The translations under genes and the position numbers were made by a program. From an uncultured virus (IMG/VR IMGVR_UViG_3300030390_001438) (taxonomy: Duplodnaviria; Heunggongvirae; Uroviricota; Caudoviricetes; Crassvirales): DNA of 64,000 nucleotides. The notes under the pieces are model-generated. The model did no database searches and was not told the origin of the DNA. It saw only the letters and a list, made by a program, of their open reading frames with translations. The number at the start of each line of letters is the position of its first letter. The first letter of the stretch is position 1. The stretch is from the IMG/VR virus record IMGVR_UViG_3300030390_001438; one strand, written 5' to 3'. This document shows positions 1 through 64,000 of this stretch, in pieces.

Positions 1-306
1 ACCAGAACGAGCAGATGTTAAAGCTGTTCCTCCTGCGATGTCTACAGTTTCACCGTCACTAATAGTTGCGCTACCTCCACTGTCTCCAGTTAAAAGCCAG
101 CTTGACATTGAACCTGAACTTGTTCCTACTGTTACCCAGCTACCTGAGCCAGTGTGATATTTAAGAACATTTGAATCGGTTCTGTATATTAATTGACCTT
201 CACCAGTTAGTGTAGCAGGATCAGCTGTTACATTATCAACTTTAAACTCTATAAGCTCTGAGTTTTGAAGGTTTATATTTGCAAAATACTTAATATCTGC
301 TGCCAT
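1..306 (-). CDS. Tail fibre-like protein, 5' part (runs off window start)
   Basis: Manually translated, not in ORF track: MAADIKYFANINLQNSELIEFK...GSMSSWLLTGDSGGSATISDGETVDIAGG; same repeat type as 62700-64000. Confidence 0.7.
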   Translation of the reverse strand, partial: MAADIKYFANINLQNSELIEFKVDNVTADPATLTGEGQLIYRTDSNVLKYHTGSGSWVTVGTSSGSMSSWLLTGDSGGSATISDGETVDIAGGTALTSARSG

Positions 307-324
307 AATTTTTTTTCTTTTTTA

Positions 325-1062
325 TTAATTAAAAATTGCTCTACCAGTAAACTGGTTATTAAATGTTAAAGTGCATTGATTTAAACTATCGTAATCCACT
401 TGACACTCTACTTCTTCGTCTGACGCATTTATTACTGAGACTGACGGTAATTTGTTTAAATTGTGATTTACTACAAAAACATCGTTTGAGGGAGCTAAAG
501 TCACAACAGCATTTTTATCTCCAGGAACGTTTGTTCCATAGTCCAACAAAGATATAAAATAATCTTCATTATGTTCGAAGCCCCCGTTACTTGCTGTGTG
601 GGTTAAGCTTATGTCGTAAAAATTTGGTTCACCTCCAACTTGAGCCGAAGCTACCCACGAAAAAATTCCCCATTGAGATATGTCAGAACATTTGGATATG
701 ATTACTGTTGAGCCAACTAAAGGTGCAGTATACCAAGATGATATATCTACATTAGGATGTCCTATTTGAGATTTACTAATTCTAAATCCTGTAACAGATG
801 AAAAAGCAAACACCGCTGCTTGTTGAGGGTTAAAAGTAATACTTCCTGAGTTTCTTACTGTTTGACCAGGAACATTAGGGTCTATAATTTGATAATAAAA
901 ACGAGGAACATCTAATTGCACTCTTGCATCAAGATTTAAAAAATCAGCAACTGATTGTGCTGTAAAGTTTTTAGTAGCATTTAAAAAACTGGCATCTGTG
1001 CCAATCCACTTATCATCCGCCTTTACAACATCTTGATTTACATATGTACTAATTCTTGCCAT
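325..1062 (-). CDS. Virion structural/fibre-associated protein
   Basis: N-terminal MARIS..D..I.TD...TK motif shared with 55972-56502; C-terminal VNHNLN domain resembles end of 62700-64000. Confidence 0.55.
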   Translation of the reverse strand: MARISTYVNQDVVKADDKWIGTDASFLNATKNFTAQSVADFLNLDARVQLDVPRFYYQIIDPNVPGQTVRNSGSITFNPQQAAVFAFSSVTGFRISKSQIGHPNVDISSWYTAPLVGSTVIISKCSDISQWGIFSWVASAQVGGEPNFYDISLTHTASNGGFEHNEDYFISLLDYGTNVPGDKNAVVTLAPSNDVFVVNHNLNKLPSVSVINASDEEVECQVDYDSLNQCTLTFNNQFTGRAIFN

Positions 1063-1064
1063 TC

Positions 1065-1466
1065 TTATTTTTTAATAGATTTGCCTTTTTCGTAAGATCT
1101 GCCTCCAAAATATGCTGCGGTTATTGTAATTAACAACATTTTTAAAAGTTCTTTCCACTCATCATCAACTGCAAAGTTAATAAATCCTGAGTCAATAAAG
1201 ATAAGCAACACTGTAGATACAAATAAAAAAATCAAAGTTAATGGACGTACTGATTTGCTTAGTTTATTATCACTGGACATATCATGCCTCCATCTTTCAG
1301 TAACATTTTTTTGTTGTTCTTTTTCTGCTTCAATAAAAATTTCTGTCATAGTTTTTTCAAACTCTGCCTTTTCATCTTTAGTTCTAATAAACTTGTCAGC
1401 AATATTTGACAGTTTATCAGCAACATTAGTTGCTCCGTTTCCAAATAATTTATTTAATATACTCAT
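1065..1466 (-). CDS. Putative holin (3TM/GTA-holin-like)
   Basis: Likely start MSILNKLFG; RW..DM.SD..LSK.VRPL motif, two clear TM segments, YFGGRS.EK end; near endolysin. Confidence 0.7.
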   Translation of the reverse strand: MSILNKLFGNGATNVADKLSNIADKFIRTKDEKAEFEKTMTEIFIEAEKEQQKNVTERWRHDMSSDNKLSKSVRPLTLIFLFVSTVLLIFIDSGFINFAVDDEWKELLKMLLITITAAYFGGRSYEKGKSIKK

Positions 1467-1470
1467 TGTA

Positions 1471-1752
1471 TTAGCATTTCCACCTTCTTCGGGCTTGTCG
1501 TATTCTCGAATTAGGATCATTTTGTGTAGATGCACTACTTCTTTTTAATTGGCCTAAACTTCTTGCGCAATAAGATTTTCTCCTTTTAGCAGGCTTACTA
1601 CCAGCTTTTACGTTGCCTGTAACAGCAGTTTTTAATTTACTGCCAGGGTTTGCCTTACGATAAGCGGCAACTCCTTTCTTTGTCATTCCCGCCCCCTTCT
1701 TAGTAGGTCTATAGTTAGCGCCTTTACCCTTGGTAGTTTTTCTTATAGCCAT
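1471..1752 (-). CDS. Small basic protein, SYCARS...RWKC family
   Basis: K/R-rich 93 aa; motif shared with 6282-6536. Confidence 0.75.
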   Translation of the reverse strand: MAIRKTTKGKGANYRPTKKGAGMTKKGVAAYRKANPGSKLKTAVTGNVKAGSKPAKRRKSYCARSLGQLKRSSASTQNDPNSRIRQARRRWKC

Positions 1753-1871
1753 TATTTTTTCTTATGCGTATAGCCTTTTTTCTTTAAAGCTAAATGCTGT
1801 TTCATGGTTGTAGCTTTTTTTGCTATTCCTGTTTTACTGTACATATTGTGTACTTTAAATTTTTTAGCCAT
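1752..1871 (-). CDS. Small basic protein A1 (39 aa)
   Basis: Manual: MAKKFKVHNMYSKTGIAKKATTMKQHLALKKKGYTHKKK; TAATG coupling; paralog at 6914-7051. Confidence 0.8.
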   Translation of the reverse strand: MAKKFKVHNMYSKTGIAKKATTMKQHLALKKKGYTHKKK

Positions 1872-1872
1872 A

Positions 1873-2034
1873 TTATTTCTTTTTTTTCATTTTAGCTCCT
1901 GCGATTCTGTCTGCTTGAGTAGGTCTTGGATTATTATCAATACCTGCTCTCACGCTTAACATTCCAAAACGATCTACGTCTTTGTTTTTAAAAGTTAATT
2001 TGTCGTAATCTTTTTTGTTCATTTTTTTTGCCAT
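1873..2034 (-). CDS. Small basic protein B1 (53 aa)
   Basis: Manual: MAKKMNKKDYDKLTFKNKDVDRFGMLSVRAGIDNNPRPTQADRIAGAKMKKKK; paralog at 7051-7212. Confidence 0.8.
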   Translation of the reverse strand: MAKKMNKKDYDKLTFKNKDVDRFGMLSVRAGIDNNPRPTQADRIAGAKMKKKK

Positions 2035-2186
2035 TATTTTTTATTTTTTGGTAATGATTTTATTTTTCCATTTTCAGTTCTTGCATATCTATGCGTAGAA
2101 GTTTCTTTACTTGCTATTAAAGTTCCGCAATATCTGCCATCGCCATATTGCCAACATACTTTTTTTCCTTTAGTTCTGCCTGCCAT
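2034..2186 (-). CDS. Small basic protein C1 (50 aa), possible SH3/Tudor-like fold
   Basis: Manual: MAGRTKGKKVCWQYGDGRYCGTLIASKETSTHRYARTENGKIKSLPKNKK; paralog at 7212-7364. Confidence 0.8.
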   Translation of the reverse strand: MAGRTKGKKVCWQYGDGRYCGTLIASKETSTHRYARTENGKIKSLPKNKK

Positions 2187-2188
2187 TT

Positions 2189-2647
2189 TTATATAATTTT
2201 ATATTTAGTCTTACCGTCTTTTTTATATGCCTTTAAACATCTTTTTCTATTTTCTTCTTTTGATACATAAGAAACATGAATCCAATTTGGGTTCATGTCT
2301 GTTCCAAATTCCCATATTAATTGATCAAAGTCTAAGTTTTCACGAATGTACGCAAACATTTCGGAATTGCTTTTATGCCCATATACATCATCAATATCAA
2401 TTGCCTGACCTTTACAATGCTGACTGGTACTCACGCCACCAATAGCCTCATTTAAAAATGTAGATCTGAAAAAAGAATTAACTTTTATAGCTCCATCTAC
2501 CCAAGACCTTAGTGGTTCAAAGACTTTTTCAGCAATTAACTTCATTGCTTCAACTTGTGTTGGATTTGGAGTGTTATCTATTCCTTTGCGTTTTGCAGTA
2601 TTAGAATGTATAGCCTCTGCATAAGTTATATGTTTGCTTATTATCAT
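2189..2647 (-). CDS. Endolysin, peptidase M15 family
   Basis: NSFFRS, SQH.KGQAIDID and WIHVSY Zn-peptidase motifs. Confidence 0.85.
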   Translation of the reverse strand: MIISKHITYAEAIHSNTAKRKGIDNTPNPTQVEAMKLIAEKVFEPLRSWVDGAIKVNSFFRSTFLNEAIGGVSTSQHCKGQAIDIDDVYGHKSNSEMFAYIRENLDFDQLIWEFGTDMNPNWIHVSYVSKEENRKRCLKAYKKDGKTKYKII

Positions 2648-3909
2648 AATTCAATGTTAAGTCCTATTGTAGATTTAAAAATTTCAGTATCCCAAAACTT
2701 AGTATATTCTCCTTCAACAAATAATCCTAAATTTGAGCTTATGTTCCATCCTAAAATTAATCCAAACTGATAGTCTTCCCATTGCTCTAACTCAGAATCT
2801 TCAATCAAACCGCCAAGCCCCCAGTTGTTTCTATTTAAATAACTAAAAGCCTCATCACCTTTAAAATATTTGTGATACGGTAAAATGTAATTTGCATATG
2901 CATGAATCCATGCCTTTTCATTATAACTGTAAAAATCCGCACCCACAATAGGGGCTACTTCTGCAAACGCATCTAATAAATCCCACTGTTCTCTGTTGTA
3001 TCTATTCATTAAGTCAGCAAAAACTGTTTCACGAAATTCTAAATCTGTATTAGCAACTACATTTCCATTTGGATCAACCCATAACCAATCTTGAGACTCA
3101 TTACCAGACTCATCTGTTAATGTATAAAATATATCATCATATCCATATTCAAACCCTAAACTGTACCAAGGATTAGCGGCATACTCATATGAGTTTCCTT
3201 CAGGATCAATATATTCAGTTGTTTCATTTAGCCATATCTCTACTGGATTGTATCCAAATGCTTGTTCATGAGTTCTGGCTATCACACCAGCACTAACACT
3301 AAACTTTTTACCAATAGGTAGTCTGCCTCTAATTTCAGCTGAGTTATATTCAAAACCCACATTGCCTTCAGCTCTTGATTCTACTTTAGCAATGTGATAC
3401 TTACCCGTATGCCTAAGAAAGTAACGGTGATTTATAAACTCCTCACCTCTCTCCCTTTCTTTTTCCCAATGAAATAAATATTCAAACCCATTAAATGCAG
3501 CGGTAGGAGAAGAAAGAGCTACGTTTTTTTCTGTGCCATCGTAATAATTTTTTTCTTTGTTTTCGTAATCAAACCTTGCTATTCTTCTAATTCCAAAACC
3601 ATATCTATAGTCGTAAGGAAAATATTCTGTTGCGTCCTCCACAACAGGTACGTCATACAAGCTTCCACTTGGATTTGTTCTTACAACATAATCTATACTT
3701 TGTTTTTGATAGGGATTGTTAACACTTCCAGCAATATAAACTGTACCGTATTTAAAAAAATCTTCGTATACCTTTTTAAAAAACATTTTTTTACCAAACC
3801 CTTTTTTTAATTTTTCAGTTTGATTTTCTGAAAGAGTATCCTGTGATGTTGCTTGAGCAGATGAATTTACAAATGTAAATACTAAAATAATGATAATGAA
3901 TTTTTTCAT
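2644..3909 (-). CDS. Secreted protein, probable outer-membrane beta-barrel
   Basis: Signal peptide MKKFIIIILVFTFVNSSA; aromatic-rich alternating strands; ends STIGLNIEL. Confidence 0.6.
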   Translation of the reverse strand: MKKFIIIILVFTFVNSSAQATSQDTLSENQTEKLKKGFGKKMFFKKVYEDFFKYGTVYIAGSVNNPYQKQSIDYVVRTNPSGSLYDVPVVEDATEYFPYDYRYGFGIRRIARFDYENKEKNYYDGTEKNVALSSPTAAFNGFEYLFHWEKERERGEEFINHRYFLRHTGKYHIAKVESRAEGNVGFEYNSAEIRGRLPIGKKFSVSAGVIARTHEQAFGYNPVEIWLNETTEYIDPEGNSYEYAANPWYSLGFEYGYDDIFYTLTDESGNESQDWLWVDPNGNVVANTDLEFRETVFADLMNRYNREQWDLLDAFAEVAPIVGADFYSYNEKAWIHAYANYILPYHKYFKGDEAFSYLNRNNWGLGGLIEDSELEQWEDYQFGLILGWNISSNLGLFVEGEYTKFWDTEIFKSTIGLNIEL

Positions 3910-3911
3910 GC

Positions 3912-4250
3912 TTAAAATTTACTTTTTACTATTTTGTTTATTTCTTTTTGTATTCTTTTTAAAGATCCTTCTGGAAGCTTTAAAGTAATATCACTCTCCA
4001 CCTTTACAATTAACTTCCTGTTGTGATACAAGCAGACTGTAGGTAGGTATTTTATTTCTTCTTTTTCAAAAATTTTAGGATGATCAGTCATAGCTAATCT
4101 CAATAAATCAGCACCTTCCAACTTGCTTATATCTATTTCGTTAGCCTTAACAAAATCGGCAGAATATTGTATTACTACAATTCCGTCTTTATAGGATTGG
4201 GCAAATGTAAGTGATGGTATTAAAAATAATATTACTATCCATGATCTCAT
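3912..4250 (-). CDS. Secreted thioredoxin-fold-like protein lacking CxxC
   Basis: Signal peptide; VVIQYSADF and IKYLPTVCLY resemble thioredoxin strand and cis-Pro motifs. Confidence 0.5.
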   Translation of the reverse strand: MRSWIVILFLIPSLTFAQSYKDGIVVIQYSADFVKANEIDISKLEGADLLRLAMTDHPKIFEKEEIKYLPTVCLYHNRKLIVKVESDITLKLPEGSLKRIQKEINKIVKSKF

Positions 4251-4531
4251 CTTTCTTTTGTCATTTCATAAAGACGCTCTTCCAACTTGCTTAAAGTTTC
4301 TTTCATCTCCTTTACATCGTCTTGGGTTGTCATTATTGCATCTCTAATTATTTGGTCTTTATATTGAAACTCTGTCGAGGTAACTTCAGGTTTTGGCAGC
4401 TCCATTGCTTTTGCAATATCTGCTTGTAGAATAAAGTACATAGAAGATAATGATACTGCAAATCCTACAATCATAGAAATTGTTTTTAAATCTAATGTGA
4501 CTTTTGTATCTTCTCCTATTTGTTGAGCCAT
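4247..4531 (-). CDS. Single-TM protein with C-terminal coiled coil
   Basis: TM ISMIVGFAVSLSSMYFIL; heptads in DVKEMKETLSKLEERLYEM. Confidence 0.65.
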   Translation of the reverse strand: MAQQIGEDTKVTLDLKTISMIVGFAVSLSSMYFILQADIAKAMELPKPEVTSTEFQYKDQIIRDAIMTTQDDVKEMKETLSKLEERLYEMTKER

Positions 4532-4532
4532 A

Positions 4533-5300
4533 TTACCAGATTGCTAAACAATTATTGTCTGCGGATGCATCTGTACCAGTATCGAATAATTGTACTACTT
4601 GAACAGGTAGATATTTACCTACAGGAAAATTACTAAACGTAACTATACTTCCAGCGGTCGTTTTTACTTTAACGTCAACAAAAGATTTTTCTACATCCAT
4701 AGAGGCATCACTACTTCCTACATATAATAAACATCCTTCAGAAGAATTTATTCTTGACGAACCGTTAGGGCCGCCTAAAAATATTTTATAGTTATCATCC
4801 CAAGTTTCACTTCCATCAAATAAAGTATCTGAAAGAGTTAAATCTACTTCACTGTTTATAGCAGTAACAGTTGCTGAAGTTCCAGCTGTAGTGTTATAAA
4901 CAATATCACCAACGCTTACGCCCTTAGTAATAAATGTTTCTCCACTAACAATTAGATGGTTTACTTTTACAATTGCATAAGTTTCAGTTCCATTAGGAAA
5001 TATATCTGCTCCTAATGGTATTACAGTTGCTCCAATAGGTGCTACCGCTGCAGTTGCTGCTCCAGACACTATAGAAATAACTCTATCTCCTACTACTACT
5101 GGTAAAGGAGGTGTTGCTGATAGGAAGTTTGCAGTTGTATCTACTAATTGATTAACAACATTATCGTTTGCTGTTCCGTTTGCAATTCCTGTAGAAGTTC
5201 CCGATATAACGGGTAAGCCAGGTGCTGGTATTGTAAGTGTGTCACTGGATATCACTTCTAATGATAATCCTGTGTTTACGGTAATTTTTGGGTATGCCAT
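4533..5300 (-). CDS. Virion structural protein with two copies of a beta-rich domain
   Basis: T/G/V-rich; GV.VGD.V type motif twice. Confidence 0.55.
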   Translation of the reverse strand: MAYPKITVNTGLSLEVISSDTLTIPAPGLPVISGTSTGIANGTANDNVVNQLVDTTANFLSATPPLPVVVGDRVISIVSGAATAAVAPIGATVIPLGADIFPNGTETYAIVKVNHLIVSGETFITKGVSVGDIVYNTTAGTSATVTAINSEVDLTLSDTLFDGSETWDDNYKIFLGGPNGSSRINSSEGCLLYVGSSDASMDVEKSFVDVKVKTTAGSIVTFSNFPVGKYLPVQVVQLFDTGTDASADNNCLAIW

Positions 5301-5337
5301 TTTTTTAATTTTGAGGGTTAAAAATCTCTTTTACTAA

Positions 5338-5493
5338 TTATCTTTTATAAGGAAACTTTCGATTTAAACTATCTCGTCTTTCAGAACAACCACAGTCTTT
5401 TCCTATTATCTTTCCTACTCTTTGAACAGCAGAATGTATTCCTGTTGCTTTTGTTACTTTTTGAATTGAATCACCTAAACCTCTTGATTTCAT
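5338..5493 (-). CDS. Small basic protein (51 aa) with CGC motif
   Basis: Manual: MKSRGLGDSIQKVTKATGIHSAVQRVGKIIGKDCGCSERRDSLNRKFPYKR; ATGA overlap with upstream gene. Confidence 0.75.
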   Translation of the reverse strand: MKSRGLGDSIQKVTKATGIHSAVQRVGKIIGKDCGCSERRDSLNRKFPYKR

Positions 5494-5684
5494 TTCTTTC
5501 CCATGTTTACTGGTTCTGGCATGTTTACTTCAGGAATATTTGATTCAGGTTTACAAAGGCATTGTGATACTGGACATTCATCTACATTAAATATTAATTT
5601 AGATATTAGCCAATTCCATTTACATTGAAATTTGCACCATACGTTCTGCATCCAGATACCTAATTTTACAAATAATTTTCCCAT
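5490..5684 (-). CDS. Small Cys/Trp-rich amphipathic protein
   Basis: 64 aa in tightly packed operon; five Cys. Confidence 0.65.
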   Translation of the reverse strand: MGKLFVKLGIWMQNVWCKFQCKWNWLISKLIFNVDECPVSQCLCKPESNIPEVNMPEPVNMGKK

Positions 5685-5690
5685 AGTTTT

Positions 5691-5855
5691 TTAGGTGTTG
5701 TATATTGTTTTTCTTTTTACATGAGGAACAAATTGAACTGTTGAATTAGTTGCAACTATTGCCTCTGGTTTTTTTTCTCCTTCTTTTTTTACTGTTTTAC
5801 TTTTAGTAACAGTTTTTTTTGGAGAAGCATCTTTCTTTGAAATTTTTTTCGCCAT
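5691..5855 (-). CDS. Small basic protein (54 aa) with SPKK
   Basis: Manual: MAKKISKKDASPKKTVTKSKTVKKEGEKKPEAIVATNSTVQFVPHVKRKTIYNT. Confidence 0.7.
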   Translation of the reverse strand: MAKKISKKDASPKKTVTKSKTVKKEGEKKPEAIVATNSTVQFVPHVKRKTIYNT

Positions 5856-5871
5856 TATATTAAATTTGAAT

Positions 5872-6036
5872 TTATTTTTTCTTTCTCATGTTTTTAAGAT
5901 TCATAGCAAAGTTATATGCTTTAGAACCTTTGGGGCATGTTTTACTTCCAAGTTTTTTACCAGTACATTTTCCTAATGTACCTTTTTTTTTGGCTTTAGC
6001 AAAAACATCTTGTATGAAACCCTTTTTTTTACTCAT
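5872..6036 (-). CDS. Small basic protein (54 aa)
   Basis: Manual: MSKKKGFIQDVFAKAKKKGTLGKCTGKKLGSKTCPKGSKAYNFAMNLKNMRKKK; TAATG coupling. Confidence 0.75.
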   Translation of the reverse strand: MSKKKGFIQDVFAKAKKKGTLGKCTGKKLGSKTCPKGSKAYNFAMNLKNMRKKK

Positions 6037-6251
6037 TACTTTTGAATAAGCTTTCCTAAATGCGCATGTACTTTTCCGTCTTTAATGCATTTATGTTCGT
6101 AGCTCATAGAATGATCTCCTCCGTAAGAATGTCCATATTCTTTTTTAGACATACCTTTACTTTCATCTCTTCTTGATTTATAAGATTGAGACTTCTTTCC
6201 GTTTTTTGATCCTAAAGACTCATCGAGTCTTGCATTGTATCCTTGTTTCAT
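6036..6251 (-). CDS. Small basic protein
   Basis: 71 aa ORF just downstream of a TAnnTTTG promoter. Confidence 0.7.
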   Translation of the reverse strand: MKQGYNARLDESLGSKNGKKSQSYKSRRDESKGMSKKEYGHSYGGDHSMSYEHKCIKDGKVHAHLGKLIQK

Positions 6252-6267
6252 AACTTTTAATTTTATA

Positions 6268-6275
6268 CAAATATA
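6268..6275 (-). promoter_or_regulatory. Bacteroidota-type -7 promoter element
   Basis: TATATTTG on - strand 16 nt upstream of ATG at 6251. Confidence 0.6.
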
Positions 6276-6281
6276 ACAATA

Positions 6282-6536
6282 TTATTTTTTAGATTTTTTA
6301 CCAACACACTTCCATCTTTTACGAGATAAATTGTTTGGTGTATTAGGGTCATTTCTTTTACCAATAGGTAATCCCATTTTTATTCCATAGCTTCTGGCAC
6401 AATATGAATCTCCTTTGGAAGTCCCTGGCTTTACTCTTGGGCCACCGCCTTTAGCTTTACCTGCTTGTCCATAACTTACCTTTTTTCCAGAAGCAGTAAT
6501 TTTAACTTTTGCTTTTCCTTGTCTCGGTTTTGCCAT
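6282..6536 (-). CDS. Small basic protein, SYCARS...RWKC family
   Basis: Shares SYCARS.G...NDPN....R.RWKC with 1471-1752. Confidence 0.75.
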   Translation of the reverse strand: MAKPRQGKAKVKITASGKKVSYGQAGKAKGGGPRVKPGTSKGDSYCARSYGIKMGLPIGKRNDPNTPNNLSRKRWKCVGKKSKK

Positions 6537-6542
6537 TAACCT

Positions 6543-6917
6543 TTATTTTTTATACCTTCTTACCATTCTTCCCTTAATATATTTTGCTCTCATTCTTCCT
6601 ATAACATTATTTCTTAATTTGCGAGTTTTAATTTTACCTTTTTCCCCTTTTTGTCTAATGTTAGTTACTGTATGAGATCCATCTTTATTTTTTTTAATAA
6701 ATTTTGTTTTTGACTTATAAGTCCCTTTTTCACCTTTTTCTTTTATAACTTCTCGTGTCGAAGACATTTCATTCTCTCCTGTCTTTAAAGATTTCTCAAC
6801 TATTTTAGATTTATATTTGCCTTTCTCTCCTTTTTCTTTAATAGACTCTTTCATTGTGCTTTTAACAGAAATATTAGGTCTTTTTTTTGCAGGCTTTTTT
6901 TTCTTTTTGATAGTCAT
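6543..6917 (-). CDS. Lys-rich protein with internal KGEKG repeats
   Basis: KEKGEKG.YKSK twice plus QKGEKGK. Confidence 0.7.
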   Translation of the reverse strand: MTIKKKKKPAKKRPNISVKSTMKESIKEKGEKGKYKSKIVEKSLKTGENEMSSTREVIKEKGEKGTYKSKTKFIKKNKDGSHTVTNIRQKGEKGKIKTRKLRNNVIGRMRAKYIKGRMVRRYKK

Positions 6918-7051
6918 GATTTTTTCTTTGCTCTTCTTTTGTCGTGATTATAACCTCTTTTTTTTAATGATAAGTGATCAGACATAGTCTTAGCAACTTT
7001 TTTAATGCCTGTTTTACTATACATATTATGTACTTTAAATTTCTTAGCCAT
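6914..7051 (-). CDS. Small basic protein A2 (45 aa)
   Basis: Manual: MAKKFKVHNMYSKTGIKKVAKTMSDHLSLKKRGYNHDKRRAKKKS. Confidence 0.8.
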   Translation of the reverse strand: MAKKFKVHNMYSKTGIKKVAKTMSDHLSLKKRGYNHDKRRAKKKS

Positions 7052-7212
7052 TATTTTTTCTTTTTCATAGTTGCTCCAGCTATTCTATCTGCTTTAGTAA
7101 TCCCTGGATTATTATCAATACCAGCTTTTACACTAAGCATACCAAACTTATCGACATCTTTATTTCTAAATCCTATTTTGTTGTAAGCTTTTTTGTTCAT
7201 TTTTTTTGCCAT
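7051..7212 (-). CDS. Small basic protein B2 (53 aa)
   Basis: Manual: MAKKMNKKAYNKIGFRNKDVDKFGMLSVKAGIDNNPGITKADRIAGATMKKKK. Confidence 0.8.
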   Translation of the reverse strand: MAKKMNKKAYNKIGFRNKDVDKFGMLSVKAGIDNNPGITKADRIAGATMKKKK

Positions 7213-7364
7213 TATTTTTTCTTTTTTGGTAATGATTTTATTTTTCCATTTTCAGTTCTCGCATATCTATGAGTAGAAGTTTCTTTACTTGGTATTAAAG
7301 TTCCACAATATTTGCCACTGCCATATTGCCAACATACTTTTTTTCCTTTAGTTCTACCTTTCAT
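7212..7364 (-). CDS. Small basic protein C2 (50 aa)
   Basis: Manual: MKGRTKGKKVCWQYGSGKYCGTLIPSKETSTHRYARTENGKIKSLPKKKK. Confidence 0.8.
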   Translation of the reverse strand: MKGRTKGKKVCWQYGSGKYCGTLIPSKETSTHRYARTENGKIKSLPKKKK

Positions 7365-7669
7365 TAATCGTAAGGGTTATAAGTTCTTTTACTTTCCTTT
7401 CTTTTTTTCCTTCTCTCAATTTTCTGTTTTACTTTCTGTTTTACAACTTTTTTTATCTTAGAAATTATTTTAGAGCTTTTTTTCTTTTTTTTCTTTTCTT
7501 GGAAATCATCTCCCCTTATAAGAGTTCTGTTTCTTTTCAAGCGTGATTCATCGTTATCCATATCATTATCTTTTAAAAATTTCTGATATCCCACTTTTAG
7601 TTTTGCACACGCCTCTTTGGTTTTAGCTGTGCGTATCATTCCTCCATATCTGTATTCACAATTTGCCAT
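7364..7669 (-). CDS. Lys-rich protein
   Basis: 101 aa; poly-K tract; coupled ORF. Confidence 0.7.
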   Translation of the reverse strand: MANCEYRYGGMIRTAKTKEACAKLKVGYQKFLKDNDMDNDESRLKRNRTLIRGDDFQEKKKKKKSSKIISKIKKVVKQKVKQKIERRKKRKESKRTYNPYD

Positions 7670-7674
7670 TCTTC

Positions 7675-7812
7675 TTATCTTTTTTTGCTTTTAGGAAAAC
7701 CTTTTTTCATATTACTATAAGCTTTTTTTGTAATAGTAGATTTAGATTTAGATCTTGATGTCCCTGCTTTTTTACGTTTATTGATGTTTGCGTACAATCC
7801 GTTTTTAGCCAT
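7675..7812 (-). CDS. Small basic protein (45 aa)
   Basis: Manual: MAKNGLYANINKRKKAGTSRSKSKSTITKKAYSNMKKGFPKSKKR. Confidence 0.75.
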   Translation of the reverse strand: MAKNGLYANINKRKKAGTSRSKSKSTITKKAYSNMKKGFPKSKKR

Positions 7813-7818
7813 TTTATT

Positions 7819-8190
7819 TTATTTTTTCTTTTTTAATATTTTTCTGTAGTTAATAATGGATTTGGCTTTCTTAACGTCTTTAGCTGTATTGGAAATTGTT
7901 TTAATAGCTCCTTTAGCATCAAGGTTTTTTATATTTTTAGCAAGCTTAACAGCTCCTTGTACCACTTTACCAGTTTTAGAATTAGCTACTTTTGTACCTA
8001 CCTTTATTGCTTTATCAGCTCCTCTTCTTACTTTTGTTTTTCCTGTAGAGTTTAACCCTGCTATATTTTTTTTAAGTCTTGCCGTTTTTTTAAGACTACA
8101 CTTTTTAGTTTTAGCACAATTAGCTAATTGTCTTTTTTGCTTCTTTAACGACATCCTTGCTAAAGCAGTCAACTTTGGTTTATCTGCCAT
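7819..8190 (-). CDS. Lys-rich protein
   Basis: 123 aa, K/A-rich. Confidence 0.7.
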   Translation of the reverse strand: MADKPKLTALARMSLKKQKRQLANCAKTKKCSLKKTARLKKNIAGLNSTGKTKVRRGADKAIKVGTKVANSKTGKVVQGAVKLAKNIKNLDAKGAIKTISNTAKDVKKAKSIINYRKILKKKK

Positions 8191-8196
8191 AATTAT

Positions 8197-8469
8197 TTAT
8201 CTTTTTCTTGGATTATCGTTAATTTTTCTTCGATTCTTTTGTTCTTTTTTAGCTAAACGATTTATCTGACTAATAAAAGACTTTTGTTTTTTAGTTAGCT
8301 TAACATTCTTAACTTCTTTAGTTCTGATCTTATTGTAATTTTCTTTGCCTAATTCTTTTTTCAAAATATTAACCATATCCATTCTACTTGTAGAATCTTT
8401 TACAATTTTTTTTCTAACTTTTACCCTTTTTAAAGAGTCCCTAACTTTTTTAGTAATCGGATCTGGCAT
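8197..8469 (-). CDS. Lys/Arg-rich protein
   Basis: 90 aa in packed operon. Confidence 0.7.
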   Translation of the reverse strand: MPDPITKKVRDSLKRVKVRKKIVKDSTSRMDMVNILKKELGKENYNKIRTKEVKNVKLTKKQKSFISQINRLAKKEQKNRRKINDNPRKR

Positions 8470-8472
8470 CGC

Positions 8473-8724
8473 TTAATACATTTTTCTTTTTGGTTTAACT
8501 TTAGACAAGCCAATTTTACGTGCCGTTTTTTTAACAACCCCAGGCTTCATAGCTGGTTTTTTAGGTGTTTTAGGCATTTTCATTTTTCTAAGTTGAGCTG
8601 CAGATTTTTTAGATCCTGCAATTAATTTTAATGCAGTTGCTTTTTTCTTTTTCCCAGCTGCTCTTTTCTTTTTCCCTGGTGGTCTTCCTTTTTTTGAACC
8701 GTACGTTCCCATTCCTTGTGGCAT
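8473..8724 (-). CDS. Basic protein with histone-H1-tail-like composition
   Basis: 25 K + 5 R in 83 aa, no D/E, contains TPKK. Confidence 0.7.
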   Translation of the reverse strand: MPQGMGTYGSKKGRPPGKKKRAAGKKKKATALKLIAGSKKSAAQLRKMKMPKTPKKPAMKPGVVKKTARKIGLSKVKPKRKMY

Positions 8725-8748
8725 AATTTTATTTTTTAGTTATTATTA

Positions 8749-8964
8749 TTAATTTTTCTTAAAAGCTTTAATTTTATTTTTTAGTGATTCTCTTTTTTTC
8801 ATGATTTTTTCAAATCGAAAACCCTTAAGTGAATCTAATTTCCTTAGCTTAACAGAATCTTTTTTCCGTTTCATTTTGTAAGCAGGTGTATTTCTTTTAG
8901 CAGCTATCTTAGCTCTACACTTTTTTAATTTTTCTCCTGTTAATCCTTTACAATAAAGTGCCAT
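8749..8964 (-). CDS. Lys-rich protein
   Basis: 71 aa. Confidence 0.7.
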   Translation of the reverse strand: MALYCKGLTGEKLKKCRAKIAAKRNTPAYKMKRKKDSVKLRKLDSLKGFRFEKIMKKRESLKNKIKAFKKN

Positions 8965-8974
8965 TTATTTAGTT

Positions 8975-9409
8975 TTATATATTACAATACTCTATTGTGG
9001 CATCGAAACTTGGACATGCTTTTGCAGCAAAGTCTCGATGACCATGAATTTTTGCTTCTGGATACATCTTACGCAATACAAGCAATAATTCTAACATAGT
9101 TTCTTTTTGTTCTGGTGTTCTTGTATCTTTTGCAGGATACTTTCCTTTTGAATCTCTTTCAGATTCCACTCCACCCACATAACAAATTGAGATAGAACTA
9201 CAATTCAAACCCTTCGTATGCGCTCCACACTTATCTATCATGCGTCCAGTTTCAATAGATCCGTCTATTAGAACTAAAAAATGATAACCAATTCCTTTCC
9301 ATCCTCTTTTTTTATGCCACCGATCTATAACCTCAGCATTGATGGAGTCATCTCCTTCTCGTGTTGCAGAACAATGAATTATGAATTTATTTACGTTCTC
9401 TTTCTTCAT
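8975..9409 (-). CDS. N-acetylmuramoyl-L-alanine amidase (T7 lysozyme/Amidase_2 type)
   Basis: IIHCSAT, IGYHF, GAH, GHRDF..KACPSF motifs. Confidence 0.9.
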   Translation of the reverse strand: MKKENVNKFIIHCSATREGDDSINAEVIDRWHKKRGWKGIGYHFLVLIDGSIETGRMIDKCGAHTKGLNCSSISICYVGGVESERDSKGKYPAKDTRTPEQKETMLELLLVLRKMYPEAKIHGHRDFAAKACPSFDATIEYCNI

Positions 9410-9414
9410 TGTTT

Positions 9415-9438
9415 TACTTTTGTATCTTTACAAAAATA
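9415..9438. promoter_or_regulatory. Overlapping opposed TAnnTTTG promoters
   Basis: TACTTTTG (+, 9415-9422) toward 9460; TATTTTTG (-, 9431-9438) toward the amidase. Confidence 0.55.
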
Positions 9439-9459
9439 ACAAATTAAATCTACTTTTTT

Positions 9460-9912
9460 ATGAGCGTTTCAGTTCGCAGTACTTCACGTAAACAACCTAC
9501 GCATGATTATCTTAAATACTGGCGAGTAATTAAATACTGGGCAAAGAGAAAATATAATATTAGTACAGAAGATTTAGAAATGATGTTGTTTCTATACAGT
9601 GAACATCTGTTTAATAAAACAAAGTTTGAAGAATACCAAAAACTAATGAGTTGGAATAAGAATAAATTTTACACTTTAATAAAACAAGGTTACATACACC
9701 AATGGCGTAAGAAAAATGGGAAAGAAGCTGCTATGTATGAATTAACTTACAAAGCAAAACGTTTAGTAAATAACGTATATGGGAAGTTAAATGGTGAAGA
9801 GTTTCCTGAAAACTATGTAAACAATCCTGTATTCAAACATGATGTTAAGTTTAGAGATAAAGTCTTTAGACAATATATGCTTAAAATAAATAAAGAAATA
9901 AGAGAAAATTAA
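9460..9912 (+). CDS. Putative winged-helix DNA-binding protein
   Basis: Helical N-half then LIKQGYI...MYELTYKAK wing pattern (MarR-like). Confidence 0.55.
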   Translation: MSVSVRSTSRKQPTHDYLKYWRVIKYWAKRKYNISTEDLEMMLFLYSEHLFNKTKFEEYQKLMSWNKNKFYTLIKQGYIHQWRKKNGKEAAMYELTYKAKRLVNNVYGKLNGEEFPENYVNNPVFKHDVKFRDKVFRQYMLKINKEIREN

Positions 9913-10166
9913 ATAACTACTACTACGTCTTTTTCACTAATAACAGTATACACCTGATCATTAATTAACATTGAGTGTCCTGCAGCTTTATCATAGTATA
10001 TATTATCATTTTCTTTAATAGTATCTACTAAAGTTCCTGGTTTAACTACGTTAGCTTTTTGATATCTCATAGAAGATACATCTTCTGCAGATAATAATAT
10101 ACCTGATTCTGTTTTAACTTCTTCTTCTGTTTTTGTAATTACAATAAATTTACCTATTGGCTGCAT
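9909..10166 (-). CDS. groES: Co-chaperonin GroES
   Basis: MQPIGKFIVI, KTESGILL mobile loop, ISEKDVVVV; adjacent to groEL. Confidence 0.9.
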   Translation of the reverse strand: MQPIGKFIVITKTEEEVKTESGILLSAEDVSSMRYQKANVVKPGTLVDTIKENDNIYYDKAAGHSMLINDQVYTVISEKDVVVVI

Positions 10167-10167
10167 A

Positions 10168-11781
10168 TTATATTTGATTTATTCTTTTGTGAGTTACAAT
10201 TGCATTAGTTGATAGAATTGTAGTAGCAACACTACTTGCATTTAATAATGCATTCTTTGTAACTTTAAGTGGATCAATAATACCCATAGTTAACATGTTA
10301 CCAAACTTCTCATTCTTAGCATCAAAACCATAGTTCTTAGTATTCTTGTTGTTTATCTTCTCTATGATGTCGTTCGGGTTTATTCCTGCGTTGTTTAGGA
10401 TTTGAATCAAAGGTTGACAAAGGGCATCTTTAACCATTTTCAATGCTACTTCATAGTCTGCATCTCCTTGCCACGTTTTACTACCTGTAATACTTTTGCT
10501 GGCATTGTATAAAGCTATACCTCCACCAGCTACAATTCCTTCTTCTAAAGCAGAACGTACAGCACATACCGAGTCATCAACTCGGTCAAATTTTTCTTTC
10601 TGTTCTACATCTGAGTTACCGCCAACGTAAATACAGCCTATAGCTCCAGCTAAACTTGCTATACGCTCGTCAATAAATTTACGAGACACTGGGTCTGTAG
10701 TATTATCTTGCTGAACTCTAAGCTCTTTTACGCGCTTTCTTAGTTCCTCAGTAGGTTCTGAATTTTTTATTAATACGGAAGTTGTCTTGCCAATAATAAT
10801 TTTATTAGCAAAACCTAAATCCTCAGCTCTTAATAGACTAAGGTCATCTCCCGTTTGCTCTGAAAAGTATTTAGCTCCAACAGTTGCTGCTATATCTTGC
10901 ATCAGTTCGTTCTTCTTATAACCGAACGAAGGCGGTGCAATATTACATAGCTTCAAATTGTTTCTAACTACGTTGGCTGCAAAAGTGTTTATCACGTTTT
11001 GACCGCAGTCTGCTATTATTAATAACTTGTCATTATTTTGTATGATCTTTTTTAATACCGATTCGATTTGTAAAATATTACTTATCTCTTGATCACATAC
11101 TAAAACCTTTACATCTTCTAATATGCACTCATCTTTCTTTTGATTATTTATAAATAGATTAGAAGTATAACCTCTATCTACTTTTATACCGTTAGTAACC
11201 TCTGCGTAGGTCTTATGGTTTTGTGATTTCTCTACAGTCACTATTCCATCACGACCAACTTTGTTGTAGGCTTCCGCAATTAATTCCCCAATTATCGAAT
11301 CATTGTTAGCAGATATCTTAGCTACGTCTAATAAACTATTGTCTGTAATTTTTTTAGAATTTTTTTCTAACTTATCTACAACTTGTTCTATTAAAGCATT
11401 AGTGTGTCTAACAACCATTGATGTGTTATGACTATCATCAATGTACTCATTCCCTGCTTTTACAAAAGCTTCTGCCAAAACAATAGCTGTAGTCGTTCCA
11501 TCACCAGCTGAATTAGCTGTACGCTCGGCTGCATCTTTCATTATCTGAATCGCAAGATTCTCTACTGGATCATCTAAAAAGATAGATGCTGCAACTGTAA
11601 CGCCATCCTTAGTCACCGTCATCCCTCGCATATGTTCGGGAGACTCTACTACAACTGTCTTACCTCGTGGGCCTAATGTACTCTTAACTGCTTTTGAAAT
11701 TTGAGAGATTCCGCTTATTAATTTATCTCTACCAGATTTATCGAAATGTAAATCTTTTGGAATGTAGCCCTGTTGTGACAT
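10168..11781 (-). CDS. groEL: Chaperonin GroEL
   Basis: TLGPRG, VTKDGVTVA, GDGTTTA, GIVAGGG, IIDPLKV; start moved to MSQQ because a promoter lies inside the longer ORF. Confidence 0.95.
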   Translation of the reverse strand: MSQQGYIPKDLHFDKSGRDKLISGISQISKAVKSTLGPRGKTVVVESPEHMRGMTVTKDGVTVAASIFLDDPVENLAIQIMKDAAERTANSAGDGTTTAIVLAEAFVKAGNEYIDDSHNTSMVVRHTNALIEQVVDKLEKNSKKITDNSLLDVAKISANNDSIIGELIAEAYNKVGRDGIVTVEKSQNHKTYAEVTNGIKVDRGYTSNLFINNQKKDECILEDVKVLVCDQEISNILQIESVLKKIIQNNDKLLIIADCGQNVINTFAANVVRNNLKLCNIAPPSFGYKKNELMQDIAATVGAKYFSEQTGDDLSLLRAEDLGFANKIIIGKTTSVLIKNSEPTEELRKRVKELRVQQDNTTDPVSRKFIDERIASLAGAIGCIYVGGNSDVEQKEKFDRVDDSVCAVRSALEEGIVAGGGIALYNASKSITGSKTWQGDADYEVALKMVKDALCQPLIQILNNAGINPNDIIEKINNKNTKNYGFDAKNEKFGNMLTMGIIDPLKVTKNALLNASSVATTILSTNAIVTHKRINQI

Positions 11782-11809
11782 GTGATTTAAAATTAAATTA
11801 GATTCCTTA

Positions 11810-11817
11810 CAAATATA
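11810..11817 (-). promoter_or_regulatory. -7 promoter element for groEL-groES
   Basis: TATATTTG on - strand. Confidence 0.6.
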
Positions 11818-11861
11818 CAAAATTTATTTGATGCAACCGCACATGCTGTTGCTAAACAACA

Positions 11862-12051
11862 ATGACGCAATGACAGAATGAAATGCTTTATTTATACTAT
11901 AGAAGTATTTACTTTATATATATTTTTTATATACTAAAAAATTGATTTAAAACTGTCATTTCAGTCATTTTTAATATAACTTACTTATTATTAGTTACTT
12001 ATACTTTTAATAACTGTCATTAAACTGTCATTAAAATGACTATAATAGTCA
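11862..12051. repeat. ATGAC/GTCAT iteron-like element flanking an AT-rich core (copy 1)
   Basis: ATGAC x2, AT-rich spacer, CTGTCATTTCAGTCATTT, AACTGTCATTA x2, TGACTA-taa-TAGTCA. Confidence 0.7.
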
Positions 12052-12113
12052 ATAATAGTAATATATTAGTATATAAATATAAAATATCTTATCAAATCAA
12101 AATATATATGTAT

Positions 12114-12147
12114 AAAAAAAAGAGGTCTCTTTACGAAACCTCTCTTT
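12114..12147 (-). terminator. Rho-independent terminator
   Basis: AGAGGT/ACCTCT stem followed by T8 on - strand, downstream of 12182-12391. Confidence 0.7.
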
Positions 12148-12181
12148 AAACTTAATCAAAACAGAACAATGGGAATCAAGT

Positions 12182-12391
12182 TTAAAAATCTAATTGTCTA
12201 TAATTTTTTTTGTTCTCAGCCATCTCTATAGCTTCTGCTATTTGGTTTACCTTACGATCATTCTTTACAGCTCTCTTCATTGATGCGGCTCTTGTAATAC
12301 CCATCTGTCCATCAGGTGCTAAATTAATTAACCTACCGTTCTTAACTGTATAACCTTCTTGTCTCGGTGTCATTCCTTTAAAGTGACTCAT
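12182..12391 (-). CDS. Hypothetical protein
   Basis: 69 aa with its own TATCTTTG promoter (12419-12426) and terminator. Confidence 0.7.
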   Translation of the reverse strand: MSHFKGMTPRQEGYTVKNGRLINLAPDGQMGITRAASMKRAVKNDRKVNQIAEAIEMAENKKNYRQLDF

Positions 12392-12474
12392 AACTTTTCT
12401 TTTTAATAGTTGATTTTACAAAGATAATAAAAAATTATTAGATATCAGGAAGTGGAGGATAATACTATACTATA

Positions 12475-12742
12475 CACGCACCACCCCCCAACCGAAAACG
12501 AAAATAAAAAAAAAGATTTTGATAAAACAAATCGATCCGCTCCAAACATTTTAGCTTTTTATCTGGGGGTCTGACGTAGCACCAACCCACCGCACCGCAC
12601 ACGCTGCCGCACCGCTTGGCGGCTGCCGCTTTGCGTAGCTGCTCGGCTTTGTTTGGGTCTCCGCTACCGCTCCGCCTCTCCGCATTACTAAAATAAATTA
12701 ATACACGTGAACCCCTTCCCGCGTTTATCACTGGGCGGAGTC
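12475..12742. repeat. GC-rich non-coding CCGC array at the transcription divergence point
   Basis: 13 CCGC/GCGG tetramers between 12537 and 12738. Confidence 0.7.
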
Positions 12743-12859
12743 TTTAATATCTAAACATTTTTTATTTAGAATAAGTATAAATTAAACTTATAACTTGCTC
12801 AAGCTCAGTGAGTTACAATATGTTTAAGTGATGTATATAAATATTTATTAAAATAATGC

Positions 12860-12889
12860 TTGCATAAGTCAATATATAAACTATCTTTG
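12860..12889 (+). promoter_or_regulatory. Early promoter (TTG...TATCTTTG)
   Basis: TTGC at 12860, TATCTTTG at 12882; same spacing as 16740/16762. Confidence 0.7.
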
Positions 12890-12923
12890 AACAAACAATA
12901 AACATTAATTAAACTTTATTATT

Positions 12924-13154
12924 ATGAGTAGATTAAAATTTAACATTAGAAAGGAAGTATTAAAAACTTTAAACGTTATTAAAATTGACACGCAAGAAAT
13001 TAAAAATTCTATTTCTTTTGGTGGTCAAAGCGAAGAAGCACAATTAAAAGATTTTAACGCTGAACGCTTACAAGCTAATGATGTTTATTTATTAGTTGAC
13101 ACTTTAAATGAAGAAGTAGAAAAATTAAAAATGCTTTTAAACTTATTAAAATAA
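12924..13154 (+). CDS. Early hypothetical protein
   Basis: First ORF after early promoter. Confidence 0.7.
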   Translation: MSRLKFNIRKEVLKTLNVIKIDTQEIKNSISFGGQSEEAQLKDFNAERLQANDVYLLVDTLNEEVEKLKMLLNLLK

Positions 13155-13163
13155 TAATAATCA

Positions 13164-13181
13164 GGGAGCGGAAACGCTCCC
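13164..13181 (+). other. GC-rich hairpin with GAAA tetraloop
   Basis: GGGAGCG-GAAA-CGCTCCC, intergenic, no U-tract. Confidence 0.6.
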
Positions 13182-13195
13182 ATAATTTAAATAAT

Positions 13196-13480
13196 ATGCT
13201 TATACACAAAATAGATAATTACAGAAAATTTAATATTTCTTATATCTCTCCGACCAATTACAGAGGCGCAAGAGTTAAGATCTCAGAGCCAAAAAGATAC
13301 AATAACGACAAAACGCAAAACGTTTATTTATCATATTGTTATAAAACAGGAGATATCGCCCAGCAAGGGCTGGACTACTTAATTGAAAAAGGGTTTAAGC
13401 CTGTTTCAAGATGCTCAGAATATAAATTTTATACTATCCTTTGTGATAATTGGGCAGATGAATTTATTAATATAAAATAA
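13196..13480 (+). CDS. Early hypothetical protein
   Basis: 94 aa ORF in operon. Confidence 0.7.
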   Translation: MLIHKIDNYRKFNISYISPTNYRGARVKISEPKRYNNDKTQNVYLSYCYKTGDIAQQGLDYLIEKGFKPVSRCSEYKFYTILCDNWADEFINIK

Positions 13481-13683
13481 TGGGAAAATCAAAAGATCAA
13501 TTTCTACACTTAAGGGAGAGCAGAAAAGCTCAAAGGCGGTATGACGTCCAAGACGTAATAAATTCAGAAATAACACTTCAACCATTGGATTGTCGTAAGT
13601 GTGGCAGTCAAGAAGTTACGTTTCATCAATACGTAGGCGATGCGTACTGCTCCGATTGTGGAGTCTGGCAATTAGATAATTAA
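13480..13683 (+). CDS. Zn-ribbon protein
   Basis: CRKC...CSDC. Confidence 0.65.
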   Translation: MGKSKDQFLHLRESRKAQRRYDVQDVINSEITLQPLDCRKCGSQEVTFHQYVGDAYCSDCGVWQLDN

Positions 13684-13809
13684 TTATTATTAACGTAGCA
13701 TAAGGCAAGTATTTAAACGATGGTACTATTTGCATATGTAAGGTGGCGATACTTTATCCCTTACAGCGTTAAATAATAATAACTAAATATAAATTAAAAA
13801 CTTAATCAA

Positions 13810-14025
13810 ATGAGAACATTTCAAAAAGTATTATTAGTATTCTGTTGGTTGTTTGTTCATTCAGCAATTATCAAACTAATGATTCACATTATTAGAACAG
13901 AAATACAATCACCCACAAATATAATAGCGGTGATCCCCTTACTAATTTTTATAGCGGTACTCATGTATTTCAGCGGTGGATTAGTTTACAATATAGTTAT
14001 TTCAAAAAATCGTTTAAGCGAATAG
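13810..14025 (+). CDS. Small membrane protein (2 TM)
   Basis: Two hydrophobic segments. Confidence 0.6.
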   Translation: MRTFQKVLLVFCWLFVHSAIIKLMIHIIRTEIQSPTNIIAVIPLLIFIAVLMYFSGGLVYNIVISKNRLSE

Positions 14026-14026
14026 T

Positions 14027-14290
14027 ATGGCAAAGGATATAAAACAAAAGGAAGAAATGTTAATTCTTATAGTGGATAAGAATAAAGATTTAGCATTAAT
14101 TACAGCTCTTATTTTAAATGAGGATATTTTAGGTGGGACAATCTTTCAAACATTCGACAGAGCGTATGCGATTGCTACAAATTTCCAATATATCTATCCT
14201 CACGATTTTGATTGGGAAGGTGAAGATATAGACTTTGATGAAGCAGTAATACTATTCACTAAAAAAGTATTAGAAGATGAAATACAATAA
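14027..14290 (+). CDS. Acidic hypothetical protein
   Basis: ORF packing. Confidence 0.65.
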   Translation: MAKDIKQKEEMLILIVDKNKDLALITALILNEDILGGTIFQTFDRAYAIATNFQYIYPHDFDWEGEDIDFDEAVILFTKKVLEDEIQ

Positions 14291-14438
14291 CAAAAGTGTA
14301 ATGTATAGAGCATGGCATGACTACAAAATTAAAAAGGCTCACAAAGGCTATGAGCAATGGAGCTTTGCAATGAGTTTATATTATGCACATAGAACGATAA
14401 AATCACTTAATAAAAATAATTATGAGAAACACATTTGA
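14277..14438 (+). CDS. Small hypothetical protein (53 aa)
   Basis: Manual: MKYNNKSVMYRAWHDYKIKKAHKGYEQWSFAMSLYYAHRTIKSLNKNNYEKHI; fills gap between ORFs. Confidence 0.55.
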   Translation: MKYNNKSVMYRAWHDYKIKKAHKGYEQWSFAMSLYYAHRTIKSLNKNNYEKHI

Positions 14439-14640
14439 AGCAAAAGGAAACGCACATTCAGTAACAAACGATGATACAAGAGATGTATCAATTCTTATAG
14501 TCCGCAGATTGATGGACTTGGGATATATCGAAGATAATGATGATTATTATTTTGATATACAAGATACAATTCAAGATGAAATAAATGACTTATTAAATAT
14601 AAATGAACATAACCAAAAAATAACCTTTAAAACAATTTAA
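14422..14640 (+). CDS. Acidic hypothetical protein
   Basis: ORF packing. Confidence 0.65.
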   Translation: MRNTFEAKGNAHSVTNDDTRDVSILIVRRLMDLGYIEDNDDYYFDIQDTIQDEINDLLNINEHNQKITFKTI

Positions 14641-14643
14641 ATT

Positions 14644-14985
14644 ATGGGATACAGAAGTCAAGTATACGTTGGTGTACCACCAACAAAAAGTAAAAAGTTA
14701 GAAAGTTTAAAGTGGAAATATGAAACCACAAGTTTTGATAATTCAGAAACAGGAAGTTTTGAAGACTTATTTAAACCTGTAAAGATAGGCTCTGATGGAA
14801 TGAATATTTATATGGGAGATTGGCTCAAATGGAGAGAAGGATATAAAGGTGTTGATGCCATCACAAATTTTGTAAAAGAGTCTGAAGGTTTTATTGTGTG
14901 CATTGGAGAAGATGAGGTAATTCATTCAGCAACAGGAGAATATTATGATTATGTAGAAATAAGGACTGAAATAGATATAATATAA
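14644..14985 (+). CDS. Hypothetical protein
   Basis: 113 aa, MGYRSQV start. Confidence 0.7.
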   Translation: MGYRSQVYVGVPPTKSKKLESLKWKYETTSFDNSETGSFEDLFKPVKIGSDGMNIYMGDWLKWREGYKGVDAITNFVKESEGFIVCIGEDEVIHSATGEYYDYVEIRTEIDII

Positions 14986-15010
14986 ATAACTAAAATTAAA
15001 TAAATAAACT

Positions 15011-15178
15011 ATGAAAAAAGTATTTATGATTGTGATGTGTATGCTAATAGCTACACCCACCTTAACAAGTTGTTCATCTTCCAGAAGTTGTAAAACTTCT
15101 AAAATGAAAAAGAAATGGGCAAAAGATAATTATTGGAAGTCTAACAAAAAACACAAAAAATCAAAATGGGGAAGATAA
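15011..15178 (+). CDS. Small lipoprotein (55 aa)
   Basis: Manual: MKKVFMIVMCMLIATPTLTS-CSSSRSCKTSKMKKKWAKDNYWKSNKKHKKSKWGR; LTSC lipobox. Confidence 0.7.
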   Translation: MKKVFMIVMCMLIATPTLTSCSSSRSCKTSKMKKKWAKDNYWKSNKKHKKSKWGR

Positions 15179-15681
15179 AATTTAACTTAGAATTTGGAGG
15201 GTTTTATGACTCAGTCCATTCAAATATCATTGATGATGCAATAAGAAATTCGGAGCTTCTGTACTATGAAACCTTCGAATATAATACACTTAATTGGAAA
15301 TTTATTCATGCTCAGTATTGTAAAATATACATAGACATATTAAATCATGAGCTTGATTTGAATTTAAAGTTTATTAAATTAAATAGTCCAGACTTTTACA
15401 ATTTTGAAACTGACAAGATTGAAGCTGAAATATCTGACAAAGAGTTTAATAAATTAAAGTCAGAGTATCTAAACTCAAAAGAGTTCATTGATTATGTTAA
15501 TGAAAGCTCAAAGTCATATGACGGATTTATCAGCTTTTACAATGGTATTGAGGCGGTAAAAAAAGAAGATGAAATACTGTTAAATTATATGTTCAATTAT
15601 ATATTATTGAGTATTTCTGATGATATACAAATGGCTATTTATGAGGTATTGGACGAAGTTGGCAGTCTGGTGATAAATTAA
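15166..15681 (+). CDS. Hypothetical protein
   Basis: 171 aa; FGGFYDS and SP.FYNFETD segments. Confidence 0.7.
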   Translation: MGKIKFNLEFGGFYDSVHSNIIDDAIRNSELLYYETFEYNTLNWKFIHAQYCKIYIDILNHELDLNLKFIKLNSPDFYNFETDKIEAEISDKEFNKLKSEYLNSKEFIDYVNESSKSYDGFISFYNGIEAVKKEDEILLNYMFNYILLSISDDIQMAIYEVLDEVGSLVIN

Positions 15682-15754
15682 TTAATGTTAATAAAATGTT
15701 TACAACACTTGCGTAAGTAGTTTAAGTTTAGTACATTTATAAAAATTATAAATT

Positions 15755-15988
15755 ATGGCAAATTATTATAGTAAAGATCAAATTGATTCTGTAATCAATT
15801 TAAAAACGCATGAGGTTGAAGCTCTGCGTAAAGAAATAAAATCTTTAGAAGAAAAACTTAAAAAATCAGACATGATGTTAATGTGGTACAATGACTTTGT
15901 AGATTTAATACAAGACCAACACAATAATATCTATAATTCAGCGTGTGAATATGCTGATGAAAAAGAATACAGAATACTTAACTTTTAA
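15755..15988 (+). CDS. Coiled-coil hypothetical protein
   Basis: ORF after promoter-like TTGC...TACATTTA (15709-15739). Confidence 0.65.
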   Translation: MANYYSKDQIDSVINLKTHEVEALRKEIKSLEEKLKKSDMMLMWYNDFVDLIQDQHNNIYNSACEYADEKEYRILNF

Positions 15989-15999
15989 TTAAATAAAAA

Positions 16000-16188
16000 A
16001 TGGAAAACTTAACAAAGAAACAAATTATTAATTATGCGAGGTGGGTCTATAACGAATGTGATGACCCAATTTGTGAAATAGAGTGGTTAGTACAACAAAT
16101 ACTTGACACTAAAAATAATAAAATAGAAATCATAAAAGATTTTACCGAAAGTGTAAAAGATGGTTTGTTTATGAATGAATTAAATTAA
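16000..16188 (+). CDS. Hypothetical protein
   Basis: ORF packing. Confidence 0.6.
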   Translation: MENLTKKQIINYARWVYNECDDPICEIEWLVQQILDTKNNKIEIIKDFTESVKDGLFMNELN

Positions 16189-16276
16189 ACTTAAATTAAA
16201 ATGAAAGCAATAATTCCAAAGTTAGACAAACAATGGTGGTATAACACGCAATATAATAATCAAACAACTAAATAAA

Positions 16277-16519
16277 ATGGAATACAAAAACTATGTCAAT
16301 TCAATTATTACTGAGATCGATAATGAATTAAAAACTCCTTACAATAGATATCAAATGATTCTTATAATTAGAAAACATGGAGATGATGAATTTGAAACCG
16401 CAAATGATGTATGGGACTTAGCTATGCAAACAGATTCTGAAGTAGCGGGTAATCTTCAAAACATGAAAGAATATTATATAAGAATTCAAAAGCAATATCA
16501 TTATGAAACGGAATCATAA
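16277..16519 (+). CDS. Hypothetical protein
   Basis: ORF packing. Confidence 0.65.
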   Translation: MEYKNYVNSIITEIDNELKTPYNRYQMILIIRKHGDDEFETANDVWDLAMQTDSEVAGNLQNMKEYYIRIQKQYHYETES

Positions 16520-16736
16520 AGGAACTTATACAATAGAACAAGACCATTATACATTAGCTATAATGTACACTTACTATTCTGATGACGGAGACTATTTTAA
16601 TCCTCCAGAAGAAGACTTTGAAGTTACAGATATAGAGTACAATGGCATGGATATTACGGATTTTTTCTGGGATTATTTAGATGGTAGTAGCTTATGGTAT
16701 GAAGCCCTTGAGTATGCAAGAGATAGACAGGAATAA
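16503..16736 (+). CDS. Highly acidic hypothetical protein
   Basis: D/E/Y-rich 77 aa. Confidence 0.65.
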   Translation: MKRNHKGTYTIEQDHYTLAIMYTYYSDDGDYFNPPEEDFEVTDIEYNGMDITDFFWDYLDGSSLWYEALEYARDRQE

Positions 16737-16739
16737 ATT

Positions 16740-16769
16740 TTGCAATGTAAAATAGATAAACTACTTTTG
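16740..16769 (+). promoter_or_regulatory. Promoter for replication module
   Basis: TTGC at 16740, TACTTTTG at 16762. Confidence 0.7.
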
Positions 16770-16801
16770 TACAAAACATTAACATTTAATCAAATCAACA
16801 C

Positions 16802-17116
16802 ATGAAAAAAGACATATTTGATCAGTACGCAGATGCGATAGCAAAACAACTTCATATAACACTTGACCAAATTTTTTCTGGTGATAGGCGAAGAGATATT
16901 GTTGATGCAAGACAAATGCTTTATTTCATCTGCATGGAAAGGCCTATTAGAATCAGTTTTATTCAAAGATTTATGGAGGAAAATGATTGCCCTGTAAAGC
17001 ACAGTACTATTATTCATGGATACAAAAGAGCTAAAAAATTAATTGACAACGATCCAGACTATAAAAATATTATAGACCAAATTCAAAAAGAGAATGCACA
17101 AGTATCATCATATTGA
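16802..17116 (+). CDS. DnaA C-terminal (domain IV)-like HTH protein
   Basis: R.RDIVDARQM.YF and KHSTIIHGYKR resemble DnaA_C. Confidence 0.75.
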   Translation: MKKDIFDQYADAIAKQLHITLDQIFSGDRRRDIVDARQMLYFICMERPIRISFIQRFMEENDCPVKHSTIIHGYKRAKKLIDNDPDYKNIIDQIQKENAQVSSY

Positions 17117-17489
17117 AGACATATTAAAACAAGCTCTTGAAGACCAGAAATCAATCACGACTATTCTTCCAAAAGGATTAGCAGTTATTGGTAGAGGAAT
17201 TAAGATTCAAAAGTTTGCTGATAAGACAGAAATATTGAACATGGGCAAAGGCGGAATGTACTACTTAGAATGTGATGATGCAGAGTATGGGTTTTTTGCT
17301 GAGCATGGTTGGATTCAAGGATCAAAACATATTGCTTTAAGTAATTGTCTACATAAATTAACACTTGTAGAGGACAGAATTAAGGAAGAGATGAACACTC
17401 GAAAGAATGACAAGCACATTCAAAACATGAAAAACAGAAGAGAAGGACTTTTAAAAAAATACTTTCTTATTAAACAAGAATTAAATTAA
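17094..17489 (+). CDS. Hypothetical protein
   Basis: 131 aa in operon. Confidence 0.7.
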   Translation: MHKYHHIEDILKQALEDQKSITTILPKGLAVIGRGIKIQKFADKTEILNMGKGGMYYLECDDAEYGFFAEHGWIQGSKHIALSNCLHKLTLVEDRIKEEMNTRKNDKHIQNMKNRREGLLKKYFLIKQELN

Positions 17490-17499
17490 ATATAAATAA

Positions 17500-18144
17500 A
17501 TGAAACAGAACTCAACATTTGAAACTTTAGGTCAACTTAAAGTTTCCGACAAGACTCAAAAGAAAGGTAGATTTTCATATCTATCATGGGCATGGGCTTG
17601 GCACATCTTAAAACAAAACTATCCAGAAGCTCAGCGTAAAGTATATGAGAATCCTGATGGAGTTCCATATTTCAATGATGGCAAGTTTGCTAATGTAAAA
17701 GTTGGAATTACAATCAATGGATTAGAGCATATTGATTACCTACCGATTACTGACAATTCAAACAGGTCTATCCCTTTGGTAAAAATAACATCATTTCAAG
17801 TTAACACCGCTATACAAAGGTCAACTGCTAAAGCTATTGCCCTTCATGGACTTGGATTATCTTTATGGATTGATGAAGACACAACTAAGTGTTGGGGGAC
17901 TCCAGATGCACCGCCCTCATCAAATGCTGAAAAGAAAAAAGATGATAGATATACCATATTAATTAATGATCCAGATAAGTGGGACGATATGATGAACTAT
18001 GTAATCAAGTGGAAAGCCAAAGGTTTAACTTGGATTATAAATAATATCAGCAAAGAGTACATCATTACAGAAGATGTAGAAAATCAAATCAAAATTAAAT
18101 TAAATGGAAAAGGAAAGAGTACTAAAAAAACTACAAAACGATAA
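17500..18144 (+). CDS. Sak3/DUF1071-like single-strand annealing protein
   Basis: SYLSWAWAW and NTAIQR..AKAIALHGLGL motifs; next to exonuclease and SSB. Confidence 0.75.
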   Translation: MKQNSTFETLGQLKVSDKTQKKGRFSYLSWAWAWHILKQNYPEAQRKVYENPDGVPYFNDGKFANVKVGITINGLEHIDYLPITDNSNRSIPLVKITSFQVNTAIQRSTAKAIALHGLGLSLWIDEDTTKCWGTPDAPPSSNAEKKKDDRYTILINDPDKWDDMMNYVIKWKAKGLTWIINNISKEYIITEDVENQIKIKLNGKGKSTKKTTKR

Positions 18145-18844
18145 AGATTATTACGGAGAGTTTGGTAAAAAGTATTTATCTGCATCAAATGTTCGTAGTT
18201 TATTGTATGAACCTACACGATATGGCCAATTTGAGAAGACTCTTCCTTTAATACAAGGAGGGTATTTTCATACCTTGATGCTTGAGCCAGAAAAACTTAA
18301 AGAATATCATGTACTTGACTGTAAAACCAGAAACAACAAAGAGTTTAGTGGATACAGAGCTGAGAACAACTTACATCAGTATGATATTTTATTGTCGCAT
18401 GAGGTCGAAAAGATTAACACATGGGCAGATAAAATAAACTCAAACTTTGAATTATATAATATGATATATGACTCAAAGAATAAGTTTGAAGTTCCAAACA
18501 TAACTACCATTGGCGGATTAGATTGGAAAGGTAAATGTGATATTCTGGGAGAAGATTATGTATATGATTTAAAAACTTCTGGAAACATTCATAAATTTCG
18601 TTGGTCATGCAAAGAGTATTGTTATGATGCTCAAGCATATATTTACCAAACTTTATTTAATAAGCCAATGAGATTTATAGTCATTGACAAAACAACATTA
18701 GAAATTAAAATATCTGATTGTTCTGAAGAGTTTATTGAGAGCGGTCAACAAAAAGTAGAAAATGCAATCAAAGTTTATAAAAAGTTTTTTAGCAATGAAG
18801 CAGATGATGACATTGATAGCTTCATATATAGAGAAAGGTTATAA
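18104..18844 (+). CDS. PD-(D/E)XK exonuclease (RecE/ExoVIII-like)
   Basis: LSAS, KGKCD, YDLKT, Y..QA.IY. Confidence 0.8.
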   Translation: MEKERVLKKLQNDKDYYGEFGKKYLSASNVRSLLYEPTRYGQFEKTLPLIQGGYFHTLMLEPEKLKEYHVLDCKTRNNKEFSGYRAENNLHQYDILLSHEVEKINTWADKINSNFELYNMIYDSKNKFEVPNITTIGGLDWKGKCDILGEDYVYDLKTSGNIHKFRWSCKEYCYDAQAYIYQTLFNKPMRFIVIDKTTLEIKISDCSEEFIESGQQKVENAIKVYKKFFSNEADDDIDSFIYRERL

Positions 18845-18962
18845 TAAAAGTATACAAGTAGAAGTTCCAAATACTTGCATGAGTAGAAATGATAAGGATA
18901 AACTTATTGTTGCTACTATTAATTTCTTGGAGCATAACATAAAAATAAATGACAATGAGTAA
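18795..18962 (+). CDS. Possible small hypothetical protein
   Basis: Fills gap between exonuclease and SSB; start uncertain. Confidence 0.35.
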   Translation: MKQMMTLIASYIEKGYNKSIQVEVPNTCMSRNDKDKLIVATINFLEHNIKINDNE

Positions 18963-19245
18963 CAATCAGAATCAAAAACCTATTTACGTTGGAAGTGGCG
19001 TTGAGAAGTTTGACGGGGATCTAATCGAAGTTTCAGTTTGTTTATCAGACTTACCAGCAGAGCATCGCTTTGAGTATAATGGTAAGTGGTATGCAAAGCT
19101 AAAGATCAATCGTAAAAGAGAGACAGATGAATATGGTAAAACACATTCAGTATCTATCAATACGTGGAAGCCAGATCAAAAGCAAAATGAAAAACAAGTA
19201 GCTACCCCCGTAGCACAAGAAGAAAATGGCGATTTGCCGTTTTAA
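18949..19245 (+). CDS. Putative single-stranded DNA-binding protein
   Basis: Acidic C-terminus GDLPF; context. Confidence 0.65.
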   Translation: MTMSNNQNQKPIYVGSGVEKFDGDLIEVSVCLSDLPAEHRFEYNGKWYAKLKINRKRETDEYGKTHSVSINTWKPDQKQNEKQVATPVAQEENGDLPF

Positions 19246-19267
19246 TTAAATTAAATGTTGTAATTAA

Positions 19268-19308
19268 GGGGTAGACAGAATGTGAATGCTCTTACCTACC
19301 TCTTTTTT
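19268..19308 (+). terminator. Possible terminator
   Basis: GGTAG...CTACC then T-run after SSB gene; long loop. Confidence 0.35.
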
Positions 19309-19417
19309 ATGACTTAAATGACAAACAGAACAATTAATTTAGGGAACAAGTAAAATATATTACTATATAATTTTTTTATATATAATTATCTATTTATTTC
19401 TGTCATTTCAGTCATTT
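19309..19417. repeat. ATGAC/GTCAT inverted-repeat element (copy 2)
   Basis: ATGACTTAAATGACA / TGTCATTTCAGTCAT (14/15 inverted match) around a 77-bp AT-rich spacer. Confidence 0.75.
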
Positions 19418-19442
19418 AAGAAATTAAATAAAATATTATTGA

Positions 19443-21842
19443 ATGGAGATAACTATATTTAAAGATATTAAAGAAACCTCTCAACCTTTTTATAGAGATG
19501 TTGATATGATCCTTGACAGGATTAGAGATGGAGCTTCTAAAGACATTATCAAAAGAATACGCTCAGAAAAAGATAAAGAGAAAATAAATAATTTAAAACA
19601 ACAACTACCAGCTGTATGTTTTAGTGGTAAATTTACTAAACGTAACGATAAATCCTTAAGCCATCATAGTGGATTAATTTGTTTAGATTTTGATGGTTAT
19701 CCAAATAAAAGAGAATTACTGCAGGAAAAAGAAAAACTTGCAAAGAATAAATATGTTTATTCAGTATTTATATCTCCAAGCGGTAACGGATTAAAAGCCG
19801 TAATTAAAATTCCACCAATTCCAGAAAACCATAAAAACTATTTCCTTGGATTAGAAAAACATTTTTCTTCAGAATATTTTGATATTACATGTAAGAATGT
19901 TTCACGTGTATGTTATGAAAGTTATGATCCATTAATTTATGTAAATGAAAACGCAAGTGTCTGGGATAAATTAGAAGACAAAGAATATAATGAAGTGGTT
20001 AAGCATGTAGATATGCAAACCATACCTGTCACAGATGAAAACAAAATTGTAGAAATTTTAGTTAAGTGGTGGCAAAAAAAATATCCTATGATGGAAGGAG
20101 TAAGAAACAATAACATTTACGTGTTGGCTTCTGCTTTCAATGACTTTGGAGTAAATCAAACCTTAGCTGAATATATAATGTCAAGTTTTGAAACTGCTTC
20201 ATTTAAAAAAGAAGAAATCAAAAGGACAATAACCTCTGCTTATGCTAATAAGCAAAACTTTGGTACTAAGTATTATGAAGACGAAGAAAAAGTCAACATG
20301 ATTAAAGTAAAGTTGAAGCGAGGTGTATCAAAAAAAGAAATTAAAACTCAGCTAAATGAAGTTGACCCTATCATTGTTGAGAATGTAGTAAACAGATTTG
20401 AAGACGAACAATCTAATCATAAGTTTTGGACAAAGAATGAAAAGGGAGTAATTAAAATAGTCCATATTTTATTCAAGCATTTTTTAGAGGAGAATGGTTT
20501 TTATAAGTTTAATCCAGAAGGTAGTAAGAATTATGTGTTTGTAAGAGTAACCAATAATTTGATTGACCATACTGCAGAAAAAGAAATAAAAGATTTTATA
20601 TTAAATTATTTATTAGAGGTTGATGACTATACTGTATATAATTATTTTGCAGAACACACCAGATACTTTAGAGAAGAGTTTTTAACTTTATTGAATTCTA
20701 TTGAAGTTTATTTCATTGAAGACAGTAAGGACACTTCATACTTATATTATCGTAATGGAGCTGTAAAAATTAAAGAGAACTCTGTAACTATGATTGACTA
20801 TCTTGACTTAGGTGGTTATGTGTGGAAAGATCACGTAATAGACAGAGATTTTGCGTTTTGTGAAAGTATACATTGTGATTATCAAAATTTTATAACTAAC
20901 ATATGCGGTGGAAATGAAGAGAGAACGTTGTCTATGAGAAGCACCATAGGATATATGTTACATGGTTGGAAAAACTTAGCATATTGTCCTGCTATAATAT
21001 TAAATGATGAAGTTATATCTGACAATCCTGAAGGCGGAAGTGGTAAAGGATTATGGATCAATGGACTAAGTCAAATGAAAAAAGTCGTTATTATAGATGG
21101 TAAGTCTTTTAATTTTGAAAAATCATTTGCATATCAACTTGTTTCTGCTGACACACAAATACTAACTTTTGATGATGTTCGCAAACATTTTGACTTTGAA
21201 AGATTATTTTCTGTTGTAACAGAAGGATTGACTCTTGAAAAGAAAAACAAAGACGCCATTAAAATACCTTTCAGCAAGTCCCCTAAAATTGCCATAACTA
21301 CTAACTATGCCATCAAAGGTAAGGGGACTTCGTTTGAAAGAAGAAAATGGGAATTAGAATTAGCGCATCATTATAACAAAGATTACACTCCTTTAGAAGA
21401 GTTTGGTAAAATGATGTTTGGGGATTGGAATGATGAAGAGTGGTGTCAGTTTGATAACTATATGATTCAATGTCTTCAGCTTTATTTAGAAAAAGGATTA
21501 ATAAAAAGCTCATTTGTAAATCTTAAGATACGTAAATTATCTGCAGAAACTTGCCATGAGTTTATTGAATGGTGTGGAGTCTTAGGAGATACCACACATG
21601 ATAAACTTAAGGTAGGAGGTAAAGTGAATAAAGCAGATTTATATATAGATTTTATTGAAGACAATCCTGATTTTGCTCCTAAGTCAAAACTAACTGTTAG
21701 CAGAACTAAATTTATGAAATGGGTAACTGCTTTTAGTCAGTTTCAATATGAATGTAAACCAGAAGAGGGAAGGTCAGAGTCTGCACGTTGGGTAAGATTC
21801 AGATATAAGCATGAATTAGAAAAACAAGGAGATTTATTTTGA
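19443..21842 (+). CDS. Primase-helicase (BT4734/VirE-N-like AEP + PriCT + SF3 helicase)
   Basis: KQQLPAVCFSG, CLDFD, FISPSGNGLK, G.RNN, GGSGKG Walker A, FDD Walker B. Confidence 0.85.
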   Translation: MEITIFKDIKETSQPFYRDVDMILDRIRDGASKDIIKRIRSEKDKEKINNLKQQLPAVCFSGKFTKRNDKSLSHHSGLICLDFDGYPNKRELLQEKEKLAKNKYVYSVFISPSGNGLKAVIKIPPIPENHKNYFLGLEKHFSSEYFDITCKNVSRVCYESYDPLIYVNENASVWDKLEDKEYNEVVKHVDMQTIPVTDENKIVEILVKWWQKKYPMMEGVRNNNIYVLASAFNDFGVNQTLAEYIMSSFETASFKKEEIKRTITSAYANKQNFGTKYYEDEEKVNMIKVKLKRGVSKKEIKTQLNEVDPIIVENVVNRFEDEQSNHKFWTKNEKGVIKIVHILFKHFLEENGFYKFNPEGSKNYVFVRVTNNLIDHTAEKEIKDFILNYLLEVDDYTVYNYFAEHTRYFREEFLTLLNSIEVYFIEDSKDTSYLYYRNGAVKIKENSVTMIDYLDLGGYVWKDHVIDRDFAFCESIHCDYQNFITNICGGNEERTLSMRSTIGYMLHGWKNLAYCPAIILNDEVISDNPEGGSGKGLWINGLSQMKKVVIIDGKSFNFEKSFAYQLVSADTQILTFDDVRKHFDFERLFSVVTEGLTLEKKNKDAIKIPFSKSPKIAITTNYAIKGKGTSFERRKWELELAHHYNKDYTPLEEFGKMMFGDWNDEEWCQFDNYMIQCLQLYLEKGLIKSSFVNLKIRKLSAETCHEFIEWCGVLGDTTHDKLKVGGKVNKADLYIDFIEDNPDFAPKSKLTVSRTKFMKWVTAFSQFQYECKPEEGRSESARWVRFRYKHELEKQGDLF

Positions 21843-23077
21843 TGTTTAAATATAGAGATTATCAGAAATCAATTATTAGACAAGGGTCTAAGATATTAAA
21901 TAAACATAACTTATTATACTTAGCTATGGAAGTAAGGACGGGTAAAACTTTTACAAGTCTGGGGATCTGTGCTAAAATAAAAGCTAAGAATGTTTTATTT
22001 ATTACAAAGAAAAAAGCTATTAGTAGTATTGAAGATGACTTTAATACTTTAAATCCAGGATATAAAATTACTGTAATTAATTATGAAAGTTTACATAAAA
22101 TATCTACTGATCAACACTTCAATGTAATAATATTAGATGAAGCTCATTCTATTGGAGCGTATCCTAAAAAGAACAAACGTTGTTTACAAATACAAAGTTT
22201 AATTCTTATTCATAACTCAAAAGTTATATTGCTATCAGGAACACCAACTCCAGAATCTTACTCTCAAATGTATCATCAGGTTTGCTCTATTCCTGGTAAC
22301 CCTTTCTCTGAGTATAAAAACTTTTATCAATTTTGTAAAGATTATGTAGATGTCAAACAGCGTAGAATAAATGGTTTGTTTATGAATGATTACACAAGAG
22401 GTAGAGATTCTATTTTAAAAGAAATGAAACCATATACAATTTCATTTAGTCAAAAAGAAGCAGGTTTTGTGGTGGACACTAATGAGAAAGTTTTGTGGGT
22501 TGATTTAGAAGACTCAACAAAAGAAATGATTAAAACTTTGAATAAAGACAGAATACTTAGAGGGTCTGAAGAAGTTGTTTTAGCTGACACTCCTGTTAAG
22601 CTCATGACAAAAACACATCAATTATGTTCTGGTACAGTTAAGTTTGAGTCAGGAAAATCTCAAATTGTAGATTTATCCAAAGCTAAATTTATATATAAAA
22701 ATTTTAGCAATAAAAAAATAGGAATATTTTATAAGTTTAAGGAAGAATTAAATGCACTAAAAGAGGTGTATAAAGATGAACTATGCACTGACCTTGAGAC
22801 CTTTAACTCAACGAATAAAACCATAGCTTTGCAGATTGTTAGCGGTAGAGAGGGAATATCTTTACGTCAAGCTAAAGCTTTAATATACTACAATATAGAT
22901 TTCAGTGCTACCAGCTATTGGCAAAGCAGAGATCGTATGACAACCAAAGATAGACTCTATAATAAAATCTATTGGATTTTCTCTAAAGGAGGTATTGAGG
23001 AAGACATATATAAGGCTGTTATAAAGAAAAAAGACTACACCTTAAATCATTTCAAAAGAGATTCATTAAATTTGTAA
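21839..23077 (+). CDS. SF2 (SNF2-like) helicase
   Basis: EVRTGKT, DEAH, SGTP, QSRDR. Confidence 0.85.
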   Translation: MMFKYRDYQKSIIRQGSKILNKHNLLYLAMEVRTGKTFTSLGICAKIKAKNVLFITKKKAISSIEDDFNTLNPGYKITVINYESLHKISTDQHFNVIILDEAHSIGAYPKKNKRCLQIQSLILIHNSKVILLSGTPTPESYSQMYHQVCSIPGNPFSEYKNFYQFCKDYVDVKQRRINGLFMNDYTRGRDSILKEMKPYTISFSQKEAGFVVDTNEKVLWVDLEDSTKEMIKTLNKDRILRGSEEVVLADTPVKLMTKTHQLCSGTVKFESGKSQIVDLSKAKFIYKNFSNKKIGIFYKFKEELNALKEVYKDELCTDLETFNSTNKTIALQIVSGREGISLRQAKALIYYNIDFSATSYWQSRDRMTTKDRLYNKIYWIFSKGGIEEDIYKAVIKKKDYTLNHFKRDSLNL

Positions 23078-23078
23078 C

Positions 23079-23285
23079 ATGAGGTTTATTAAGTTTTCAT
23101 TAATTTGGATTAGTCAAAATTTAGCAATACCTTTTTGGGTGGTAGGACATATTCATTTGTCTATTCATAACTTTCATAACTTGATTGAATTAATATCTTC
23201 AATAGGTATGAATTTAATAGTGGCAATAGGATTTGTATTAGATTACAGAAATGACAGAGCAGCAAATACAAGCAAAGAAGATTAA
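23079..23285 (+). CDS. Small membrane protein
   Basis: Hydrophobic segments; packed operon. Confidence 0.55.
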   Translation: MRFIKFSLIWISQNLAIPFWVVGHIHLSIHNFHNLIELISSIGMNLIVAIGFVLDYRNDRAANTSKED

Positions 23286-23499
23286 AGAGTTAGAGGCTGA
23301 GGGTTATTATGTAATTAAATTAACGCTTACCAATAAGAATGGAATTCCTGATTTAGTAGCTATCCCAAAAAATTGTGACGTAGAATTTATTGAAGTTAAA
23401 AAACCTAATGGTAAACTTTCAAAGCTACAAGAATATAGAATAGATGAACTAAAAAAACATGGAGTCAAAGTTGAAGTATTCAAAGGATATGACATATGA
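23251..23499 (+). CDS. VRR-NUC nuclease
   Basis: E..IQ, GIPDL, FIEVK, LSKLQ. Confidence 0.85.
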   Translation: MTEQQIQAKKIKELEAEGYYVIKLTLTNKNGIPDLVAIPKNCDVEFIEVKKPNGKLSKLQEYRIDELKKHGVKVEVFKGYDI

Positions 23500-23791
23500 T
23501 ATTGAAGAGGGTTATACGTCAGCTTTGGAAAGAATGCCTGCCGCCAAAGCATTTACAATAGCTGTATTTATAGAAAATAACATGCCACATGTTGAGGAAA
23601 ATGATTATCATACTTATATATTTGCAGGAGTAGTTAATTATTTTGAAGAAGAAGTACCGTTTATTTTTGAAATAATGAATGCCACAGGAGATGTTCCAAC
23701 TATAACAGATGTTTCAATTATAGAGATGGACGAATTTTTAGATTTAATTAACTTAAATTTATTTGTAAAAGGAAATGAGACAAGCATCTAA
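23489..23791 (+). CDS. Acidic hypothetical protein
   Basis: Probable start MTYDIEE. Confidence 0.6.
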   Translation: MTYDIEEGYTSALERMPAAKAFTIAVFIENNMPHVEENDYHTYIFAGVVNYFEEEVPFIFEIMNATGDVPTITDVSIIEMDEFLDLINLNLFVKGNETSI

Positions 23792-24119
23792 AAGAGACAG
23801 TATAATAACGCAATATATAAAAGATATTGGTCAATCATATGATGATATAGCATTGCTTACAGATAGTAATGTTCATTATGTTACCCAATGTATACATAAA
23901 TACCACATTGATTTAGTTTCTTATTACGACATGTGTTTAGCACCGAGTTTAATAGATTCTAATATCTACTTTTTATTTTCTGACAATGGAATTGAAAAAA
24001 AATTAAAATTTAAAAACAATGTAGTAACTCCTTTACAGGAATTAACAGCGTTAGAGGAATTGTATGTAAAATTAAATCTGGGTACGAGAATAGCTCATCA
24101 TGAGTCTGGTATATGGTAA
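23775..24119 (+). CDS. Hypothetical protein, possible N-terminal HTH
   Basis: GQSYDDIALLTD...YV. Confidence 0.55.
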   Translation: MRQASKRDSIITQYIKDIGQSYDDIALLTDSNVHYVTQCIHKYHIDLVSYYDMCLAPSLIDSNIYFLFSDNGIEKKLKFKNNVVTPLQELTALEELYVKLNLGTRIAHHESGIW

Positions 24120-24172
24120 AAATATTTTGATGTTTAATTTATTTTTATTACATTGTACAAAATCTAACTATA

Positions 24173-24421
24173 ATGAAAGCTTACGAGGAGTGTAAATACA
24201 GTACCTCTGATGTAGAAAAAATAATTAATTTTTCTTCATGGTCAGACATTAGAAAAATTGACACATTATTTCATATTGATTGCGTCATGTATTGCAATCT
24301 TGGAAAAGAATCCAGCCCTTCCGAAAGACGTACAGCAAAATTTAATTCACGAACTATATATAAAGCAATAAAAACACTTAATTCAAAATTAGGAGAGCTG
24401 TTGTTGAAAAACATGGATTAG
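24173..24421 (+). CDS. Hypothetical protein
   Basis: ORF packing. Confidence 0.65.
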   Translation: MKAYEECKYSTSDVEKIINFSSWSDIRKIDTLFHIDCVMYCNLGKESSPSERRTAKFNSRTIYKAIKTLNSKLGELLLKNMD

Positions 24422-24422
24422 T

Positions 24423-24614
24423 ATGTCAGGAATATCTCGTAATGATGTAGAAGTCATTAGCCACATTAACTATGTGACTAATAACCTTCACGACCTTACA
24501 GATGACTTATACGAAGACTTAATGGAGCGTGACAATCAATCTGCCAAAAAGAAAGCAAAATACATTGTTAATCTTATGGAAGAGTTAATTCAATCTTTAA
24601 ACGATGACATTTAG
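24423..24614 (+). CDS. Hypothetical protein
   Basis: ORF packing. Confidence 0.65.
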   Translation: MSGISRNDVEVISHINYVTNNLHDLTDDLYEDLMERDNQSAKKKAKYIVNLMEELIQSLNDDI

Positions 24615-25332
24615 TGACAGCAATGAAATACGACCAAGGTTAAAAGGAAATAAACGTAAAGCGTTTGAAAACCTCAACAAGAAGGAAAGAAGAATATTAA
24701 TTATAGGAGATCTTCATGCTCCTTTTACGTTAGAAGGATATTTAGAACACTGTCAAGAAGTATATTCCAACTACAATTGCAACCAAGTAATTTATATTGG
24801 AGATATTTTGGATAATCATGCGTTTTCATATCATGAGCCAGATCCAAACGGACTTTCTGCGGGTAATGAATTGATTAAAGCAAAAAAGTTTATAAAAGAT
24901 TGGTACAAAGCGTTTCCTGTAGCTGATGTTTTAATCGGAAACCATGATCGTATGGCTGCAAGGAAGGCAATGACTGGTGGAGTACCCTCGGCATGGATTA
25001 AGTCCTATAACGATGTCTTAGGCACTCCTAAATGGAATTGGTGCGAGACTATAGTGTACGATAACGTACTTTTTGAGCATGGTGAAGGAGGTCAGGCAGC
25101 CAGAAAAGCACAAAACAATATGATGTCAAGTGTTTGCGGACACACTCATACGAGTGCTTACGTGCAGTGGTTCGTTGGAAAAAAATTCAAAGTTTTTGGA
25201 ATGCAGATTGGCTGCGGGGTAGACAGTACAAGCTATGCAGCTGCTTATGCTCGTAATTTTAAAAAACAAGCCATAGGGTGTGGCGTAGTAATCGGTGGGC
25301 ATACCGCCATAAATTGTATGATGAACTTATGA
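24604..25332 (+). CDS. Calcineurin-like metallophosphoesterase
   Basis: GDLH, GD, GNHD, HG, GHTH. Confidence 0.9.
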   Translation: MTFSDSNEIRPRLKGNKRKAFENLNKKERRILIIGDLHAPFTLEGYLEHCQEVYSNYNCNQVIYIGDILDNHAFSYHEPDPNGLSAGNELIKAKKFIKDWYKAFPVADVLIGNHDRMAARKAMTGGVPSAWIKSYNDVLGTPKWNWCETIVYDNVLFEHGEGGQAARKAQNNMMSSVCGHTHTSAYVQWFVGKKFKVFGMQIGCGVDSTSYAAAYARNFKKQAIGCGVVIGGHTAINCMMNL

Positions 25333-25460
25333 AAAAATATAGACAATATAGAAGCCGACAAGGAAGATCAGATCAAAGGTACAGCTCATCATCTGCTGTT
25401 TTATTTATTTCTTACCTTGGAATGTTATTAATAATGTTAGCAGTAGGACTAAGCTCATGA
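25329..25460 (+). CDS. Small membrane peptide
   Basis: MKKYRQYRSRQGRS plus C-terminal TM; ATGA overlap. Confidence 0.55.
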   Translation: MKKYRQYRSRQGRSDQRYSSSSAVLFISYLGMLLIMLAVGLSS

Positions 25461-25523
25461 AGATAATACCTATAATTATGCTATTGAGTCTTCTATGGTG
25501 GGCAATAGAAAAGTTCCGAGAAG

Positions 25524-25652
25524 ATGATTAAACCAAAGATAACAAGACAGGAAAGGGAAAATATTTTACAAAAAATATTATTACTTAAAAACATGAGTTC
25601 ACCTACACCAAGGGTAATAAAACAGATACAACAACTTCAACAACAATTATGA
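25524..25652 (+). CDS. Small hypothetical protein (42 aa)
   Basis: Manual: MIKPKITRQERENILQKILLLKNMSSPTPRVIKQIQQLQQQL; ATGA overlap with next gene. Confidence 0.5.
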   Translation: MIKPKITRQERENILQKILLLKNMSSPTPRVIKQIQQLQQQL

Positions 25653-25984
25653 ACAAAAAAATAGCACTTGAACTAAAAGATCAAGCAGAGATAGTAGCAA
25701 TAAGATTTTCTCGAAAAGATAGAGAACAAAACTTTAATAATGAAGACTTTAAAGTAGACGAAATAATACCAATGTCTGACCATACAGCTTGTGTATATTA
25801 CAGAAAGACAACTGATAAAATAGGAGCTGCATTTTTTTACTATATACCTAATGGTATGTCAAAAGGGTGGAAATATTTTTTCCCTACAGACTCACACCTT
25901 AACGGTTTTGCTTCGTTTCACTATTATAAGTTAGAGGCCGAGAGGAAAAACTATAGTAAAAATTTAATTTCTTCTGATCTCTAA
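25649..25984 (+). CDS. Hypothetical protein
   Basis: Last ORF of + block. Confidence 0.7.
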   Translation: MNKKIALELKDQAEIVAIRFSRKDREQNFNNEDFKVDEIIPMSDHTACVYYRKTTDKIGAAFFYYIPNGMSKGWKYFFPTDSHLNGFASFHYYKLEAERKNYSKNLISSDL

Positions 25985-26225
25985 GCTCAGCAGCAACATC
26001 ATATTCTTCTATACCAACAAAATATTCCATTAACAAATCATAGACATCATCTTCCATCACTACTACTGGTTTTGTAGGGTTGAAAATTACTTCTACTTGA
26101 TAATCTCTTTCCAGAAGTTCTTCAAAAGATATTTTACCAGTTAACAACTCATAACTTTGAACCATACTGGAGTGTTCGTCATAAGTGTTATCCATAAAAT
26201 CCCATTCTCTTTCTGAATTAATCAT
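25899..26225 (-). CDS. Hypothetical protein with UVR-like motif
   Basis: EEYDVAAELRDQ resembles the UvrB/UvrC motif. Confidence 0.55.
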   Translation of the reverse strand: MINSEREWDFMDNTYDEHSSMVQSYELLTGKISFEELLERDYQVEVIFNPTKPVVVMEDDVYDLLMEYFVGIEEYDVAAELRDQKKLNFYYSFSSRPLTYNSETKQNR

Positions 26226-26634
26226 TTTTTTTGTTTGGAGGTTTTATTATAGGTTTTACCCCCATTGGAGTCACTATACTTGGTCTTGACGGAACAATAG
26301 GTCTAACAATAGTTGGCGGCTTAATTGGTTTTGGCTTTACTAAATTAGGTTTATTGTAATTGTATCCTCGATTATAATTTGGAATAGGATATGAGTTATA
26401 GTTTCCATTAAACCAGTTTTGTCTATATTGATATCTAAATGGATCACGATCTATTAGTTCTATTATTCTTCTATCAAGTATTCTAAACTTAAAGTCTCTT
26501 ACTGGAACAGCAAGAGTGTCTCCAGCTTCTGTTATTGTTAATATACTTTTGATTCTATAATCTGTTGAAAGATCATACGTACTACCACAAGATGTAAGTA
26601 CTAACGTTAATGCAATAATTATTATTTTTTTCAT
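26218..26634 (-). CDS. Pro-rich lipoprotein
   Basis: MKKIIIIALTLVLTS-C lipobox; Pro/Lys-rich tail. Confidence 0.75.
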   Translation of the reverse strand: MKKIIIIALTLVLTSCGSTYDLSTDYRIKSILTITEAGDTLAVPVRDFKFRILDRRIIELIDRDPFRYQYRQNWFNGNYNSYPIPNYNRGYNYNKPNLVKPKPIKPPTIVRPIVPSRPSIVTPMGVKPIIKPPNKKND

Positions 26635-26637
26635 ATT

Positions 26638-29600
26638 TTAATTTAAACCTTTAGATAAGGGTTTGGATAACCTTCTTCTTTTTCTTTTAGTTGAATTTTT
26701 TTGTATAGGTTGTTTTTTTTGTAAAACTTTTCTTCTTCTTCCACCTGTTTTATCACCTCCAATAACTTTACGTCCTTCCATATAATCATCATAAGCATCT
26801 TGTTGTTTTTTTGTTAAGGGACGTTTACCAAACATATCTTTAAGAATAATTCTTCTTATATCTTTATAAAAAGGTAGTAAACCTAAATTACCTAACGCTT
26901 CAACAGCTAATCTTTCTTCTAATTCTTTTTCGTATTTAGCTATCGTTTCAGGCTTAGCAGTATCACTACTTAATCTCGATCCTACTACACCTGCTCTCAG
27001 CAATGTTTTAACAAGAGGCCCGTAAGGCCCAGCAAATATTTTTGCTCCTACTTTTAAAAGATCACCGCTCATTAAATCATCTTGATTTATTTGACTAAAC
27101 ACCATACTGTGTACAAACGGGTCATATTCACCCTTTCTAAAGTCATCCATAAGAGGCTCGTTTATACCATATTCAAGCATATAGTTTAAAGGTATTTTAG
27201 CAAAGTTACCAAGTGTACCTCCTGTAATAAGACTAAGAGATGATCCTACAAGTTGTCTTACAATCATATCTTCAAGGTCATCGTCTTCTCTTTTATCATC
27301 TTTTACATCAAACAATTCATCATCCATTAGACTTGTAAGCATTGAATACATAACCATATAAGAGGACATTCTAAATGTAACTCCTGCTAATAAACCTAAA
27401 GCTTCAGATTTACTTAAATCTCCTTTTTCATGTAAAGCATGAATTGCATGTCTTGCAGTACCATATTCAAATAAAGTAAATCTTTGCATATAAGAATTAG
27501 ACATTTTATATAATTCCATTAAGCCTGAATCAGTTACTTTTGGAGTGTTTTTAAGGATACCATCAAAGGGATTAGAAGAAGTAGCCATAACCACAACGCT
27601 ACCATCAGCTTTTTGTGTCGCTGTTTCTCTTGCTTCTTTAAAATCTACTCCTAAATATTCAGATGTTCCATCAGCAATCTTTTTAAAATCTTTAGCTGTT
27701 AATTTAATACCTGTAGTTTCAGCAAAAGAATCTGCAAAAGCTCCAAACCACATAGGTCTTGAAAGAACTTGATCTGGATATGACAAAACTTTATTGCCTA
27801 CTTGATTTACTGCAGCGTAAGTCTGTTTAACACCACTAAATCTCATAATAGTACCCATAACATTCGACATTTGACTAACTGCTTGCCCAGAAGATCTGCT
27901 TGGCTGTACAAAATCTGACATATCAGAGTACTTAGAAGTTAAAGCATCGGAATCTACTAACTTACTTGTAACTCCTGAATTTAAAGCTGTCAAAGCATCA
28001 AACATTGTTTCTGTGTTATAAGGGTTAGATGTAAACGTTCCAAATGATTTTATAGCCCTTGTAGCTTTAGCTGGGTTAGACATCATCATACCAAAGTTAC
28101 CTATTAATTCAGCAGCAGCTCTTGGAAGTGAGGCTAATGCTGACTGATAACCTATTCTCTTTACCTCTTGAAGAATTTTACCTCCAATGGTTGCATCTGA
28201 ATAAGATTGCATAAACACGTTTTCAACTACTTCATTTATAGATCGTGTCAAAGCGTTAGCAGCCATAACTGAAGCCCGAGTTGCATCAGGATTATTTTCT
28301 AAATCAGTTTTTATTTTATTTACTAAACCACCTACTTGCTGTAAGTCTTGTGTCATATAGTAATCCATGTTAATTTGTTGAACACCACGAATAGCAGAAT
28401 ACGAAGGATCAAAACTTATAGCTTTTGCGCCATCTGTTCTTTCAATTATAGTTTTAGACTTTGTAGTACCATCAACTGTTTTAACATATTCTTTTGACTT
28501 ATTTGCTACTTCTGTTTTAGCGTCTGTGTCAGTATTTATAACAGAGTGATGATTGTAATTATTAATTAAATCAACTTGATTACCATGCATTGTTGAAACA
28601 AACACAGCTTTTTGAGCTAATCCATTATTAACTTCATCATATAAAGCTAAAGCTTTCTTTTCTGCTGGAGTTAAAGATTTTTCTAACTTCTCTAAACTTA
28701 ATTGATCTCCATCTAAAAATTGTTCTTTTAATTCTGTAAGTAGTTTTCCATCTTTTTCTGAAAGTATACCTTTGTTTTTTATTGCTTTCAAGGTAGCATC
28801 TATAAAATCTACAGCAGAAGGAGTTTTTTTATTTGGTTTATTATTTTTAAAGTTAGATAAAAACTCTCTTTGTAACTGTAACATTCTAATTTTATACTTA
28901 GATTTTACAATTGCATTTTGAGATCTACCCATACGAGTTTTCTTTCTCACTTTATTAACTCCATCAAACTCTAATATTTTATCGGCAGCTTCTACTTTAG
29001 CTACTTCTTTTTTAGTTTCAGACTTGTAAGTTTCAAAAGCTTTACCAAGTCTACCAAATGTATTATTGTAAATAGTTTTACTATTAAAGTTTCCAAATAT
29101 ATCATCAACATTAAATAAAGGCCCAGACCTTACTCTTTCTAATATAAAAGATTTGTCAGTTCTCATTGACTTAATTTTTTGATAAGCACTTTTAACGTTA
29201 CGATATATGCCTTCTGTCTTGACTTTTGCAATTATTGGCTCTACTTTAATTTTTCTGTTATTAATATCTACTTTGTTAACCAGCTTCATTGCTGCTGCAG
29301 GAACATAACCATTTTGAATATTTTGTTTTACTTTCTTCAAAGTTTCGATAGCAGAATAATCCATAGTACCATCTTTCTTTTCCCTTCCTAAAGCTTCAAT
29401 TTCTTTGTCATTAAGTTTAGAAAGAGTCCTTGCTATTTCTCTTGCTCTTGGATCGCTTATTTCTGAAAGTTGTTCGTTAGATATTTTAACCGAGTTAACA
29501 CCAGCCACTCCTTCTTTGACATTGTAGTCATCTGGCGTTGGTTCTTTATCAATAGATAAGTTTTCATCTACATCAACCTCAGCTTCTACAGCGTTAATGA

Positions 29601-32600
29601 TATCTAAGGCTTGTTGCATTGTCTCAGACTTTTGTTTTAAATCCAAAACTGCACGTGTTGATCCAAACTCTTCCAATAATTGAAGATAAGAATCCAGTTG
29701 TGCATCTGGTATTATTGATGGATTAAAACCAAGTACTTCGTTTAAAGCTACTTTTAAATCATTTGAAACAGGCCCTATTTTGCTTTTAATGTTTTTCTTA
29801 GCCTTAGTTTTTAATTTTTTAGCTCTTGCAATTTTAGCCACAAAGTCAGCGTCAGTCATAACTTTATCTACAAAAGCCAAATAACTGTCTACTGATTCTT
29901 TAACAAAAGGTTTTACATTTGCTAATCTTTCTGTTAATGTAGAAGTTTGAGTAGGAGAAAGTTTACCGCCTTTTTTCAAAGACTTTATTTCAGCAGCAAT
30001 ATTTTTCAAGAAATTTTGATAAGATTTTACTGCTTTCTTTGCAGCTTTAGCTTGCATTATAATTTGATCTTTAAGTGCTGTCCTTTCATTTACAACTACT
30101 CTTTTTTGAGGTACAGTTTTATTTTGACCTTCGTTTATAGTGCCTAACATTCTATTATTCTGCTCAGCAAGTTTAAAACCTTTATTTATTGACGCTCTTG
30201 ATGGTGCTTGAATACCAAGGTCTTCACTTACTTCACGAACTAAAGCATCATATTCTACTTGATTTAGTTGTTCGGCTAATTTAGTACCTCCTAAATACTC
30301 AGTCACTTGCTTAACTATAAAAGCAGGGTTAATAGATTTAGGTCTACGTCCAAGGATTTTTTTCTTAATATCTTGAGCTATATTTTTAACACGCTGAGGG
30401 TCAGCTGTTACTCGTTGTTCAGGTTGTAAGAACTCGTCAACTGAAACATTTTCTTCAGCCGCAACTTCTTTTATAGTATTCATTACATTATTAAATGATT
30501 CACTACCTTCCTGTTTTTCTTCTATTAATTTACTTCTAACATCTTTTAGTTTTACAGGATCTTTTGATTCAATTGCATCTTTTACTTCCGTTTCGGTCTG
30601 CGACTGCGGGTTGGTGCTGCTTTCGACTTCAGTCGATTCGGTAGAGACGTTGGTAGTGGTGTCTCCTTCTCCCACTGTTTTGCTATCTTGGGTAGATTCT
30701 TGTGCATCCACCTGCGTTGCGCTTGACTCTTGAATGGCATCTTTTTTAGTTTTAAGTTTTTGTTTTCTTCTTGCTACAGCTTTAGGATTTGCTATATTTT
30801 CAAATCCTTCTATTATTTCTGTTTTAACAATATCACTACCTTCTTGAGCGACAATATTTTCAATAAATTTTTCATTAGTTATATCGTTATTTTTTCCAAC
30901 TCTTTCAGTATTATATACCTGCCCGTCTTTGTCTTTTAATTGTATTATTCTACTACCATCTTTCGCGGTTGTAACGGTAACAATATTTTTATCTCCATTA
31001 TCATCAACTGTTTCGTAAGTTTCTTTTTTTACAGGATCAGTATTTTGAGTAGCAAGCTCGCTTGCTTTTAGGTCAGCGGCTGCATCTTTTTTAGATTGTT
31101 CAAATAATTCTTTTTGTTTGGCTTCTATTTGTTCAACTGAAGCATCAGTAACACCTTCGTTTTCTAAAGCTTCAATTGCAAAATCTCTGGTAATAGAAAC
31201 TGTGTTAGTTGTAGTACTACCTTTTCCATCTGCAACTTCTACCGACCCAGCTATTACACCCTCATACCTCTGTAAAATTTGATCAATTTGAGCATCTATA
31301 TCTGCTTTTCTTTTTTTATTTACTTTCATTTTAGGGTCTTGCATATTAGCAGACTCTTGTTCTAAAGCAATTAATTTAGCTCGATCCTCGCCTTGTATGT
31401 AATTAGGAATATCTAAATCAAATTGTGAAGCTTGTTTTCTTAATGTAATTTTATTAGAAAGTTCTGGGTCATTTTTAATTTCAAACTGAGCAGTTCTAAT
31501 TTCTTCATCAGTCATCGTGTCAACCATAGCTTCTATATCAGCTTTACTTTGATATGTAACATCTCCACCTTTACTTATAGTTCCATACTTTGCTGGTTTA
31601 AATACATTACGAGCAACATCTGTAAGTGAAGTTCCTGTCACAGCTGTAGGTACACTTAATACAGAACTTGCTTGTCCTGTTATACCTTCAAAACCTATTT
31701 CAGCCACATCAAATTCTTGACCCCCTGTTCCAAGATTAACAAAATCTAAATTAGTAGCTGCTCTTGCAGCGGCTTCTCCACCTGACCCACCTAAAGCTTC
31801 TATACCAGCAGCTTTTAAACCTGCTCTTGTTGCCATTTTTGTAGATACTTGTTTTCCTGCTGCTTTTGCTGCTTTAACTGATGCTCCACCTAATTTTCCT
31901 GCAACCCCACGTGTTAAGCCATCAATTGTTCCAATAACTAAACCTCTTGCTGCAGACTTATTTCTAATACCTTGAAGTGCTTCAGGATCTTCTAACACTG
32001 CTCGTATGCCATCATCGTCAAACTCTAATCCTTTTTTCTCAACAGCTTCTTTTAAAAACTCTGTAAACGATAAACCTGTTTCAAGCGTAGCTCCTGCCCC
32101 CATAAGTGTTCCTGTTATAGCTCCACCTGCCGCTGTAAAAGCTGCTAAAGGCCCTCCAATAGATCCTGCAGCTGCACCTACTCCTGCTCCTACTCCTGCT
32201 CCAGTTGCTGCTCCTGCTGCGACAGCAGGGTTTACCATAGAAGCAATTGATGAAATCAAAAGTTGATTAACTACAGTAGGATTAAATGCTACACCTTTTA
32301 TAAAACCAAGTATACCACCACCACTATCTTCATAAATTTTATTGAAGGAACGCATTTCATCAGTCATACCAACGTTATCCATGCTTTCAACAACTCTCAT
32401 GTATTCTTTTAAATCTTCTTCTGAAATTGATGCGCCACGTGCATATAAGTTTAATGCATCGTCTATTGTTGCGCCCTGGCCTACACCTTGCTTTCCAGCT
32501 CTCCACATGTCACCAAAGAAATCTGTAACTGTGTTTTTACCCACCATTTCTTCAAGCCAAGTATTCTTTTCACCTACTTGAGTGTTAGCTCCGTAACGAG

Positions 32601-32964
32601 TTCCTACAGGATTTTCAGGTATAAAAACAGGTTCTTCTGTTAAATTTTGTACATTAAGTCCGTCACTTAATGATCCTGCCAACGGAGAAGATAATCCCGA
32701 TGAAGATTGATCTTCTGGAATTGTTTGCTCTTGCATAGTCGTATCCAATCCCATATCTTGGGTAGGAGAAACTTGCGGAGAATCTTTTTTTTTTAATGGC
32801 TCAATATATTGATTAAACTCTTCTTCGTCTTCAAATGTTCCTGGCGTAAATAAATCAAATAATTCATCAGTCCCATCTTCTTCAATAAAAGTTTGAAATT
32901 CTTCAATATCTACAAATGTCCCTTCGGGCATTAATCCAAATAATTCTTGTATTAATTCGTCCAT
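26638..32964 (-). CDS. Large internal virion (ejection) protein
   Basis: 2108 aa helical; A/G-rich hydrophobic tract; last gene of small-medium-large trio. Confidence 0.6.
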   Translation of the reverse strand: MDELIQELFGLMPEGTFVDIEEFQTFIEEDGTDELFDLFTPGTFEDEEEFNQYIEPLKKKDSPQVSPTQDMGLDTTMQEQTIPEDQSSSGLSSPLAGSLSDGLNVQNLTEEPVFIPENPVGTRYGANTQVGEKNTWLEEMVGKNTVTDFFGDMWRAGKQGVGQGATIDDALNLYARGASISEEDLKEYMRVVESMDNVGMTDEMRSFNKIYEDSGGGILGFIKGVAFNPTVVNQLLISSIASMVNPAVAAGAATGAGVGAGVGAAAGSIGGPLAAFTAAGGAITGTLMGAGATLETGLSFTEFLKEAVEKKGLEFDDDGIRAVLEDPEALQGIRNKSAARGLVIGTIDGLTRGVAGKLGGASVKAAKAAGKQVSTKMATRAGLKAAGIEALGGSGGEAAARAATNLDFVNLGTGGQEFDVAEIGFEGITGQASSVLSVPTAVTGTSLTDVARNVFKPAKYGTISKGGDVTYQSKADIEAMVDTMTDEEIRTAQFEIKNDPELSNKITLRKQASQFDLDIPNYIQGEDRAKLIALEQESANMQDPKMKVNKKRKADIDAQIDQILQRYEGVIAGSVEVADGKGSTTTNTVSITRDFAIEALENEGVTDASVEQIEAKQKELFEQSKKDAAADLKASELATQNTDPVKKETYETVDDNGDKNIVTVTTAKDGSRIIQLKDKDGQVYNTERVGKNNDITNEKFIENIVAQEGSDIVKTEIIEGFENIANPKAVARRKQKLKTKKDAIQESSATQVDAQESTQDSKTVGEGDTTTNVSTESTEVESSTNPQSQTETEVKDAIESKDPVKLKDVRSKLIEEKQEGSESFNNVMNTIKEVAAEENVSVDEFLQPEQRVTADPQRVKNIAQDIKKKILGRRPKSINPAFIVKQVTEYLGGTKLAEQLNQVEYDALVREVSEDLGIQAPSRASINKGFKLAEQNNRMLGTINEGQNKTVPQKRVVVNERTALKDQIIMQAKAAKKAVKSYQNFLKNIAAEIKSLKKGGKLSPTQTSTLTERLANVKPFVKESVDSYLAFVDKVMTDADFVAKIARAKKLKTKAKKNIKSKIGPVSNDLKVALNEVLGFNPSIIPDAQLDSYLQLLEEFGSTRAVLDLKQKSETMQQALDIINAVEAEVDVDENLSIDKEPTPDDYNVKEGVAGVNSVKISNEQLSEISDPRAREIARTLSKLNDKEIEALGREKKDGTMDYSAIETLKKVKQNIQNGYVPAAAMKLVNKVDINNRKIKVEPIIAKVKTEGIYRNVKSAYQKIKSMRTDKSFILERVRSGPLFNVDDIFGNFNSKTIYNNTFGRLGKAFETYKSETKKEVAKVEAADKILEFDGVNKVRKKTRMGRSQNAIVKSKYKIRMLQLQREFLSNFKNNKPNKKTPSAVDFIDATLKAIKNKGILSEKDGKLLTELKEQFLDGDQLSLEKLEKSLTPAEKKALALYDEVNNGLAQKAVFVSTMHGNQVDLINNYNHHSVINTDTDAKTEVANKSKEYVKTVDGTTKSKTIIERTDGAKAISFDPSYSAIRGVQQINMDYYMTQDLQQVGGLVNKIKTDLENNPDATRASVMAANALTRSINEVVENVFMQSYSDATIGGKILQEVKRIGYQSALASLPRAAAELIGNFGMMMSNPAKATRAIKSFGTFTSNPYNTETMFDALTALNSGVTSKLVDSDALTSKYSDMSDFVQPSRSSGQAVSQMSNVMGTIMRFSGVKQTYAAVNQVGNKVLSYPDQVLSRPMWFGAFADSFAETTGIKLTAKDFKKIADGTSEYLGVDFKEARETATQKADGSVVVMATSSNPFDGILKNTPKVTDSGLMELYKMSNSYMQRFTLFEYGTARHAIHALHEKGDLSKSEALGLLAGVTFRMSSYMVMYSMLTSLMDDELFDVKDDKREDDDLEDMIVRQLVGSSLSLITGGTLGNFAKIPLNYMLEYGINEPLMDDFRKGEYDPFVHSMVFSQINQDDLMSGDLLKVGAKIFAGPYGPLVKTLLRAGVVGSRLSSDTAKPETIAKYEKELEERLAVEALGNLGLLPFYKDIRRIILKDMFGKRPLTKKQQDAYDDYMEGRKVIGGDKTGGRRRKVLQKKQPIQKNSTKRKRRRLSKPLSKGLN

Positions 32965-32973
32965 TATTTATTA

Positions 32974-35151
32974 TTATTGAGCGTTATAAGCTGCTTTTAT
33001 ATCAGGAATTGATGCGCCAGGATTATTAGCTAAATAGTCCTTTTTAAAAGCTGGATAACTCATTTTAATTTTATTTGAAACTTTACCTCTGTTTTCGTAA
33101 GCTTTTTTGTTTAAATCATTTAAAGCTCTTTGAATCTGTTGTCCATACGTACGAGTCTCTACACCGTTTGGCATATCACCTTTGCCCAGAATTACTATTT
33201 CTTCTTCTACTCCATTTAGTTTAAACTTAATAACAGACTGTCTATTTCTACCATCTCCACTAACCACTGTTCTTACTTCAGTTATACCAGCTCGTGTTCT
33301 TGCATTTGAGGCTGCTTCTGTAGTAAAGTCTTCAATAAACTTATTTGAAATATCAGCTACATCTCCATCAGGATCAATCGCACCGCCATCAATTTGGCTT
33401 CCTAATTCTGACTCTCCTACCCCATCTTCTTTTGTCCAGAAGCTTCTTGAGGTTTGATCACCAGTAGGTGTAGCTACTGCAGTTTCATCTCCAAGTACTT
33501 CAGGTTTTTGTATATCCTGAGTATAGCCTACGTTTCTATTTTCCCCTCTTTGTCCGATATTTATTTTTTCTCTTGTAATAAATCCATCTATTTCAGAAGG
33601 TGATAAAGCTAACTCTCCTCCTTCAGCTTGCGCACCAGGAACAAGTATTTGATATAGCGCACCAATGTCTTCATTTATTGATGTTTCACTTGTGACATTG
33701 TCCATATCATTCTCATCTCTAACTCTTCGTTTTATTACAGTTGGCTCTCCTGATTCATATGTAATAATAATTGCATCATCATTAATATCAATGTCATTTA
33801 TTCTTGGTCTACCACCTGCCGCAACTCCACCTCTTTGTTCATTAATATTAGTAACTAATGTTCTCATTGTGGCTTCAGAAGAAGCAATATCAGGATTAGT
33901 TAAAACTTTATTTATATCTCTAATATAAGCAGATGTTTTTCTGTTTCTTTCAGTATTTGCATTCTCAGTTGGTGATGGTGGTCTTGCTTCTCTACCAGCC
34001 ATTTCTTGAGTTTGTTTTATTTTCAAATCAATACGACTTTCAATAGCACGTTTAGATATGTTTCGAGCCTCCTGCATTTGTTGTGGTGTAAGCGCAACTT
34101 CTGGTCTACCATTTACATTTTTATATATAACATACTTTCGTATACCTTTTTTTCTTGCTTCAGCTTCAGACTGTACCATTTTATATCCTGCACCTGTTAA
34201 AACCTGCACAGCATTCATTGAACTTAAATCAGTTTTGTCACCTGTTATAGAGTCAATTTGATCACTCATAAATTCATCATAAGTCATTTCACTACCATCA
34301 TCATTCGTTAAGTCCATATACCCTTTTCCATCAGGGGTTTCTGCATCAAATAAATTTCTAAAATCTTGAATAGAAGTTACTTGACCACCACCACTATAAA
34401 GATTGTATTCTTGTGATGAAGATAAAATTACATCTGCTAAATTTTCAGTAATACCATCAGCCAATGCATTTGTATTTCTACGATCTAATTTAAAATCAGT
34501 AGCTACATTTAAGTAAGCTGTGTTTTGATAAGCTTCTGGATTTGTTTCTGGGTCTGGCATAACTAAATTTCCAGTTCCATCATCTTCCATTGTAACTAAA
34601 ACCAGTTCTCCGTTTACTGGATTAGTAATTAATCTTTTATTTCTTAAATCACCAAAACCAAACGTCCCTTCATTCCATGTCATTTCCATATCTGAAGCAA
34701 TAGCTTCTCCAGATTCACCCAGCTCTAATCTTTTCATAGCTTCTTGATACTTAGCATCAGCTCCTTCAGCGTATAGGCTTAAATTTTTATATCCATCTAA
34801 TTGACTTTGCATAATTAATTGATAATCTTTAGGATCAAGACCACCATTACGAAGCAATTCCATATTAGCCATTAAAGTTTTTTTTGAATAATCTGAACCA
34901 TTAATTAAAAGTTTACCTAATGATTGATTATCAACATCAGCAATTTGAGCTAAATCATTTAACGCTTTAGTAGTTGCGTCTGTAATAGCTTGCTTTTTAG
35001 CCTCTCTACCATCACGAATAGCATTTGCGCCTGTAGTTAAATCTTTGGCTATTTGACCCCAGTTTACTTGCGTAGCTTGAGTGTCTCTATTTACATATAC
35101 GGAATACTGATTCGCAGCTGTTGCTTTGTCGTTGTTTTCTCTTTCTGCCAT
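32974..35151 (-). CDS. Internal virion (ejection) protein
   Basis: Probable start MAEREN; synteny. Confidence 0.55.
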   Translation of the reverse strand: MAERENNDKATAANQYSVYVNRDTQATQVNWGQIAKDLTTGANAIRDGREAKKQAITDATTKALNDLAQIADVDNQSLGKLLINGSDYSKKTLMANMELLRNGGLDPKDYQLIMQSQLDGYKNLSLYAEGADAKYQEAMKRLELGESGEAIASDMEMTWNEGTFGFGDLRNKRLITNPVNGELVLVTMEDDGTGNLVMPDPETNPEAYQNTAYLNVATDFKLDRRNTNALADGITENLADVILSSSQEYNLYSGGGQVTSIQDFRNLFDAETPDGKGYMDLTNDDGSEMTYDEFMSDQIDSITGDKTDLSSMNAVQVLTGAGYKMVQSEAEARKKGIRKYVIYKNVNGRPEVALTPQQMQEARNISKRAIESRIDLKIKQTQEMAGREARPPSPTENANTERNRKTSAYIRDINKVLTNPDIASSEATMRTLVTNINEQRGGVAAGGRPRINDIDINDDAIIITYESGEPTVIKRRVRDENDMDNVTSETSINEDIGALYQILVPGAQAEGGELALSPSEIDGFITREKINIGQRGENRNVGYTQDIQKPEVLGDETAVATPTGDQTSRSFWTKEDGVGESELGSQIDGGAIDPDGDVADISNKFIEDFTTEAASNARTRAGITEVRTVVSGDGRNRQSVIKFKLNGVEEEIVILGKGDMPNGVETRTYGQQIQRALNDLNKKAYENRGKVSNKIKMSYPAFKKDYLANNPGASIPDIKAAYNAQ

Positions 35152-35152
35152 A

Positions 35153-35923
35153 TTAATTGGTTGACTTAGGTGGTACATACATACCTTTAAATAGGCTGTA
35201 GTCAAAAGTTTGGTTGTCTTTTAAAAACCCTCTTGTTTGTTTTCCTGAAAAATTTTGTTTTCTTAGCATATTTTGTATCTGAGCTTTTGATAACGCTCCA
35301 CCTGCCGCTACTTCTATAGCGTCCATATCTAACCCATCAGATAATGTTTCGGCTCTTTTTTGACCGCCATTTTTACCATATAAATCTGTGACAGATGCTA
35401 AGCTACTTGCAGCAGTTTGAATACCTGATATACCACTACTAATTGCAGCAACTCTTTGTTGATCAGCATCTCTTGCCATTGCAGCTTGATCTGCCGCTTG
35501 ACCAATGTCCATCAATTTTAAATCTTGGTTTATGTTATCTTTAGCTTCAGCTTTCATTTTTCTATTATCATACATAGCTTCTCCTAAACCAATACGGGTC
35601 TGTTCGTTAGCCGCTGCTCCTGCTGCGGTTAAAGCACCAACTCCACCTTGTAAGTTTCTTTGATCACCTTCTTGTAAAGCTTGAATGGTTTGTTGTTGAT
35701 TAGCTGTGTTTTGTCTAAATTGTTCACCATAAGCATCTAATGGCACGTTAAGACCTTCAAAATAGTTTTTTTCTGCTTTTGCTCTTGCGTCAGCTTGAAG
35801 CTTTTTTTGTTCCTTTATTGCGTTTGATGAGGCTCTTGATGCTGATGCGGCTTGACTGAAAGACATGCCTGCACTTGCTAAACCTGATCCGATACCTACT
35901 ACTGCTGCTGTTGTTACTGCCAT
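35153..35923 (-). CDS. Small internal virion protein (T7 gp14-like position)
   Basis: Hydrophobic A/G N-terminus, A/Q-rich. Confidence 0.55.
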   Translation of the reverse strand: MAVTTAAVVGIGSGLASAGMSFSQAASASRASSNAIKEQKKLQADARAKAEKNYFEGLNVPLDAYGEQFRQNTANQQQTIQALQEGDQRNLQGGVGALTAAGAAANEQTRIGLGEAMYDNRKMKAEAKDNINQDLKLMDIGQAADQAAMARDADQQRVAAISSGISGIQTAASSLASVTDLYGKNGGQKRAETLSDGLDMDAIEVAAGGALSKAQIQNMLRKQNFSGKQTRGFLKDNQTFDYSLFKGMYVPPKSTN

Positions 35924-35924
35924 A

Positions 35925-36335
35925 TTATAATACTTTAATCATTTCACTCGTATAACTTGCACCTTCTACATAACCTATTTTTTTATAAGTATTAATTAAA
36001 GGTTTGTTTTTTATTAATGCATACGAATACTTATATCCTTTTGTTTTAGCAATTTTAGTTATATGTTCTATTAATAATTCAATTGCTTCTTTCCTTTTTT
36101 GTCTGTCTTTGTAGTGTATATTAGATATGATCCAATCACACCAAACAGATTTAGAATTTGTTTCATACATAAAACCCGCACATATAGGAGTATCTTTTTC
36201 ATATACAATATATCCTCCTACACCATTTTCTGGCAAAAAGTCTCTATGAGGTGGTGTCCACCTCCAGTCTTTCCACCACTGACATAATATATTATCATAG
36301 TCAGAAAATTGTAAAGGCTTTACATTTAATTTCAT
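35925..36335 (-). CDS. GNAT-fold acetyltransferase-like protein
   Basis: PICAGFMY, WIISN, LI.TYKKIGY; own promoter TATCTTTG at 36342-36349. Confidence 0.6.
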   Translation of the reverse strand: MKLNVKPLQFSDYDNILCQWWKDWRWTPPHRDFLPENGVGGYIVYEKDTPICAGFMYETNSKSVWCDWIISNIHYKDRQKRKEAIELLIEHITKIAKTKGYKYSYALIKNKPLINTYKKIGYVEGASYTSEMIKVL

Positions 36336-36357
36336 TTAAAGCAAAGATACTAAATTT

Positions 36358-37143
36358 CTATGGAAAACTTTTCATCATGTTACTTCCAACAGCAAACAGC
36401 TCTACTTCGGTAGTATCATCATTAGTTAAAGTAAATTCCATATAGTAGCCACGCATGCCATAACTCTCAGCTATAGTGTTATTAGCAAATAATAAAAAGT
36501 TATTTGCAACAGGAGCTGTTGCTCCTGCTATTGTGGTATCTAAAGTTACAGTTCCACTACTTCCTAATTTAGTTACTGCTGTAACTTGTCCTGCAAGAAC
36601 AGGAGTTTGCCCATCTACTAAAGTAAAAGCATTTGCACCATTAGTAATAAGGTTTCCTATATTATTATTAAAAGAACAAACTAACGCATTAGCACTTCCA
36701 GCTACTGTCGCTATAGTTCCTAAACCATTAGTATATCTTAAAGCGAAATTTGTAACACCTGTGTTATGTCTTACATAGGCAAACCATTCTCCTTCTTTTT
36801 GTTCAAAGTTTATTTCAGCTATATTTCCCTGACTTAAATCTGTAAGTAAAGATGTGCAATTCCAAGCCGCGTTACTTTCAAAAGAAAGTGTTTTAAATAA
36901 TTTAATAGTCATTGATGGTTCTGGATTAAACACACTGGTTATTTGTGAGCTACCTTGAATACCATAATAGTTATTACGTAATGGAGAAGTATTGTGTCTG
37001 AATAAATTTCCGTTTTGAAATGTGTATAAAAATCCATTCATCCCTTTTATATACTCAGGAAAGAATGTATAAAATGATGGCCAACCTTCAGAACCTCCGC
37101 TGTATGTTAATGTAAATTGATCATTTTGTGATGGTATAGGCAT
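36358..37143 (-). CDS. Tail/structural protein
   Basis: Beta-rich; in tail module. Confidence 0.6.
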   Translation of the reverse strand: MPIPSQNDQFTLTYSGGSEGWPSFYTFFPEYIKGMNGFLYTFQNGNLFRHNTSPLRNNYYGIQGSSQITSVFNPEPSMTIKLFKTLSFESNAAWNCTSLLTDLSQGNIAEINFEQKEGEWFAYVRHNTGVTNFALRYTNGLGTIATVAGSANALVCSFNNNIGNLITNGANAFTLVDGQTPVLAGQVTAVTKLGSSGTVTLDTTIAGATAPVANNFLLFANNTIAESYGMRGYYMEFTLTNDDTTEVELFAVGSNMMKSFP

Positions 37144-37152
37144 AATTTTTTT

Positions 37153-38193
37153 TTATGGTGTTATACAGTTTCCAGAAGAAACCACTACTCCTCTTCTAAC
37201 TCCAATATAAGAACTTGAAGCTTGTAATGAGTAGTATTGAATTGTTGCTGTGTCGTTTAAATAGGTTGAACCATTGCTTGTAGTAAATACAAAGTTTCCA
37301 ACATTAGGAGTTGTATTAGTATCTACCGTAAAAGGAAGTGTAGGCCCTGTAGCATTTCTTGCGAAAAATAAAGTTTGAGAGTCTGCTCCACAATTAGGTA
37401 TGCCATTAGTAGCTCCTGACGCTGTAAATGATGGTAATGCTGTAGGACAATCTACTTCCCACCTAAAAGCTGTTCCACACAGGGGTGCGGCAAATAATAT
37501 ACCTGCTAAAGTTGGAGTAGCTCCTGTTTTAGGAAAGACTAAAGTAAATACTGGAGAAGGAATTGTGGACGCATCAGTAGCAAATCCAACCTGATTATTT
37601 GTTACAGTAACACTTTGAAAAGTACCTTGTGCTACATAAGCTCCACTTGTAAATGAATAATCTTGAGGTTTATCACCTTGACTACATGCTCCTGAAGGAG
37701 TTGTGGTGTAGCTACCAACTAACCCTGCATTTTGATTACCAACATACGTAGGTAGCTGTGTACCTTGATTATTCTGACCTGCATAATCAACAGTTGCTCC
37801 TGTTCCGTCAACTAAAACTACTCCATTATGATTGTCTTTTGCAGTTAGTCTATTATGAAAACCAGTATTATAAGTTACCAATACTCCATCAGGAATACTT
37901 CCTCCTAAAAAACATCTTAATATAACTGCACCCGTAGAGTTAGCTAAATCAACTTGAGCTTGAAACCATCCGTTTTGATTATTAACAGAAGCAGTAACTC
38001 CATCCCCACAAGCCACTGCACATGAATCACATGATTGTGCGTTTAACAAAATTCCATTTAATTGCTGTCTAACAATACCTGCATTAGAATAAAAACCATC
38101 AGGCGCAAGAGTGGTTAATGTTGCATTTGTATATATAGCAGATGCAGTAGAGAATGATGTTCCATTAAAATAATATATTCCTAATTGTGCCAT
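37153..38193 (-). CDS. Cys-containing structural protein
   Basis: T/G/N-rich; modules similar to C-terminus of 38203-42990. Confidence 0.55.
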   Translation of the reverse strand: MAQLGIYYFNGTSFSTASAIYTNATLTTLAPDGFYSNAGIVRQQLNGILLNAQSCDSCAVACGDGVTASVNNQNGWFQAQVDLANSTGAVILRCFLGGSIPDGVLVTYNTGFHNRLTAKDNHNGVVLVDGTGATVDYAGQNNQGTQLPTYVGNQNAGLVGSYTTTPSGACSQGDKPQDYSFTSGAYVAQGTFQSVTVTNNQVGFATDASTIPSPVFTLVFPKTGATPTLAGILFAAPLCGTAFRWEVDCPTALPSFTASGATNGIPNCGADSQTLFFARNATGPTLPFTVDTNTTPNVGNFVFTTSNGSTYLNDTATIQYYSLQASSSYIGVRRGVVVSSGNCITP

Positions 38194-38202
38194 TTTATTT
38201 TT

Positions 38203-41200
38203 TTAACAATTAATTATTTGAGTTACTAAACCACCTGTACCTACTTCCATATACTGAGTGCTTGAAATTTTATAGTAACCTAAAGGTAATAAATTTACTA
38301 TTCCTAAATTACTATCTTCACAATTTGAACTCGTATAAACCGAACTTCCCACTATTGGCACTGCATTACTTCCGTTATTGTGATAATAAATGCTTGCTCT
38401 AACTAAATTACAAGCATCTTGAGGTTGCTCTGTTACAGTACTTGCAATAAATGCAGTACAACTCCATGTACACAAACAACATGCATCATTAGCTGAATTT
38501 GCATCATAACATAATTGTTGTGCTGCAATTTCTCTTACATCATATATAACATACAAATATTGATTACCTGTAGGTAAACTTAAATTTGATACAGTTGCTA
38601 AATTAATATCTGGAGATGGACTTGTCACTTCACTATTAGCTATTGTAGTTGCTGCGGCTAATAAAGACGTTACTCCTGCAGGTGTGTTTGGATATAAAGT
38701 ATTAGAAGATAAGTATTTAAAATTATCTTCAGGGTAATTCCAATTAAATGTATCAAAGTTAACCTTGTTAACTCTAATAGTGAAATCTACTCCATCGTAA
38801 GGAAAAGTTCCTTGTGATCTTAAACCTGTTTGACTATTATAAAAACTAAATATATTGTTATTAGATCCTAACGTTGCCATGTCACTATCAATAGGACTAT
38901 TTGATGTAGTGTCTTGCCAATTGTATTCTACATGTATAGTTTGTCCGCTGTTAGTACTTGAATTTATTAAACACTTAAATACTGTTAAAGAAATTCCGTT
39001 TACACATAAAGGTGTAATAGTGAAAGTTGATTTAGTATTTGGAGTAATAGTTATTGTTGCTGTTGTAGGTGAAGCTGAGGATTTTGTCCAAGGAAAGTTT
39101 CCAGATCCTGTAACGCCTCCTGAATTAAAATTATTACCATTCCAGCTAATGTTTATAGTTACGTTACCTGTTACATTATAAGCTACGCTTGTACCTCCAA
39201 TTAGAGATCCAAAATCATAACTATAAGAAACTGCTTCAGTTTGATCAGTAAAATTTAATTCGACACCACAAGCTAAAATTGGTTGAGGTACTGGTACTGA
39301 ACTTAAATTAGTACCTAATACATACTCATCCATATAAGGATCGTATCCCCCTATTTTTTGTGTGTTAAGTTGAAAATTCCATTGATCTCTAAACCAAGAT
39401 CTCATACCAAAATCAGAAATAACTTTTAATCTGTCATTAACTGAATTTCCAAGAAGCTCTATTACTGCTCCTCTTTTGGTGTCTGTAAAATAAAAATAAG
39501 CTCCATAGTTTGCAAAACTTTCAGGATTGTAACTAATACCATATTCTTCTACACGAGCAATTTGAGTTCCTAAAACTTGAGGTACAGATACAATAGCACC
39601 TCCTCCAGTAGAGTCACTAATAATGTTTTTAGAAGCAAGTACATAGCTTATTCTATCTTCTTGCAGGGTTAAAATATCTGTTTCTCTTGCAAACAATAAT
39701 TGTATTGGCCCAAAAGAAGTTTCTAAAGTTTTAAAATTAGCTAATCCTAAATTAAATTCATTTAAATTATTTATCCCTGAACTACTACTATATACTCCAC
39801 TGTACGTTAAATCAGCAAATCTATCTGTTTCTTTAAAATCTTGTTGAGATGCTGCTAATCCTCTTTGACCCATCACTACAGATCTTCCTGCTATTCTATC
39901 TAAAAATTTAAAACTCTCTACACCATTACCAAAGGTATAACAATCCATAAAATCTAAAGTAACTATAGCTGGTTGAGTTAAAGTTTGATTTTGATCTCCT
40001 GCATCCGTATCATTATCTGATTGATGTAACATATTTCCTGTACCTCCATCTCTAACTAAAGGTAATGCTCTCGATGCATCAAAGTAAATTTCCTCATTTG
40101 CATCAGCTGGTTCTGTTTCAAAAACTAATACTGAATTAGCTCTTTGTACAATTATATCAGCTCTAACAACCATACTTTTACCAGCTATAAAATCAGGTAC
40201 TCCAATTCCTCCACATCTAACTCCTAACCATAAAGGACTGGTTACATCTCCTGGAGTTGCTTGTATAAATTGAAAATTCATACTAAACTTTCCATCACAG
40301 TCCGTATTATCACCTCGTTGATAAGTTCCGCTTGAGCCTGTTATACTTGGATCAATACCAGAGCCTGAAGGTGTAGCGTATGATGAAAAATAAACACCAA
40401 GACAATCCACGCCTACACAGGAATCTGCTTCAAGATCAACATTACTTGCTGTCCAAAAATCTCTAAAATCATTAAAAGTTTCAGAAGCAACAAATGTTTT
40501 TTCTAATCTCCAACTTCTTTCGGGTGCGCCAAATTTATTATCTGGTCTTTTAAATTCAAATTTAACTTCTATTATTGAACCACCTGGAATATTATAATTT
40601 GCAGTAGTATTAGCAGTTGAGTCATACGTGAATAACGGATAAGATAAAGCCCATACATTGTTACAAGTTACCCCACTTCTATCACTTCTTTTTCTTTCTC
40701 CATAATCTATTATAGCATCATTACTAATTTCAATACTAAAATTAGAAGCTTTAAGCTGCATGTAAAGTCCTGCTAATTGCTCAGAGTCCTCTCCAAGCTC
40801 TTGTTCTCCATTTAAAAAATTAGAACTTTGAGCTTCAACAGCTAATACAGTTGTTTCAACTAAAGATGTTAATGCTCCTCCAGTATCTCTTTTTACAATA
40901 ATTCTATCTCCTGTTTGTACTTTATTAGTATTATCTCCCTCTAATTTAAAATGAGTTACATTATCAAAAGGATTGGTGTAAAAGAAATTTGTATATATTG
41001 TTTCATATCCTGTTTTACTTGGCTTTACTACAAATTTATATTTAGTTGCCCAAACAGGAGCATAGTTGTTTACTGTTACTTGAATTCTGTTTTTATTAAC
41101 ACTTGACGCAGGAGGAATATAAATAGTATTGTACTCAGCAACTAATACTGTAGAGGCTCGAGCATATTCATCCATATACACCAGACCTGTTTCAAAATCT

Positions 41201-42990
41201 CTATTACTATGTAAACTATTTTTATTTACATCACTACTGTACTGAACATTAAATCTAATGAATCTAAAGTATTCATACATGTCACTTGTAACACCACCTG
41301 TAGTGTTACTATACTTCATTGCCAAAAGTTGAATTGTAAATGAAGATGAACCAGGAGTACCAGAAATTTTAAATCCTTGCTGAACGGTAGGAGATGTCAC
41401 ACTACTTATGTTTTTTGAAAAAGCACATGTAATTTGTGGCGGAACTAAAGCCGCATTAAATCTATCTGTAAGAGAAAAACCTTGATCGGCTGTTGCCATT
41501 GGTTCAAAGTTTACACTTTCAACAGTTCCAATTGCATTTTCAAAATCAGATGATGAAACAAAATCAAATGTACTGCTATAATCTTGTGTAAGGTTTATTA
41601 CTACACCTATTGAAGTATCTGCAGTTTTAAAACCAGCATTATCATCATAACAAGAAGTAGAAGTAGTTCCATTTATTAATGCATGCTCAAAAGTAATATT
41701 GAATGAAATCTGTGAACCTTTTTTTAATTGATCTTGTATTTCAGCTAAATTTACAGTTGCCAAAGAGTTTGGTACTGTCGTTGCAGTTGCAACGTTTATA
41801 GTATAATTTACACCTGTTGAAAAAACAGGGCCAACTAAATTATTAAAATCTAATGTAGTCTCAAATAAAACTGTAGAAAAGTCTAAAGGTATATTCTGCT
41901 TACGACTATTAACTATATCAAAACCATCACTATAATTTCCATATATTAATCGGTTACCCATTATTGTTTGAGCTTGCGCTTTTAAAGGAACATTATCGTA
42001 TAACCTTAGTAATTCATCTGCACCAATAACTGAATATATTTTACTATTGGTAAAAACATATTCTTGTTCAGAGTTATCTGCCCATCCGTAATCTTCTTTT
42101 TTAAACCTTTCAATTACATATATACTGTTAGTATTTGAATCTTTATAAAGTAAATCTATTTGAATAACCCTGTCACTACCTGTACTAAATTGTACTTTAG
42201 CTCCATTGAAATTATTAGACATACCTGCATTATCATAACTTCTTGTATCAAACCTAAAATTACCAGGCTGAAAAGCTGGTAAAGTAAATAATGATGTAGC
42301 ACTATATTCATTGTTTAAATATTTATATCTATATGCAAAACTTACAAACCTATCTTCTAAATAATTTTGTCCTCCAGCCGCATTAATTAAACTAAATGTA
42401 GGAGCTGCTAAAGGTATAGTTCCAGACGCTGTTAGGTCTTCGAACCCTGGTGGTTTTAATATTACGGAAATATCTTCTTCTTCTATACCATCTACATTAC
42501 CTGTAGGAAAGTCATAATTGCTTGATACATTAATTCTTCTTGGAGGATTTTTTCCATCTGTAAAAAACAATAACTGTTCAATTTTGTTTACACCTGTTAT
42601 TAAAAACTCTGGGTCAAACTTTAAAACGTCTAATGTTATTACATGATATCTAAGTTGATTGTTTTGTGTATTAAAGGAAACAATCATATCTACAGTATCA
42701 TCTGCAGCTACTGGATTTTCTGGGTCATGTACAAACCAATACATTGTTTCTAACTGACCATCGTCAAATGCTCCAAGACATCTGGCTTTAGCAGATAAAG
42801 GTTGACCTCCAAAACTTAATGTTGTTAAAGAACTGTTTCCTCTTGAATTTTCTACAGCACCTATTTCGGTATTTTCAGTAGAACCTAAACGTACGTTTAT
42901 AGCATCAACATATTCACCTGGTGGAAGAAGTCTTTCATCCACAGCTTTATTCATTCTACCTGCAATAAAATTTGTAGTTACTATTGGCAT
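38203..42990 (-). CDS. Tail stabilisation/nozzle protein
   Basis: F..G.MNK..DERL.P.GEY.DA.N start; LFFTDG.NPPRRIN; synteny. Confidence 0.7.
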   Translation of the reverse strand: MPIVTTNFIAGRMNKAVDERLLPPGEYVDAINVRLGSTENTEIGAVENSRGNSSLTTLSFGGQPLSAKARCLGAFDDGQLETMYWFVHDPENPVAADDTVDMIVSFNTQNNQLRYHVITLDVLKFDPEFLITGVNKIEQLLFFTDGKNPPRRINVSSNYDFPTGNVDGIEEEDISVILKPPGFEDLTASGTIPLAAPTFSLINAAGGQNYLEDRFVSFAYRYKYLNNEYSATSLFTLPAFQPGNFRFDTRSYDNAGMSNNFNGAKVQFSTGSDRVIQIDLLYKDSNTNSIYVIERFKKEDYGWADNSEQEYVFTNSKIYSVIGADELLRLYDNVPLKAQAQTIMGNRLIYGNYSDGFDIVNSRKQNIPLDFSTVLFETTLDFNNLVGPVFSTGVNYTINVATATTVPNSLATVNLAEIQDQLKKGSQISFNITFEHALINGTTSTSCYDDNAGFKTADTSIGVVINLTQDYSSTFDFVSSSDFENAIGTVESVNFEPMATADQGFSLTDRFNAALVPPQITCAFSKNISSVTSPTVQQGFKISGTPGSSSFTIQLLAMKYSNTTGGVTSDMYEYFRFIRFNVQYSSDVNKNSLHSNRDFETGLVYMDEYARASTVLVAEYNTIYIPPASSVNKNRIQVTVNNYAPVWATKYKFVVKPSKTGYETIYTNFFYTNPFDNVTHFKLEGDNTNKVQTGDRIIVKRDTGGALTSLVETTVLAVEAQSSNFLNGEQELGEDSEQLAGLYMQLKASNFSIEISNDAIIDYGERKRSDRSGVTCNNVWALSYPLFTYDSTANTTANYNIPGGSIIEVKFEFKRPDNKFGAPERSWRLEKTFVASETFNDFRDFWTASNVDLEADSCVGVDCLGVYFSSYATPSGSGIDPSITGSSGTYQRGDNTDCDGKFSMNFQFIQATPGDVTSPLWLGVRCGGIGVPDFIAGKSMVVRADIIVQRANSVLVFETEPADANEEIYFDASRALPLVRDGGTGNMLHQSDNDTDAGDQNQTLTQPAIVTLDFMDCYTFGNGVESFKFLDRIAGRSVVMGQRGLAASQQDFKETDRFADLTYSGVYSSSSGINNLNEFNLGLANFKTLETSFGPIQLLFARETDILTLQEDRISYVLASKNIISDSTGGGAIVSVPQVLGTQIARVEEYGISYNPESFANYGAYFYFTDTKRGAVIELLGNSVNDRLKVISDFGMRSWFRDQWNFQLNTQKIGGYDPYMDEYVLGTNLSSVPVPQPILACGVELNFTDQTEAVSYSYDFGSLIGGTSVAYNVTGNVTINISWNGNNFNSGGVTGSGNFPWTKSSASPTTATITITPNTKSTFTITPLCVNGISLTVFKCLINSSTNSGQTIHVEYNWQDTTSNSPIDSDMATLGSNNNIFSFYNSQTGLRSQGTFPYDGVDFTIRVNKVNFDTFNWNYPEDNFKYLSSNTLYPNTPAGVTSLLAAATTIANSEVTSPSPDINLATVSNLSLPTGNQYLYVIYDVREIAAQQLCYDANSANDACCLCTWSCTAFIASTVTEQPQDACNLVRASIYYHNNGSNAVPIVGSSVYTSSNCEDSNLGIVNLLPLGYYKISSTQYMEVGTGGLVTQIINC

Positions 42991-42994
42991 ATTT

Positions 42995-43918
42995 TTATTT
43001 TATCCATTTATCTTTTCCTCTCAAATTCATCAAGAGGCGTCCAGGGTGTATGTTACTTAATCTTAATTTTGCATTTCTTAAAAGAGAAGATTTGTCTTTT
43101 CTTGCTCTACTTACAATATATTCCTGAACTCCAATCCTGCCATTTAAAATAGCAAAACGGATATATGCATATATAAATTCTTCAAATAATTTATTTACAC
43201 TAACAGCTGAGTCATTTCCATTTTCCATTCCGTCAGAAACATATTCTAAAACTATAGACATTACGCCACCAGCAGAACTGAAGTTTATTACTCCACCTTT
43301 TTTATCTATAGTAAACACAGGGTTTACATTAGCAGTTTCAGTATTTAACCCAAATCTTGCTCCTACTGCATAATCAAAATAAAAACACCCATCTACATTA
43401 TATCCTTCTTCTCCATCAAAAAGACTGTTAGAGTTTAAATAAATACTTCTTGCTCCTGATGTTATTCTTGCTAAATCTACCTCACTATCCTGTGCGCTAA
43501 GAACATTTCCATTTTGATCAAATAATAAATTAGAATTGTTATCTTGTAAATATGCAGAAGCAAAACTTGTCTGAATGTTTTCAGTTAATGGAAGTAAAAC
43601 TCCATTTTTCCATTGAGATATTCTTACAAAATTAACATAGTCAGAAGGTAAAATAAATCTATAGTTACTATCTAAATCTAATTGTAATATTTTAATTTCT
43701 TTTAAAGCGTCATAGTTTAATTCTTGTATTCCACGTTTTGCATGGAATAACACTTGAAATCTATTTAAGTTATTTACTAATTCATGATTACCTTGATAGA
43801 TAAGCATAAAATTATTTACTATGTCTTCTAATGTTATATACTGATATGACCCCCAATTTTCATCATTAGGGTTTACATCGTTATTAGTATAATATTGATA
43901 TTGATTTATATATGCCAT
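42995..43918 (-). CDS. Tail tubular/adaptor protein
   Basis: LPSDYVNFVRIS; synteny. Confidence 0.6.
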   Translation of the reverse strand: MAYINQYQYYTNNDVNPNDENWGSYQYITLEDIVNNFMLIYQGNHELVNNLNRFQVLFHAKRGIQELNYDALKEIKILQLDLDSNYRFILPSDYVNFVRISQWKNGVLLPLTENIQTSFASAYLQDNNSNLLFDQNGNVLSAQDSEVDLARITSGARSIYLNSNSLFDGEEGYNVDGCFYFDYAVGARFGLNTETANVNPVFTIDKKGGVINFSSAGGVMSIVLEYVSDGMENGNDSAVSVNKLFEEFIYAYIRFAILNGRIGVQEYIVSRARKDKSSLLRNAKLRLSNIHPGRLLMNLRGKDKWIK

Positions 43919-43919
43919 C

Positions 43920-44894
43920 TTAACTTGTTTCTTGTGTGTCTAATGTTTCTTCTCCTGATGCAAACGCAACCACATCTCCCTCTCTAATTTCTACCCCAGC
44001 GTATTGTAATATTTTAATTACTAAATTAGGTTCATCAGAATCAGGAAGTTCAAACGACTGATATAAAGGATCAGAAGCATTGAATATAGGATCATTTCCA
44101 GAGGTTTCTAAATAAGTCCAATTAGGTGTAAACGGATATCTAATATACTGAGTAACCACTTGACCTATTTTATTAATTGTAATAGGATAAACCTTAGCCG
44201 CTGCCGCATCCTGAGTAAATGCAGGGTAAGTTAAAGTTGGCTTTGTTAAAAGAGAATTATCCAAAAGTGTAATTTTAGAATGAGTTACCTTTTCCGCTTC
44301 GACAATATTATTAGCTGAATATATGTTATAAGTTTTTCCAACAGCATTCCATACAGTTATTGCTGGCGTTGCGAACACTAAAAGATTAGTTGCGCTTACA
44401 ACTTGTGAAACTACTGTGTTGTAAACCACTCCTCCTGTAATAGTAGAAACTATATCTCCTACAGCTACTCCTGCTACGATAAAGTCTGCTGTAGTGTCGT
44501 TTACCGCTGTAGAACCACCATTGGTCGAAGTTGTTACTCCTGCCGCTAATTCTTTATTAAAGACGATCATCTTATTAATTAAATAATAGTCAGTAGGCAA
44601 AGTATATAAATTAGACTGTATATTTCCTACTTGAGTTACAGCAGAATTTAATAAAGGCCCGTCAACATAAAAGGTGTCAATAACCTCTTCTAATCCTTCT
44701 ACAATATTTGCATAACCTGTTCCTGAAGTTCTTTGGTTTTCTCTGTTAATCCAATTATTATATTGGTAAAAGTAATCCTCAAACATATCCATTTGTGCTT
44801 GTAAACAATACAAATTAAAATCTTGAGGGGAAAGGTATCCGTAATTGTTTTTATTGAGTACAGCTAATACTGTATTTCTTACAGAATTTATCAT
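43920..44894 (-). CDS. Head-tail adaptor/ring protein with inserted domain
   Basis: LNKNN.GY..P..FN..AQ, LPTDY, YIRYP..P.W; promoter at 44910-44917. Confidence 0.6.
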   Translation of the reverse strand: MINSVRNTVLAVLNKNNYGYLSPQDFNLYCLQAQMDMFEDYFYQYNNWINRENQRTSGTGYANIVEGLEEVIDTFYVDGPLLNSAVTQVGNIQSNLYTLPTDYYLINKMIVFNKELAAGVTTSTNGGSTAVNDTTADFIVAGVAVGDIVSTITGGVVYNTVVSQVVSATNLLVFATPAITVWNAVGKTYNIYSANNIVEAEKVTHSKITLLDNSLLTKPTLTYPAFTQDAAAAKVYPITINKIGQVVTQYIRYPFTPNWTYLETSGNDPIFNASDPLYQSFELPDSDEPNLVIKILQYAGVEIREGDVVAFASGEETLDTQETS

Positions 44895-44919
44895 CGATTT
44901 CTTTTTCTACAAAGATAAC

Positions 44920-44953
44920 AAAAAAAAAAGAGGCCTATTTTTTTAAGCCTCTT
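44920..44953 (-). terminator. Rho-independent terminator
   Basis: AAGAGGC/GCCTCTT stem plus long T-run on - strand. Confidence 0.75.
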
Positions 44954-44977
44954 GTTTTAGTTGGTTGTAATAGAATG

Positions 44978-45532
44978 CTAAGCTTTAGCAATATTTAGTA
45001 TTAAACTCGAAGGCAAAGCCCAAGAATATCTTACTAAAGGCCAAGGTTGAACCAAAGACTCAGTAACTGCGTCTTCAAAACCATCTCTTACAGCTTCGTT
45101 ACCTGCGGCTACTGCTGCATGTGTAATTTTAACTCTAATACCACTTGCTCCACAATACTGAATATTTACTTCACTATTAATTGGATCTGCAGATGCATTT
45201 TCAACAACTACTACTCCGTCAGAAGCAATTAATTGTTTAGAAGATGCGGTAGCTGAATAAATAATATAGTTTTTACCTGTATCTAAACCTGTTCCTAAAG
45301 TTGCACCAATAGCTACTAAAGATAAAGTGTTAGCGTCTACAACAGATGCAACAGTATACATTCTGTCATCTGAAGTATCGTGAACCACATCTCCAGGGTT
45401 TACTACACCGCCTGTAAAGGTAGCAGAACCATCTTGTAACTCAAGGTTACCTGTTTCGTCTACTGTCGTTGTTCCAGTCGCGACTGTGTCTTGAACTTTG
45501 ACTTCAACATATTTTTGCATAGAACTATACAT
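44978..45532 (-). CDS. Structural protein, paralog of 45532-45810 with an insertion
   Basis: Shared KQ.....V..VE.AS...ITHAA......RD...A pattern. Confidence 0.65.
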   Translation of the reverse strand: MYSSMQKYVEVKVQDTVATGTTTVDETGNLELQDGSATFTGGVVNPGDVVHDTSDDRMYTVASVVDANTLSLVAIGATLGTGLDTGKNYIIYSATASSKQLIASDGVVVVENASADPINSEVNIQYCGASGIRVKITHAAVAAGNEAVRDGFEDAVTESLVQPWPLVRYSWALPSSLILNIAKA

Positions 45533-45810
45533 TAAGCTATAGAGATTCCGCTAACTGCGCTGCTTGGAATAAAATCCACTGCTACTGAAGTCCAGCCTGT
45601 CGCAAGGGCTGCTACAATAGCGTTTTGCAATTCGTCTCTCATTTTTTCACTACTTGCACCAATTGCTGCGTGTGTAATAGTCACAACTTTACCTGAGCCA
45701 TAAGCTAAAGATACAGTTGTTGTAGAAGCTTGCTCTACTAATTTAACGTCCAGTATTGAAACAATTTGTTTTTGTTCACCAGTTACTGGGATTTGTAAAA
45801 ATTTTTCCAT
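45532..45810 (-). CDS. Small structural (decoration-like) protein
   Basis: Start MEKFLQ downstream of TATCTTTG at 45842-45849. Confidence 0.65.
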   Translation of the reverse strand: MEKFLQIPVTGEQKQIVSILDVKLVEQASTTTVSLAYGSGKVVTITHAAIGASSEKMRDELQNAIVAALATGWTSVAVDFIPSSAVSGISIA

Positions 45811-45856
45811 AATAATAATAAAATTAAGGGTTAATAAAGTACAAAGATACAAGTTA

Positions 45857-46612
45857 TTATTTATTGCTGTTTAAGCGTTTTTTTAACAACTTATATGTTT
45901 CAATCCCTTCGTCAGTTTGAAATAAAGAAGCCACAATATAATATGGGTCTTCACCAAATGGTACAGTTAATAGTTTGGTTTTATTTTTTGGTAGATTAAA
46001 GTAAACATCTTTACCTGCATTTTTCATTGTTAAAAATGAATTGTTAAAAAACTGAACAACATCATTTGTCAATTCCAACATAGGATCATTTAATGTTTCT
46101 ATAAAGTCAAACGGATCATTTTGTGCATAAACCATTACGTCTCTTTTTATTTCTGCCGTAGACATACGATCAACACTTGCTCCTATTAAAACTCTTGCTA
46201 CCGCTAATAAGTTATCACCTTTTAATTCTTTAGCTTGAATCATTGCTTCTACAGCTTGTTCTACTATTTCTAATTCTTCAGATGCATCACGAGCTTTATC
46301 TACTGCTTCGTATACTCTTCCGTTAGAAGGATGATAGTGTAAAAATTTTTGTAATACTTGATTTTGTTTTGGAACAAATAACATTCCATCTTCAAATACA
46401 ATTGGTTCTAATACTGCATTTCCATCTTGCTCGTCTTCAAACGGGCTTTTTTGGTTTCTTGCATATCTTAGTGGTCTGTTAATTCCTTTATCTTCATCGA
46501 AGTATAATAAAGGTGAACGTTTTGAGTGGCGAGAAGCCAACATATAACTTAAAGGCGCACGCTCTTGAATTAGTCTATAAGCTACGTCTATATACTTTTG
46601 TGTTTTTTTCAT
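45857..46612 (-). CDS. Protein downstream of capsid gene, function unknown
   Basis: 251 aa; synteny. Confidence 0.65.
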   Translation of the reverse strand: MKKTQKYIDVAYRLIQERAPLSYMLASRHSKRSPLLYFDEDKGINRPLRYARNQKSPFEDEQDGNAVLEPIVFEDGMLFVPKQNQVLQKFLHYHPSNGRVYEAVDKARDASEELEIVEQAVEAMIQAKELKGDNLLAVARVLIGASVDRMSTAEIKRDVMVYAQNDPFDFIETLNDPMLELTNDVVQFFNNSFLTMKNAGKDVYFNLPKNKTKLLTVPFGEDPYYIVASLFQTDEGIETYKLLKKRLNSNK

Positions 46613-46642
46613 TTGATATAATTTAAATTTAATTTAAAATAA

Positions 46643-46670
46643 TTACCCCCGTCTTTGCAACGAGGGTAAA
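46643..46670 (-). terminator. Terminator after major capsid gene
   Basis: TTACCC..CG/CG.GGGTAA stem followed by A/T-rich tract. Confidence 0.6.
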
Positions 46671-46683
46671 TATTACTTACTTA

Positions 46684-48150
46684 TTATGCATCTTGAAATA
46701 AGAAGAAGTTGTTTGCTCCTAAGACACAAACAGCTCTTTCAGTCAAGAAGTTTACTTCCATAGCATCTAAAGAAGATGTTTTTGCTCCACCAGCAGAACC
46801 AGTGATCCAAGTTTTATATCTTCTATCTTCAGTTTCAGAAGCTCTGTAACGAACATGTAAGAAAGGACGCTTAGCATTCTTTCCTAAGATTTGATCGTAA
46901 ACTGTAGTTGAACCAGCAGGAACTAATAGTCCGTTGATTGCTCCACCTACAAGACCGCCTCTCATTGTTGGGTCGTTAAGATATTTCCAGTCAGACTTGT
47001 AAAAGTCATAACCTCTTCTAAATCCTGAGAATCCAAGATTTAAAGCCATCTCTTCATCATTATCAAATAAACCATATGAAGTACCACCAGCTCCGTAAGA
47101 GTTTTGTGCTGCTAACATATCGTCAATGTCAAATGAAAAGTCTCTATTTACAAAAAGAACATTTTCTTCAATAGCTCCTTGCTTGTCTAATCTTTGAATA
47201 ATAGAATCAAATTCAGAAAGTACTGTTGGATTACCTCCACCAAATACATTTCCTCTTTGTCCTACTACAAAGAATACACCTTCAGAACCATTTAAGTTTG
47301 CTGCTGAGTTACCAGCTGCAACTCCTTGGAAAAAGTCTCCTGCTCCAGAAGTAGCTTCTGCAGGTACAGCTTCAATCATAGCTGTCTCCATGTAGTCTTC
47401 AAAACGTAATCTTGTGTCATGCTCAGATTTTAAATACCATAGGTATCCGCTTACGCCATCTTCACCTGATACTTCGATCCATCCAATTTGAGCCATATCA
47501 GAACCAGAAACAGAATATTTGTCTTTGATAATGATTGGTTTGTTATCGAAAATAAAGTCATCAGCTTCATTAGATCCTACCATACCATCAGTTCCTTTGT
47601 TAAATTCAGAACCATAGATAAAGATATCACACGATACTCCAGCTGCCATAGTTTGTCCAGTTGCTTCATAGTAAGCAATTGTTACAACGTTTGGCGCACC
47701 AGCTGTAGGTGCTACTGTAATTACACCTTTGTTAGTTAAATTTGATCCAGGTGTTTTGTCAGAGACCATTACTGTTTGTCCAACTCTTAAAGACGCTGTA
47801 TTAGGCGTTCCACCTAATGCAGGGTTAAAGTTAGTAACGTTGTTAGGAATAGTCCATACAGCGGCTCTTGTTGCTGCTCCAGCTGCCGAAGCAGATGTGC
47901 AATTTTGATATTTTACATGCAATCTTCCTTGCTCAGCCCATTTAATAAGGTCAGAGTTAGAAGGCATTTCAGCTCCTACCAATCTAAGGAAGGAGGATAC
48001 GCTTCGATTACCATATCTTTCAAACTCTTTTTCATAAGTGTCAGGTAAATACTGATTTAAGAAATTGAAGTCTGTAATATAGTTGCTTTCCAACGGCACT
48101 TGTTGTGCTGAAGGTTGTAAGTCGAAACCAGGGGTTACATTTACTGCCAT
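46684..48150 (-). CDS. Major capsid protein
   Basis: 488 aa after portal and scaffold, followed by terminator; resembles capsids of Bacteroidota podoviruses (by eye). Confidence 0.8.
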   Translation of the reverse strand: MAVNVTPGFDLQPSAQQVPLESNYITDFNFLNQYLPDTYEKEFERYGNRSVSSFLRLVGAEMPSNSDLIKWAEQGRLHVKYQNCTSASAAGAATRAAVWTIPNNVTNFNPALGGTPNTASLRVGQTVMVSDKTPGSNLTNKGVITVAPTAGAPNVVTIAYYEATGQTMAAGVSCDIFIYGSEFNKGTDGMVGSNEADDFIFDNKPIIIKDKYSVSGSDMAQIGWIEVSGEDGVSGYLWYLKSEHDTRLRFEDYMETAMIEAVPAEATSGAGDFFQGVAAGNSAANLNGSEGVFFVVGQRGNVFGGGNPTVLSEFDSIIQRLDKQGAIEENVLFVNRDFSFDIDDMLAAQNSYGAGGTSYGLFDNDEEMALNLGFSGFRRGYDFYKSDWKYLNDPTMRGGLVGGAINGLLVPAGSTTVYDQILGKNAKRPFLHVRYRASETEDRRYKTWITGSAGGAKTSSLDAMEVNFLTERAVCVLGANNFFLFQDA

Positions 48151-48169
48151 TTTTTTTAATTTTTAATTG

Positions 48170-49309
48170 TTAATTATTTTTAATACTTCTAATTTTGAGT
48201 CCTCTTCCACTACCACTGTCACCAATTGGGCGAATCTTTAAACCATCTTTTGTTGAGAGCTGTGGTGATTTACGCACTTCCATATTTATATTTTTGGATT
48301 TACGTGTATCATCATCCACTGCTTGAGCAACACCTTGATCGTAAAAGAACTGAGCAAACTTATCTGGATTCATCGCAACCGATAAGGCTTTGTGATATCC
48401 TTTTGCGTCTGACATTAAACCGTCTTTGCTTACATATTTGTTTACAAAGTTGTTTACGTCTGACTGCTTGTTCATCAATTCATCTGCTGTACCTGGTTTA
48501 TAATTAAACTTTTTTTCACCAACCTCAAATTCAAAACCTTTGAACTCATCGTTAAACACTTCTTTAGTGCGGTTTAAAAAGTAATCATATCGCTTTTCAT
48601 TACTTTCAGCAATTGTTTTTGATTCCTCTATATACTTATTATAGGCACTTAAATCTTTTTCCTGATCATCAGATAATCCACCCCCGCTTGACTCAAGAGG
48701 GATTTTATATTTATCTTTCTGTTCAGTGAAAAACTTACGTGCTTTAGCAAGTTCTCTTTTTTTAGCTAATTTTAATTTTCTAATATCTTTTTCATCATCT
48801 TCATCATCATATCCAAACTTGTCATCCATTAAGTCTTGAATATCAATAGCATCCAAACCTTCTTCCTGAATAGACATATAATCAGCTAATACTGCATCTT
48901 CTTCCATGTTATCGTAGTCTTTTTGTAATCTATAAAAGTCTTCGATTCCACGACCAGTTTCTTTTTTATATTCAAAATACTTTAAAACATCTTCAGGTAA
49001 CTTTTCATTTGATTCTTTAGTTTCAAATAATTCATCAACTGATTCAATATCTTTATTGTATCTTTCTTTAATATATGAAAGAACGTTATCATCATTTACC
49101 CCTGATGATTCAGGTATATTGTTAGAAGTATTTTCAACTTCTTTAGTTTCAACTTCTTTTGCTTCAACTGGAGCTTCTACTTTTACTTCTTCTACTTTAG
49201 TTTCAGGTTTTTCCTGAGATGTAGTTTCTTCGTGTTTTTGCAGTAATTGCTCTTCTATTTCAGCTTTAGATTTTTCGTTTCCACTAACTTCTTTTACTTG
49301 TAATTTCAT
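48170..49309 (-). CDS. Putative scaffolding protein
   Basis: Very acidic, helical; directly upstream of capsid; promoter TAACTTTG at 49326-49333. Confidence 0.65.
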   Translation of the reverse strand: MKLQVKEVSGNEKSKAEIEEQLLQKHEETTSQEKPETKVEEVKVEAPVEAKEVETKEVENTSNNIPESSGVNDDNVLSYIKERYNKDIESVDELFETKESNEKLPEDVLKYFEYKKETGRGIEDFYRLQKDYDNMEEDAVLADYMSIQEEGLDAIDIQDLMDDKFGYDDEDDEKDIRKLKLAKKRELAKARKFFTEQKDKYKIPLESSGGGLSDDQEKDLSAYNKYIEESKTIAESNEKRYDYFLNRTKEVFNDEFKGFEFEVGEKKFNYKPGTADELMNKQSDVNNFVNKYVSKDGLMSDAKGYHKALSVAMNPDKFAQFFYDQGVAQAVDDDTRKSKNINMEVRKSPQLSTKDGLKIRPIGDSGSGRGLKIRSIKNN

Positions 49310-49354
49310 TAGATTTAATTTTTAACAAAGTTAATACTTATTTAATTATATATT

Positions 49355-49669
49355 TTAGCTTCTTTTTTTACTAATTTTTTTATCTATTTTTTCTACGGCT
49401 TTACCAACTGCATATTCTTTAAGCATCCATTTACCTGCTTTGTATAAACCCTTTACACCAGATCCTATGTTTGCTAAATTTCCAGCAGAACCTAATCTTT
49501 TTGCTTTTAAACCTTTAGGTATATTTTTTATCAGACCTTTTTTTTTCGCAGCTATTTGCTTAGGTGTTAATTTCTTTTTTAGTTTTTTTCTTTGTACTAC
49601 TTTTTTTCGTGTAGGTTGACTATCAACAACAGTTTTTTTTCTACGTTCTGATTTTTTTAATTTACTCAT
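49355..49669 (-). CDS. Lys-rich protein in head module
   Basis: 104 aa; coupled to portal stop codon. Confidence 0.65.
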   Translation of the reverse strand: MSKLKKSERRKKTVVDSQPTRKKVVQRKKLKKKLTPKQIAAKKKGLIKNIPKGLKAKRLGSAGNLANIGSGVKGLYKAGKWMLKEYAVGKAVEKIDKKISKKRS

Positions 49670-52104
49670 TATCGTGGATTAAATTCTGCTAAATCAAAAC
49701 CATCTAAACTATCTTCATTAGATTCAAAAGTTATTGGAGGTAAGTTTCTTTTTCTTTGCTCTATCATTTTTGATTGCTGTGAATTAGCCATAGTAATTCT
49801 GTCTGATTTTCCTTTTTCCTTACTTGCTTCTCTCTGATCAATTTGAGATTGTTCTAAACCTCTTAGTTGCATATTAAATTGGAACTCTTTATCCATTAAT
49901 TGAGCTTTTAATGCAGCTTCGTTTTTAAGCTTTTCAATATCCATTGCAACCTCTTGTTGTTTTAATTGCATTTTACCTTGAATTTCCATTTGTGCTTTTT
50001 GTTGATCAGCTTGAGCCTGAGCCATTATACCAGCTTGTTGCTGTTCTGCCGCTGCTGCTTGTTGCTGTTGCATTTGTTGCATTTCTGCATCCTGCTTTCT
50101 TTTTCTTTTTACTTTTAATAATTGGTTGGCCATTTTTAAATTATGGATTTCCCTAATATCAATAGCGTCTTCTAAGCTTATATCGTTTTTAGATAAAGCC
50201 ATTTGTATATTTTGTTCAAGCATTTGCTTTTGTTCCTCATCAGGAGACATTTCTAAGAAAATACCAAAATCATATAAATAGAAATCTTTTAAATCTTCTA
50301 ATAATCTTAAATTGTATTTACCAATCTGCATAGCAAATTGATTTTTAAAATCTGAATATTGTAAAATATCTGCAGTTCTTATAATAACGCCTTCTGCCAA
50401 TCTTTTAGTCATAAACAAACTACTGTTTAATATGTGTCTTGTCGCTGTGTTAGAACTAAGTGCTGCAAGTTTTTGAACGCCTACCAATGCATCTGGATTT
50501 GGGCTTGAAGCATCACGTGCTTCATTTAGTCCTGTAACAGTTCTAATCATATCCATATAATGATTATAGTTTCCTATAAGCATTTGAAGTTTACCAGCAC
50601 CACTACTTGATGTTAATTGTTGAATAGGTTGTCTTGCATTATTAAATTCTCCATCTTGAGTATAAGATCTACCCACTACAGATCCAGTTTGGAAATATAA
50701 TCTTAAAGCATCTTCAGGATTATAAGCATTTCCTGTTCCTAAATCTACTTCATTTAAACCATCAGCATCAATAAAGACTCCATCAGGAACAACACGAGAA
50801 ACTACTTGTTGTATTTTTAAATGTGTAATTTGTATTAAGTCTGCAAAAGGAATCATTCTTCTAACTAAAGACTCGTAAACTCCTTTATACATTCTTGGCG
50901 CACAAGCTACGTAATTTGGTAAAGCATGTTGAGATGCAGATTTAGGTCTAACCATATTTTCTGCAAGTTCCCATTTAAGTAAAATATTAGTACCCATGAC
51001 CATTATACCGTCATACCAAACTTCTATCTTTTTTTCTATTCTTTCAAATTTACCTTCCTCTTGCATTTCTGCTGGAGGATTAAATTCATCATTTTTACTT
51101 ACTACTTTATAACTTCCGTCTGCCATTTCTTTCTTCTTATAAACAAAAGAATGAGTGGTTTTATAATTAAAATATAATAAAGTAACTGTGTCACGCATAA
51201 ACATACTATTCTCATAGTATTGTGCGTTATTATAATAGTTGTACCAAGATTGACTATACTTGGATATAGTTTCCATTTCTTCATTTGTAATATCAGGTTT
51301 AATTTTAACTAACTCCGCCATTGGAATAGTTTTAATTTCTCCCCAATAAAAACAATCTTTAAAATAAGGATCTTCTGTATAGCTGTAAACAACATTAGCT
51401 GGATCAACATAATCTAACTGAACACCTTGTCCAGGCAAAAATTGATGTTTTGCCATACTAACACCAAGTGTCATTAAATCATAATCACATCTTTTTCTTA
51501 TTTCTTGATATTGATTTTTATTTAAAATAGTATCTACTGCTTCTTCAGCAGCAATTTCAATAGCTGGTTTATACTTCATTTGCATAAACAACTGAAGTTC
51601 TTCGTCATCATTAGGAAGTTCAGATTCTTCTGTTTGAAAAACATTAACTCCAAAATCTTCTTCAATTTGTTGAAATAAAGGTCGAGCTATCATTTCACCT
51701 TCTATTCTTTTTTGAAACTCATTTCTTTTTTCAGCTGACATTGCATCTTCCGCAAATGCTTTAACTTTAAAAAGTCGATCATTTAATCCATTAACCACTA
51801 TGTCTACGAACTTTGGAATAACAGGAACTGGTGTCCAGTCTAAATTTAAGTAACTTAAATCTCCATCTACTGCAATTTCATTTTTATATTTAGCTACAGA
51901 TTGTTCTCCACGAGCATATAGTCTAAGTCTGTTAAACTCACCCCATTGATTAAAAAACCTACATGTACTATTATCTTTTCTAAACCACTCGTACTGTATC
52001 GCCTGCCCTATTTGTAGGCCATACTCCATGGTATCTTTTTGTGCGTCAGTAACAAACTGATCAGGAAAAGCGGCTTGATTTATTTCTATATTTACCTCTT
52101 TCAT
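49669..52104 (-). CDS. Portal protein
   Basis: 811 aa after TerL; IPKFVD; Q-rich C-terminal coiled coil. Confidence 0.8.
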   Translation of the reverse strand: MKEVNIEINQAAFPDQFVTDAQKDTMEYGLQIGQAIQYEWFRKDNSTCRFFNQWGEFNRLRLYARGEQSVAKYKNEIAVDGDLSYLNLDWTPVPVIPKFVDIVVNGLNDRLFKVKAFAEDAMSAEKRNEFQKRIEGEMIARPLFQQIEEDFGVNVFQTEESELPNDDEELQLFMQMKYKPAIEIAAEEAVDTILNKNQYQEIRKRCDYDLMTLGVSMAKHQFLPGQGVQLDYVDPANVVYSYTEDPYFKDCFYWGEIKTIPMAELVKIKPDITNEEMETISKYSQSWYNYYNNAQYYENSMFMRDTVTLLYFNYKTTHSFVYKKKEMADGSYKVVSKNDEFNPPAEMQEEGKFERIEKKIEVWYDGIMVMGTNILLKWELAENMVRPKSASQHALPNYVACAPRMYKGVYESLVRRMIPFADLIQITHLKIQQVVSRVVPDGVFIDADGLNEVDLGTGNAYNPEDALRLYFQTGSVVGRSYTQDGEFNNARQPIQQLTSSSGAGKLQMLIGNYNHYMDMIRTVTGLNEARDASSPNPDALVGVQKLAALSSNTATRHILNSSLFMTKRLAEGVIIRTADILQYSDFKNQFAMQIGKYNLRLLEDLKDFYLYDFGIFLEMSPDEEQKQMLEQNIQMALSKNDISLEDAIDIREIHNLKMANQLLKVKRKRKQDAEMQQMQQQQAAAAEQQQAGIMAQAQADQQKAQMEIQGKMQLKQQEVAMDIEKLKNEAALKAQLMDKEFQFNMQLRGLEQSQIDQREASKEKGKSDRITMANSQQSKMIEQRKRNLPPITFESNEDSLDGFDLAEFNPR

Positions 52105-54353
52105 CTATTATTTATTCTACTGCGAGAATCAGTGTTGTTATATGTTGCAAATTTAATGCTTATTTTCGTCTTTTCTCTTGACGGTGTATATAAGTGTTTT
52201 TGATTAGCCATTATTGCTAATCCAGAGCTTATAGAAGCATCAAATTTAGTTCTATTGTTTATATCAAATTTTGCCCAATCTTCTAATGTTCTCTGAAAAT
52301 AAGAATCACCCATGTCTCCTTCTGTTCTATAAATACCACTCATATCCAATCCTACATATTTTTCTATGTAAGACTCAATAGCAGATGCGTGTGACTGCTT
52401 TACATCTTCAGAGGTGTTAGGTATACCTCCTAATTCTTTTTCAGTTTTAGAAAGTTTAGAAAAAGTTTTATCAGGTCTATTTAAAGAAAACCCTCGATAA
52501 CCTCTATTTTTAAAATGATACAACAATCTTGGTTTATTATTTTCAACTAAAATTGGCATACCAAAAAATACGCATGCCATCAAAACTTCTTCAAAAAATA
52601 TCTCTGCTGTTTGTGGTCGTGCAATGTATTCTAAAAAGAAATGATTGCTTGGCATCTCTTCCATTGAAAATTTTGTCAAACCATGCAAAGAACCGTTAGA
52701 TCCTTTACCAACAACAACACCTGATATATCATAAGAATCACAACCAAACGAACCTAAATGTTCATTGCCTGGAAAAAACTTGCCATTCTTTTTAATAACA
52801 TTATTTTGTAACGCTACCTTTGGCATGTAAGTTACAAAAAATCTACCTCTTTTATTTGGAGTCCAAATAACCTTAGTATCTTTGATTCCATCTTTCCAAC
52901 TAAACGAGCCTTGTGTTATAAAATGCTCTTTAATTAAAGAATCATTGTAATCTATTTGTTGATATATTTTTGTTAAATTAAAAATAGATTGTTTACTTTC
53001 ATCTCTAAACGCATGTGATTCTGTTCGAGGAAATTGTCTGTAAAATTCATTTAATGCATCTGGATCATTAGATAAAGAATCAACTTCGTTTTGCCAATAG
53101 TTTATAGCACCTTGACGTATCATTTCCCCATCAATACCCAGACTGGGTAATTTCGGGTTTTCTAAAACAGGCATTCCATACTGATCTATAAATCCTTCCA
53201 TATTCCATTCCATAGGAACGAAAAGTGAATATAACCCGCTTTTAGTTTGACCATTTGAATTTCTTTTTGAAACATCAGAATCATTAAAAAGTTGTTTAAA
53301 ATTTTTACCTCCTTTATCTAAAGCATTAGACGTAGATCCCATCATACATTTTCCAATAACTTTACTACCTAATCTTAAACAAGTTTTTGTAACACGCCAA
53401 TTGTTTAATATATTATCAGGTCTTTCCCATTTACCAGATTCGTCATGGACAAGCAACTTTAATTTTTCACCATCATAACTATTGTCTCCTGTGTTTTTCC
53501 AATCAATAGTTGTATCTAATCCTTCAAGCTCTTCTGTTTCATCTATTACAAACATATTCTTTTTTGTAATTTTAGCAGCAGGAACTCTATAAGCTAATTC
53601 TGTTTTTGGTTTATCCATACCATCTTGGATGGGTTTAAAGAAAAAAGGATAATTATTAGAAATAGGAACAACTTTATCAGTAAACATTTTTTTTGCATCT
53701 GAACCAGTTTTAGATAAAATTCCTATACGTGCGTCTTTTGCAAGAGTGGCTAAGTTTACACATTCTTCAGAACCCATATATGAAAATCCTGAACGTCTAA
53801 TTTTTAAATAACAAATACCAAAACTTCTCTTATCAGCTTTACAAGCTTCCCAGTATAAATAAAATATTCTATTAGCTTCACGAAAGTCTGGTAATCCTAT
53901 ATCAATTTTTGTCCACTGTATATACATGTAATGAGATCCTGTTATATATGTAGGAATACCATTATTATAAAACCAATAACCAAACTCTCTTTTGTTAAAT
54001 TCTTTTTCTATATAGTCAACCCATTGTTCTTTAAAACTATTAGGCATGGAATGCCACTGAAATATAGTAGATATTCTTTTAAGTGTTTTAGAATACTCTG
54101 AAGCCTCCCAGTATTGTTTTGATTTTTCAGATGATCTTTTGTGTATTTCTTTTGGAGTACTTGGAAGAGCAACTTTTAAATTATTTATATTATATATATC
54201 TCCTATTGTTCCGTCACGAGATATAATAACCATGTCGTACTTCTCATTATAACCATATTGCCAAGACCTTTTACGATTCTTTAACACCATGGCTTGTTTA
54301 GGCACAACACTGTTTACTTTTATATATAAACTATTTTGATTTTGATTCTGCAA
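52101..54353 (-). CDS. terL: Terminase large subunit
   Basis: KIRRSGFS Walker A, VHDESGK Walker B, GCDSYD nuclease, VENN. Confidence 0.85.
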   Translation of the reverse strand: MQNQNQNSLYIKVNSVVPKQAMVLKNRKRSWQYGYNEKYDMVIISRDGTIGDIYNINNLKVALPSTPKEIHKRSSEKSKQYWEASEYSKTLKRISTIFQWHSMPNSFKEQWVDYIEKEFNKREFGYWFYNNGIPTYITGSHYMYIQWTKIDIGLPDFREANRIFYLYWEACKADKRSFGICYLKIRRSGFSYMGSEECVNLATLAKDARIGILSKTGSDAKKMFTDKVVPISNNYPFFFKPIQDGMDKPKTELAYRVPAAKITKKNMFVIDETEELEGLDTTIDWKNTGDNSYDGEKLKLLVHDESGKWERPDNILNNWRVTKTCLRLGSKVIGKCMMGSTSNALDKGGKNFKQLFNDSDVSKRNSNGQTKSGLYSLFVPMEWNMEGFIDQYGMPVLENPKLPSLGIDGEMIRQGAINYWQNEVDSLSNDPDALNEFYRQFPRTESHAFRDESKQSIFNLTKIYQQIDYNDSLIKEHFITQGSFSWKDGIKDTKVIWTPNKRGRFFVTYMPKVALQNNVIKKNGKFFPGNEHLGSFGCDSYDISGVVVGKGSNGSLHGLTKFSMEEMPSNHFFLEYIARPQTAEIFFEEVLMACVFFGMPILVENNKPRLLYHFKNRGYRGFSLNRPDKTFSKLSKTEKELGGIPNTSEDVKQSHASAIESYIEKYVGLDMSGIYRTEGDMGDSYFQRTLEDWAKFDINNRTKFDASISSGLAIMANQKHLYTPSREKTKISIKFATYNNTDSRSRINNR

Positions 54354-54606
54354 ATCCTTTAGGTAAATTATTTGTTTTTCTTTCTATTCCATTAATTTTA
54401 TCTTCTTCTTCTTCAATACGTTTTAAAATATCAAACGCATCAAATATTGCAAGCTTCTTAGTTGCTGCTGCGTTTTTTAATCTATCAGCAGCAAGTGAAT
54501 CTTCAGGATCACCAGTAATAATTTTTTCATTAGCAACTTTAATTAGATGCTTTACTGCTTTTTCTCCTGCTTGAATTATTTGTATTTTTAAACTTACTAT
54601 ATCCAT
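54331..54606 (-). CDS. Possible terminase small subunit
   Basis: Small helical ORF overlapping terL start; position only. Confidence 0.4.
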   Translation of the reverse strand: MDIVSLKIQIIQAGEKAVKHLIKVANEKIITGDPEDSLAADRLKNAAATKKLAIFDAFDILKRIEEEEDKINGIERKTNNLPKGFAESKSK

Positions 54607-55175
54607 TACTTAAATTTATAAAACATTACAAATACTTTACGACCTTCTTCCCAAGATTTATTAGGATATTTACTGTGAAAATAATTTGAAGGATAAGAAA
54701 TTAATCTATTTTCTTCATAACCAACTACCGTACTTAATCTCCATTTATCTAAAATTTCTGAATCTACTTTAAGCATTTTATCATACTCATCATCAGACAT
54801 ATTTTTAGGCATTTCTTTTCCATAGATATCGTGTTCCCAAAAAGCAGTTCCATGTAAATCTTCTAACTCTCTTGGAGAGAAATATAATACTATAGCCCTA
54901 TCAGGTTTCTGTCCTTTAATATTTAAATCAGAGTGTATACGCCAAGTTACATCTAATTTATCCGTAGAAACTCTAAAAAAACTTAGTATGTTTTCTAATT
55001 CTCTTTCTTCTTTTTGTTGTAATAGATCTATAATGTAATGATCAAAATCTTCATTAGATTCTAAAACATAAAAATCCTTACCACCAGATATTTTCTTTTG
55101 GAAAGGATTGTCTAAATATTCTTTAATTATTTTTAAAAAATCTTTATCTATAACATCATCTAATATATAAATCAT
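54606..55175 (-). CDS. 2OG-Fe(II) oxygenase-like protein
   Basis: IHSD...GTAFW...NRL..Y...YFHS...GR. Confidence 0.75.
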   Translation of the reverse strand: MIYILDDVIDKDFLKIIKEYLDNPFQKKISGGKDFYVLESNEDFDHYIIDLLQQKEERELENILSFFRVSTDKLDVTWRIHSDLNIKGQKPDRAIVLYFSPRELEDLHGTAFWEHDIYGKEMPKNMSDDEYDKMLKVDSEILDKWRLSTVVGYEENRLISYPSNYFHSKYPNKSWEEGRKVFVMFYKFK

Positions 55176-55738
55176 AATTTAATGGTTATATTATTAGTAT
55201 ACATTCTATACAATAATTCTCCTTCTATAACAAATTCATATTCACTAAATGGTTCGTAACAAATTTTATCTCCTTTTTTTAGACCAAGTTTTTCTAATTG
55301 TTTATTTAGATAAATTAATTCTCCATGTAAAGGTTCGTTTTTGACACCACTACCTATAATATAAGAATCTTTTTTTGCAATAGGTTTTACAAAACAATAC
55401 TTATCAAAAGCATTCCATTTATTGTTTTTTTTATAAAGAAAAAATTGATCAAAGTCTACAATAAATAAATCATCTTTAACCCAGCTTCTACCGCTTTTTT
55501 GTCTTCCATACATGTCATTATAATATTTAAAAACATTGTGATGAACTAATATAGTATCTCCGATAGAAACTTCTCCTTTATAATTTACAGGAACATTTAT
55601 TACTTCTGCAAATCGATTTGAGACTGTATGATCTTCTTCGGAAACGCTAATGATTAGTTCTTTATCACCATAGTTTCTAATATTATCATACCTTCTTCCG
55701 TTTAAAGGTTTTACTATAAATGAATATGGAGATTGCAT
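55172..55738 (-). CDS. Tandem GroES-like protein
   Basis: Two FIVKP/FVKP...GD.I units. Confidence 0.55.
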   Translation of the reverse strand: MQSPYSFIVKPLNGRRYDNIRNYGDKELIISVSEEDHTVSNRFAEVINVPVNYKGEVSIGDTILVHHNVFKYYNDMYGRQKSGRSWVKDDLFIVDFDQFFLYKKNNKWNAFDKYCFVKPIAKKDSYIIGSGVKNEPLHGELIYLNKQLEKLGLKKGDKICYEPFSEYEFVIEGELLYRMYTNNITIKL

Positions 55739-55962
55739 TAAAAGTTTATATTATATTCCAAAGAAATAGGCATAGTTATTTTAAATTCTTTCCAAAGTAA
55801 AACTTCATCTTTGCTTTGAATCCATATTTTATATGAATTTGAAGATTTGTCGTGTTGAATTAAATGAATTGAATGTGATGCGCCTAAAACATCTTGGCCT
55901 ACAATATAATGCATTGCGCCAGATTTATAATCTGATCCTATGGAGATTTTTCTTATGTCCAA
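55738..55962 (-). CDS. Hypothetical protein
   Basis: IRKISIG.DYK..AMHY.VGQ; coupled ORF. Confidence 0.7.
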   Translation of the reverse strand: MDIRKISIGSDYKSGAMHYIVGQDVLGASHSIHLIQHDKSSNSYKIWIQSKDEVLLWKEFKITMPISLEYNINF

Positions 55963-55971
55963 TTTATTAAA

Positions 55972-56502
55972 TTAAAATGAATTTCCTGCAGTCAAAACTC
56001 TATAATAAACATTAACAAACATTTTTCCATCTCCTTGTGTAGGATTGGCTGATGTTTTTAAGTTTAAAGCTTGTCCTGGCGATAGGGTTATGGTGTTTCC
56101 ACTTCCTACCATAACTTTGCGAACACTATTAGCAGCACTGTTTAGTACTAATAAAGGTAAAGTTCCCATTACTACAGAGTTATAATCAAATGTTACGTTA
56201 GCTCCAAAATCAAAAACTGTAGTTCCAGGAACAAAATTAATGGCAATAGATAAAATATCTATAACCTTGTTTGCTCCAGGAGATGCAATTAAAACTTTAG
56301 ATGTAGTAGCTAAGTTTTGTAACTGTGCTGATGTAACCTCTACATGAGCAACCAACGTGTCTATTCCAAATAATGCTTGTAGCTGATTAATAGTACAAGT
56401 TTTAGTCATTAATTGATTTACTTTATCAGTTAAAATTAAGTAATCATCTCCAACTAAATTAAGTATTTCGGGATATGCCGTTGTGTTACTTATTCTTGCC
56501 AT
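55972..56502 (-). CDS. Structural protein
   Basis: MARIS N-terminus as in 325-1062. Confidence 0.55.
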   Translation of the reverse strand: MARISNTTAYPEILNLVGDDYLILTDKVNQLMTKTCTINQLQALFGIDTLVAHVEVTSAQLQNLATTSKVLIASPGANKVIDILSIAINFVPGTTVFDFGANVTFDYNSVVMGTLPLLVLNSAANSVRKVMVGSGNTITLSPGQALNLKTSANPTQGDGKMFVNVYYRVLTAGNSF

Positions 56503-56760
56503 TTATTCTTTTTTATCTTCTGGTTGAGTAACTTCTCCTGTTTGTAAATTTATAGTAGCGTTCTCACCATATTTTTCTGCAAGTACTTTTTCTTGCTTTT
56601 TAAAATCTTTTTGAACTTCACTTAATTCTGCAACTAATTGTTGTTGTTGAATTACAGCATCTGCAATTGCAACTTTAGTTTGCATAAACTTTTGATTTAA
56701 CTCTTGAATGACTACTAATTCGTCTGCATTCAATTTTACTAATTCTTCTTTTTTACTCAT
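56503..56760 (-). CDS. Coiled-coil hypothetical protein
   Basis: EKYG....NLQTGE; promoter TATCTTTG at 56793-56800. Confidence 0.65.
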   Translation of the reverse strand: MSKKEELVKLNADELVVIQELNQKFMQTKVAIADAVIQQQQLVAELSEVQKDFKKQEKVLAEKYGENATINLQTGEVTQPEDKKE

Positions 56761-56816
56761 GACATTTAATTTAATTTGTTATTATATTTATACAAAGATA
56801 CTAAATTTATTTTTGG

Positions 56817-57149
56817 CTATATGGAATCTTCCCACGTAAAAAACAACTCTTCATTTACTGGATTTTGTTGACTTGATATTTCTGCAGAAATAGTTGCTTT
56901 CATTTCATCTACATCTAAAGATCCTTCTAACCAACCTATAACAACGTCTTCAAACTCTTTCGTATTTTCATACGGAACAAAAGGATCACCAGCTTTATAA
57001 GTGAAGTCTTCTTCTCCATTTTCAGCACTCATATAAGTGTTTTCTTCTCCTACATAAGTCCACTGTACTTTGTGTATTACATTGCTTTCGCCCTCTGATT
57101 CAACATAAGCATCCATTTGTGAGATATCCCATTTATAATTAATTGCCAT
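56817..57149 (-). CDS. Tail-fibre-associated acidic protein
   Basis: Follows fibre gene. Confidence 0.6.
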   Translation of the reverse strand: MAINYKWDISQMDAYVESEGESNVIHKVQWTYVGEENTYMSAENGEEDFTYKAGDPFVPYENTKEFEDVVIGWLEGSLDVDEMKATISAEISSQQNPVNEELFFTWEDSI

Positions 57150-57153
57150 AATT

Positions 57154-60100
57154 TTATTTTTCTAATTGATCTATTCTTGATTTTAAATCTTCTATCATTG
57201 CTTGTTGTTCCTTTACTGCATTTATTAGTACAGCAGTTAACTCTGAGTATGCTACTGACTTAAGTCCATCATCTTCGTTTTCTAAAATAAGTTCTGGTAA
57301 AACTGCTTCTACCTCTTGTGCTATAACACCAACTTTAGTAACCTCTGTATTGAAATCAGTTCTATTATAATAAACGCCTCGCATTGCTTGAACCTTACTA
57401 ATACAGTCATCTATTTCTACTACATTTTCTTTAATTCTTATATCAGAATTTTGTGTCAACGTACCGTTAATAGTCATGTTAGCAGTTGAAGGGAAGAATC
57501 TATATCTAATAGAACCTCCATCTCTCCAAAATACATTACCACAATTCATGTCAAAATAAGTGTCAATGTTATTTGTATGAAACCTAAAGTGATTAGCTGT
57601 TGCGTTATTTCCTAAATAGAAATCACCTACTCCAGAACTTGTTTTTACTAACGATGTTCCGTTTACATGAAATTTTGCTTGTGGTGTTACACCAATACCA
57701 CAATCTTGATTAATGATTGTAGCAAAATTACTTACAGTTATTCTGGAAGTTCCACCTGTAGCAAATTGCATATTATCACTACCACCTCTAAACATACCAG
57801 TGTTTGTATCACTTGTAAAAGATATAGATGGTTGAGAAGCACTTCCACTTGTATATCGACCACGACCTGCTACAATATTTCCTACCGCTTCAAGGTTTCC
57901 TTGTGATCTAATGTTTGTAGATACGTTTAATTCAGATCCATTAGCATCGAGTCTTACATCAAAATCAGATGTACCTGAGTTGTCCTTGTGAAAATCTATG
58001 TATCTACCTATTTCAGTTACAGCACCAACAATCGCTACTCCACCATTATGCCACGATCCACTTACTGGTTTTAATAGGCTAATAGTACCTGTACTTGTGA
58101 TTGTTCCACCTAATACAGGTGATGATGTAGCAATTGACGTAACTCCCGAAGAAGTTTTAAATCCTGCATCGTTATCCATGATACTTAAAGGTAGGTCTAC
58201 AAATTGTCCTTTTTTACTGTCACCACCTCCAGAAGAATCAGCTCCATACATGTAATAATCGTCACCATCAGGAGAGCTTCCGTTAGGAGCTGCCATAACT
58301 ATTGAATCACCACCTGTGTAATCCACATTCAATGTAACACTTCCACTTGAACCACCACCAGTTAATCCACTACCAGCATTTACTGCCGTAATATCTCCTA
58401 CATTAGTTGTAAAACCTCTGCCATTAGTAAGTTGATTGTTGTTAGTAATAGTACAGTTTAAAGTAACAGAACCAGAAGTACCACCACCTGACATCCCTGT
58501 CCCTGCAGTAACTGCTGTTATATCACCTGCATTAGTTGTATATCCTGAATTATTAGTCCATTGAGATATATTACCACCTTTGTTTGTAAATGTCTGAGAA
58601 TTTGAGGCTGTCGTTGTACCTGTGTTAGTTGTAAAACCTCTACCGTTAGTTAATTGAGTATTATTTGAAAGAGTACAATTTAATGTAACTGCTCCACTTG
58701 TACCTCCTCCAGACATATTTGTACCAGCAGCAACACTGGTTATATCACCTGAGTTATTTGAAAAAGGTAAGTTGCTTATTACAGATTTATATACATTACC
58801 AGTAGATGCGCTACTTACCATTAGTCTATCCGAACCAGATAATGTACCTGTAGCTTCAGTAGGTGATTGCAATATTATATTATCACTACCTAAGTAATCT
58901 ACACTTACTGTTGGCGTTCCACTCGATCCACCACCAGTTAATCCACTACCTGCAGTTATACCGTCTATATCTCCAGTTCCACCTGTTGATACAGCAGTAA
59001 CTCTACCATATGCATCTACAGAAATTGTATCAATTTTAGTTGAATTACTTGAAGAACCATAAGTACCCGATCCTATTCCACCAGTTGCCATATTAAGTGT
59101 AACTGCTCCACTTGAACCACCTCCAGTTAAATTTGTTCCTGCGCTAACACTGGTTATATCACCTACATTAGTTGTATATCCTGCGCCATTTGTAATAGCA
59201 TTGTTATTTAATGATATATTAGCAGTACCGTTAAATGATACACCAGCTATAGTTCTTGCTGTCTTTAGTTGTTCTGCATTTCTTGAAAGATCTACTCTAA
59301 CTCCATAAGTTAGAGATCCATTCCAACCCATTAATGTAGGGTAAGTTCCTGTCCAAGGAACTGATGGGTTAGTATTACTTACAGAAGTTCCTTGCGGAGA
59401 GGTGCCATTAGAAGCATCAAATATAGTATGGTTATTTCCATAATGTTTCCACATCATCTGACCAATAACAGAAGTATCTGTAACACCTTTGTAATTAGTT
59501 CTGCCTGTTGAAAATTTAGTTGCCGTAGCTGCATTACCACTTATACTACTCCCTGAAGTTATATAACCTGAATTATTTGACCATTGGCTTATATTACCTG
59601 ACTTATTTGTAAATGTCTGTGAGTTAGAAGCAGTTGTAGTACCAGTGTTAGTAGTAAAACCTCTTCCATTTGTTAATTGATTGTTATTAGTAATAGTACA
59701 ATTTAAAGTAACTGTTCCACTCGTTCCACCACCTGACATCCCTGTCCCTGCAGTAACACCAGTTATATCTCCAACGTTAGATGTAAATCCTGCGTCATTA
59801 CTAAATATACTTAAACCTATTTCACCCGCACGTTTTCTTCTTTCAGCACTACTATCTAATACTATGAACTCGTCATTAGTATTCATACCTGCTGTCATAT
59901 CTGTAAATTCAGATAAATCTAAAGTTAAAGCAATTGTTTTGGCAGATGATTGATTAAGAGTAAAACTGGTTGCTCCATCTAAACCTGTCCCTGTGGTTAT
60001 TGTTATCGTAGGATTATTAACAGTTGGTAATGATGCTGAAGTTATATATCCACTATTGTTATTCCACTGAGAAATGTTACCACTTTTATTAGTAAAGGTT

Positions 60101-62679
60101 TGAGTGTTTGATGGAGTAGTTGTACCTGTATTTGTAGTAAAACCTCTTCCGTTAGTTAACTGTGTGTTATTTGTTATTGTGTTGCTAATAGTAAGAGTAC
60201 CTCCACTTGAAGTAGAAGTTAGTTCTGTCTGTATACCTGCACCTTGAGCAAAAGTTACTGTTTCACCATTTGTTACTGTACTTGTCTCTGTACCATTACC
60301 TTCTTTAAGCGTCCAAGAAGACATACTTCCTACAGCTGTATTATCTACTTTTGTCCATGTTGTGTTAGCAAATACAGCCCAATCACCTATTTGCCAATCT
60401 GTAATACCGTTTAAGTTTGTACTACCTGCAACCGCTACTATATAATAATCTCCTGACGTACCTACATTACTTGCTAATGTTGGTGTGTTTGTACTTGCGT
60501 TCCATGTACCTTCAAATTGTAATACTCCAGTTAGAGCTGTATTAATAGCTGATTGTATTTGCGCTCCTGTTGCTAAGTTACCAGAAGATAAATTTACTGT
60601 GCCAGTTATTGGTGTTACAGTTGTAGTTGTACCACTACTTATGGACATTGTAGATAAATTACCTGAGTTTACTTGATTAACTTGTCCTGTAGATCCTGTA
60701 GATACACCAGTTACTCTACCATATGCGTCTACTATAATACTATCTATTTTAGTGCTATCGGATGAAGAACCATAAGATCCAGCTCCTACACCACCAGTTG
60801 CCATGTTAATAGTAATTGTTTCATTAATACCCTGATTAGTTGTAAAATTACCACCAGTAGTTAAATTTGTACCTGCAGCTATAGTTATAGTTGCGTTGTT
60901 TACTGTAGGTAAAGATGCTGACGTTATATAGCCAGAGTTATTAGTCCATTGAGATATATTACCACTTTTGTTTGTAAAGGTTTGTGTATTACTTGCAGTT
61001 GTTGTACCTGTGTTAGTTGTATATCCCGAATTATTTACAAATTGAGATATATTGTTACTTGCTAAACCTAATGTTACTGAACCAGATGTGCCTCCACCTG
61101 TTAATTTATTTCCTGCGACTACCGCAGTGATATCACCTTGAGGTACACCTGCAACAGCATTATCTACATATGTTTTATTTGCTGCGTCAGTTCCAGAACT
61201 TACTGTATCTACGCCGCGAATTCTTCCTGTGCCACCTAAAACCAATGCACCACCATTTATTAATAATGTTCCTGCAGTGTCTATAGACAATCTTTCATTA
61301 GGCTCGTCATTTACAAAAAAGTCTAATGTCTCACTGCTTGAATCAAATTTAATTGCAGCTCTTTGGGAAGTACCTGCTTGTGTATCAGTAAAAACAATTC
61401 CTGCTTGAGTTTCTGCTGTATTAGCAATTATTAAATTTTTTGTGTCTCCTGATATTGTAACATTGTCACTAAAAGTTTTAGCACCACCTATTGATTGTGT
61501 GCCTGAAGTTCTAACAACTGTACTATCTACTAATAATCCTGTAGATGATTGTGATAATCCATCACCAGCTCCTACAGTTAAAGTACCTGTTGAGGTTATT
61601 GTTCCTCCAGATATTCCATTTCCAGTTGCAACAGATGTTACACCTTGGGCGTCACCATTAGCTGATATAGACGTAACGTGTCCTGTAGCATTTACTGTTA
61701 CAGTAGCTCTTGCATATGAACCTGCAGTCACACCTGAATTAGCATGTGCAATTGTAACCGATCCACTTGATCCACCCCCAGTTATTGGAGATGTTGTAGA
61801 AACATTTGTTATATCACCTGCATTATTGGTAAAAGGTAAATTGCTTATTACAGATTTAAATACATTGCCAGTAGAATTACTACTTAACATTAATCTATCT
61901 GATGTAGATAACGTTCCAGTAGCTTCAGTCGGTGCATCTAAAATAATGTTATCACTACCTAAGTAGTCTACGTTTATTGTAGGTGTTCCACTTGATCCTC
62001 CTCCTGATAAACCTAAACCAGCAGTAATACCATCTATATCTCCTGTACCTCCTGTACTTATGGCGGTTATTCTACCATAAGCATCTACAGTTATATTATC
62101 TATTTTAACAGAGTTTGCTGTTGAGCCATAACTTCCAGCTCCAATACCTCCTGTGGCCATATTTAACGTAACACTACCTGAAGTACCTCCTCCTGTCAAA
62201 TTTGTACCAGCATTTACTGCTGTTATATCTCCAACATTAGTTGTAAATCCTGCGTCATTGTTAAATATACTTAACCCTATTTCGTTAGCTGCTTTTCTAC
62301 GTTCTGCACCAGAATCTAAAACTATAAATTCATCAGTTCCAATCATTGCAGCTGTCATATCTGTAAGTTCAGATAAATCTAACGTTATTGAAAATGATCC
62401 TGAAGTAGTAATAGTTCCACCCCCATCTAAACCTGTGCCTGTTGAAAGACCTACACTTGTTACAGTTCCTTGTGGATTACTAAATGAAGTGGTTAATGTT
62501 CCACCATCTTGTTGCGTAAGCGTAAGAGTTATCGTAGAACTACCAGAGTCACTAAAGCCTGTTATAGAATTAGCGTAGCCAGTATTCCACTGAGTCGAAT
62601 TACCACCAGGAGCTGTTATAACTCCTGTTGTGCTTAATGTGCCGTCTATTGACTGGTCTCTTAAAAATCTAATTGCCAT
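57154..62679 (-). CDS. Long tail fibre with C-terminal intramolecular chaperone (peptidase S74)
   Basis: G/T/S repeats; SDIRIKEN...GVIAQEVE.VLPE plus coiled coil. Confidence 0.85.
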   Translation of the reverse strand: MAIRFLRDQSIDGTLSTTGVITAPGGNSTQWNTGYANSITGFSDSGSSTITLTLTQQDGGTLTTSFSNPQGTVTSVGLSTGTGLDGGGTITTSGSFSITLDLSELTDMTAAMIGTDEFIVLDSGAERRKAANEIGLSIFNNDAGFTTNVGDITAVNAGTNLTGGGTSGSVTLNMATGGIGAGSYGSTANSVKIDNITVDAYGRITAISTGGTGDIDGITAGLGLSGGGSSGTPTINVDYLGSDNIILDAPTEATGTLSTSDRLMLSSNSTGNVFKSVISNLPFTNNAGDITNVSTTSPITGGGSSGSVTIAHANSGVTAGSYARATVTVNATGHVTSISANGDAQGVTSVATGNGISGGTITSTGTLTVGAGDGLSQSSTGLLVDSTVVRTSGTQSIGGAKTFSDNVTISGDTKNLIIANTAETQAGIVFTDTQAGTSQRAAIKFDSSSETLDFFVNDEPNERLSIDTAGTLLINGGALVLGGTGRIRGVDTVSSGTDAANKTYVDNAVAGVPQGDITAVVAGNKLTGGGTSGSVTLGLASNNISQFVNNSGYTTNTGTTTASNTQTFTNKSGNISQWTNNSGYITSASLPTVNNATITIAAGTNLTTGGNFTTNQGINETITINMATGGVGAGSYGSSSDSTKIDSIIVDAYGRVTGVSTGSTGQVNQVNSGNLSTMSISSGTTTTVTPITGTVNLSSGNLATGAQIQSAINTALTGVLQFEGTWNASTNTPTLASNVGTSGDYYIVAVAGSTNLNGITDWQIGDWAVFANTTWTKVDNTAVGSMSSWTLKEGNGTETSTVTNGETVTFAQGAGIQTELTSTSSGGTLTISNTITNNTQLTNGRGFTTNTGTTTPSNTQTFTNKSGNISQWNNNSGYITSASLPTVNNPTITITTGTGLDGATSFTLNQSSAKTIALTLDLSEFTDMTAGMNTNDEFIVLDSSAERRKRAGEIGLSIFSNDAGFTSNVGDITGVTAGTGMSGGGTSGTVTLNCTITNNNQLTNGRGFTTNTGTTTASNSQTFTNKSGNISQWSNNSGYITSGSSISGNAATATKFSTGRTNYKGVTDTSVIGQMMWKHYGNNHTIFDASNGTSPQGTSVSNTNPSVPWTGTYPTLMGWNGSLTYGVRVDLSRNAEQLKTARTIAGVSFNGTANISLNNNAITNGAGYTTNVGDITSVSAGTNLTGGGSSGAVTLNMATGGIGSGTYGSSSNSTKIDTISVDAYGRVTAVSTGGTGDIDGITAGSGLTGGGSSGTPTVSVDYLGSDNIILQSPTEATGTLSGSDRLMVSSASTGNVYKSVISNLPFSNNSGDITSVAAGTNMSGGGTSGAVTLNCTLSNNTQLTNGRGFTTNTGTTTASNSQTFTNKGGNISQWTNNSGYTTNAGDITAVTAGTGMSGGGTSGSVTLNCTITNNNQLTNGRGFTTNVGDITAVNAGSGLTGGGSSGSVTLNVDYTGGDSIVMAAPNGSSPDGDDYYMYGADSSGGGDSKKGQFVDLPLSIMDNDAGFKTSSGVTSIATSSPVLGGTITSTGTISLLKPVSGSWHNGGVAIVGAVTEIGRYIDFHKDNSGTSDFDVRLDANGSELNVSTNIRSQGNLEAVGNIVAGRGRYTSGSASQPSISFTSDTNTGMFRGGSDNMQFATGGTSRITVSNFATIINQDCGIGVTPQAKFHVNGTSLVKTSSGVGDFYLGNNATANHFRFHTNNIDTYFDMNCGNVFWRDGGSIRYRFFPSTANMTINGTLTQNSDIRIKENVVEIDDCISKVQAMRGVYYNRTDFNTEVTKVGVIAQEVEAVLPELILENEDDGLKSVAYSELTAVLINAVKEQQAMIEDLKSRIDQLEK

Positions 62680-62699
62680 AAGCTATTTAATTAAAATTA

Positions 62700-64000
62700 T
62701 TAAACAGTCTTACTAATCAATACTCTTACGTCATTAGTTGCTATAGGACTGTTTGTTGTTATTGTTATTTGTGATGTGCTATTTCTTACAACTTGAGCAT
62801 ATACTGTATCATATGTACTGTTATCATATAATTGAACTACTACATCTCTTGTTCCTAAATTATGTGTTACAACATAAGTTGTAGCAGATGCGTTACCAAT
62901 GTTAGTAGCAAACGTTAAATCTGAAGCTACACATGTTTCAACGGCTGCACAAAAATCTGTTACTTGAGATGCTACTATTGCAATGTTTTGCTCTGAAGCT
63001 GCTGTTGCAACACCAGTTTTATTAAAAGTAATTGACGCAGTTTTACCAGCCGTTCCAACCGCTCCTGCTACTCCTCGATCTACAAGTTGTACAAAACCAT
63101 TTGAAGTTGCAGTAAACGATCCATTATCAAATCCAGCAACACCTTTTACAGTTGCTCCGTCAGAAGCTCCTGCAGCAGCGATACTTTGTCCAGATTGTAC
63201 TACCGTATAATCCGATGCACTTGGCGTTGAACTTGCTGCTATTGCATTATTTGCAAATATTAAATCTCCAACTTCTAAAATTACTCCTAAGAACGTTGTA
63301 TTGTTTGAGTCTGTTACAGCAAAGTAATCACCTTGATCTAAAGCTACGTTACTTCCTCCAGTTAAAGCTGGACTATTTGTTATTGCGTTATATCCTCCTT
63401 GGAATATTCCAACACCAGCAGCTATTCCTTGTACCTGTGCTAAGTTAACACCATCTGTACCTGCAGTACCAGTTTTAACATTTAATAATTTATTGTTTCC
63501 AAAATCTACATCTCCTTCGGCATCACCAAATTGTTGTAGATGAACATCTTGAAGTAATATTTTTTGTTCTGAATTTAAAGAAGTAACAAAAGGTAGGAAA
63601 TCTCCTGCTCCCATTGCTGTTAATGTTCCTAATTCCTCTAAAGCTAAATTAACAGTAATAACTTGCGCTCCTGCAATACCTGTTGTAATACCAGTACCAC
63701 CAGCAATATCTACAACTTCACCATTTGTTACTGTTTGGTCTGTACCACTATCTGCACGTGCTGTCCAACTTGACATTGAACCAGTACCACCAGTATAAGC
63801 AACAGTTACTGTACCACTACCATTATTAGTAGTAGACATGTTTGCACCTGCAGCAATAGTTATTGTGTCAAGATTAGTAATATTTGAGTCACTACCACTT
63901 GTAGCCGCTAAAGTTATTCTGTTAAACGGTAAAGAGTTTGTAATAGTTATAGTGTCAGTAGCTGAAGCCGCTGTCGTTATACCAGTTCCTTGTAAAAAAG
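62700..64000 (-). CDS. Tail fibre-like protein, 3' part (5' truncated by window end)
   Basis: Frame stays open upstream of 63839 to the window edge. Confidence 0.75.
   Translation of the reverse strand, partial: FLQGTGITTAASATDTITITNSLPFNRITLAATSGSDSNITNLDTITIAAGANMSTTNNGSGTVTVAYTGGTGSMSSWTARADSGTDQTVTNGEVVDIAGGTGITTGIAGAQVITVNLALEELGTLTAMGAGDFLPFVTSLNSEQKILLQDVHLQQFGDAEGDVDFGNNKLLNVKTGTAGTDGVNLAQVQGIAAGVGIFQGGYNAITNSPALTGGSNVALDQGDYFAVTDSNNTTFLGVILEVGDLIFANNAIAASSTPSASDYTVVQSGQSIAAAGASDGATVKGVAGFDNGSFTATSNGFVQLVDRGVAGAVGTAGKTASITFNKTGVATAASEQNIAIVASQVTDFCAAVETCVASDLTFATNIGNASATTYVVTHNLGTRDVVVQLYDNSTYDTVYAQVVRNSTSQITITTNSPIATNDVRVLISKTV

Follow-up and report, generated by a model that had tools for sequence, protein, structure and literature searches.

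The window, the whole stretch of 64,000 nucleotides that was analysed, belongs to a podophage that encodes GroEL and has its relatives among Flavobacterium, Maribacter and Cellulophaga phages, and the host of this marine phage probably lies within the Flavobacteriia. An array of 20 co-oriented ORFs of 39-124 aa lies on the minus strand in two blocks, four ORFs at 1471-2186 and 16 at 5338-8964. The features of the region are as follows, loci being those of related viral contigs, L003 among them:

1065..1535, minus: holin (phrog_3427 holin, E 1.2e-21, residues 31-155; Pfam GTA_holin_3TM, E 1.7e-4)
1471..1752, minus: b01, 93 aa, net +27, stand-alone DUF6321 (Pfam PF19846, 45.6 bits, cut-off 28.5)
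1752..1871, minus: b02, 39 aa, 13 K, net +13, paralogue of b12; dN/dS 0.09-0.11
1873..2034, minus: b03, 53 aa, net +10, paralogue of b13
2034..2186, minus: b04, 50 aa, net +10, paralogue of b14 (90% aa identity); dN/dS 0.03-0.06 against the loci
2189..2647, minus: Peptidase M15 endolysin (Pfam Peptidase_M15_3, E 7e-16; phrog_894 endolysin, E 7e-26)
4533..5300, minus: 255-aa protein, always after b05 in relatives (synteny)
5338..5493, minus: b05, 51 aa, net +9, conserved core member directly upstream of the 255-aa protein; 57 loci
5490..5684, minus: b06, 64 aa, net +3, conserved core member; 38 loci; dN/dS 0.07-0.15
5691..5855, minus: b07, 54 aa, net +11, contains SPKK; weak homologues, 4 loci
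5872..6036, minus: b08, 54 aa, net +17; 11 loci; dN/dS 0.06
6036..6251, minus: b09, 71 aa, net +8, conserved core member; 57 loci; dN/dS 0.11
6282..6536, minus: b10, 84 aa, net +22, divergent DUF6321-like (phrog_10346, E 0.005)
6543..6917, minus: b11, 124 aa, 35 K, net +34, low-complexity, repeat-like
6914..7051, minus: b12, 45 aa, net +14, paralogue of b02; 12 loci; dN/dS 0.05 against L003
7051..7212, minus: b13, 53 aa, net +11, paralogue of b03; 11 loci
7212..7364, minus: b14, 50 aa, net +13, predicted SH3-like small beta-barrel with a Lys tail, paralogue of b04
7364..7669, minus: b15, 101 aa, net +22, lysine run; 4 loci; dN/dS 0.23-0.57
7675..7812, minus: b16, 45 aa, net +16, phrog_25774 member (E 1.8e-19)
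7819..8190, minus: b17, 123 aa, net +35; L003 homologue (E 3e-48, 76% identity, dN/dS 0.29)
8197..8469, minus: b18, 90 aa, net +23; L003 homologue (89% identity, dN/dS 0.13)
8473..8724, minus: b19, 83 aa, net +30, 25 K + 5 R, no acidic residue; TPKK
8749..8964, minus: b20, 71 aa, net +22; homologue only in L003 (E 5e-30, 80% identity, dN/dS 0.68)
8975..9409, minus: N-acetylmuramoyl-L-alanine amidase, an endolysin (Pfam Amidase_2, E 3.9e-12; phrog_822 amidase, E 8e-51)
9460..9912, plus: regulator-like gene, 150 aa (phrog_17028, E 2.7e-12; phrog_12817 'transcriptional regulator', E 8.8e-5)

Nineteen of the 20 array products are strongly basic (pI 9.7-11.9, net +8 to +35), the exception being b06 (+3, pI 8.7), and every member but b06 is very hydrophilic (GRAVY -0.7 to -1.5). 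Summed over the array, 1398 aa carry a net charge of +350, with 24.2% K, 6.8% R and 6.0% D+E. The sequence-only reading had counted four basic co-oriented ORFs in one block and 15 in the other, ten of them below 60 aa, and had noted tight packing with TAATG or ATGA coupling. Each of these observations was recovered: the main block holds 15 strongly basic ORFs among its 16, the ten short products measure 39-54 aa, and the 18 junctions within both blocks comprise six TAATG overlaps, two ATGA overlaps and ten gaps of 1-30 nt; the composition it gave for the 83-aa b19 product was likewise confirmed. On the coding strand, ORFs of at least 39 aa cover 97% of 5338-8964, against a mean of 1.5 ORFs and 6% coverage in 1000 shuffles (maxima 6 ORFs and 25%). 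This coverage, together with homologues in related viral contigs for most array ORFs (carried on the same strand as GroEL in at most 57 of the 84 loci examined) and a dN/dS of 0.02-0.2 for 11 of them (b01, b02, b04, b06, b08, b09, b10, b12, b14, b16 and b18), shows that the array ORFs are real genes under selection. The two blocks are in part duplicates of each other: 1752-2186 is paralogous to 6914-7364 at 74-90% aa identity, and 1471-1752 and 6282-6536 are distant paralogues (34%). Lysine runs end many array products, immediately ahead of the next start codon, and part of them may be there to supply the following gene with its A-rich leader. A longer antisense ORF (7856-8269) that overlaps b17 was taken as a shadow frame.

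The array had been read as a system of histone-tail-like polycations. Conserved polycation genes are indeed present, but several members, b14 and those with DUF6321, are tiny predicted folded domains, and the array is a mixture of predicted folded mini-domains and fast-evolving low-complexity proteins, not a uniform histone-tail-like set. The argument drawn from S/TPKK motifs of histone H1 also fails, because SPKK in b07 and TPKK in b19, although both present, are not above chance (two seen, where within-protein shuffles predict 0.49; P = 0.09). The mini-domains are portable, strongly conserved and lysine-tailed, and include two DUF6321 copies, two predicted SH3-like barrels and others (b02/b12, b03/b13, b05, b06, b08, b09 and b16). 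The DUF6321 protein b01, for which the AF2 model is helical (pLDDT 83.4), has a dN/dS of 0.05-0.11 and is 89% identical in amino acids but only 72% in nucleotides to gp24 of Pelagibacter phage HTVC100P, which suggests constraint by a universal partner. Its counterpart b10 matches DUF6321 proteins in phmmer (E ~1e-8), with no Pfam match at E <= 0.05, and its copies are 93-94% identical in nine loci (dN/dS 0.02-0.05). For b14, which has 89 metagenomic relatives and a dN/dS of 0.05-0.08, the AF2 model has four strands (pLDDT 82.4), and its structure matches (VIA) are to SH3-like, integrase C-terminal, Tudor, KOW and Hfq domains, all of them weak (Z 5.1-4.0) and, as fold alone, not proof of function. 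A 14-residue motif is common to b03 and the N-terminus of the M15 endolysin (9/14 identical, pairwise E 1e-5). b16 (dN/dS 0.15-0.19) is 68% identical to gp22 of HTVC100P, and its homologues adjoin DUF6321 genes in two loci (L014 and L030). Among the core members, b09 has no match in 50,697 cultured-phage records, b05 matches only MW202828.1 and Microcystis phage Mel-JY01 among cultured phages, and b06, which is ATGA-coupled to b05, is Trp-rich with 5 Cys and 48% hydrophobic residues. The second class (b07, b11, b15 and b17-b20) comprises fast-evolving low-complexity lysine-rich proteins whose relatives stay basic while the sequence drifts. The only b11 homologue is that of L003 (34% identity, dN/dS 0.45), b17 is the most amphipathic array member (maximum hydrophobic moment 0.69), and b19, with 20% Pro+Gly, has weak homologues in three loci (E 3e-6, 50% identity, dN/dS 0.28).

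Relatives share a layout of GroES, regulator, variable small basic genes, b09, b06, b05, the 255-aa protein, endolysin and holin. In the window, the regulator-like gene lies between GroES and the array, is transcribed divergently from the latter, and is separated by a 50-nt divergent intergenic region from the amidase gene, the first of the operon holding the main array; nearly all related loci likewise have an ORF on the opposite strand after GroES. The 255-aa protein is a possible tail or spike part (NCBIfam spike_base match, E 1.2e-5, below cut-off). Within the operon on the lysis and structure strand, this region forms a hot spot of tiny polycation genes: when small ORFs were compared across 80 related viral contigs, a net charge of at least +8 was reached by 47% of the 877 located downstream of GroEL but by just 10% of the 976 located upstream. 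The 211 families at the site include 120 singletons, cassettes are found at two different sites, and gene content varies between close relatives even where GroEL is 95% identical, a pattern typical of dispensable accessory genes that lends no support to the earlier view of the twenty ORFs as one multi-component system. This variability fits unrelated mobile accessory genes that would have collected at a recombination hot spot and serve separate roles, their basic charge following in part from small size, from A-rich coding DNA and from the A-rich leaders needed in hosts without Shine-Dalgarno sites; the coding strand is 48% A, and the lysine runs ahead of start codons also fit. However, this is somewhat unlikely for three reasons: first, families keep their basic charge, also where members come from phages with other hosts. 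Second, basic charge is not a feature of small ORFs in other parts of these contigs (10% against 47%). Third, linkage recurs, both as b04-b03-b02-DUF6321-b16 gene orders and as fused forms.

That the polycation genes sit among lysis genes was upheld: the amidase is directly upstream of the main block, and the second block lies between the M15 endolysin and the holin, the true start of which is probably downstream of the listed GTG, just past the b01 stop. Given these positions, that no spanin was recognised in the window by profile searches (Pfam, NCBIfam and PHROG), and that b17, b18, b15 and b05 have amphipathic stretches (moment 0.55-0.69), it could be proposed that the products are membrane-active lysis helpers, one or few of them acting like the gp28 disruptin of phage phiKT. 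This scenario is quite unlikely: b01-b04, which lie exactly between endolysin and holin, are hydrophilic with moments of at most 0.45, and in most relatives no gene separates endolysin from holin, in which case the DUF6321 cassette is found in the main array or is absent. Furthermore, DUF6321 also ends a cyanophage virion protein, and twenty genes far exceed the need.

Array members appear to be portable mini-modules common to many ocean phages. DUF6321 and the b09 module occur stand-alone or within long basic multi-module proteins of other ocean phages: DUF6321 forms the C-terminal end of proteins that measure 84-850 aa and consist N-terminally of basic multi-module chains, and the b09 module is inside 187 longer metagenomic proteins, in chains of ~200 aa. 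The first residues of b01 align right after Gly-Gly in 84 of 196 fused forms, and the joint motif, Met/Tyr-Lys-x-Gly-Gly, is found only in fused relatives elsewhere, being nearly absent from the array itself. In cyanomyoviruses, DUF6321 also forms the C-terminus of protein cluster T4-GC119, encoded next to the terminase genes. The supplements of PMC3037559 (Table S8 and ORF table) list this cluster as 'Structural protein', detected in purified virions of cyanophage S-SM1 by 13 peptide counts; its Syn9 member was annotated but not detected in virions. A full-text literature search found no paper naming DUF6321. In Cellulophaga phage phi40:1, the records of gp069 and gp080 (both net +24) are noted 'experimental MS/MS proteomics', structural; neither has detectable homology to any window ORF.

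As the best explanation, it is tentatively suggested that the array products are nucleic-acid-binding polycations, probably loaded into the head. Most would bind nucleic acid via their positive charge; made late, they would be loaded into the head together with the DNA or ahead of it and would screen its charge once packaged, and some may exit with it when the phage infects, as the internal proteins of phage T4 do. The stand-alone genes would correspond to modules encoded in other phages as one chain, which may be cut at its Gly-Gly joints. Nucleic-acid binding is supported by the recurrence of basic charge at the site (47% against 10%) and by the narrow ranges to which net charge keeps inside families, and the SH3-like prediction for b14, a fold of several nucleic-acid binders, would favour it. 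Head-loading is supported by the S-SM1 detection of T4-GC119, which DUF6321 ends, and by the MS/MS structural annotation of small basic proteins of phi40:1. It is weakened in that no N-terminal targeting peptide is shared among the array ORFs and no prohead protease was found among the 30 neighbouring and structural proteins scanned, that the phi40:1 proteins have no homologue in the window, and that T4-GC119 was undetected in Syn9 virions. One copy of each product neutralises ~350 charges against at least 128,000 phosphates (genome at least 64 kb), and it would take hundreds of copies.

The same composition and predicted SH3-like fold, with its Hfq, KOW and integrase C-terminal matches, fit RNA or DNA binding by intracellular proteins that are not packaged and act on host or phage nucleic acid during infection, for example in nucleoid compaction, in protection of replicating DNA or on RNA or ribosomes. 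A universal cellular partner would fit the extreme conservation seen between phages whose hosts are unrelated, and in a T7-like cyanophage the DUF6321 match is ~11 kb into a 38-kb genome, which we take, from T7-like gene order, to be outside the structural genes. The stretch is also present in contigs of metatranscriptome runs (shares 0.91 and 0.87), although these may stem from carried-over DNA. Unpackaged binders are nevertheless unlikely, given that the genes are in the lysis/structural strand block and not among replication genes, and that T4-GC119 was found in S-SM1 virions.

The array can be set beside several known systems. The DUF6321 domain is common to b01 and the basic, modular T4-GC119, but the latter is one long chain of 90-990 aa encoded next to the terminase genes, whereas b01 is stand-alone between endolysin and holin. 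gp069 and gp080 of phi40:1 / phi38:1 are likewise small polycations, from phages with a portal 33% identical to that of the window, but are single genes and not an array. phiKT gp28 is given as a 56-aa, +7 product encoded between endolysin and holin (10.1101/515445). This disruptin, a peptide whose cationic nature goes with breakage of the outer membrane once the endolysin has acted, is like b01-b04 in size, charge and position; however, it is a single amphipathic helical peptide, whereas b01-b04 are hydrophilic predicted folded mini-domains, and relatives of the window lyse with no such genes at this site. The T4 head is described as holding ~1370 internal subunits, 18 MDa in total (PMC7697877). 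The T4 internal proteins (IPI, IPII, IPIII and Alt) are small and variable, travel inside the head alongside the DNA and are ejected together with it, but have no sequence similarity to the array, the genes of which are many more and smaller; they bear a capsid-targeting peptide of ~10 residues removed by the prohead protease, whereas no N-terminal peptide shared by the array ORFs was found, and no such protease among the 30 proteins scanned. The adenovirus core proteins VII and mu, arginine-rich polycations of a eukaryotic virus that condense packaged DNA, are unrelated in sequence to the array proteins. Their precursors are cut at sites containing Gly-Gly, which resemble the Gly-Gly joints, and putative cleavage sites, of the fused phage relatives.

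All of the open reading frames (ORFs) named in the sequence-only reading were found on the minus strand of the window, as twenty small ORFs: b01-b04 at 1471-2186 and b05-b20, the main block, at 5338-8964. Nineteen of the twenty have a pI of 9.7-11.9 and a net charge of +8 to +35, with b06 only at +3, and the 1398 residues of b01-b20 summed comprise 24.2% Lys, 6.8% Arg and 6.0% Asp+Glu, for a net charge of +350. Ten of the array genes encode fewer than 60 aa, as had been claimed, and, whatever their role, fall under the usual gene-calling cut-offs. The proposed TAATG/ATGA coupling was also confirmed: among the 18 junctions within both blocks there are six TAATG overlaps and two ATGA overlaps, the remainder being gaps of 1-30 nt. 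ORFs of at least 39 aa cover 97% of the main block, compared with a mean of 1.5 ORFs and 6% coverage in 1000 shuffles (maxima of 6 ORFs and 25%), and its coding strand is 48% A. Every member but b06 is strongly hydrophilic, amphipathic stretches occur only in b17, b18, b15 and b05, and twelve of the twenty proteins start with Met-Ala. Many of the small genes close with a run of lysine codons right up against the following start codon (e.g. ...AAAAAGAAAAAATAATG; window 1471-8964); where hosts lack Shine-Dalgarno sites, these terminal runs may double as A-rich leaders for translating the gene that follows. A Phe/Leu-rich ORF of 137 aa lies antisense to b17 (7856-8269, plus strand); given that only the b17 frame is conserved in the related viral contig stretch L003, it is regarded as a shadow ORF that the lysine-rich frame casts.

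The array and the genes to which it is referred here are placed as follows:

1065-1535, minus strand, holin (phrog_3427, E 1e-21)
2189-2647, minus strand, M15 endolysin
2644-4531, minus strand, trio of genes for proteins of 94 aa (one membrane span, coiled C-terminal part), 112 aa and 421 aa (each of the last two with a signal peptide)
8473-8724, minus strand, b19, with 25 Lys, 5 Arg and, as the earlier reading had it, no acidic residue
8975-9409, minus strand, amidase endolysin, with a 50-nt divergent intergenic region between it and the regulator-like gene
9460-9912, plus strand, regulator-like gene, on the opposite strand to the array
10168-11820, GroEL, followed by GroES in transcription order
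46684-48150, coat protein
49669-52104, portal

Beyond the amidase, transcription proceeds through b20 to b05, the gene of a 255-aa protein and three genes for membrane or secreted proteins to the M15 endolysin, b04 to b01, the holin and a tail-fibre-like protein. The polycation genes do, as proposed, sit beside lysis genes, with the amidase upstream of the main block and b01-b04 between endolysin and holin. Given that GroES and the regulator-like gene converge, the amidase is most likely the first gene of the array operon, and the divergent intergenic region shared with the amidase suggests that the regulator-like gene may govern the operon of array and lysis genes. A sigma-70 promoter scan, made without Bacteroidota promoters, was uninformative (38 sites against 54.6 expected). 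An opposite-strand regulator-like gene between GroES and the small-gene array is present in nearly all relatives (L003-L082). The window has two endolysins, the M15 peptidase and the amidase; in most relatives only one of the two is present, beside the holin. The trio at 2644-4531 is kept in many relatives, between the 255-aa protein and the endolysin, and its members are candidates for the outer-membrane step of lysis, which is otherwise missing.

At the DNA level, window 1-12000 gave no match to cultured phages by megablast. The coat and portal proteins are 64-67% identical to those of the uncultured podophage MW202828.1, 48-51% to those of Maribacter phage Panino, 44-46% to those of 68 Flavobacterium 'elemo' phage records and 33% to those of Cellulophaga phages including phi38:1 and phi40:1. 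Given these relatives, the host probably belongs to the marine Flavobacteriia. Nearly word-for-word copies of the stretch were found in marine-sample runs from 12 studies, and it is also present in contigs from metatranscriptome runs (shares of 0.91 and 0.87), which may be DNA carry-over. A further basic protein, of 104 aa and net +31 (49355-49669, minus strand), has its gene flanked by the portal gene and by a 379-aa gene that precedes the coat protein; it is absent at the same place in the closest relative, MW202828.1, and its relatives come from two viral contigs only (100% and 70% identity).

Conservation and synteny of the peptides, which had been put forward as a check on the array, were compared across 80 stretches of viral contigs that surround relatives of GroEL, and phmmer found homologues in up to 57 of 84 loci, in a shared gene order. 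Both b05 and b09 have homologues in 57 loci, b06 in 38, b01 in 21, b02/b12 in 12, b03/b13 and b08 in 11, b10 in 9, b04/b14 in 6, b07 and b15 in 4, b19 in 3 and b16 in 2; homologues of b11, b17, b18 and b20 are confined to L003, whose GroEL is 95% identical. The dN/dS ratio is 0.02-0.2 for b01, b02, b04, b06, b08, b09, b10, b12, b14, b16 and b18, and 0.23-0.68 for the low-complexity b11, b15, b17, b19 and b20. Usually GroEL, GroES and the regulator are followed by a variable run of small basic ORFs, then by b09, one or two small ORFs, b06, b05, the 255-aa protein and, optionally, the membrane trio; the series ends with a single endolysin (M15 or amidase), sometimes a DUF6321 cassette (DUF6321 being the domain of b01), the holin and a fibre-like protein. 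Among cultured phages b09 has no match by tblastn and b05 matches two records only.

The site of the array is thus a conserved hot spot of real genes. Downstream of GroEL and on the strand that encodes it, 47% of 877 small ORFs have a net charge of at least +8; upstream, 10% of 976 do. The small downstream ORFs make up 211 families, of which 120 are singletons, and net charge varies within narrow ranges inside families. It is possible that the array is an unrelated collection of mobile accessory genes, as the many singletons would allow; set beside the recurrent gene order and the charge of the ORFs at this site, this scenario is rather unlikely. The window is at the top end of the counts: an automatic count, which missed b06 and b17 and added two ORFs outside the array, gave 20 small basic ORFs for the window, 4 each for MW202828.1 and Panino and 3 for phi38:1, and the relatives have 0-11 per flank of up to 10 kb. 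A duplicated cassette, in which b04-b03-b02-b01 mirrors b14-b13-b12-(b11)-b10, accounts for part of the excess; given that synonymous sites are saturated in two paralogue pairs, the copies are old or were separately acquired.

The only array member to match a Pfam family is b01, which is a DUF6321 protein (PF19846; 45.6 bits against a cut-off of 28.5, E 1.1e-11). For b10 there is no Pfam match at E <=0.05; it matches phrog_10346 at E 0.005 and DUF6321 proteins at E ~1e-8 (phmmer), and is therefore a divergent DUF6321 relative only. A match to phrog_25774 was found for b16, and none of the twenty is above cut-off in NCBIfam, where Csf2 at 20.7 bits (cut-off 130) is at chance level. DUF6321 occurs in 6078 longer proteins (E <=0.001), with 74-90% identity to b01 among the 120 matches listed, in 2422 representatives of 50%-identity clusters and in 350 cultured-phage records, nearly all of cyanophages and pelagiphages; a full-text literature search found no paper naming it. 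The gp24 gene of Pelagibacter phage HTVC100P is 89% identical to b01 in protein and only 72% in DNA, which indicates a likeness kept by selection, not recent transfer. It too is downstream of an M15 peptidase, and the small basic genes around it are gp28 (+15), gp26 (+9) and gp22 (+19), b16 being 68% identical to the last. An AlphaFold2 model of DUF6321 (51 sequences) is compact and helical (pLDDT 83.4) and found no usable structural match (best Foldseek E 4; best VIA Z 4.9, to helical hairpins only).

The position of b01-b04 between the M15 endolysin (2189-2647) and the holin (1065-1535) raises the possibility that a subset of the array helps lysis by breaking the outer membrane, as does the phiKT gp28 disruptin, a cationic, amphipathic peptide (56 aa, +7) encoded between endolysin and holin (10.1101/515445). 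However, this is very unlikely: b01-b04 are hydrophilic, with maximum hydrophobic moments of 0.19-0.45 and GRAVY of -1.1 to -1.2; b01 is predicted to be a folded helical domain, and b14, the paralogue of b04, a beta-barrel; and the endolysin lies directly beside the holin in most relatives. A hydrophobic moment of 0.69 is found for b17, in the other block. The M15 endolysin, whose gene adjoins b04, has in its N-terminal helix region a 14-residue motif that is also present in b03 and b13 (1873-2034, 7051-7212; 9/14 identical, pairwise E 1e-5).

The b04/b14 family has 89 metagenomic relatives, in which the two cysteines are not conserved. The AlphaFold2 model of b14 is a four-stranded small barrel (pLDDT 82.4). 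In VIA it superposes on a designed SH3 protein with Z 5.1 (40 residues at 1.6 A) and on the C-terminal domains of retroviral integrases with Z 4.4-4.9, and the SH3-like matches as a whole, at Z 5.1-4.0, include Tudor, KOW and Hfq domains; the best Foldseek E was 0.13. The predicted barrel agrees with nucleic-acid binding. Binding of this kind could also take place inside the cell, and that the array products are intracellular binders is unlikely. The sequence-only reading had likened the products to histone H1 tails, an argument that did not hold up: SPKK and TPKK occur once each (2 against 0.49 expected, P = 0.09), and no linker-histone or Hc1 Pfam match at E <=0.05 was found in the 20 array proteins.

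DUF6321 is nearly always the C-terminal end of its protein, in chains of 84-850 aa. Outside it, 23 of 24 long DUF6321 proteins lack a Pfam domain and one has DUF192. In eight long proteins that were inspected the N-terminal parts are basic (net +20 to +68) and, by eye, contain recurring short conserved blocks. Fusions are found in P0069, of DUF6321 with DUF5872, and, by eye, in P0010, of DUF6321 with a b16-like block; the b09 module likewise lies within 187 longer proteins, mostly of ~200 aa. Of 196 fused forms, 84 have a Gly-Gly no more than 12 residues before the position equivalent to the b01 start, with b01's first residues aligning right behind it, and 112 have none nearby. For the b09 module, 55 of 122 cases show a Gly-Gly within 8 residues upstream. 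Counts of the joint-like motif are 255 in these proteins, which are related to one another, and 42 in shuffles, and in the array of the window a Met/Tyr-Lys-x-Gly-Gly joint is found only in b15 (residues 6-10). In the metagenomic DUF6321 proteins P0026 and P0039 an insertion of ~195 residues, starting with Cys and ending with Asn-Ser, splits a conserved N-terminal block; its by-eye likeness to an intein was unsupported by Pfam at E <=0.01.

A link to the virion comes from the T4-like cyanophages, in which members of the protein cluster T4-GC119 end in DUF6321 and adjoin terminase genes. In the supplements of Sullivan et al. 2010 (PMC3037559) the cluster carries the entry 'Existence of Proteomic Data: YES' and Table S8 lists it as 'Structural protein' with 13 peptide counts in S-SM1 virions, DUF6321 being assigned at the level of the cluster; the same supplements mark it as not present in S-PM2 and as annotated, without detection, in Syn9 (PMC3037559). 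In Cellulophaga phage phi40:1, the small basic proteins gp069 and gp080, both net +24, bear the GenBank note 'experimental MS/MS proteomics analysis' and have no homologue in the window or the loci. Beyond Met-Ala, the 20 array proteins have no N-terminal peptide in common with one another or with the coat protein, as capsid targeting of the T4 type would require, and in a search for a prohead protease none of 30 neighbouring and structural proteins, several of them without any match, had a PHROGs protease family among its matches. By way of scale, the T4 head holds about 1370 internal subunits (PMC7697877).

It is suggested, tentatively and at somewhat less than an even chance, that most array products would bind nucleic acid as polycations and be loaded into the head. 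The DNA-condensing interpretation survives in part: the polycations are real and one family, DUF6321, has a virion link, but many members are folded mini-domains, not tails. A bolder, and unlikely, scenario is that cyanomyoviruses, pelagiphages, flavobacterial podophages and crAss-like phages have in common portable basic mini-domains forming a phage 'chromatin' coat on the packaged genome, encoded as Gly-Gly-cut chains or as arrays of tiny genes and mostly missed by trypsin proteomics. If the mini-proteins are packaged with DNA, a component both widespread and abundant in marine virions has escaped notice, with a bearing on genome condensation and ejection under a possible limitation of polyamines and magnesium. 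If their action is in the cell or on membranes, they offer a large and so far unused source of very small domains that bind nucleic acid or act on membranes. Loaded into the head, the array products would be similar in their working to their nearest known analogues, the internal proteins of T4, small head proteins ejected with the DNA, and the core proteins of adenovirus, and are relatives of neither.

Follow-up and report, generated by a model that had tools for sequence, protein, structure and literature searches.

A strand-asymmetric GC-rich repeat array beside a conserved single-copy module between the divergent promoters of marine flavobacterial podoviruses: a candidate genome-junction or packaging region

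Terminal and packaging regions that carry short repeats are a known kind of phage element, represented by the terminal region of T7, by cosB of lambda and by the pac sites of SPP1 and P1. In T7, arrays of short repeats lie in and beside the 160-bp terminal repeat, and the early promoters are located about 500 nt from the end of the DNA. In lambda cosB, SPP1 pacL/pacR and P1 pac, short repeats are found beside a cleavage region and an element that is intrinsically bent or contains A-tracts, and the specificity resides in the repeats, which differ between relatives; to our knowledge, a strong G/C asymmetry between the strands of the repeats is not a feature of these sites. A different kind of element, the iteron origin, as in lambda ori, plasmid origins and P4 ori/crr, consists of direct repeats beside an AT-rich unwinding stretch. 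Among the phages related through the large terminase (TerL) to the phage described here, Tenacibaculum phage Gundel_1 (MT732474.1) is the only one with a prediction of its ends, namely short repeats: a 322-bp terminal repeat is annotated in the gap between its leftward late genes and its rightward early genes, a strand-asymmetric stretch of GT-rich repeats lies immediately after the annotated repeat, and the early genes are found a few hundred nucleotides further on. In the available text of its source, this short terminal repeat is a prediction by PhageTerm, not a verified end (PMC8776804). For the phage family considered here, no description of the genome ends, of packaging signals or of the module reported below was found in the literature searched.

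The stretch of DNA analysed in this study, which comprises 64,000 nt and is referred to throughout as the window, comes from a GroEL-carrying podovirus of marine Flavobacteriia with a genome of about 60–68 kb. The phage family is widespread: the stretch is present in 20 marine metagenome runs from ten studies, and a GroEL scan of IMG/VR, in which 160 of 162 candidate stretches were confirmed and 80 loci were kept, places a related GroEL in at least 160 IMG/VR stretches. The TerL of the window is 70% identical to that of MW202828.1, 44% to those of the Flavobacterium elemo phages, 41% to that of Maribacter phage Panino, 37% to those of Cellulophaga podoviruses and 32%, over 94% of the query, to that of Gundel_1. 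At the DNA level, a search of GenBank phages with positions 12100–13200 gave no match. An exact 27-mer from the GC-rich island at 12475–12742, the subject of this study, is absent from IMG/VR, and a degenerate 32-mer from the same island was found in four metagenome contigs, none of which ends at the limits of the 363-nt block described below.

Leftward of the island lie a 69-aa ORF, GroEL (10168–11820, leftward), GroES (9909–10166, leftward), an amidase, an M15 peptidase and a holin. The conserved 69-aa ORF (12182–12391, minus strand) is the first gene of this leftward unit; it belongs to no Pfam or PHROG family, and its coding sequence, downstream of the conserved module, aligns across the relatives. 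A repressor-like gene is located at 9460–9912, and a second, lineage-specific set of repeats, of the CTGTCAT type and with the look of operators, lies upstream of GroEL. On the other side of the island, the first rightward early ORF in the ORF list encodes 76 aa (12924–13154, plus strand) and has a hairpin with the look of a terminator at its 3′ side (13164–13181); similarity to the 88%-identical relatives ends at 12919–12943. After the small ORFs, the rightward genes encode a small protein with only the C-terminal domain of DnaA (16802–17116), a Sak annealing protein, a PD-(D/E)XK exonuclease, a primase-helicase of 799 aa (19443–21842) and a helicase. From about 26 kb onwards, the minus strand encodes virion proteins, the portal (49669–52104) and the 750-aa TerL (52101–54353). 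No small terminase subunit was identified in the window, and for this reason the array has no assigned binding partner in packaging.

Two TATCTTTG boxes face outward on the two sides of the island, one at 12419–12426 on the minus strand and the other at 12882–12889 on the plus strand, with a gap of 456 nt between them. The rightward early promoter (12860–12889, plus strand) is composed of a TTG at 12860, which we take to be its −33 element, followed by 19 nt and then by the plus-strand box. Both boxes fit TAnnTTTG, the −7 consensus given for the flavobacterial sigma-A in the available text of PMC9723704. The island therefore lies in the 456-nt gap between divergent promoters, and the preliminary description of this DNA was right to place the array where late and early transcription diverge, with the 69-aa ORF, GroEL and GroES reading leftward and the ORFs from 12924 onwards reading rightward.

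The array (12537–12722, plus strand) is made up of 11 CCGC sites on the plus strand, at 12537, 12590, 12595, 12607, 12612, 12626, 12661, 12667, 12672, 12680 and 12719, with a dense core at 12590–12683, against two sites on the minus strand of the island, read as GCGG at 12619 and 12735. The counts and the plus-strand coordinates had been given in the preliminary description and were reproduced exactly, as was the number of sites that read CCGCT, which is five (12537, 12612, 12626, 12661 and 12667); four others read CCGCA. The whole 64-kb window contains 72 CCGC and 45 GCGG, and every other 200-nt span of it has at most three CCGC or GCGG. The segment 12530–12730 contains 69 C and 41 G in 201 nt; when it was shuffled 5000 times by mononucleotides the mean number of CCGC was 1.59, and when it was shuffled 5000 times with dinucleotides preserved the mean was 2.98, and no shuffle of either kind reached 11. 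The GC content at 12550–12649 is 0.54–0.70 versus about 0.31 over the window. The CCGC array is real and lies far beyond chance. As read directly from the sequence, its dense part contains three imperfect tandem units of the form CCGC...GCTG, at 12590–12606, 12607–12625 and 12626–12641, with sizes of 17, 19 and 16 nt, which are adjoined by an AT-rich A-tract stretch and followed by a cluster of CCGCTACCGCTCCGCCTCTCCGC at 12661–12683. The spacings between the CCGC sites are irregular and range from 5 to 35 nt.

The island is non-coding, with RNA, tRNA and coding signals all absent. A search of Rfam 15 at E values of up to 10 returned nine weak matches, all below the gathering score and none within 12475–12742, and ARAGORN found no tRNA. 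A structured RNA was considered and rejected, neither strand folding better than shuffles (z-scores of −0.97 and −1.66). A small protein encoded by the 88-aa ORF at 12465–12731 (minus strand) was likewise rejected; this ORF is without a family, and its frame is broken by 1-nt indels in the 88%-identical relatives.

Between the two divergent sigma-A-type promoters lies a conserved, single-copy, non-coding module, and the array forms its variable arm. About 170 nt adjoining the array can be aligned across 39 relatives, and searches with the individual elements find the module once in the window. Its parts are an A-tract motif, runs of C/G and of A/T, GTATTAYCCTC and ATATCTAAT. On the GroEL-sense strand, the layout begins with the variable GC-rich array, continues with a phased A-tract pair, AGAAAAAAGCYAAAAAATCC, a spacer of about 25–30 nt, a C7 run (in the clade of the window, a later G6 run) and an A8–9 run with TCGTTTTC, and ends with TATA..GTATTAYCCTCAACC, ATATCTAAT, a T-run and the −7 box. 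A module HMM built from the 39 sequences matches the cultured Flavobacterium elemo phage NC_055854.1, with an E value of 2.4e-9, and MW202828.1, with an E value of 2.1e-6; it has no match to Gundel_1 or Panino.

In the window, all elements of the module proper lie on the minus strand. The pair of phased A-tracts, motif d, reads CAGATAAAAAGCTAAAATG (family consensus AGAAAAAAGCYAAAAAATCC) and is located at 12547–12566, where it adjoins the array; it is part of the module HMM. The G6 run (C6 on the plus strand), the TTTTCGTTTTC element and the T9 run (A9 on the plus strand), as seen in the sequence and in the alignment of the 39 relatives, occupy 12484–12514; other lineages have, instead of this G6/T9 arrangement, a C7 run upstream of an A8 run. 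The GTATTATCCTCCAC element, with TATAGTATAG before it, lies at 12452–12465 and is conserved in the alignment of the relatives, with the family consensus GTATTAYCCTCAAC; it is the sole exact match in the window, and the 17 further hits with two or three mismatches are at chance level. The segment ATATCTAATAATTTTTTATTATCTTTG at 12419–12445, which is kept in the 39 aligned relatives, combines the ATATCTAAT box, the T-run and the leftward −7 box TATCTTTG at 12419–12426, and it has one match in the window versus 0 expected. Two further elements lie towards the early genes. Motif b, GATAAACGCGGGAAGGGG at 12712–12729 (minus strand), is a semi-conserved, ATAAACGCGGGAAGG-like sequence on the early-gene side of the array that was recognized by eye in the window and in the relatives L001, L003, L005, L017 and L038. 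An inverted copy of the ATATCTAA..TTTTTTATT element is located at 12747–12766 (plus strand), where it forms an inverted repeat that is 90% complementary over 20 nt to 12426–12445; this copy is weaker in the 88%-identical relatives.

Judging from the sequences of the relatives, what is kept across the family is the position of the array, its GC-richness, its repetitiveness and, for the most part, its strand asymmetry, and not the word CCGC. In 46 of the 55 relatives whose locus includes 1300 nt or more upstream of GroEL, a 100-nt span of at least 50% GC is located 400–1300 nt upstream of that gene, versus 12 of 62 for a control stretch. Only seven of 43 arrays of relatives contain GCGG at least four times; the units in other lineages are GGGG(T), AGGTA, GAGAG, GTGTG, CACC or units containing GTTTAAAC, and across the relatives the repeat units range from 5 to about 28 nt, with simple tandem pentamers in some relatives, such as L009, where AGGTA occurs 16 times. 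The G-rich strand is the GroEL-sense strand in 35 of the 43 arrays, and in the other eight that strand is C-rich. In four sequences that are about 88% identical, two of 36 columns in the CCGC cores are variable, compared with 14 of 65 columns in the spacers (Fisher p = 0.046), and because the cores vary less than the spacers the array appears to be under selection.

The DNA ends were approached through sequencing depth and through the ends of assembled contigs. According to the available text of PMC5000459, exact terminal repeats, which measure 200–700 bp when short, are recognized by an abrupt two-fold rise in reads. The depths used here are contig depths, not read starts, in four runs (X1, X2, X3 and X8), and a clear doubling was seen in one of the four. 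In this run, X3, a unitig that corresponds exactly to 12429–12791, and thus to 363 nt, has a depth of 896.6, compared with 443.7 for the right flank (12762–13997) and about 407 for the left, which amounts to a 2.0–2.2-fold increase with sharp limits. In X1, a contig covering 12032–14149 has a depth of 237.5 with flanks of 186–213, and about 234 would be expected if 363 nt were doubled on a base of about 200. The depth over the block is intermediate in X8, and in X2 there is no doubling (8.44 versus 9.0–9.9 in the flanks); a loose end of 30 nt behind 12782 in X2 has no match in the window or in 116 loci. A neighbouring block of 154 nt, 11908–12061, stands out in depth as well, by about 1.8 times in X1 and about 7.7 times in X2, and therefore blocks that are shared by co-occurring phages exist here and could mimic a doubling.

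Another signal comes from a contig of a relative, G026:C10, which is 65,353 nt long, has a GroEL that is 67% identical to that of the window and is binned in a Flavobacteriaceae MAG. The contig is probably the product of a long-read assembly, because the MAG includes a main contig of 3.885 Mb. At either end the contig stops within the module, immediately past motif d and, relative to its own array, towards the late genes, and the two ends share an overlap of exactly 19 nt; contigs of all four runs cross the equivalent of these ends in the window. The 19-nt overlap sits midway in the equivalent of the 363-nt block, and the two end signals therefore disagree, one indicating a 363-bp repeat and the other 19-nt ends of the cohesive type. 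The 19-mer itself has 15 hits in IMG/VR, all in unrelated coding contexts. Motif d is found within about 45 nt of the contig ends in L072, in L022 and at both ends of G026:C10. The contig ends fall at various places in the iteron region, the 69-aa ORF, the module and the array; on the early side, two of 51 truncated contigs end in the array or the module, the others being scattered through the early genes. Conserved words in GroEL also break contigs, since L051, L080 and L123 start at residues 136–139. Given this scatter and the breaks at the GroEL words, the clustering of contig ends is weak evidence for termini. Of 25 near-complete relatives in IMG/VR, 20 are classed as linear and five as having 'terminal repeats'; the latter were rejected as physical ends, their overlaps of 50, 77, 91, 127 and 127 nt lying in unrelated places as assembler artefacts. 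No terminal repeat is present at the ends of the Panino record.

There is moderate support for a genome junction within the module. The preliminary description had supposed that the end of the virion DNA lies just left of the array, and this part of it gains some support from the X3 block, which begins at 12429, from the ends of G026:C10 and from the position of the repeat in Gundel_1. The explanation that we favour, as a real possibility which still falls short of being probable, is that the region is a terminal-repeat, concatemer-junction or packaging region and that the array provides its lineage-specific recognition repeats. The block between the promoters would then be the concatemer junction, at which the ends of the virion DNA are made and genome units are joined. 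Its most likely structure would be a short direct terminal repeat of about 363 bp (12429–12791), present at both virion ends and filling the gap between the promoters, and the depth block in X3 is consistent with such a repeat. The linear virion DNA would start at about 12429, the array would lie 110–290 nt inside the end and the early promoter would lie about 430–460 nt from the leading end. The GC-rich repeats may be the recognition sites of a DNA-binding component, specific to the phage, of the machinery that packages the DNA or processes the junction, with terminase or another packaging factor as the putative ligand, and the conserved A-tract and AT-rich part may serve a bending or cleavage-proximal role. 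Phage-specific recognition sites would explain why the unit changes by lineage while the A-tract motif and the AT-rich stretch stay. If the repeats co-evolve with a phage protein, related phages that co-occur would acquire distinct packaging signals. The Sak protein and the exonuclease of the phage could join terminal repeats into concatemers. This explanation comes close to the terminase-binding repeats that the preliminary description had named as an alternative, with the binding itself as its putative step.

The same repeats may be read in other ways. In a replication origin, the 16–19-nt GC-rich repeats would be iterons bound by an initiator of the phage, for example the primase-helicase (19443–21842) or the protein with only the C-terminal domain of DnaA (16802–17116), and the A-tract and AT-rich stretch at about 12490–12566 would be the unwinding element. 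Lineage-specific direct repeats beside conserved, AT-rich, phased A-tracts are the classic layout of an iteron origin, the module is single-copy and stands at the head of the operon that carries the replication genes, and GTATTATCCTCCAC bears a loose resemblance to what we take to be the consensus of the DnaA box. However, an origin predicts neither the sharp two-fold depth block nor contig ends that overlap by 19 nt inside the module, the array is separated from the nearest replication gene by more than 4 kb, and the units of 5 to about 28 nt in the relatives, some of them simple tandem pentamers such as the AGGTA of L009, are unlike iterons; we consider an origin to be unlikely, although it deserves to be kept in mind. 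A regulatory or architectural role, in which the repeats would bind a regulator of the phage or the host, or would form a GC-rich insulator against supercoiling interference between the divergent promoters, would suit an array placed exactly between two −7 boxes of the sigma-A type, separated by 456 nt, and both the repressor-like gene nearby (9460–9912) and the operator-like CTGTCAT-type repeats upstream of GroEL speak for it. Yet the core of the array is 165–290 nt from either −7 box, whereas operators are usually near or overlap promoters, the irregular spacing of 5–35 nt is unlike that of phased regulator sites, and the depth doubling and the contig ends in the module are left unexplained; such a role appears to be distinctly improbable. 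Finally, the array may have no dedicated function and be a fast-evolving, slippage-prone GC-rich spacer, the conservation belonging only to the neighbouring module. The wide variation of repeat units and lengths between lineages would be expected of such a spacer, as would the frequent breaking of assemblies in the region, but GC-richness is kept at this position in 46 of 55 relatives with genomes of 30–38% GC, close relatives preferentially keep the CCGC cores, and AT-ward mutation pressure should erase a GC island that is not selected. To this last possibility we give the smallest chance of all those considered.

The preliminary description had put forward a Chi-like function, in which a multi-Chi locus on the strand that has its 3′ end at the leading genome end would switch an entering AddAB-type nuclease from degradation to recombination. 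Stated for the whole family, the G-rich one-stranded arrays would be natural multi-site attenuators of the AddAB-type nuclease of the host, counterparts of the engineered 10xChi locus, and the change of unit would track the Chi sequences of the different Flavobacteriia hosts. Its starting point, that AGCGG is the Chi of B. subtilis, is confirmed in the available text of PMC3321194, which gives the site as 5′-AGCGG. Bacteroidetes, for example Bacteroides fragilis, possess AddAB, the Chi of which was unknown in 2010 according to the available part of PMC2887965, and no later determination was found in the literature searched; the array also resembles the locus of about 100 bp with ten Chi sites that has been used experimentally to maximize recognition (available text of PMC4027173). 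The orientation would be right if the end were at 12429 or near 12520, with the minus strand reading 5′-AGCGG/GCGG-3′ and having its 3′ end there, the G-rich strand is the same in 35 of the 43 relatives, and the Sak protein and exonuclease encoded by the phage could make use of such ends. A check for skew and over-representation had been proposed for candidate hosts, and it was carried out on 400 kb of G026:C1, from one Flavobacteriaceae MAG that is a putative host only, with gene orientation uncontrolled and with the leading strand (minus) assigned by the location of dnaA (1.62 Mb) and the bias in ORFs. In this sample, AGCGG is divided 185:118 between the leading and the lagging strand (rank 35 of 892), with an O/E of 1.11 (rank 148 of 1006), and is neither notably skewed nor over-represented; GCGG is divided 402:344, and GGGGGT, the unit of the related phage that is binned with the G026 MAG, 13:4. 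The Chi idea is weakened by this lack of a Chi-like signal in the sampled chromosome of a putative host, by the turnover of the unit, with GCGG present four or more times in just seven of 43 arrays, by the flipped polarity in eight of 43, by the attached conserved module, for which a Chi locus has no need, and by the second copy, which would be wrongly oriented at the other genome end if the block were a terminal repeat. We regard a Chi-like attenuator, in the window and in the family as a whole, as very improbable. Were it nevertheless true, the arrays would allow host Chi motifs, and the hosts themselves, to be read from phage genomes, and the array would reveal a recombination hotspot of Bacteroidota.

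If the favoured explanation, a genome-junction or packaging region, holds, the conserved junction module would serve as a landmark for orienting and closing the genomes of this family, and a junction module with a lineage-specific arm would explain why assemblies break there. The module would also offer a system for the study of packaging specificity among co-occurring relatives, which would be testable in that the module is also present in the cultured Flavobacterium elemo phages, one of which has Flavobacterium sp. BAL314 as its host.

Compared with the described systems, the locus is like that of Gundel_1 in having a block of a few hundred base pairs in the divergent gap, 322 bp in Gundel_1 and a candidate 363 bp here. 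The two differ in that the repeat stretch of Gundel_1 lies outside its annotated repeat, whereas here the array would be inside, and in that the TerL proteins are only 32% identical and the module HMM finds no match in Gundel_1. A possible resemblance of the module to the beginning of the Gundel_1 repeat was considered and not used, the same simple elements being present in mirrored order and the HMM giving no hit. The candidate distance of the early promoter from the end resembles the geometry of T7. As in lambda cosB, SPP1 pacL/pacR and P1 pac, several short repeats adjoin an A-tract element; in contrast to these sites, the region is 40 kb away from the terminase gene and its repeats are strongly G/C-asymmetric between the strands. 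With the engineered 10xChi locus the array shares a short G-rich motif that is repeated 10 or 11 times on a single strand over about 180 bp, and five of its sites match the complement of the B. subtilis AGCGG, but relatives do not keep the motif, which is not Chi-like in the one sampled Flavobacteriaceae chromosome, and a conserved module of the phage accompanies the array. Lineage-specific direct repeats beside an AT-rich A-tract stretch in a single-copy element recall iteron origins, although the units here are irregular and, depending on the lineage, 5 to about 28 nt long, and the array is neither in nor beside an initiator gene. In conclusion, what this locus adds to the known repeat-bearing regions is a module that extends across a family of marine flavobacterial podoviruses, with a strongly strand-asymmetric, GC-rich arm that turns over fast in a genome of about 31% GC.

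Between GroEL and the 69-aa ORF lies a second repeat set (11908-12065), distinct from the CCGC array and exemplified by ACTGTCATTAAACTGTCATTAAAATGAC, whose depth in two of the marine metagenome runs exceeds that of its surroundings (374 versus about 205 in X1, and 76 versus about 10 in X2). The same GroEL-upstream repeat region is the break point of several near-complete contigs (G003-G005). These repeats look like an operator or iteron set that is common to co-occurring phages through recombination. Relatives carry their own repeat units at this place, namely ATGACGAC, CGACAC, ACCGTCA and TGACGAA. The first and last 400 nt (L101 and L102) of the G004 contig, which is 57,672 nt long and classed as linear, are near-identical, the copies not being exact; these ends are an imperfect end duplication within the GroEL-upstream repeat region.

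Assembly breaks are also found inside GroEL itself, where two short segments, 10511-10545 and 11477-11508, show loose ends in all four runs, and where residues 136-139 form the contig start in three relatives (L051, L080 and L123). Metagenome assemblies are evidently broken by ultra-conserved GroEL words, and caution is therefore needed when contig ends are taken for termini. The phage-encoded GroEL and GroES genes occupy 9909-11820, and a second protein, 188 aa long (55172-55738), for which a GroES-type PHROG was matched (phrog_13932, E 6e-22), is encoded directly upstream of the terminase region.

On the early side, a palindromic stretch, AACTTGCTCAAGCTCAGTGAGTTACAA (12792-12818), lies immediately beyond the 363-nt block, a candidate terminal repeat, and precedes the -33 element of the early promoter (TTG, 12860) by about 45-70 nt; it is a possible operator. 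TTGTAAC-type counterparts of this palindrome are present in the relatives' loci L001, L005 and L007. The first early ORF is followed directly by GGGAGCGGAAACGCTCCC (13160-13181), a perfect GC hairpin that was called terminator-like in the scan and could attenuate early transcription.

Three giant proteins are encoded on the minus strand: one of 2108 aa (26638-32964), whose sole match is a PHROG of unknown function, one of 1595 aa (38203-42990), which matches a virion structural protein, and one of 1841 aa (57154-62679) with tail-fibre ends.

In the Flavobacteriaceae chromosome contig G026:C1, counts over positions 100001-500000 (loci L131-L150) gave 44-89 copies of each of the overlapping 8-mers GGAGCTAC, GGGATGTA, GTAAGTAG, GTAGTGGA and TTGGGATG. 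With 94-98% of the copies lying on the same strand, these counts suggest an oriented repeat, dispersed or arrayed, in this chromosome.

The phage also encodes a 104-aa protein (16802-17116) made up of nothing but the C-terminal helix-turn-helix domain of DnaA (PF08299, 32.9 bits). GTATTATCCTCCAC, a conserved element of the non-coding module beside the CCGC array, bears a loose likeness to the consensus of the DnaA box.
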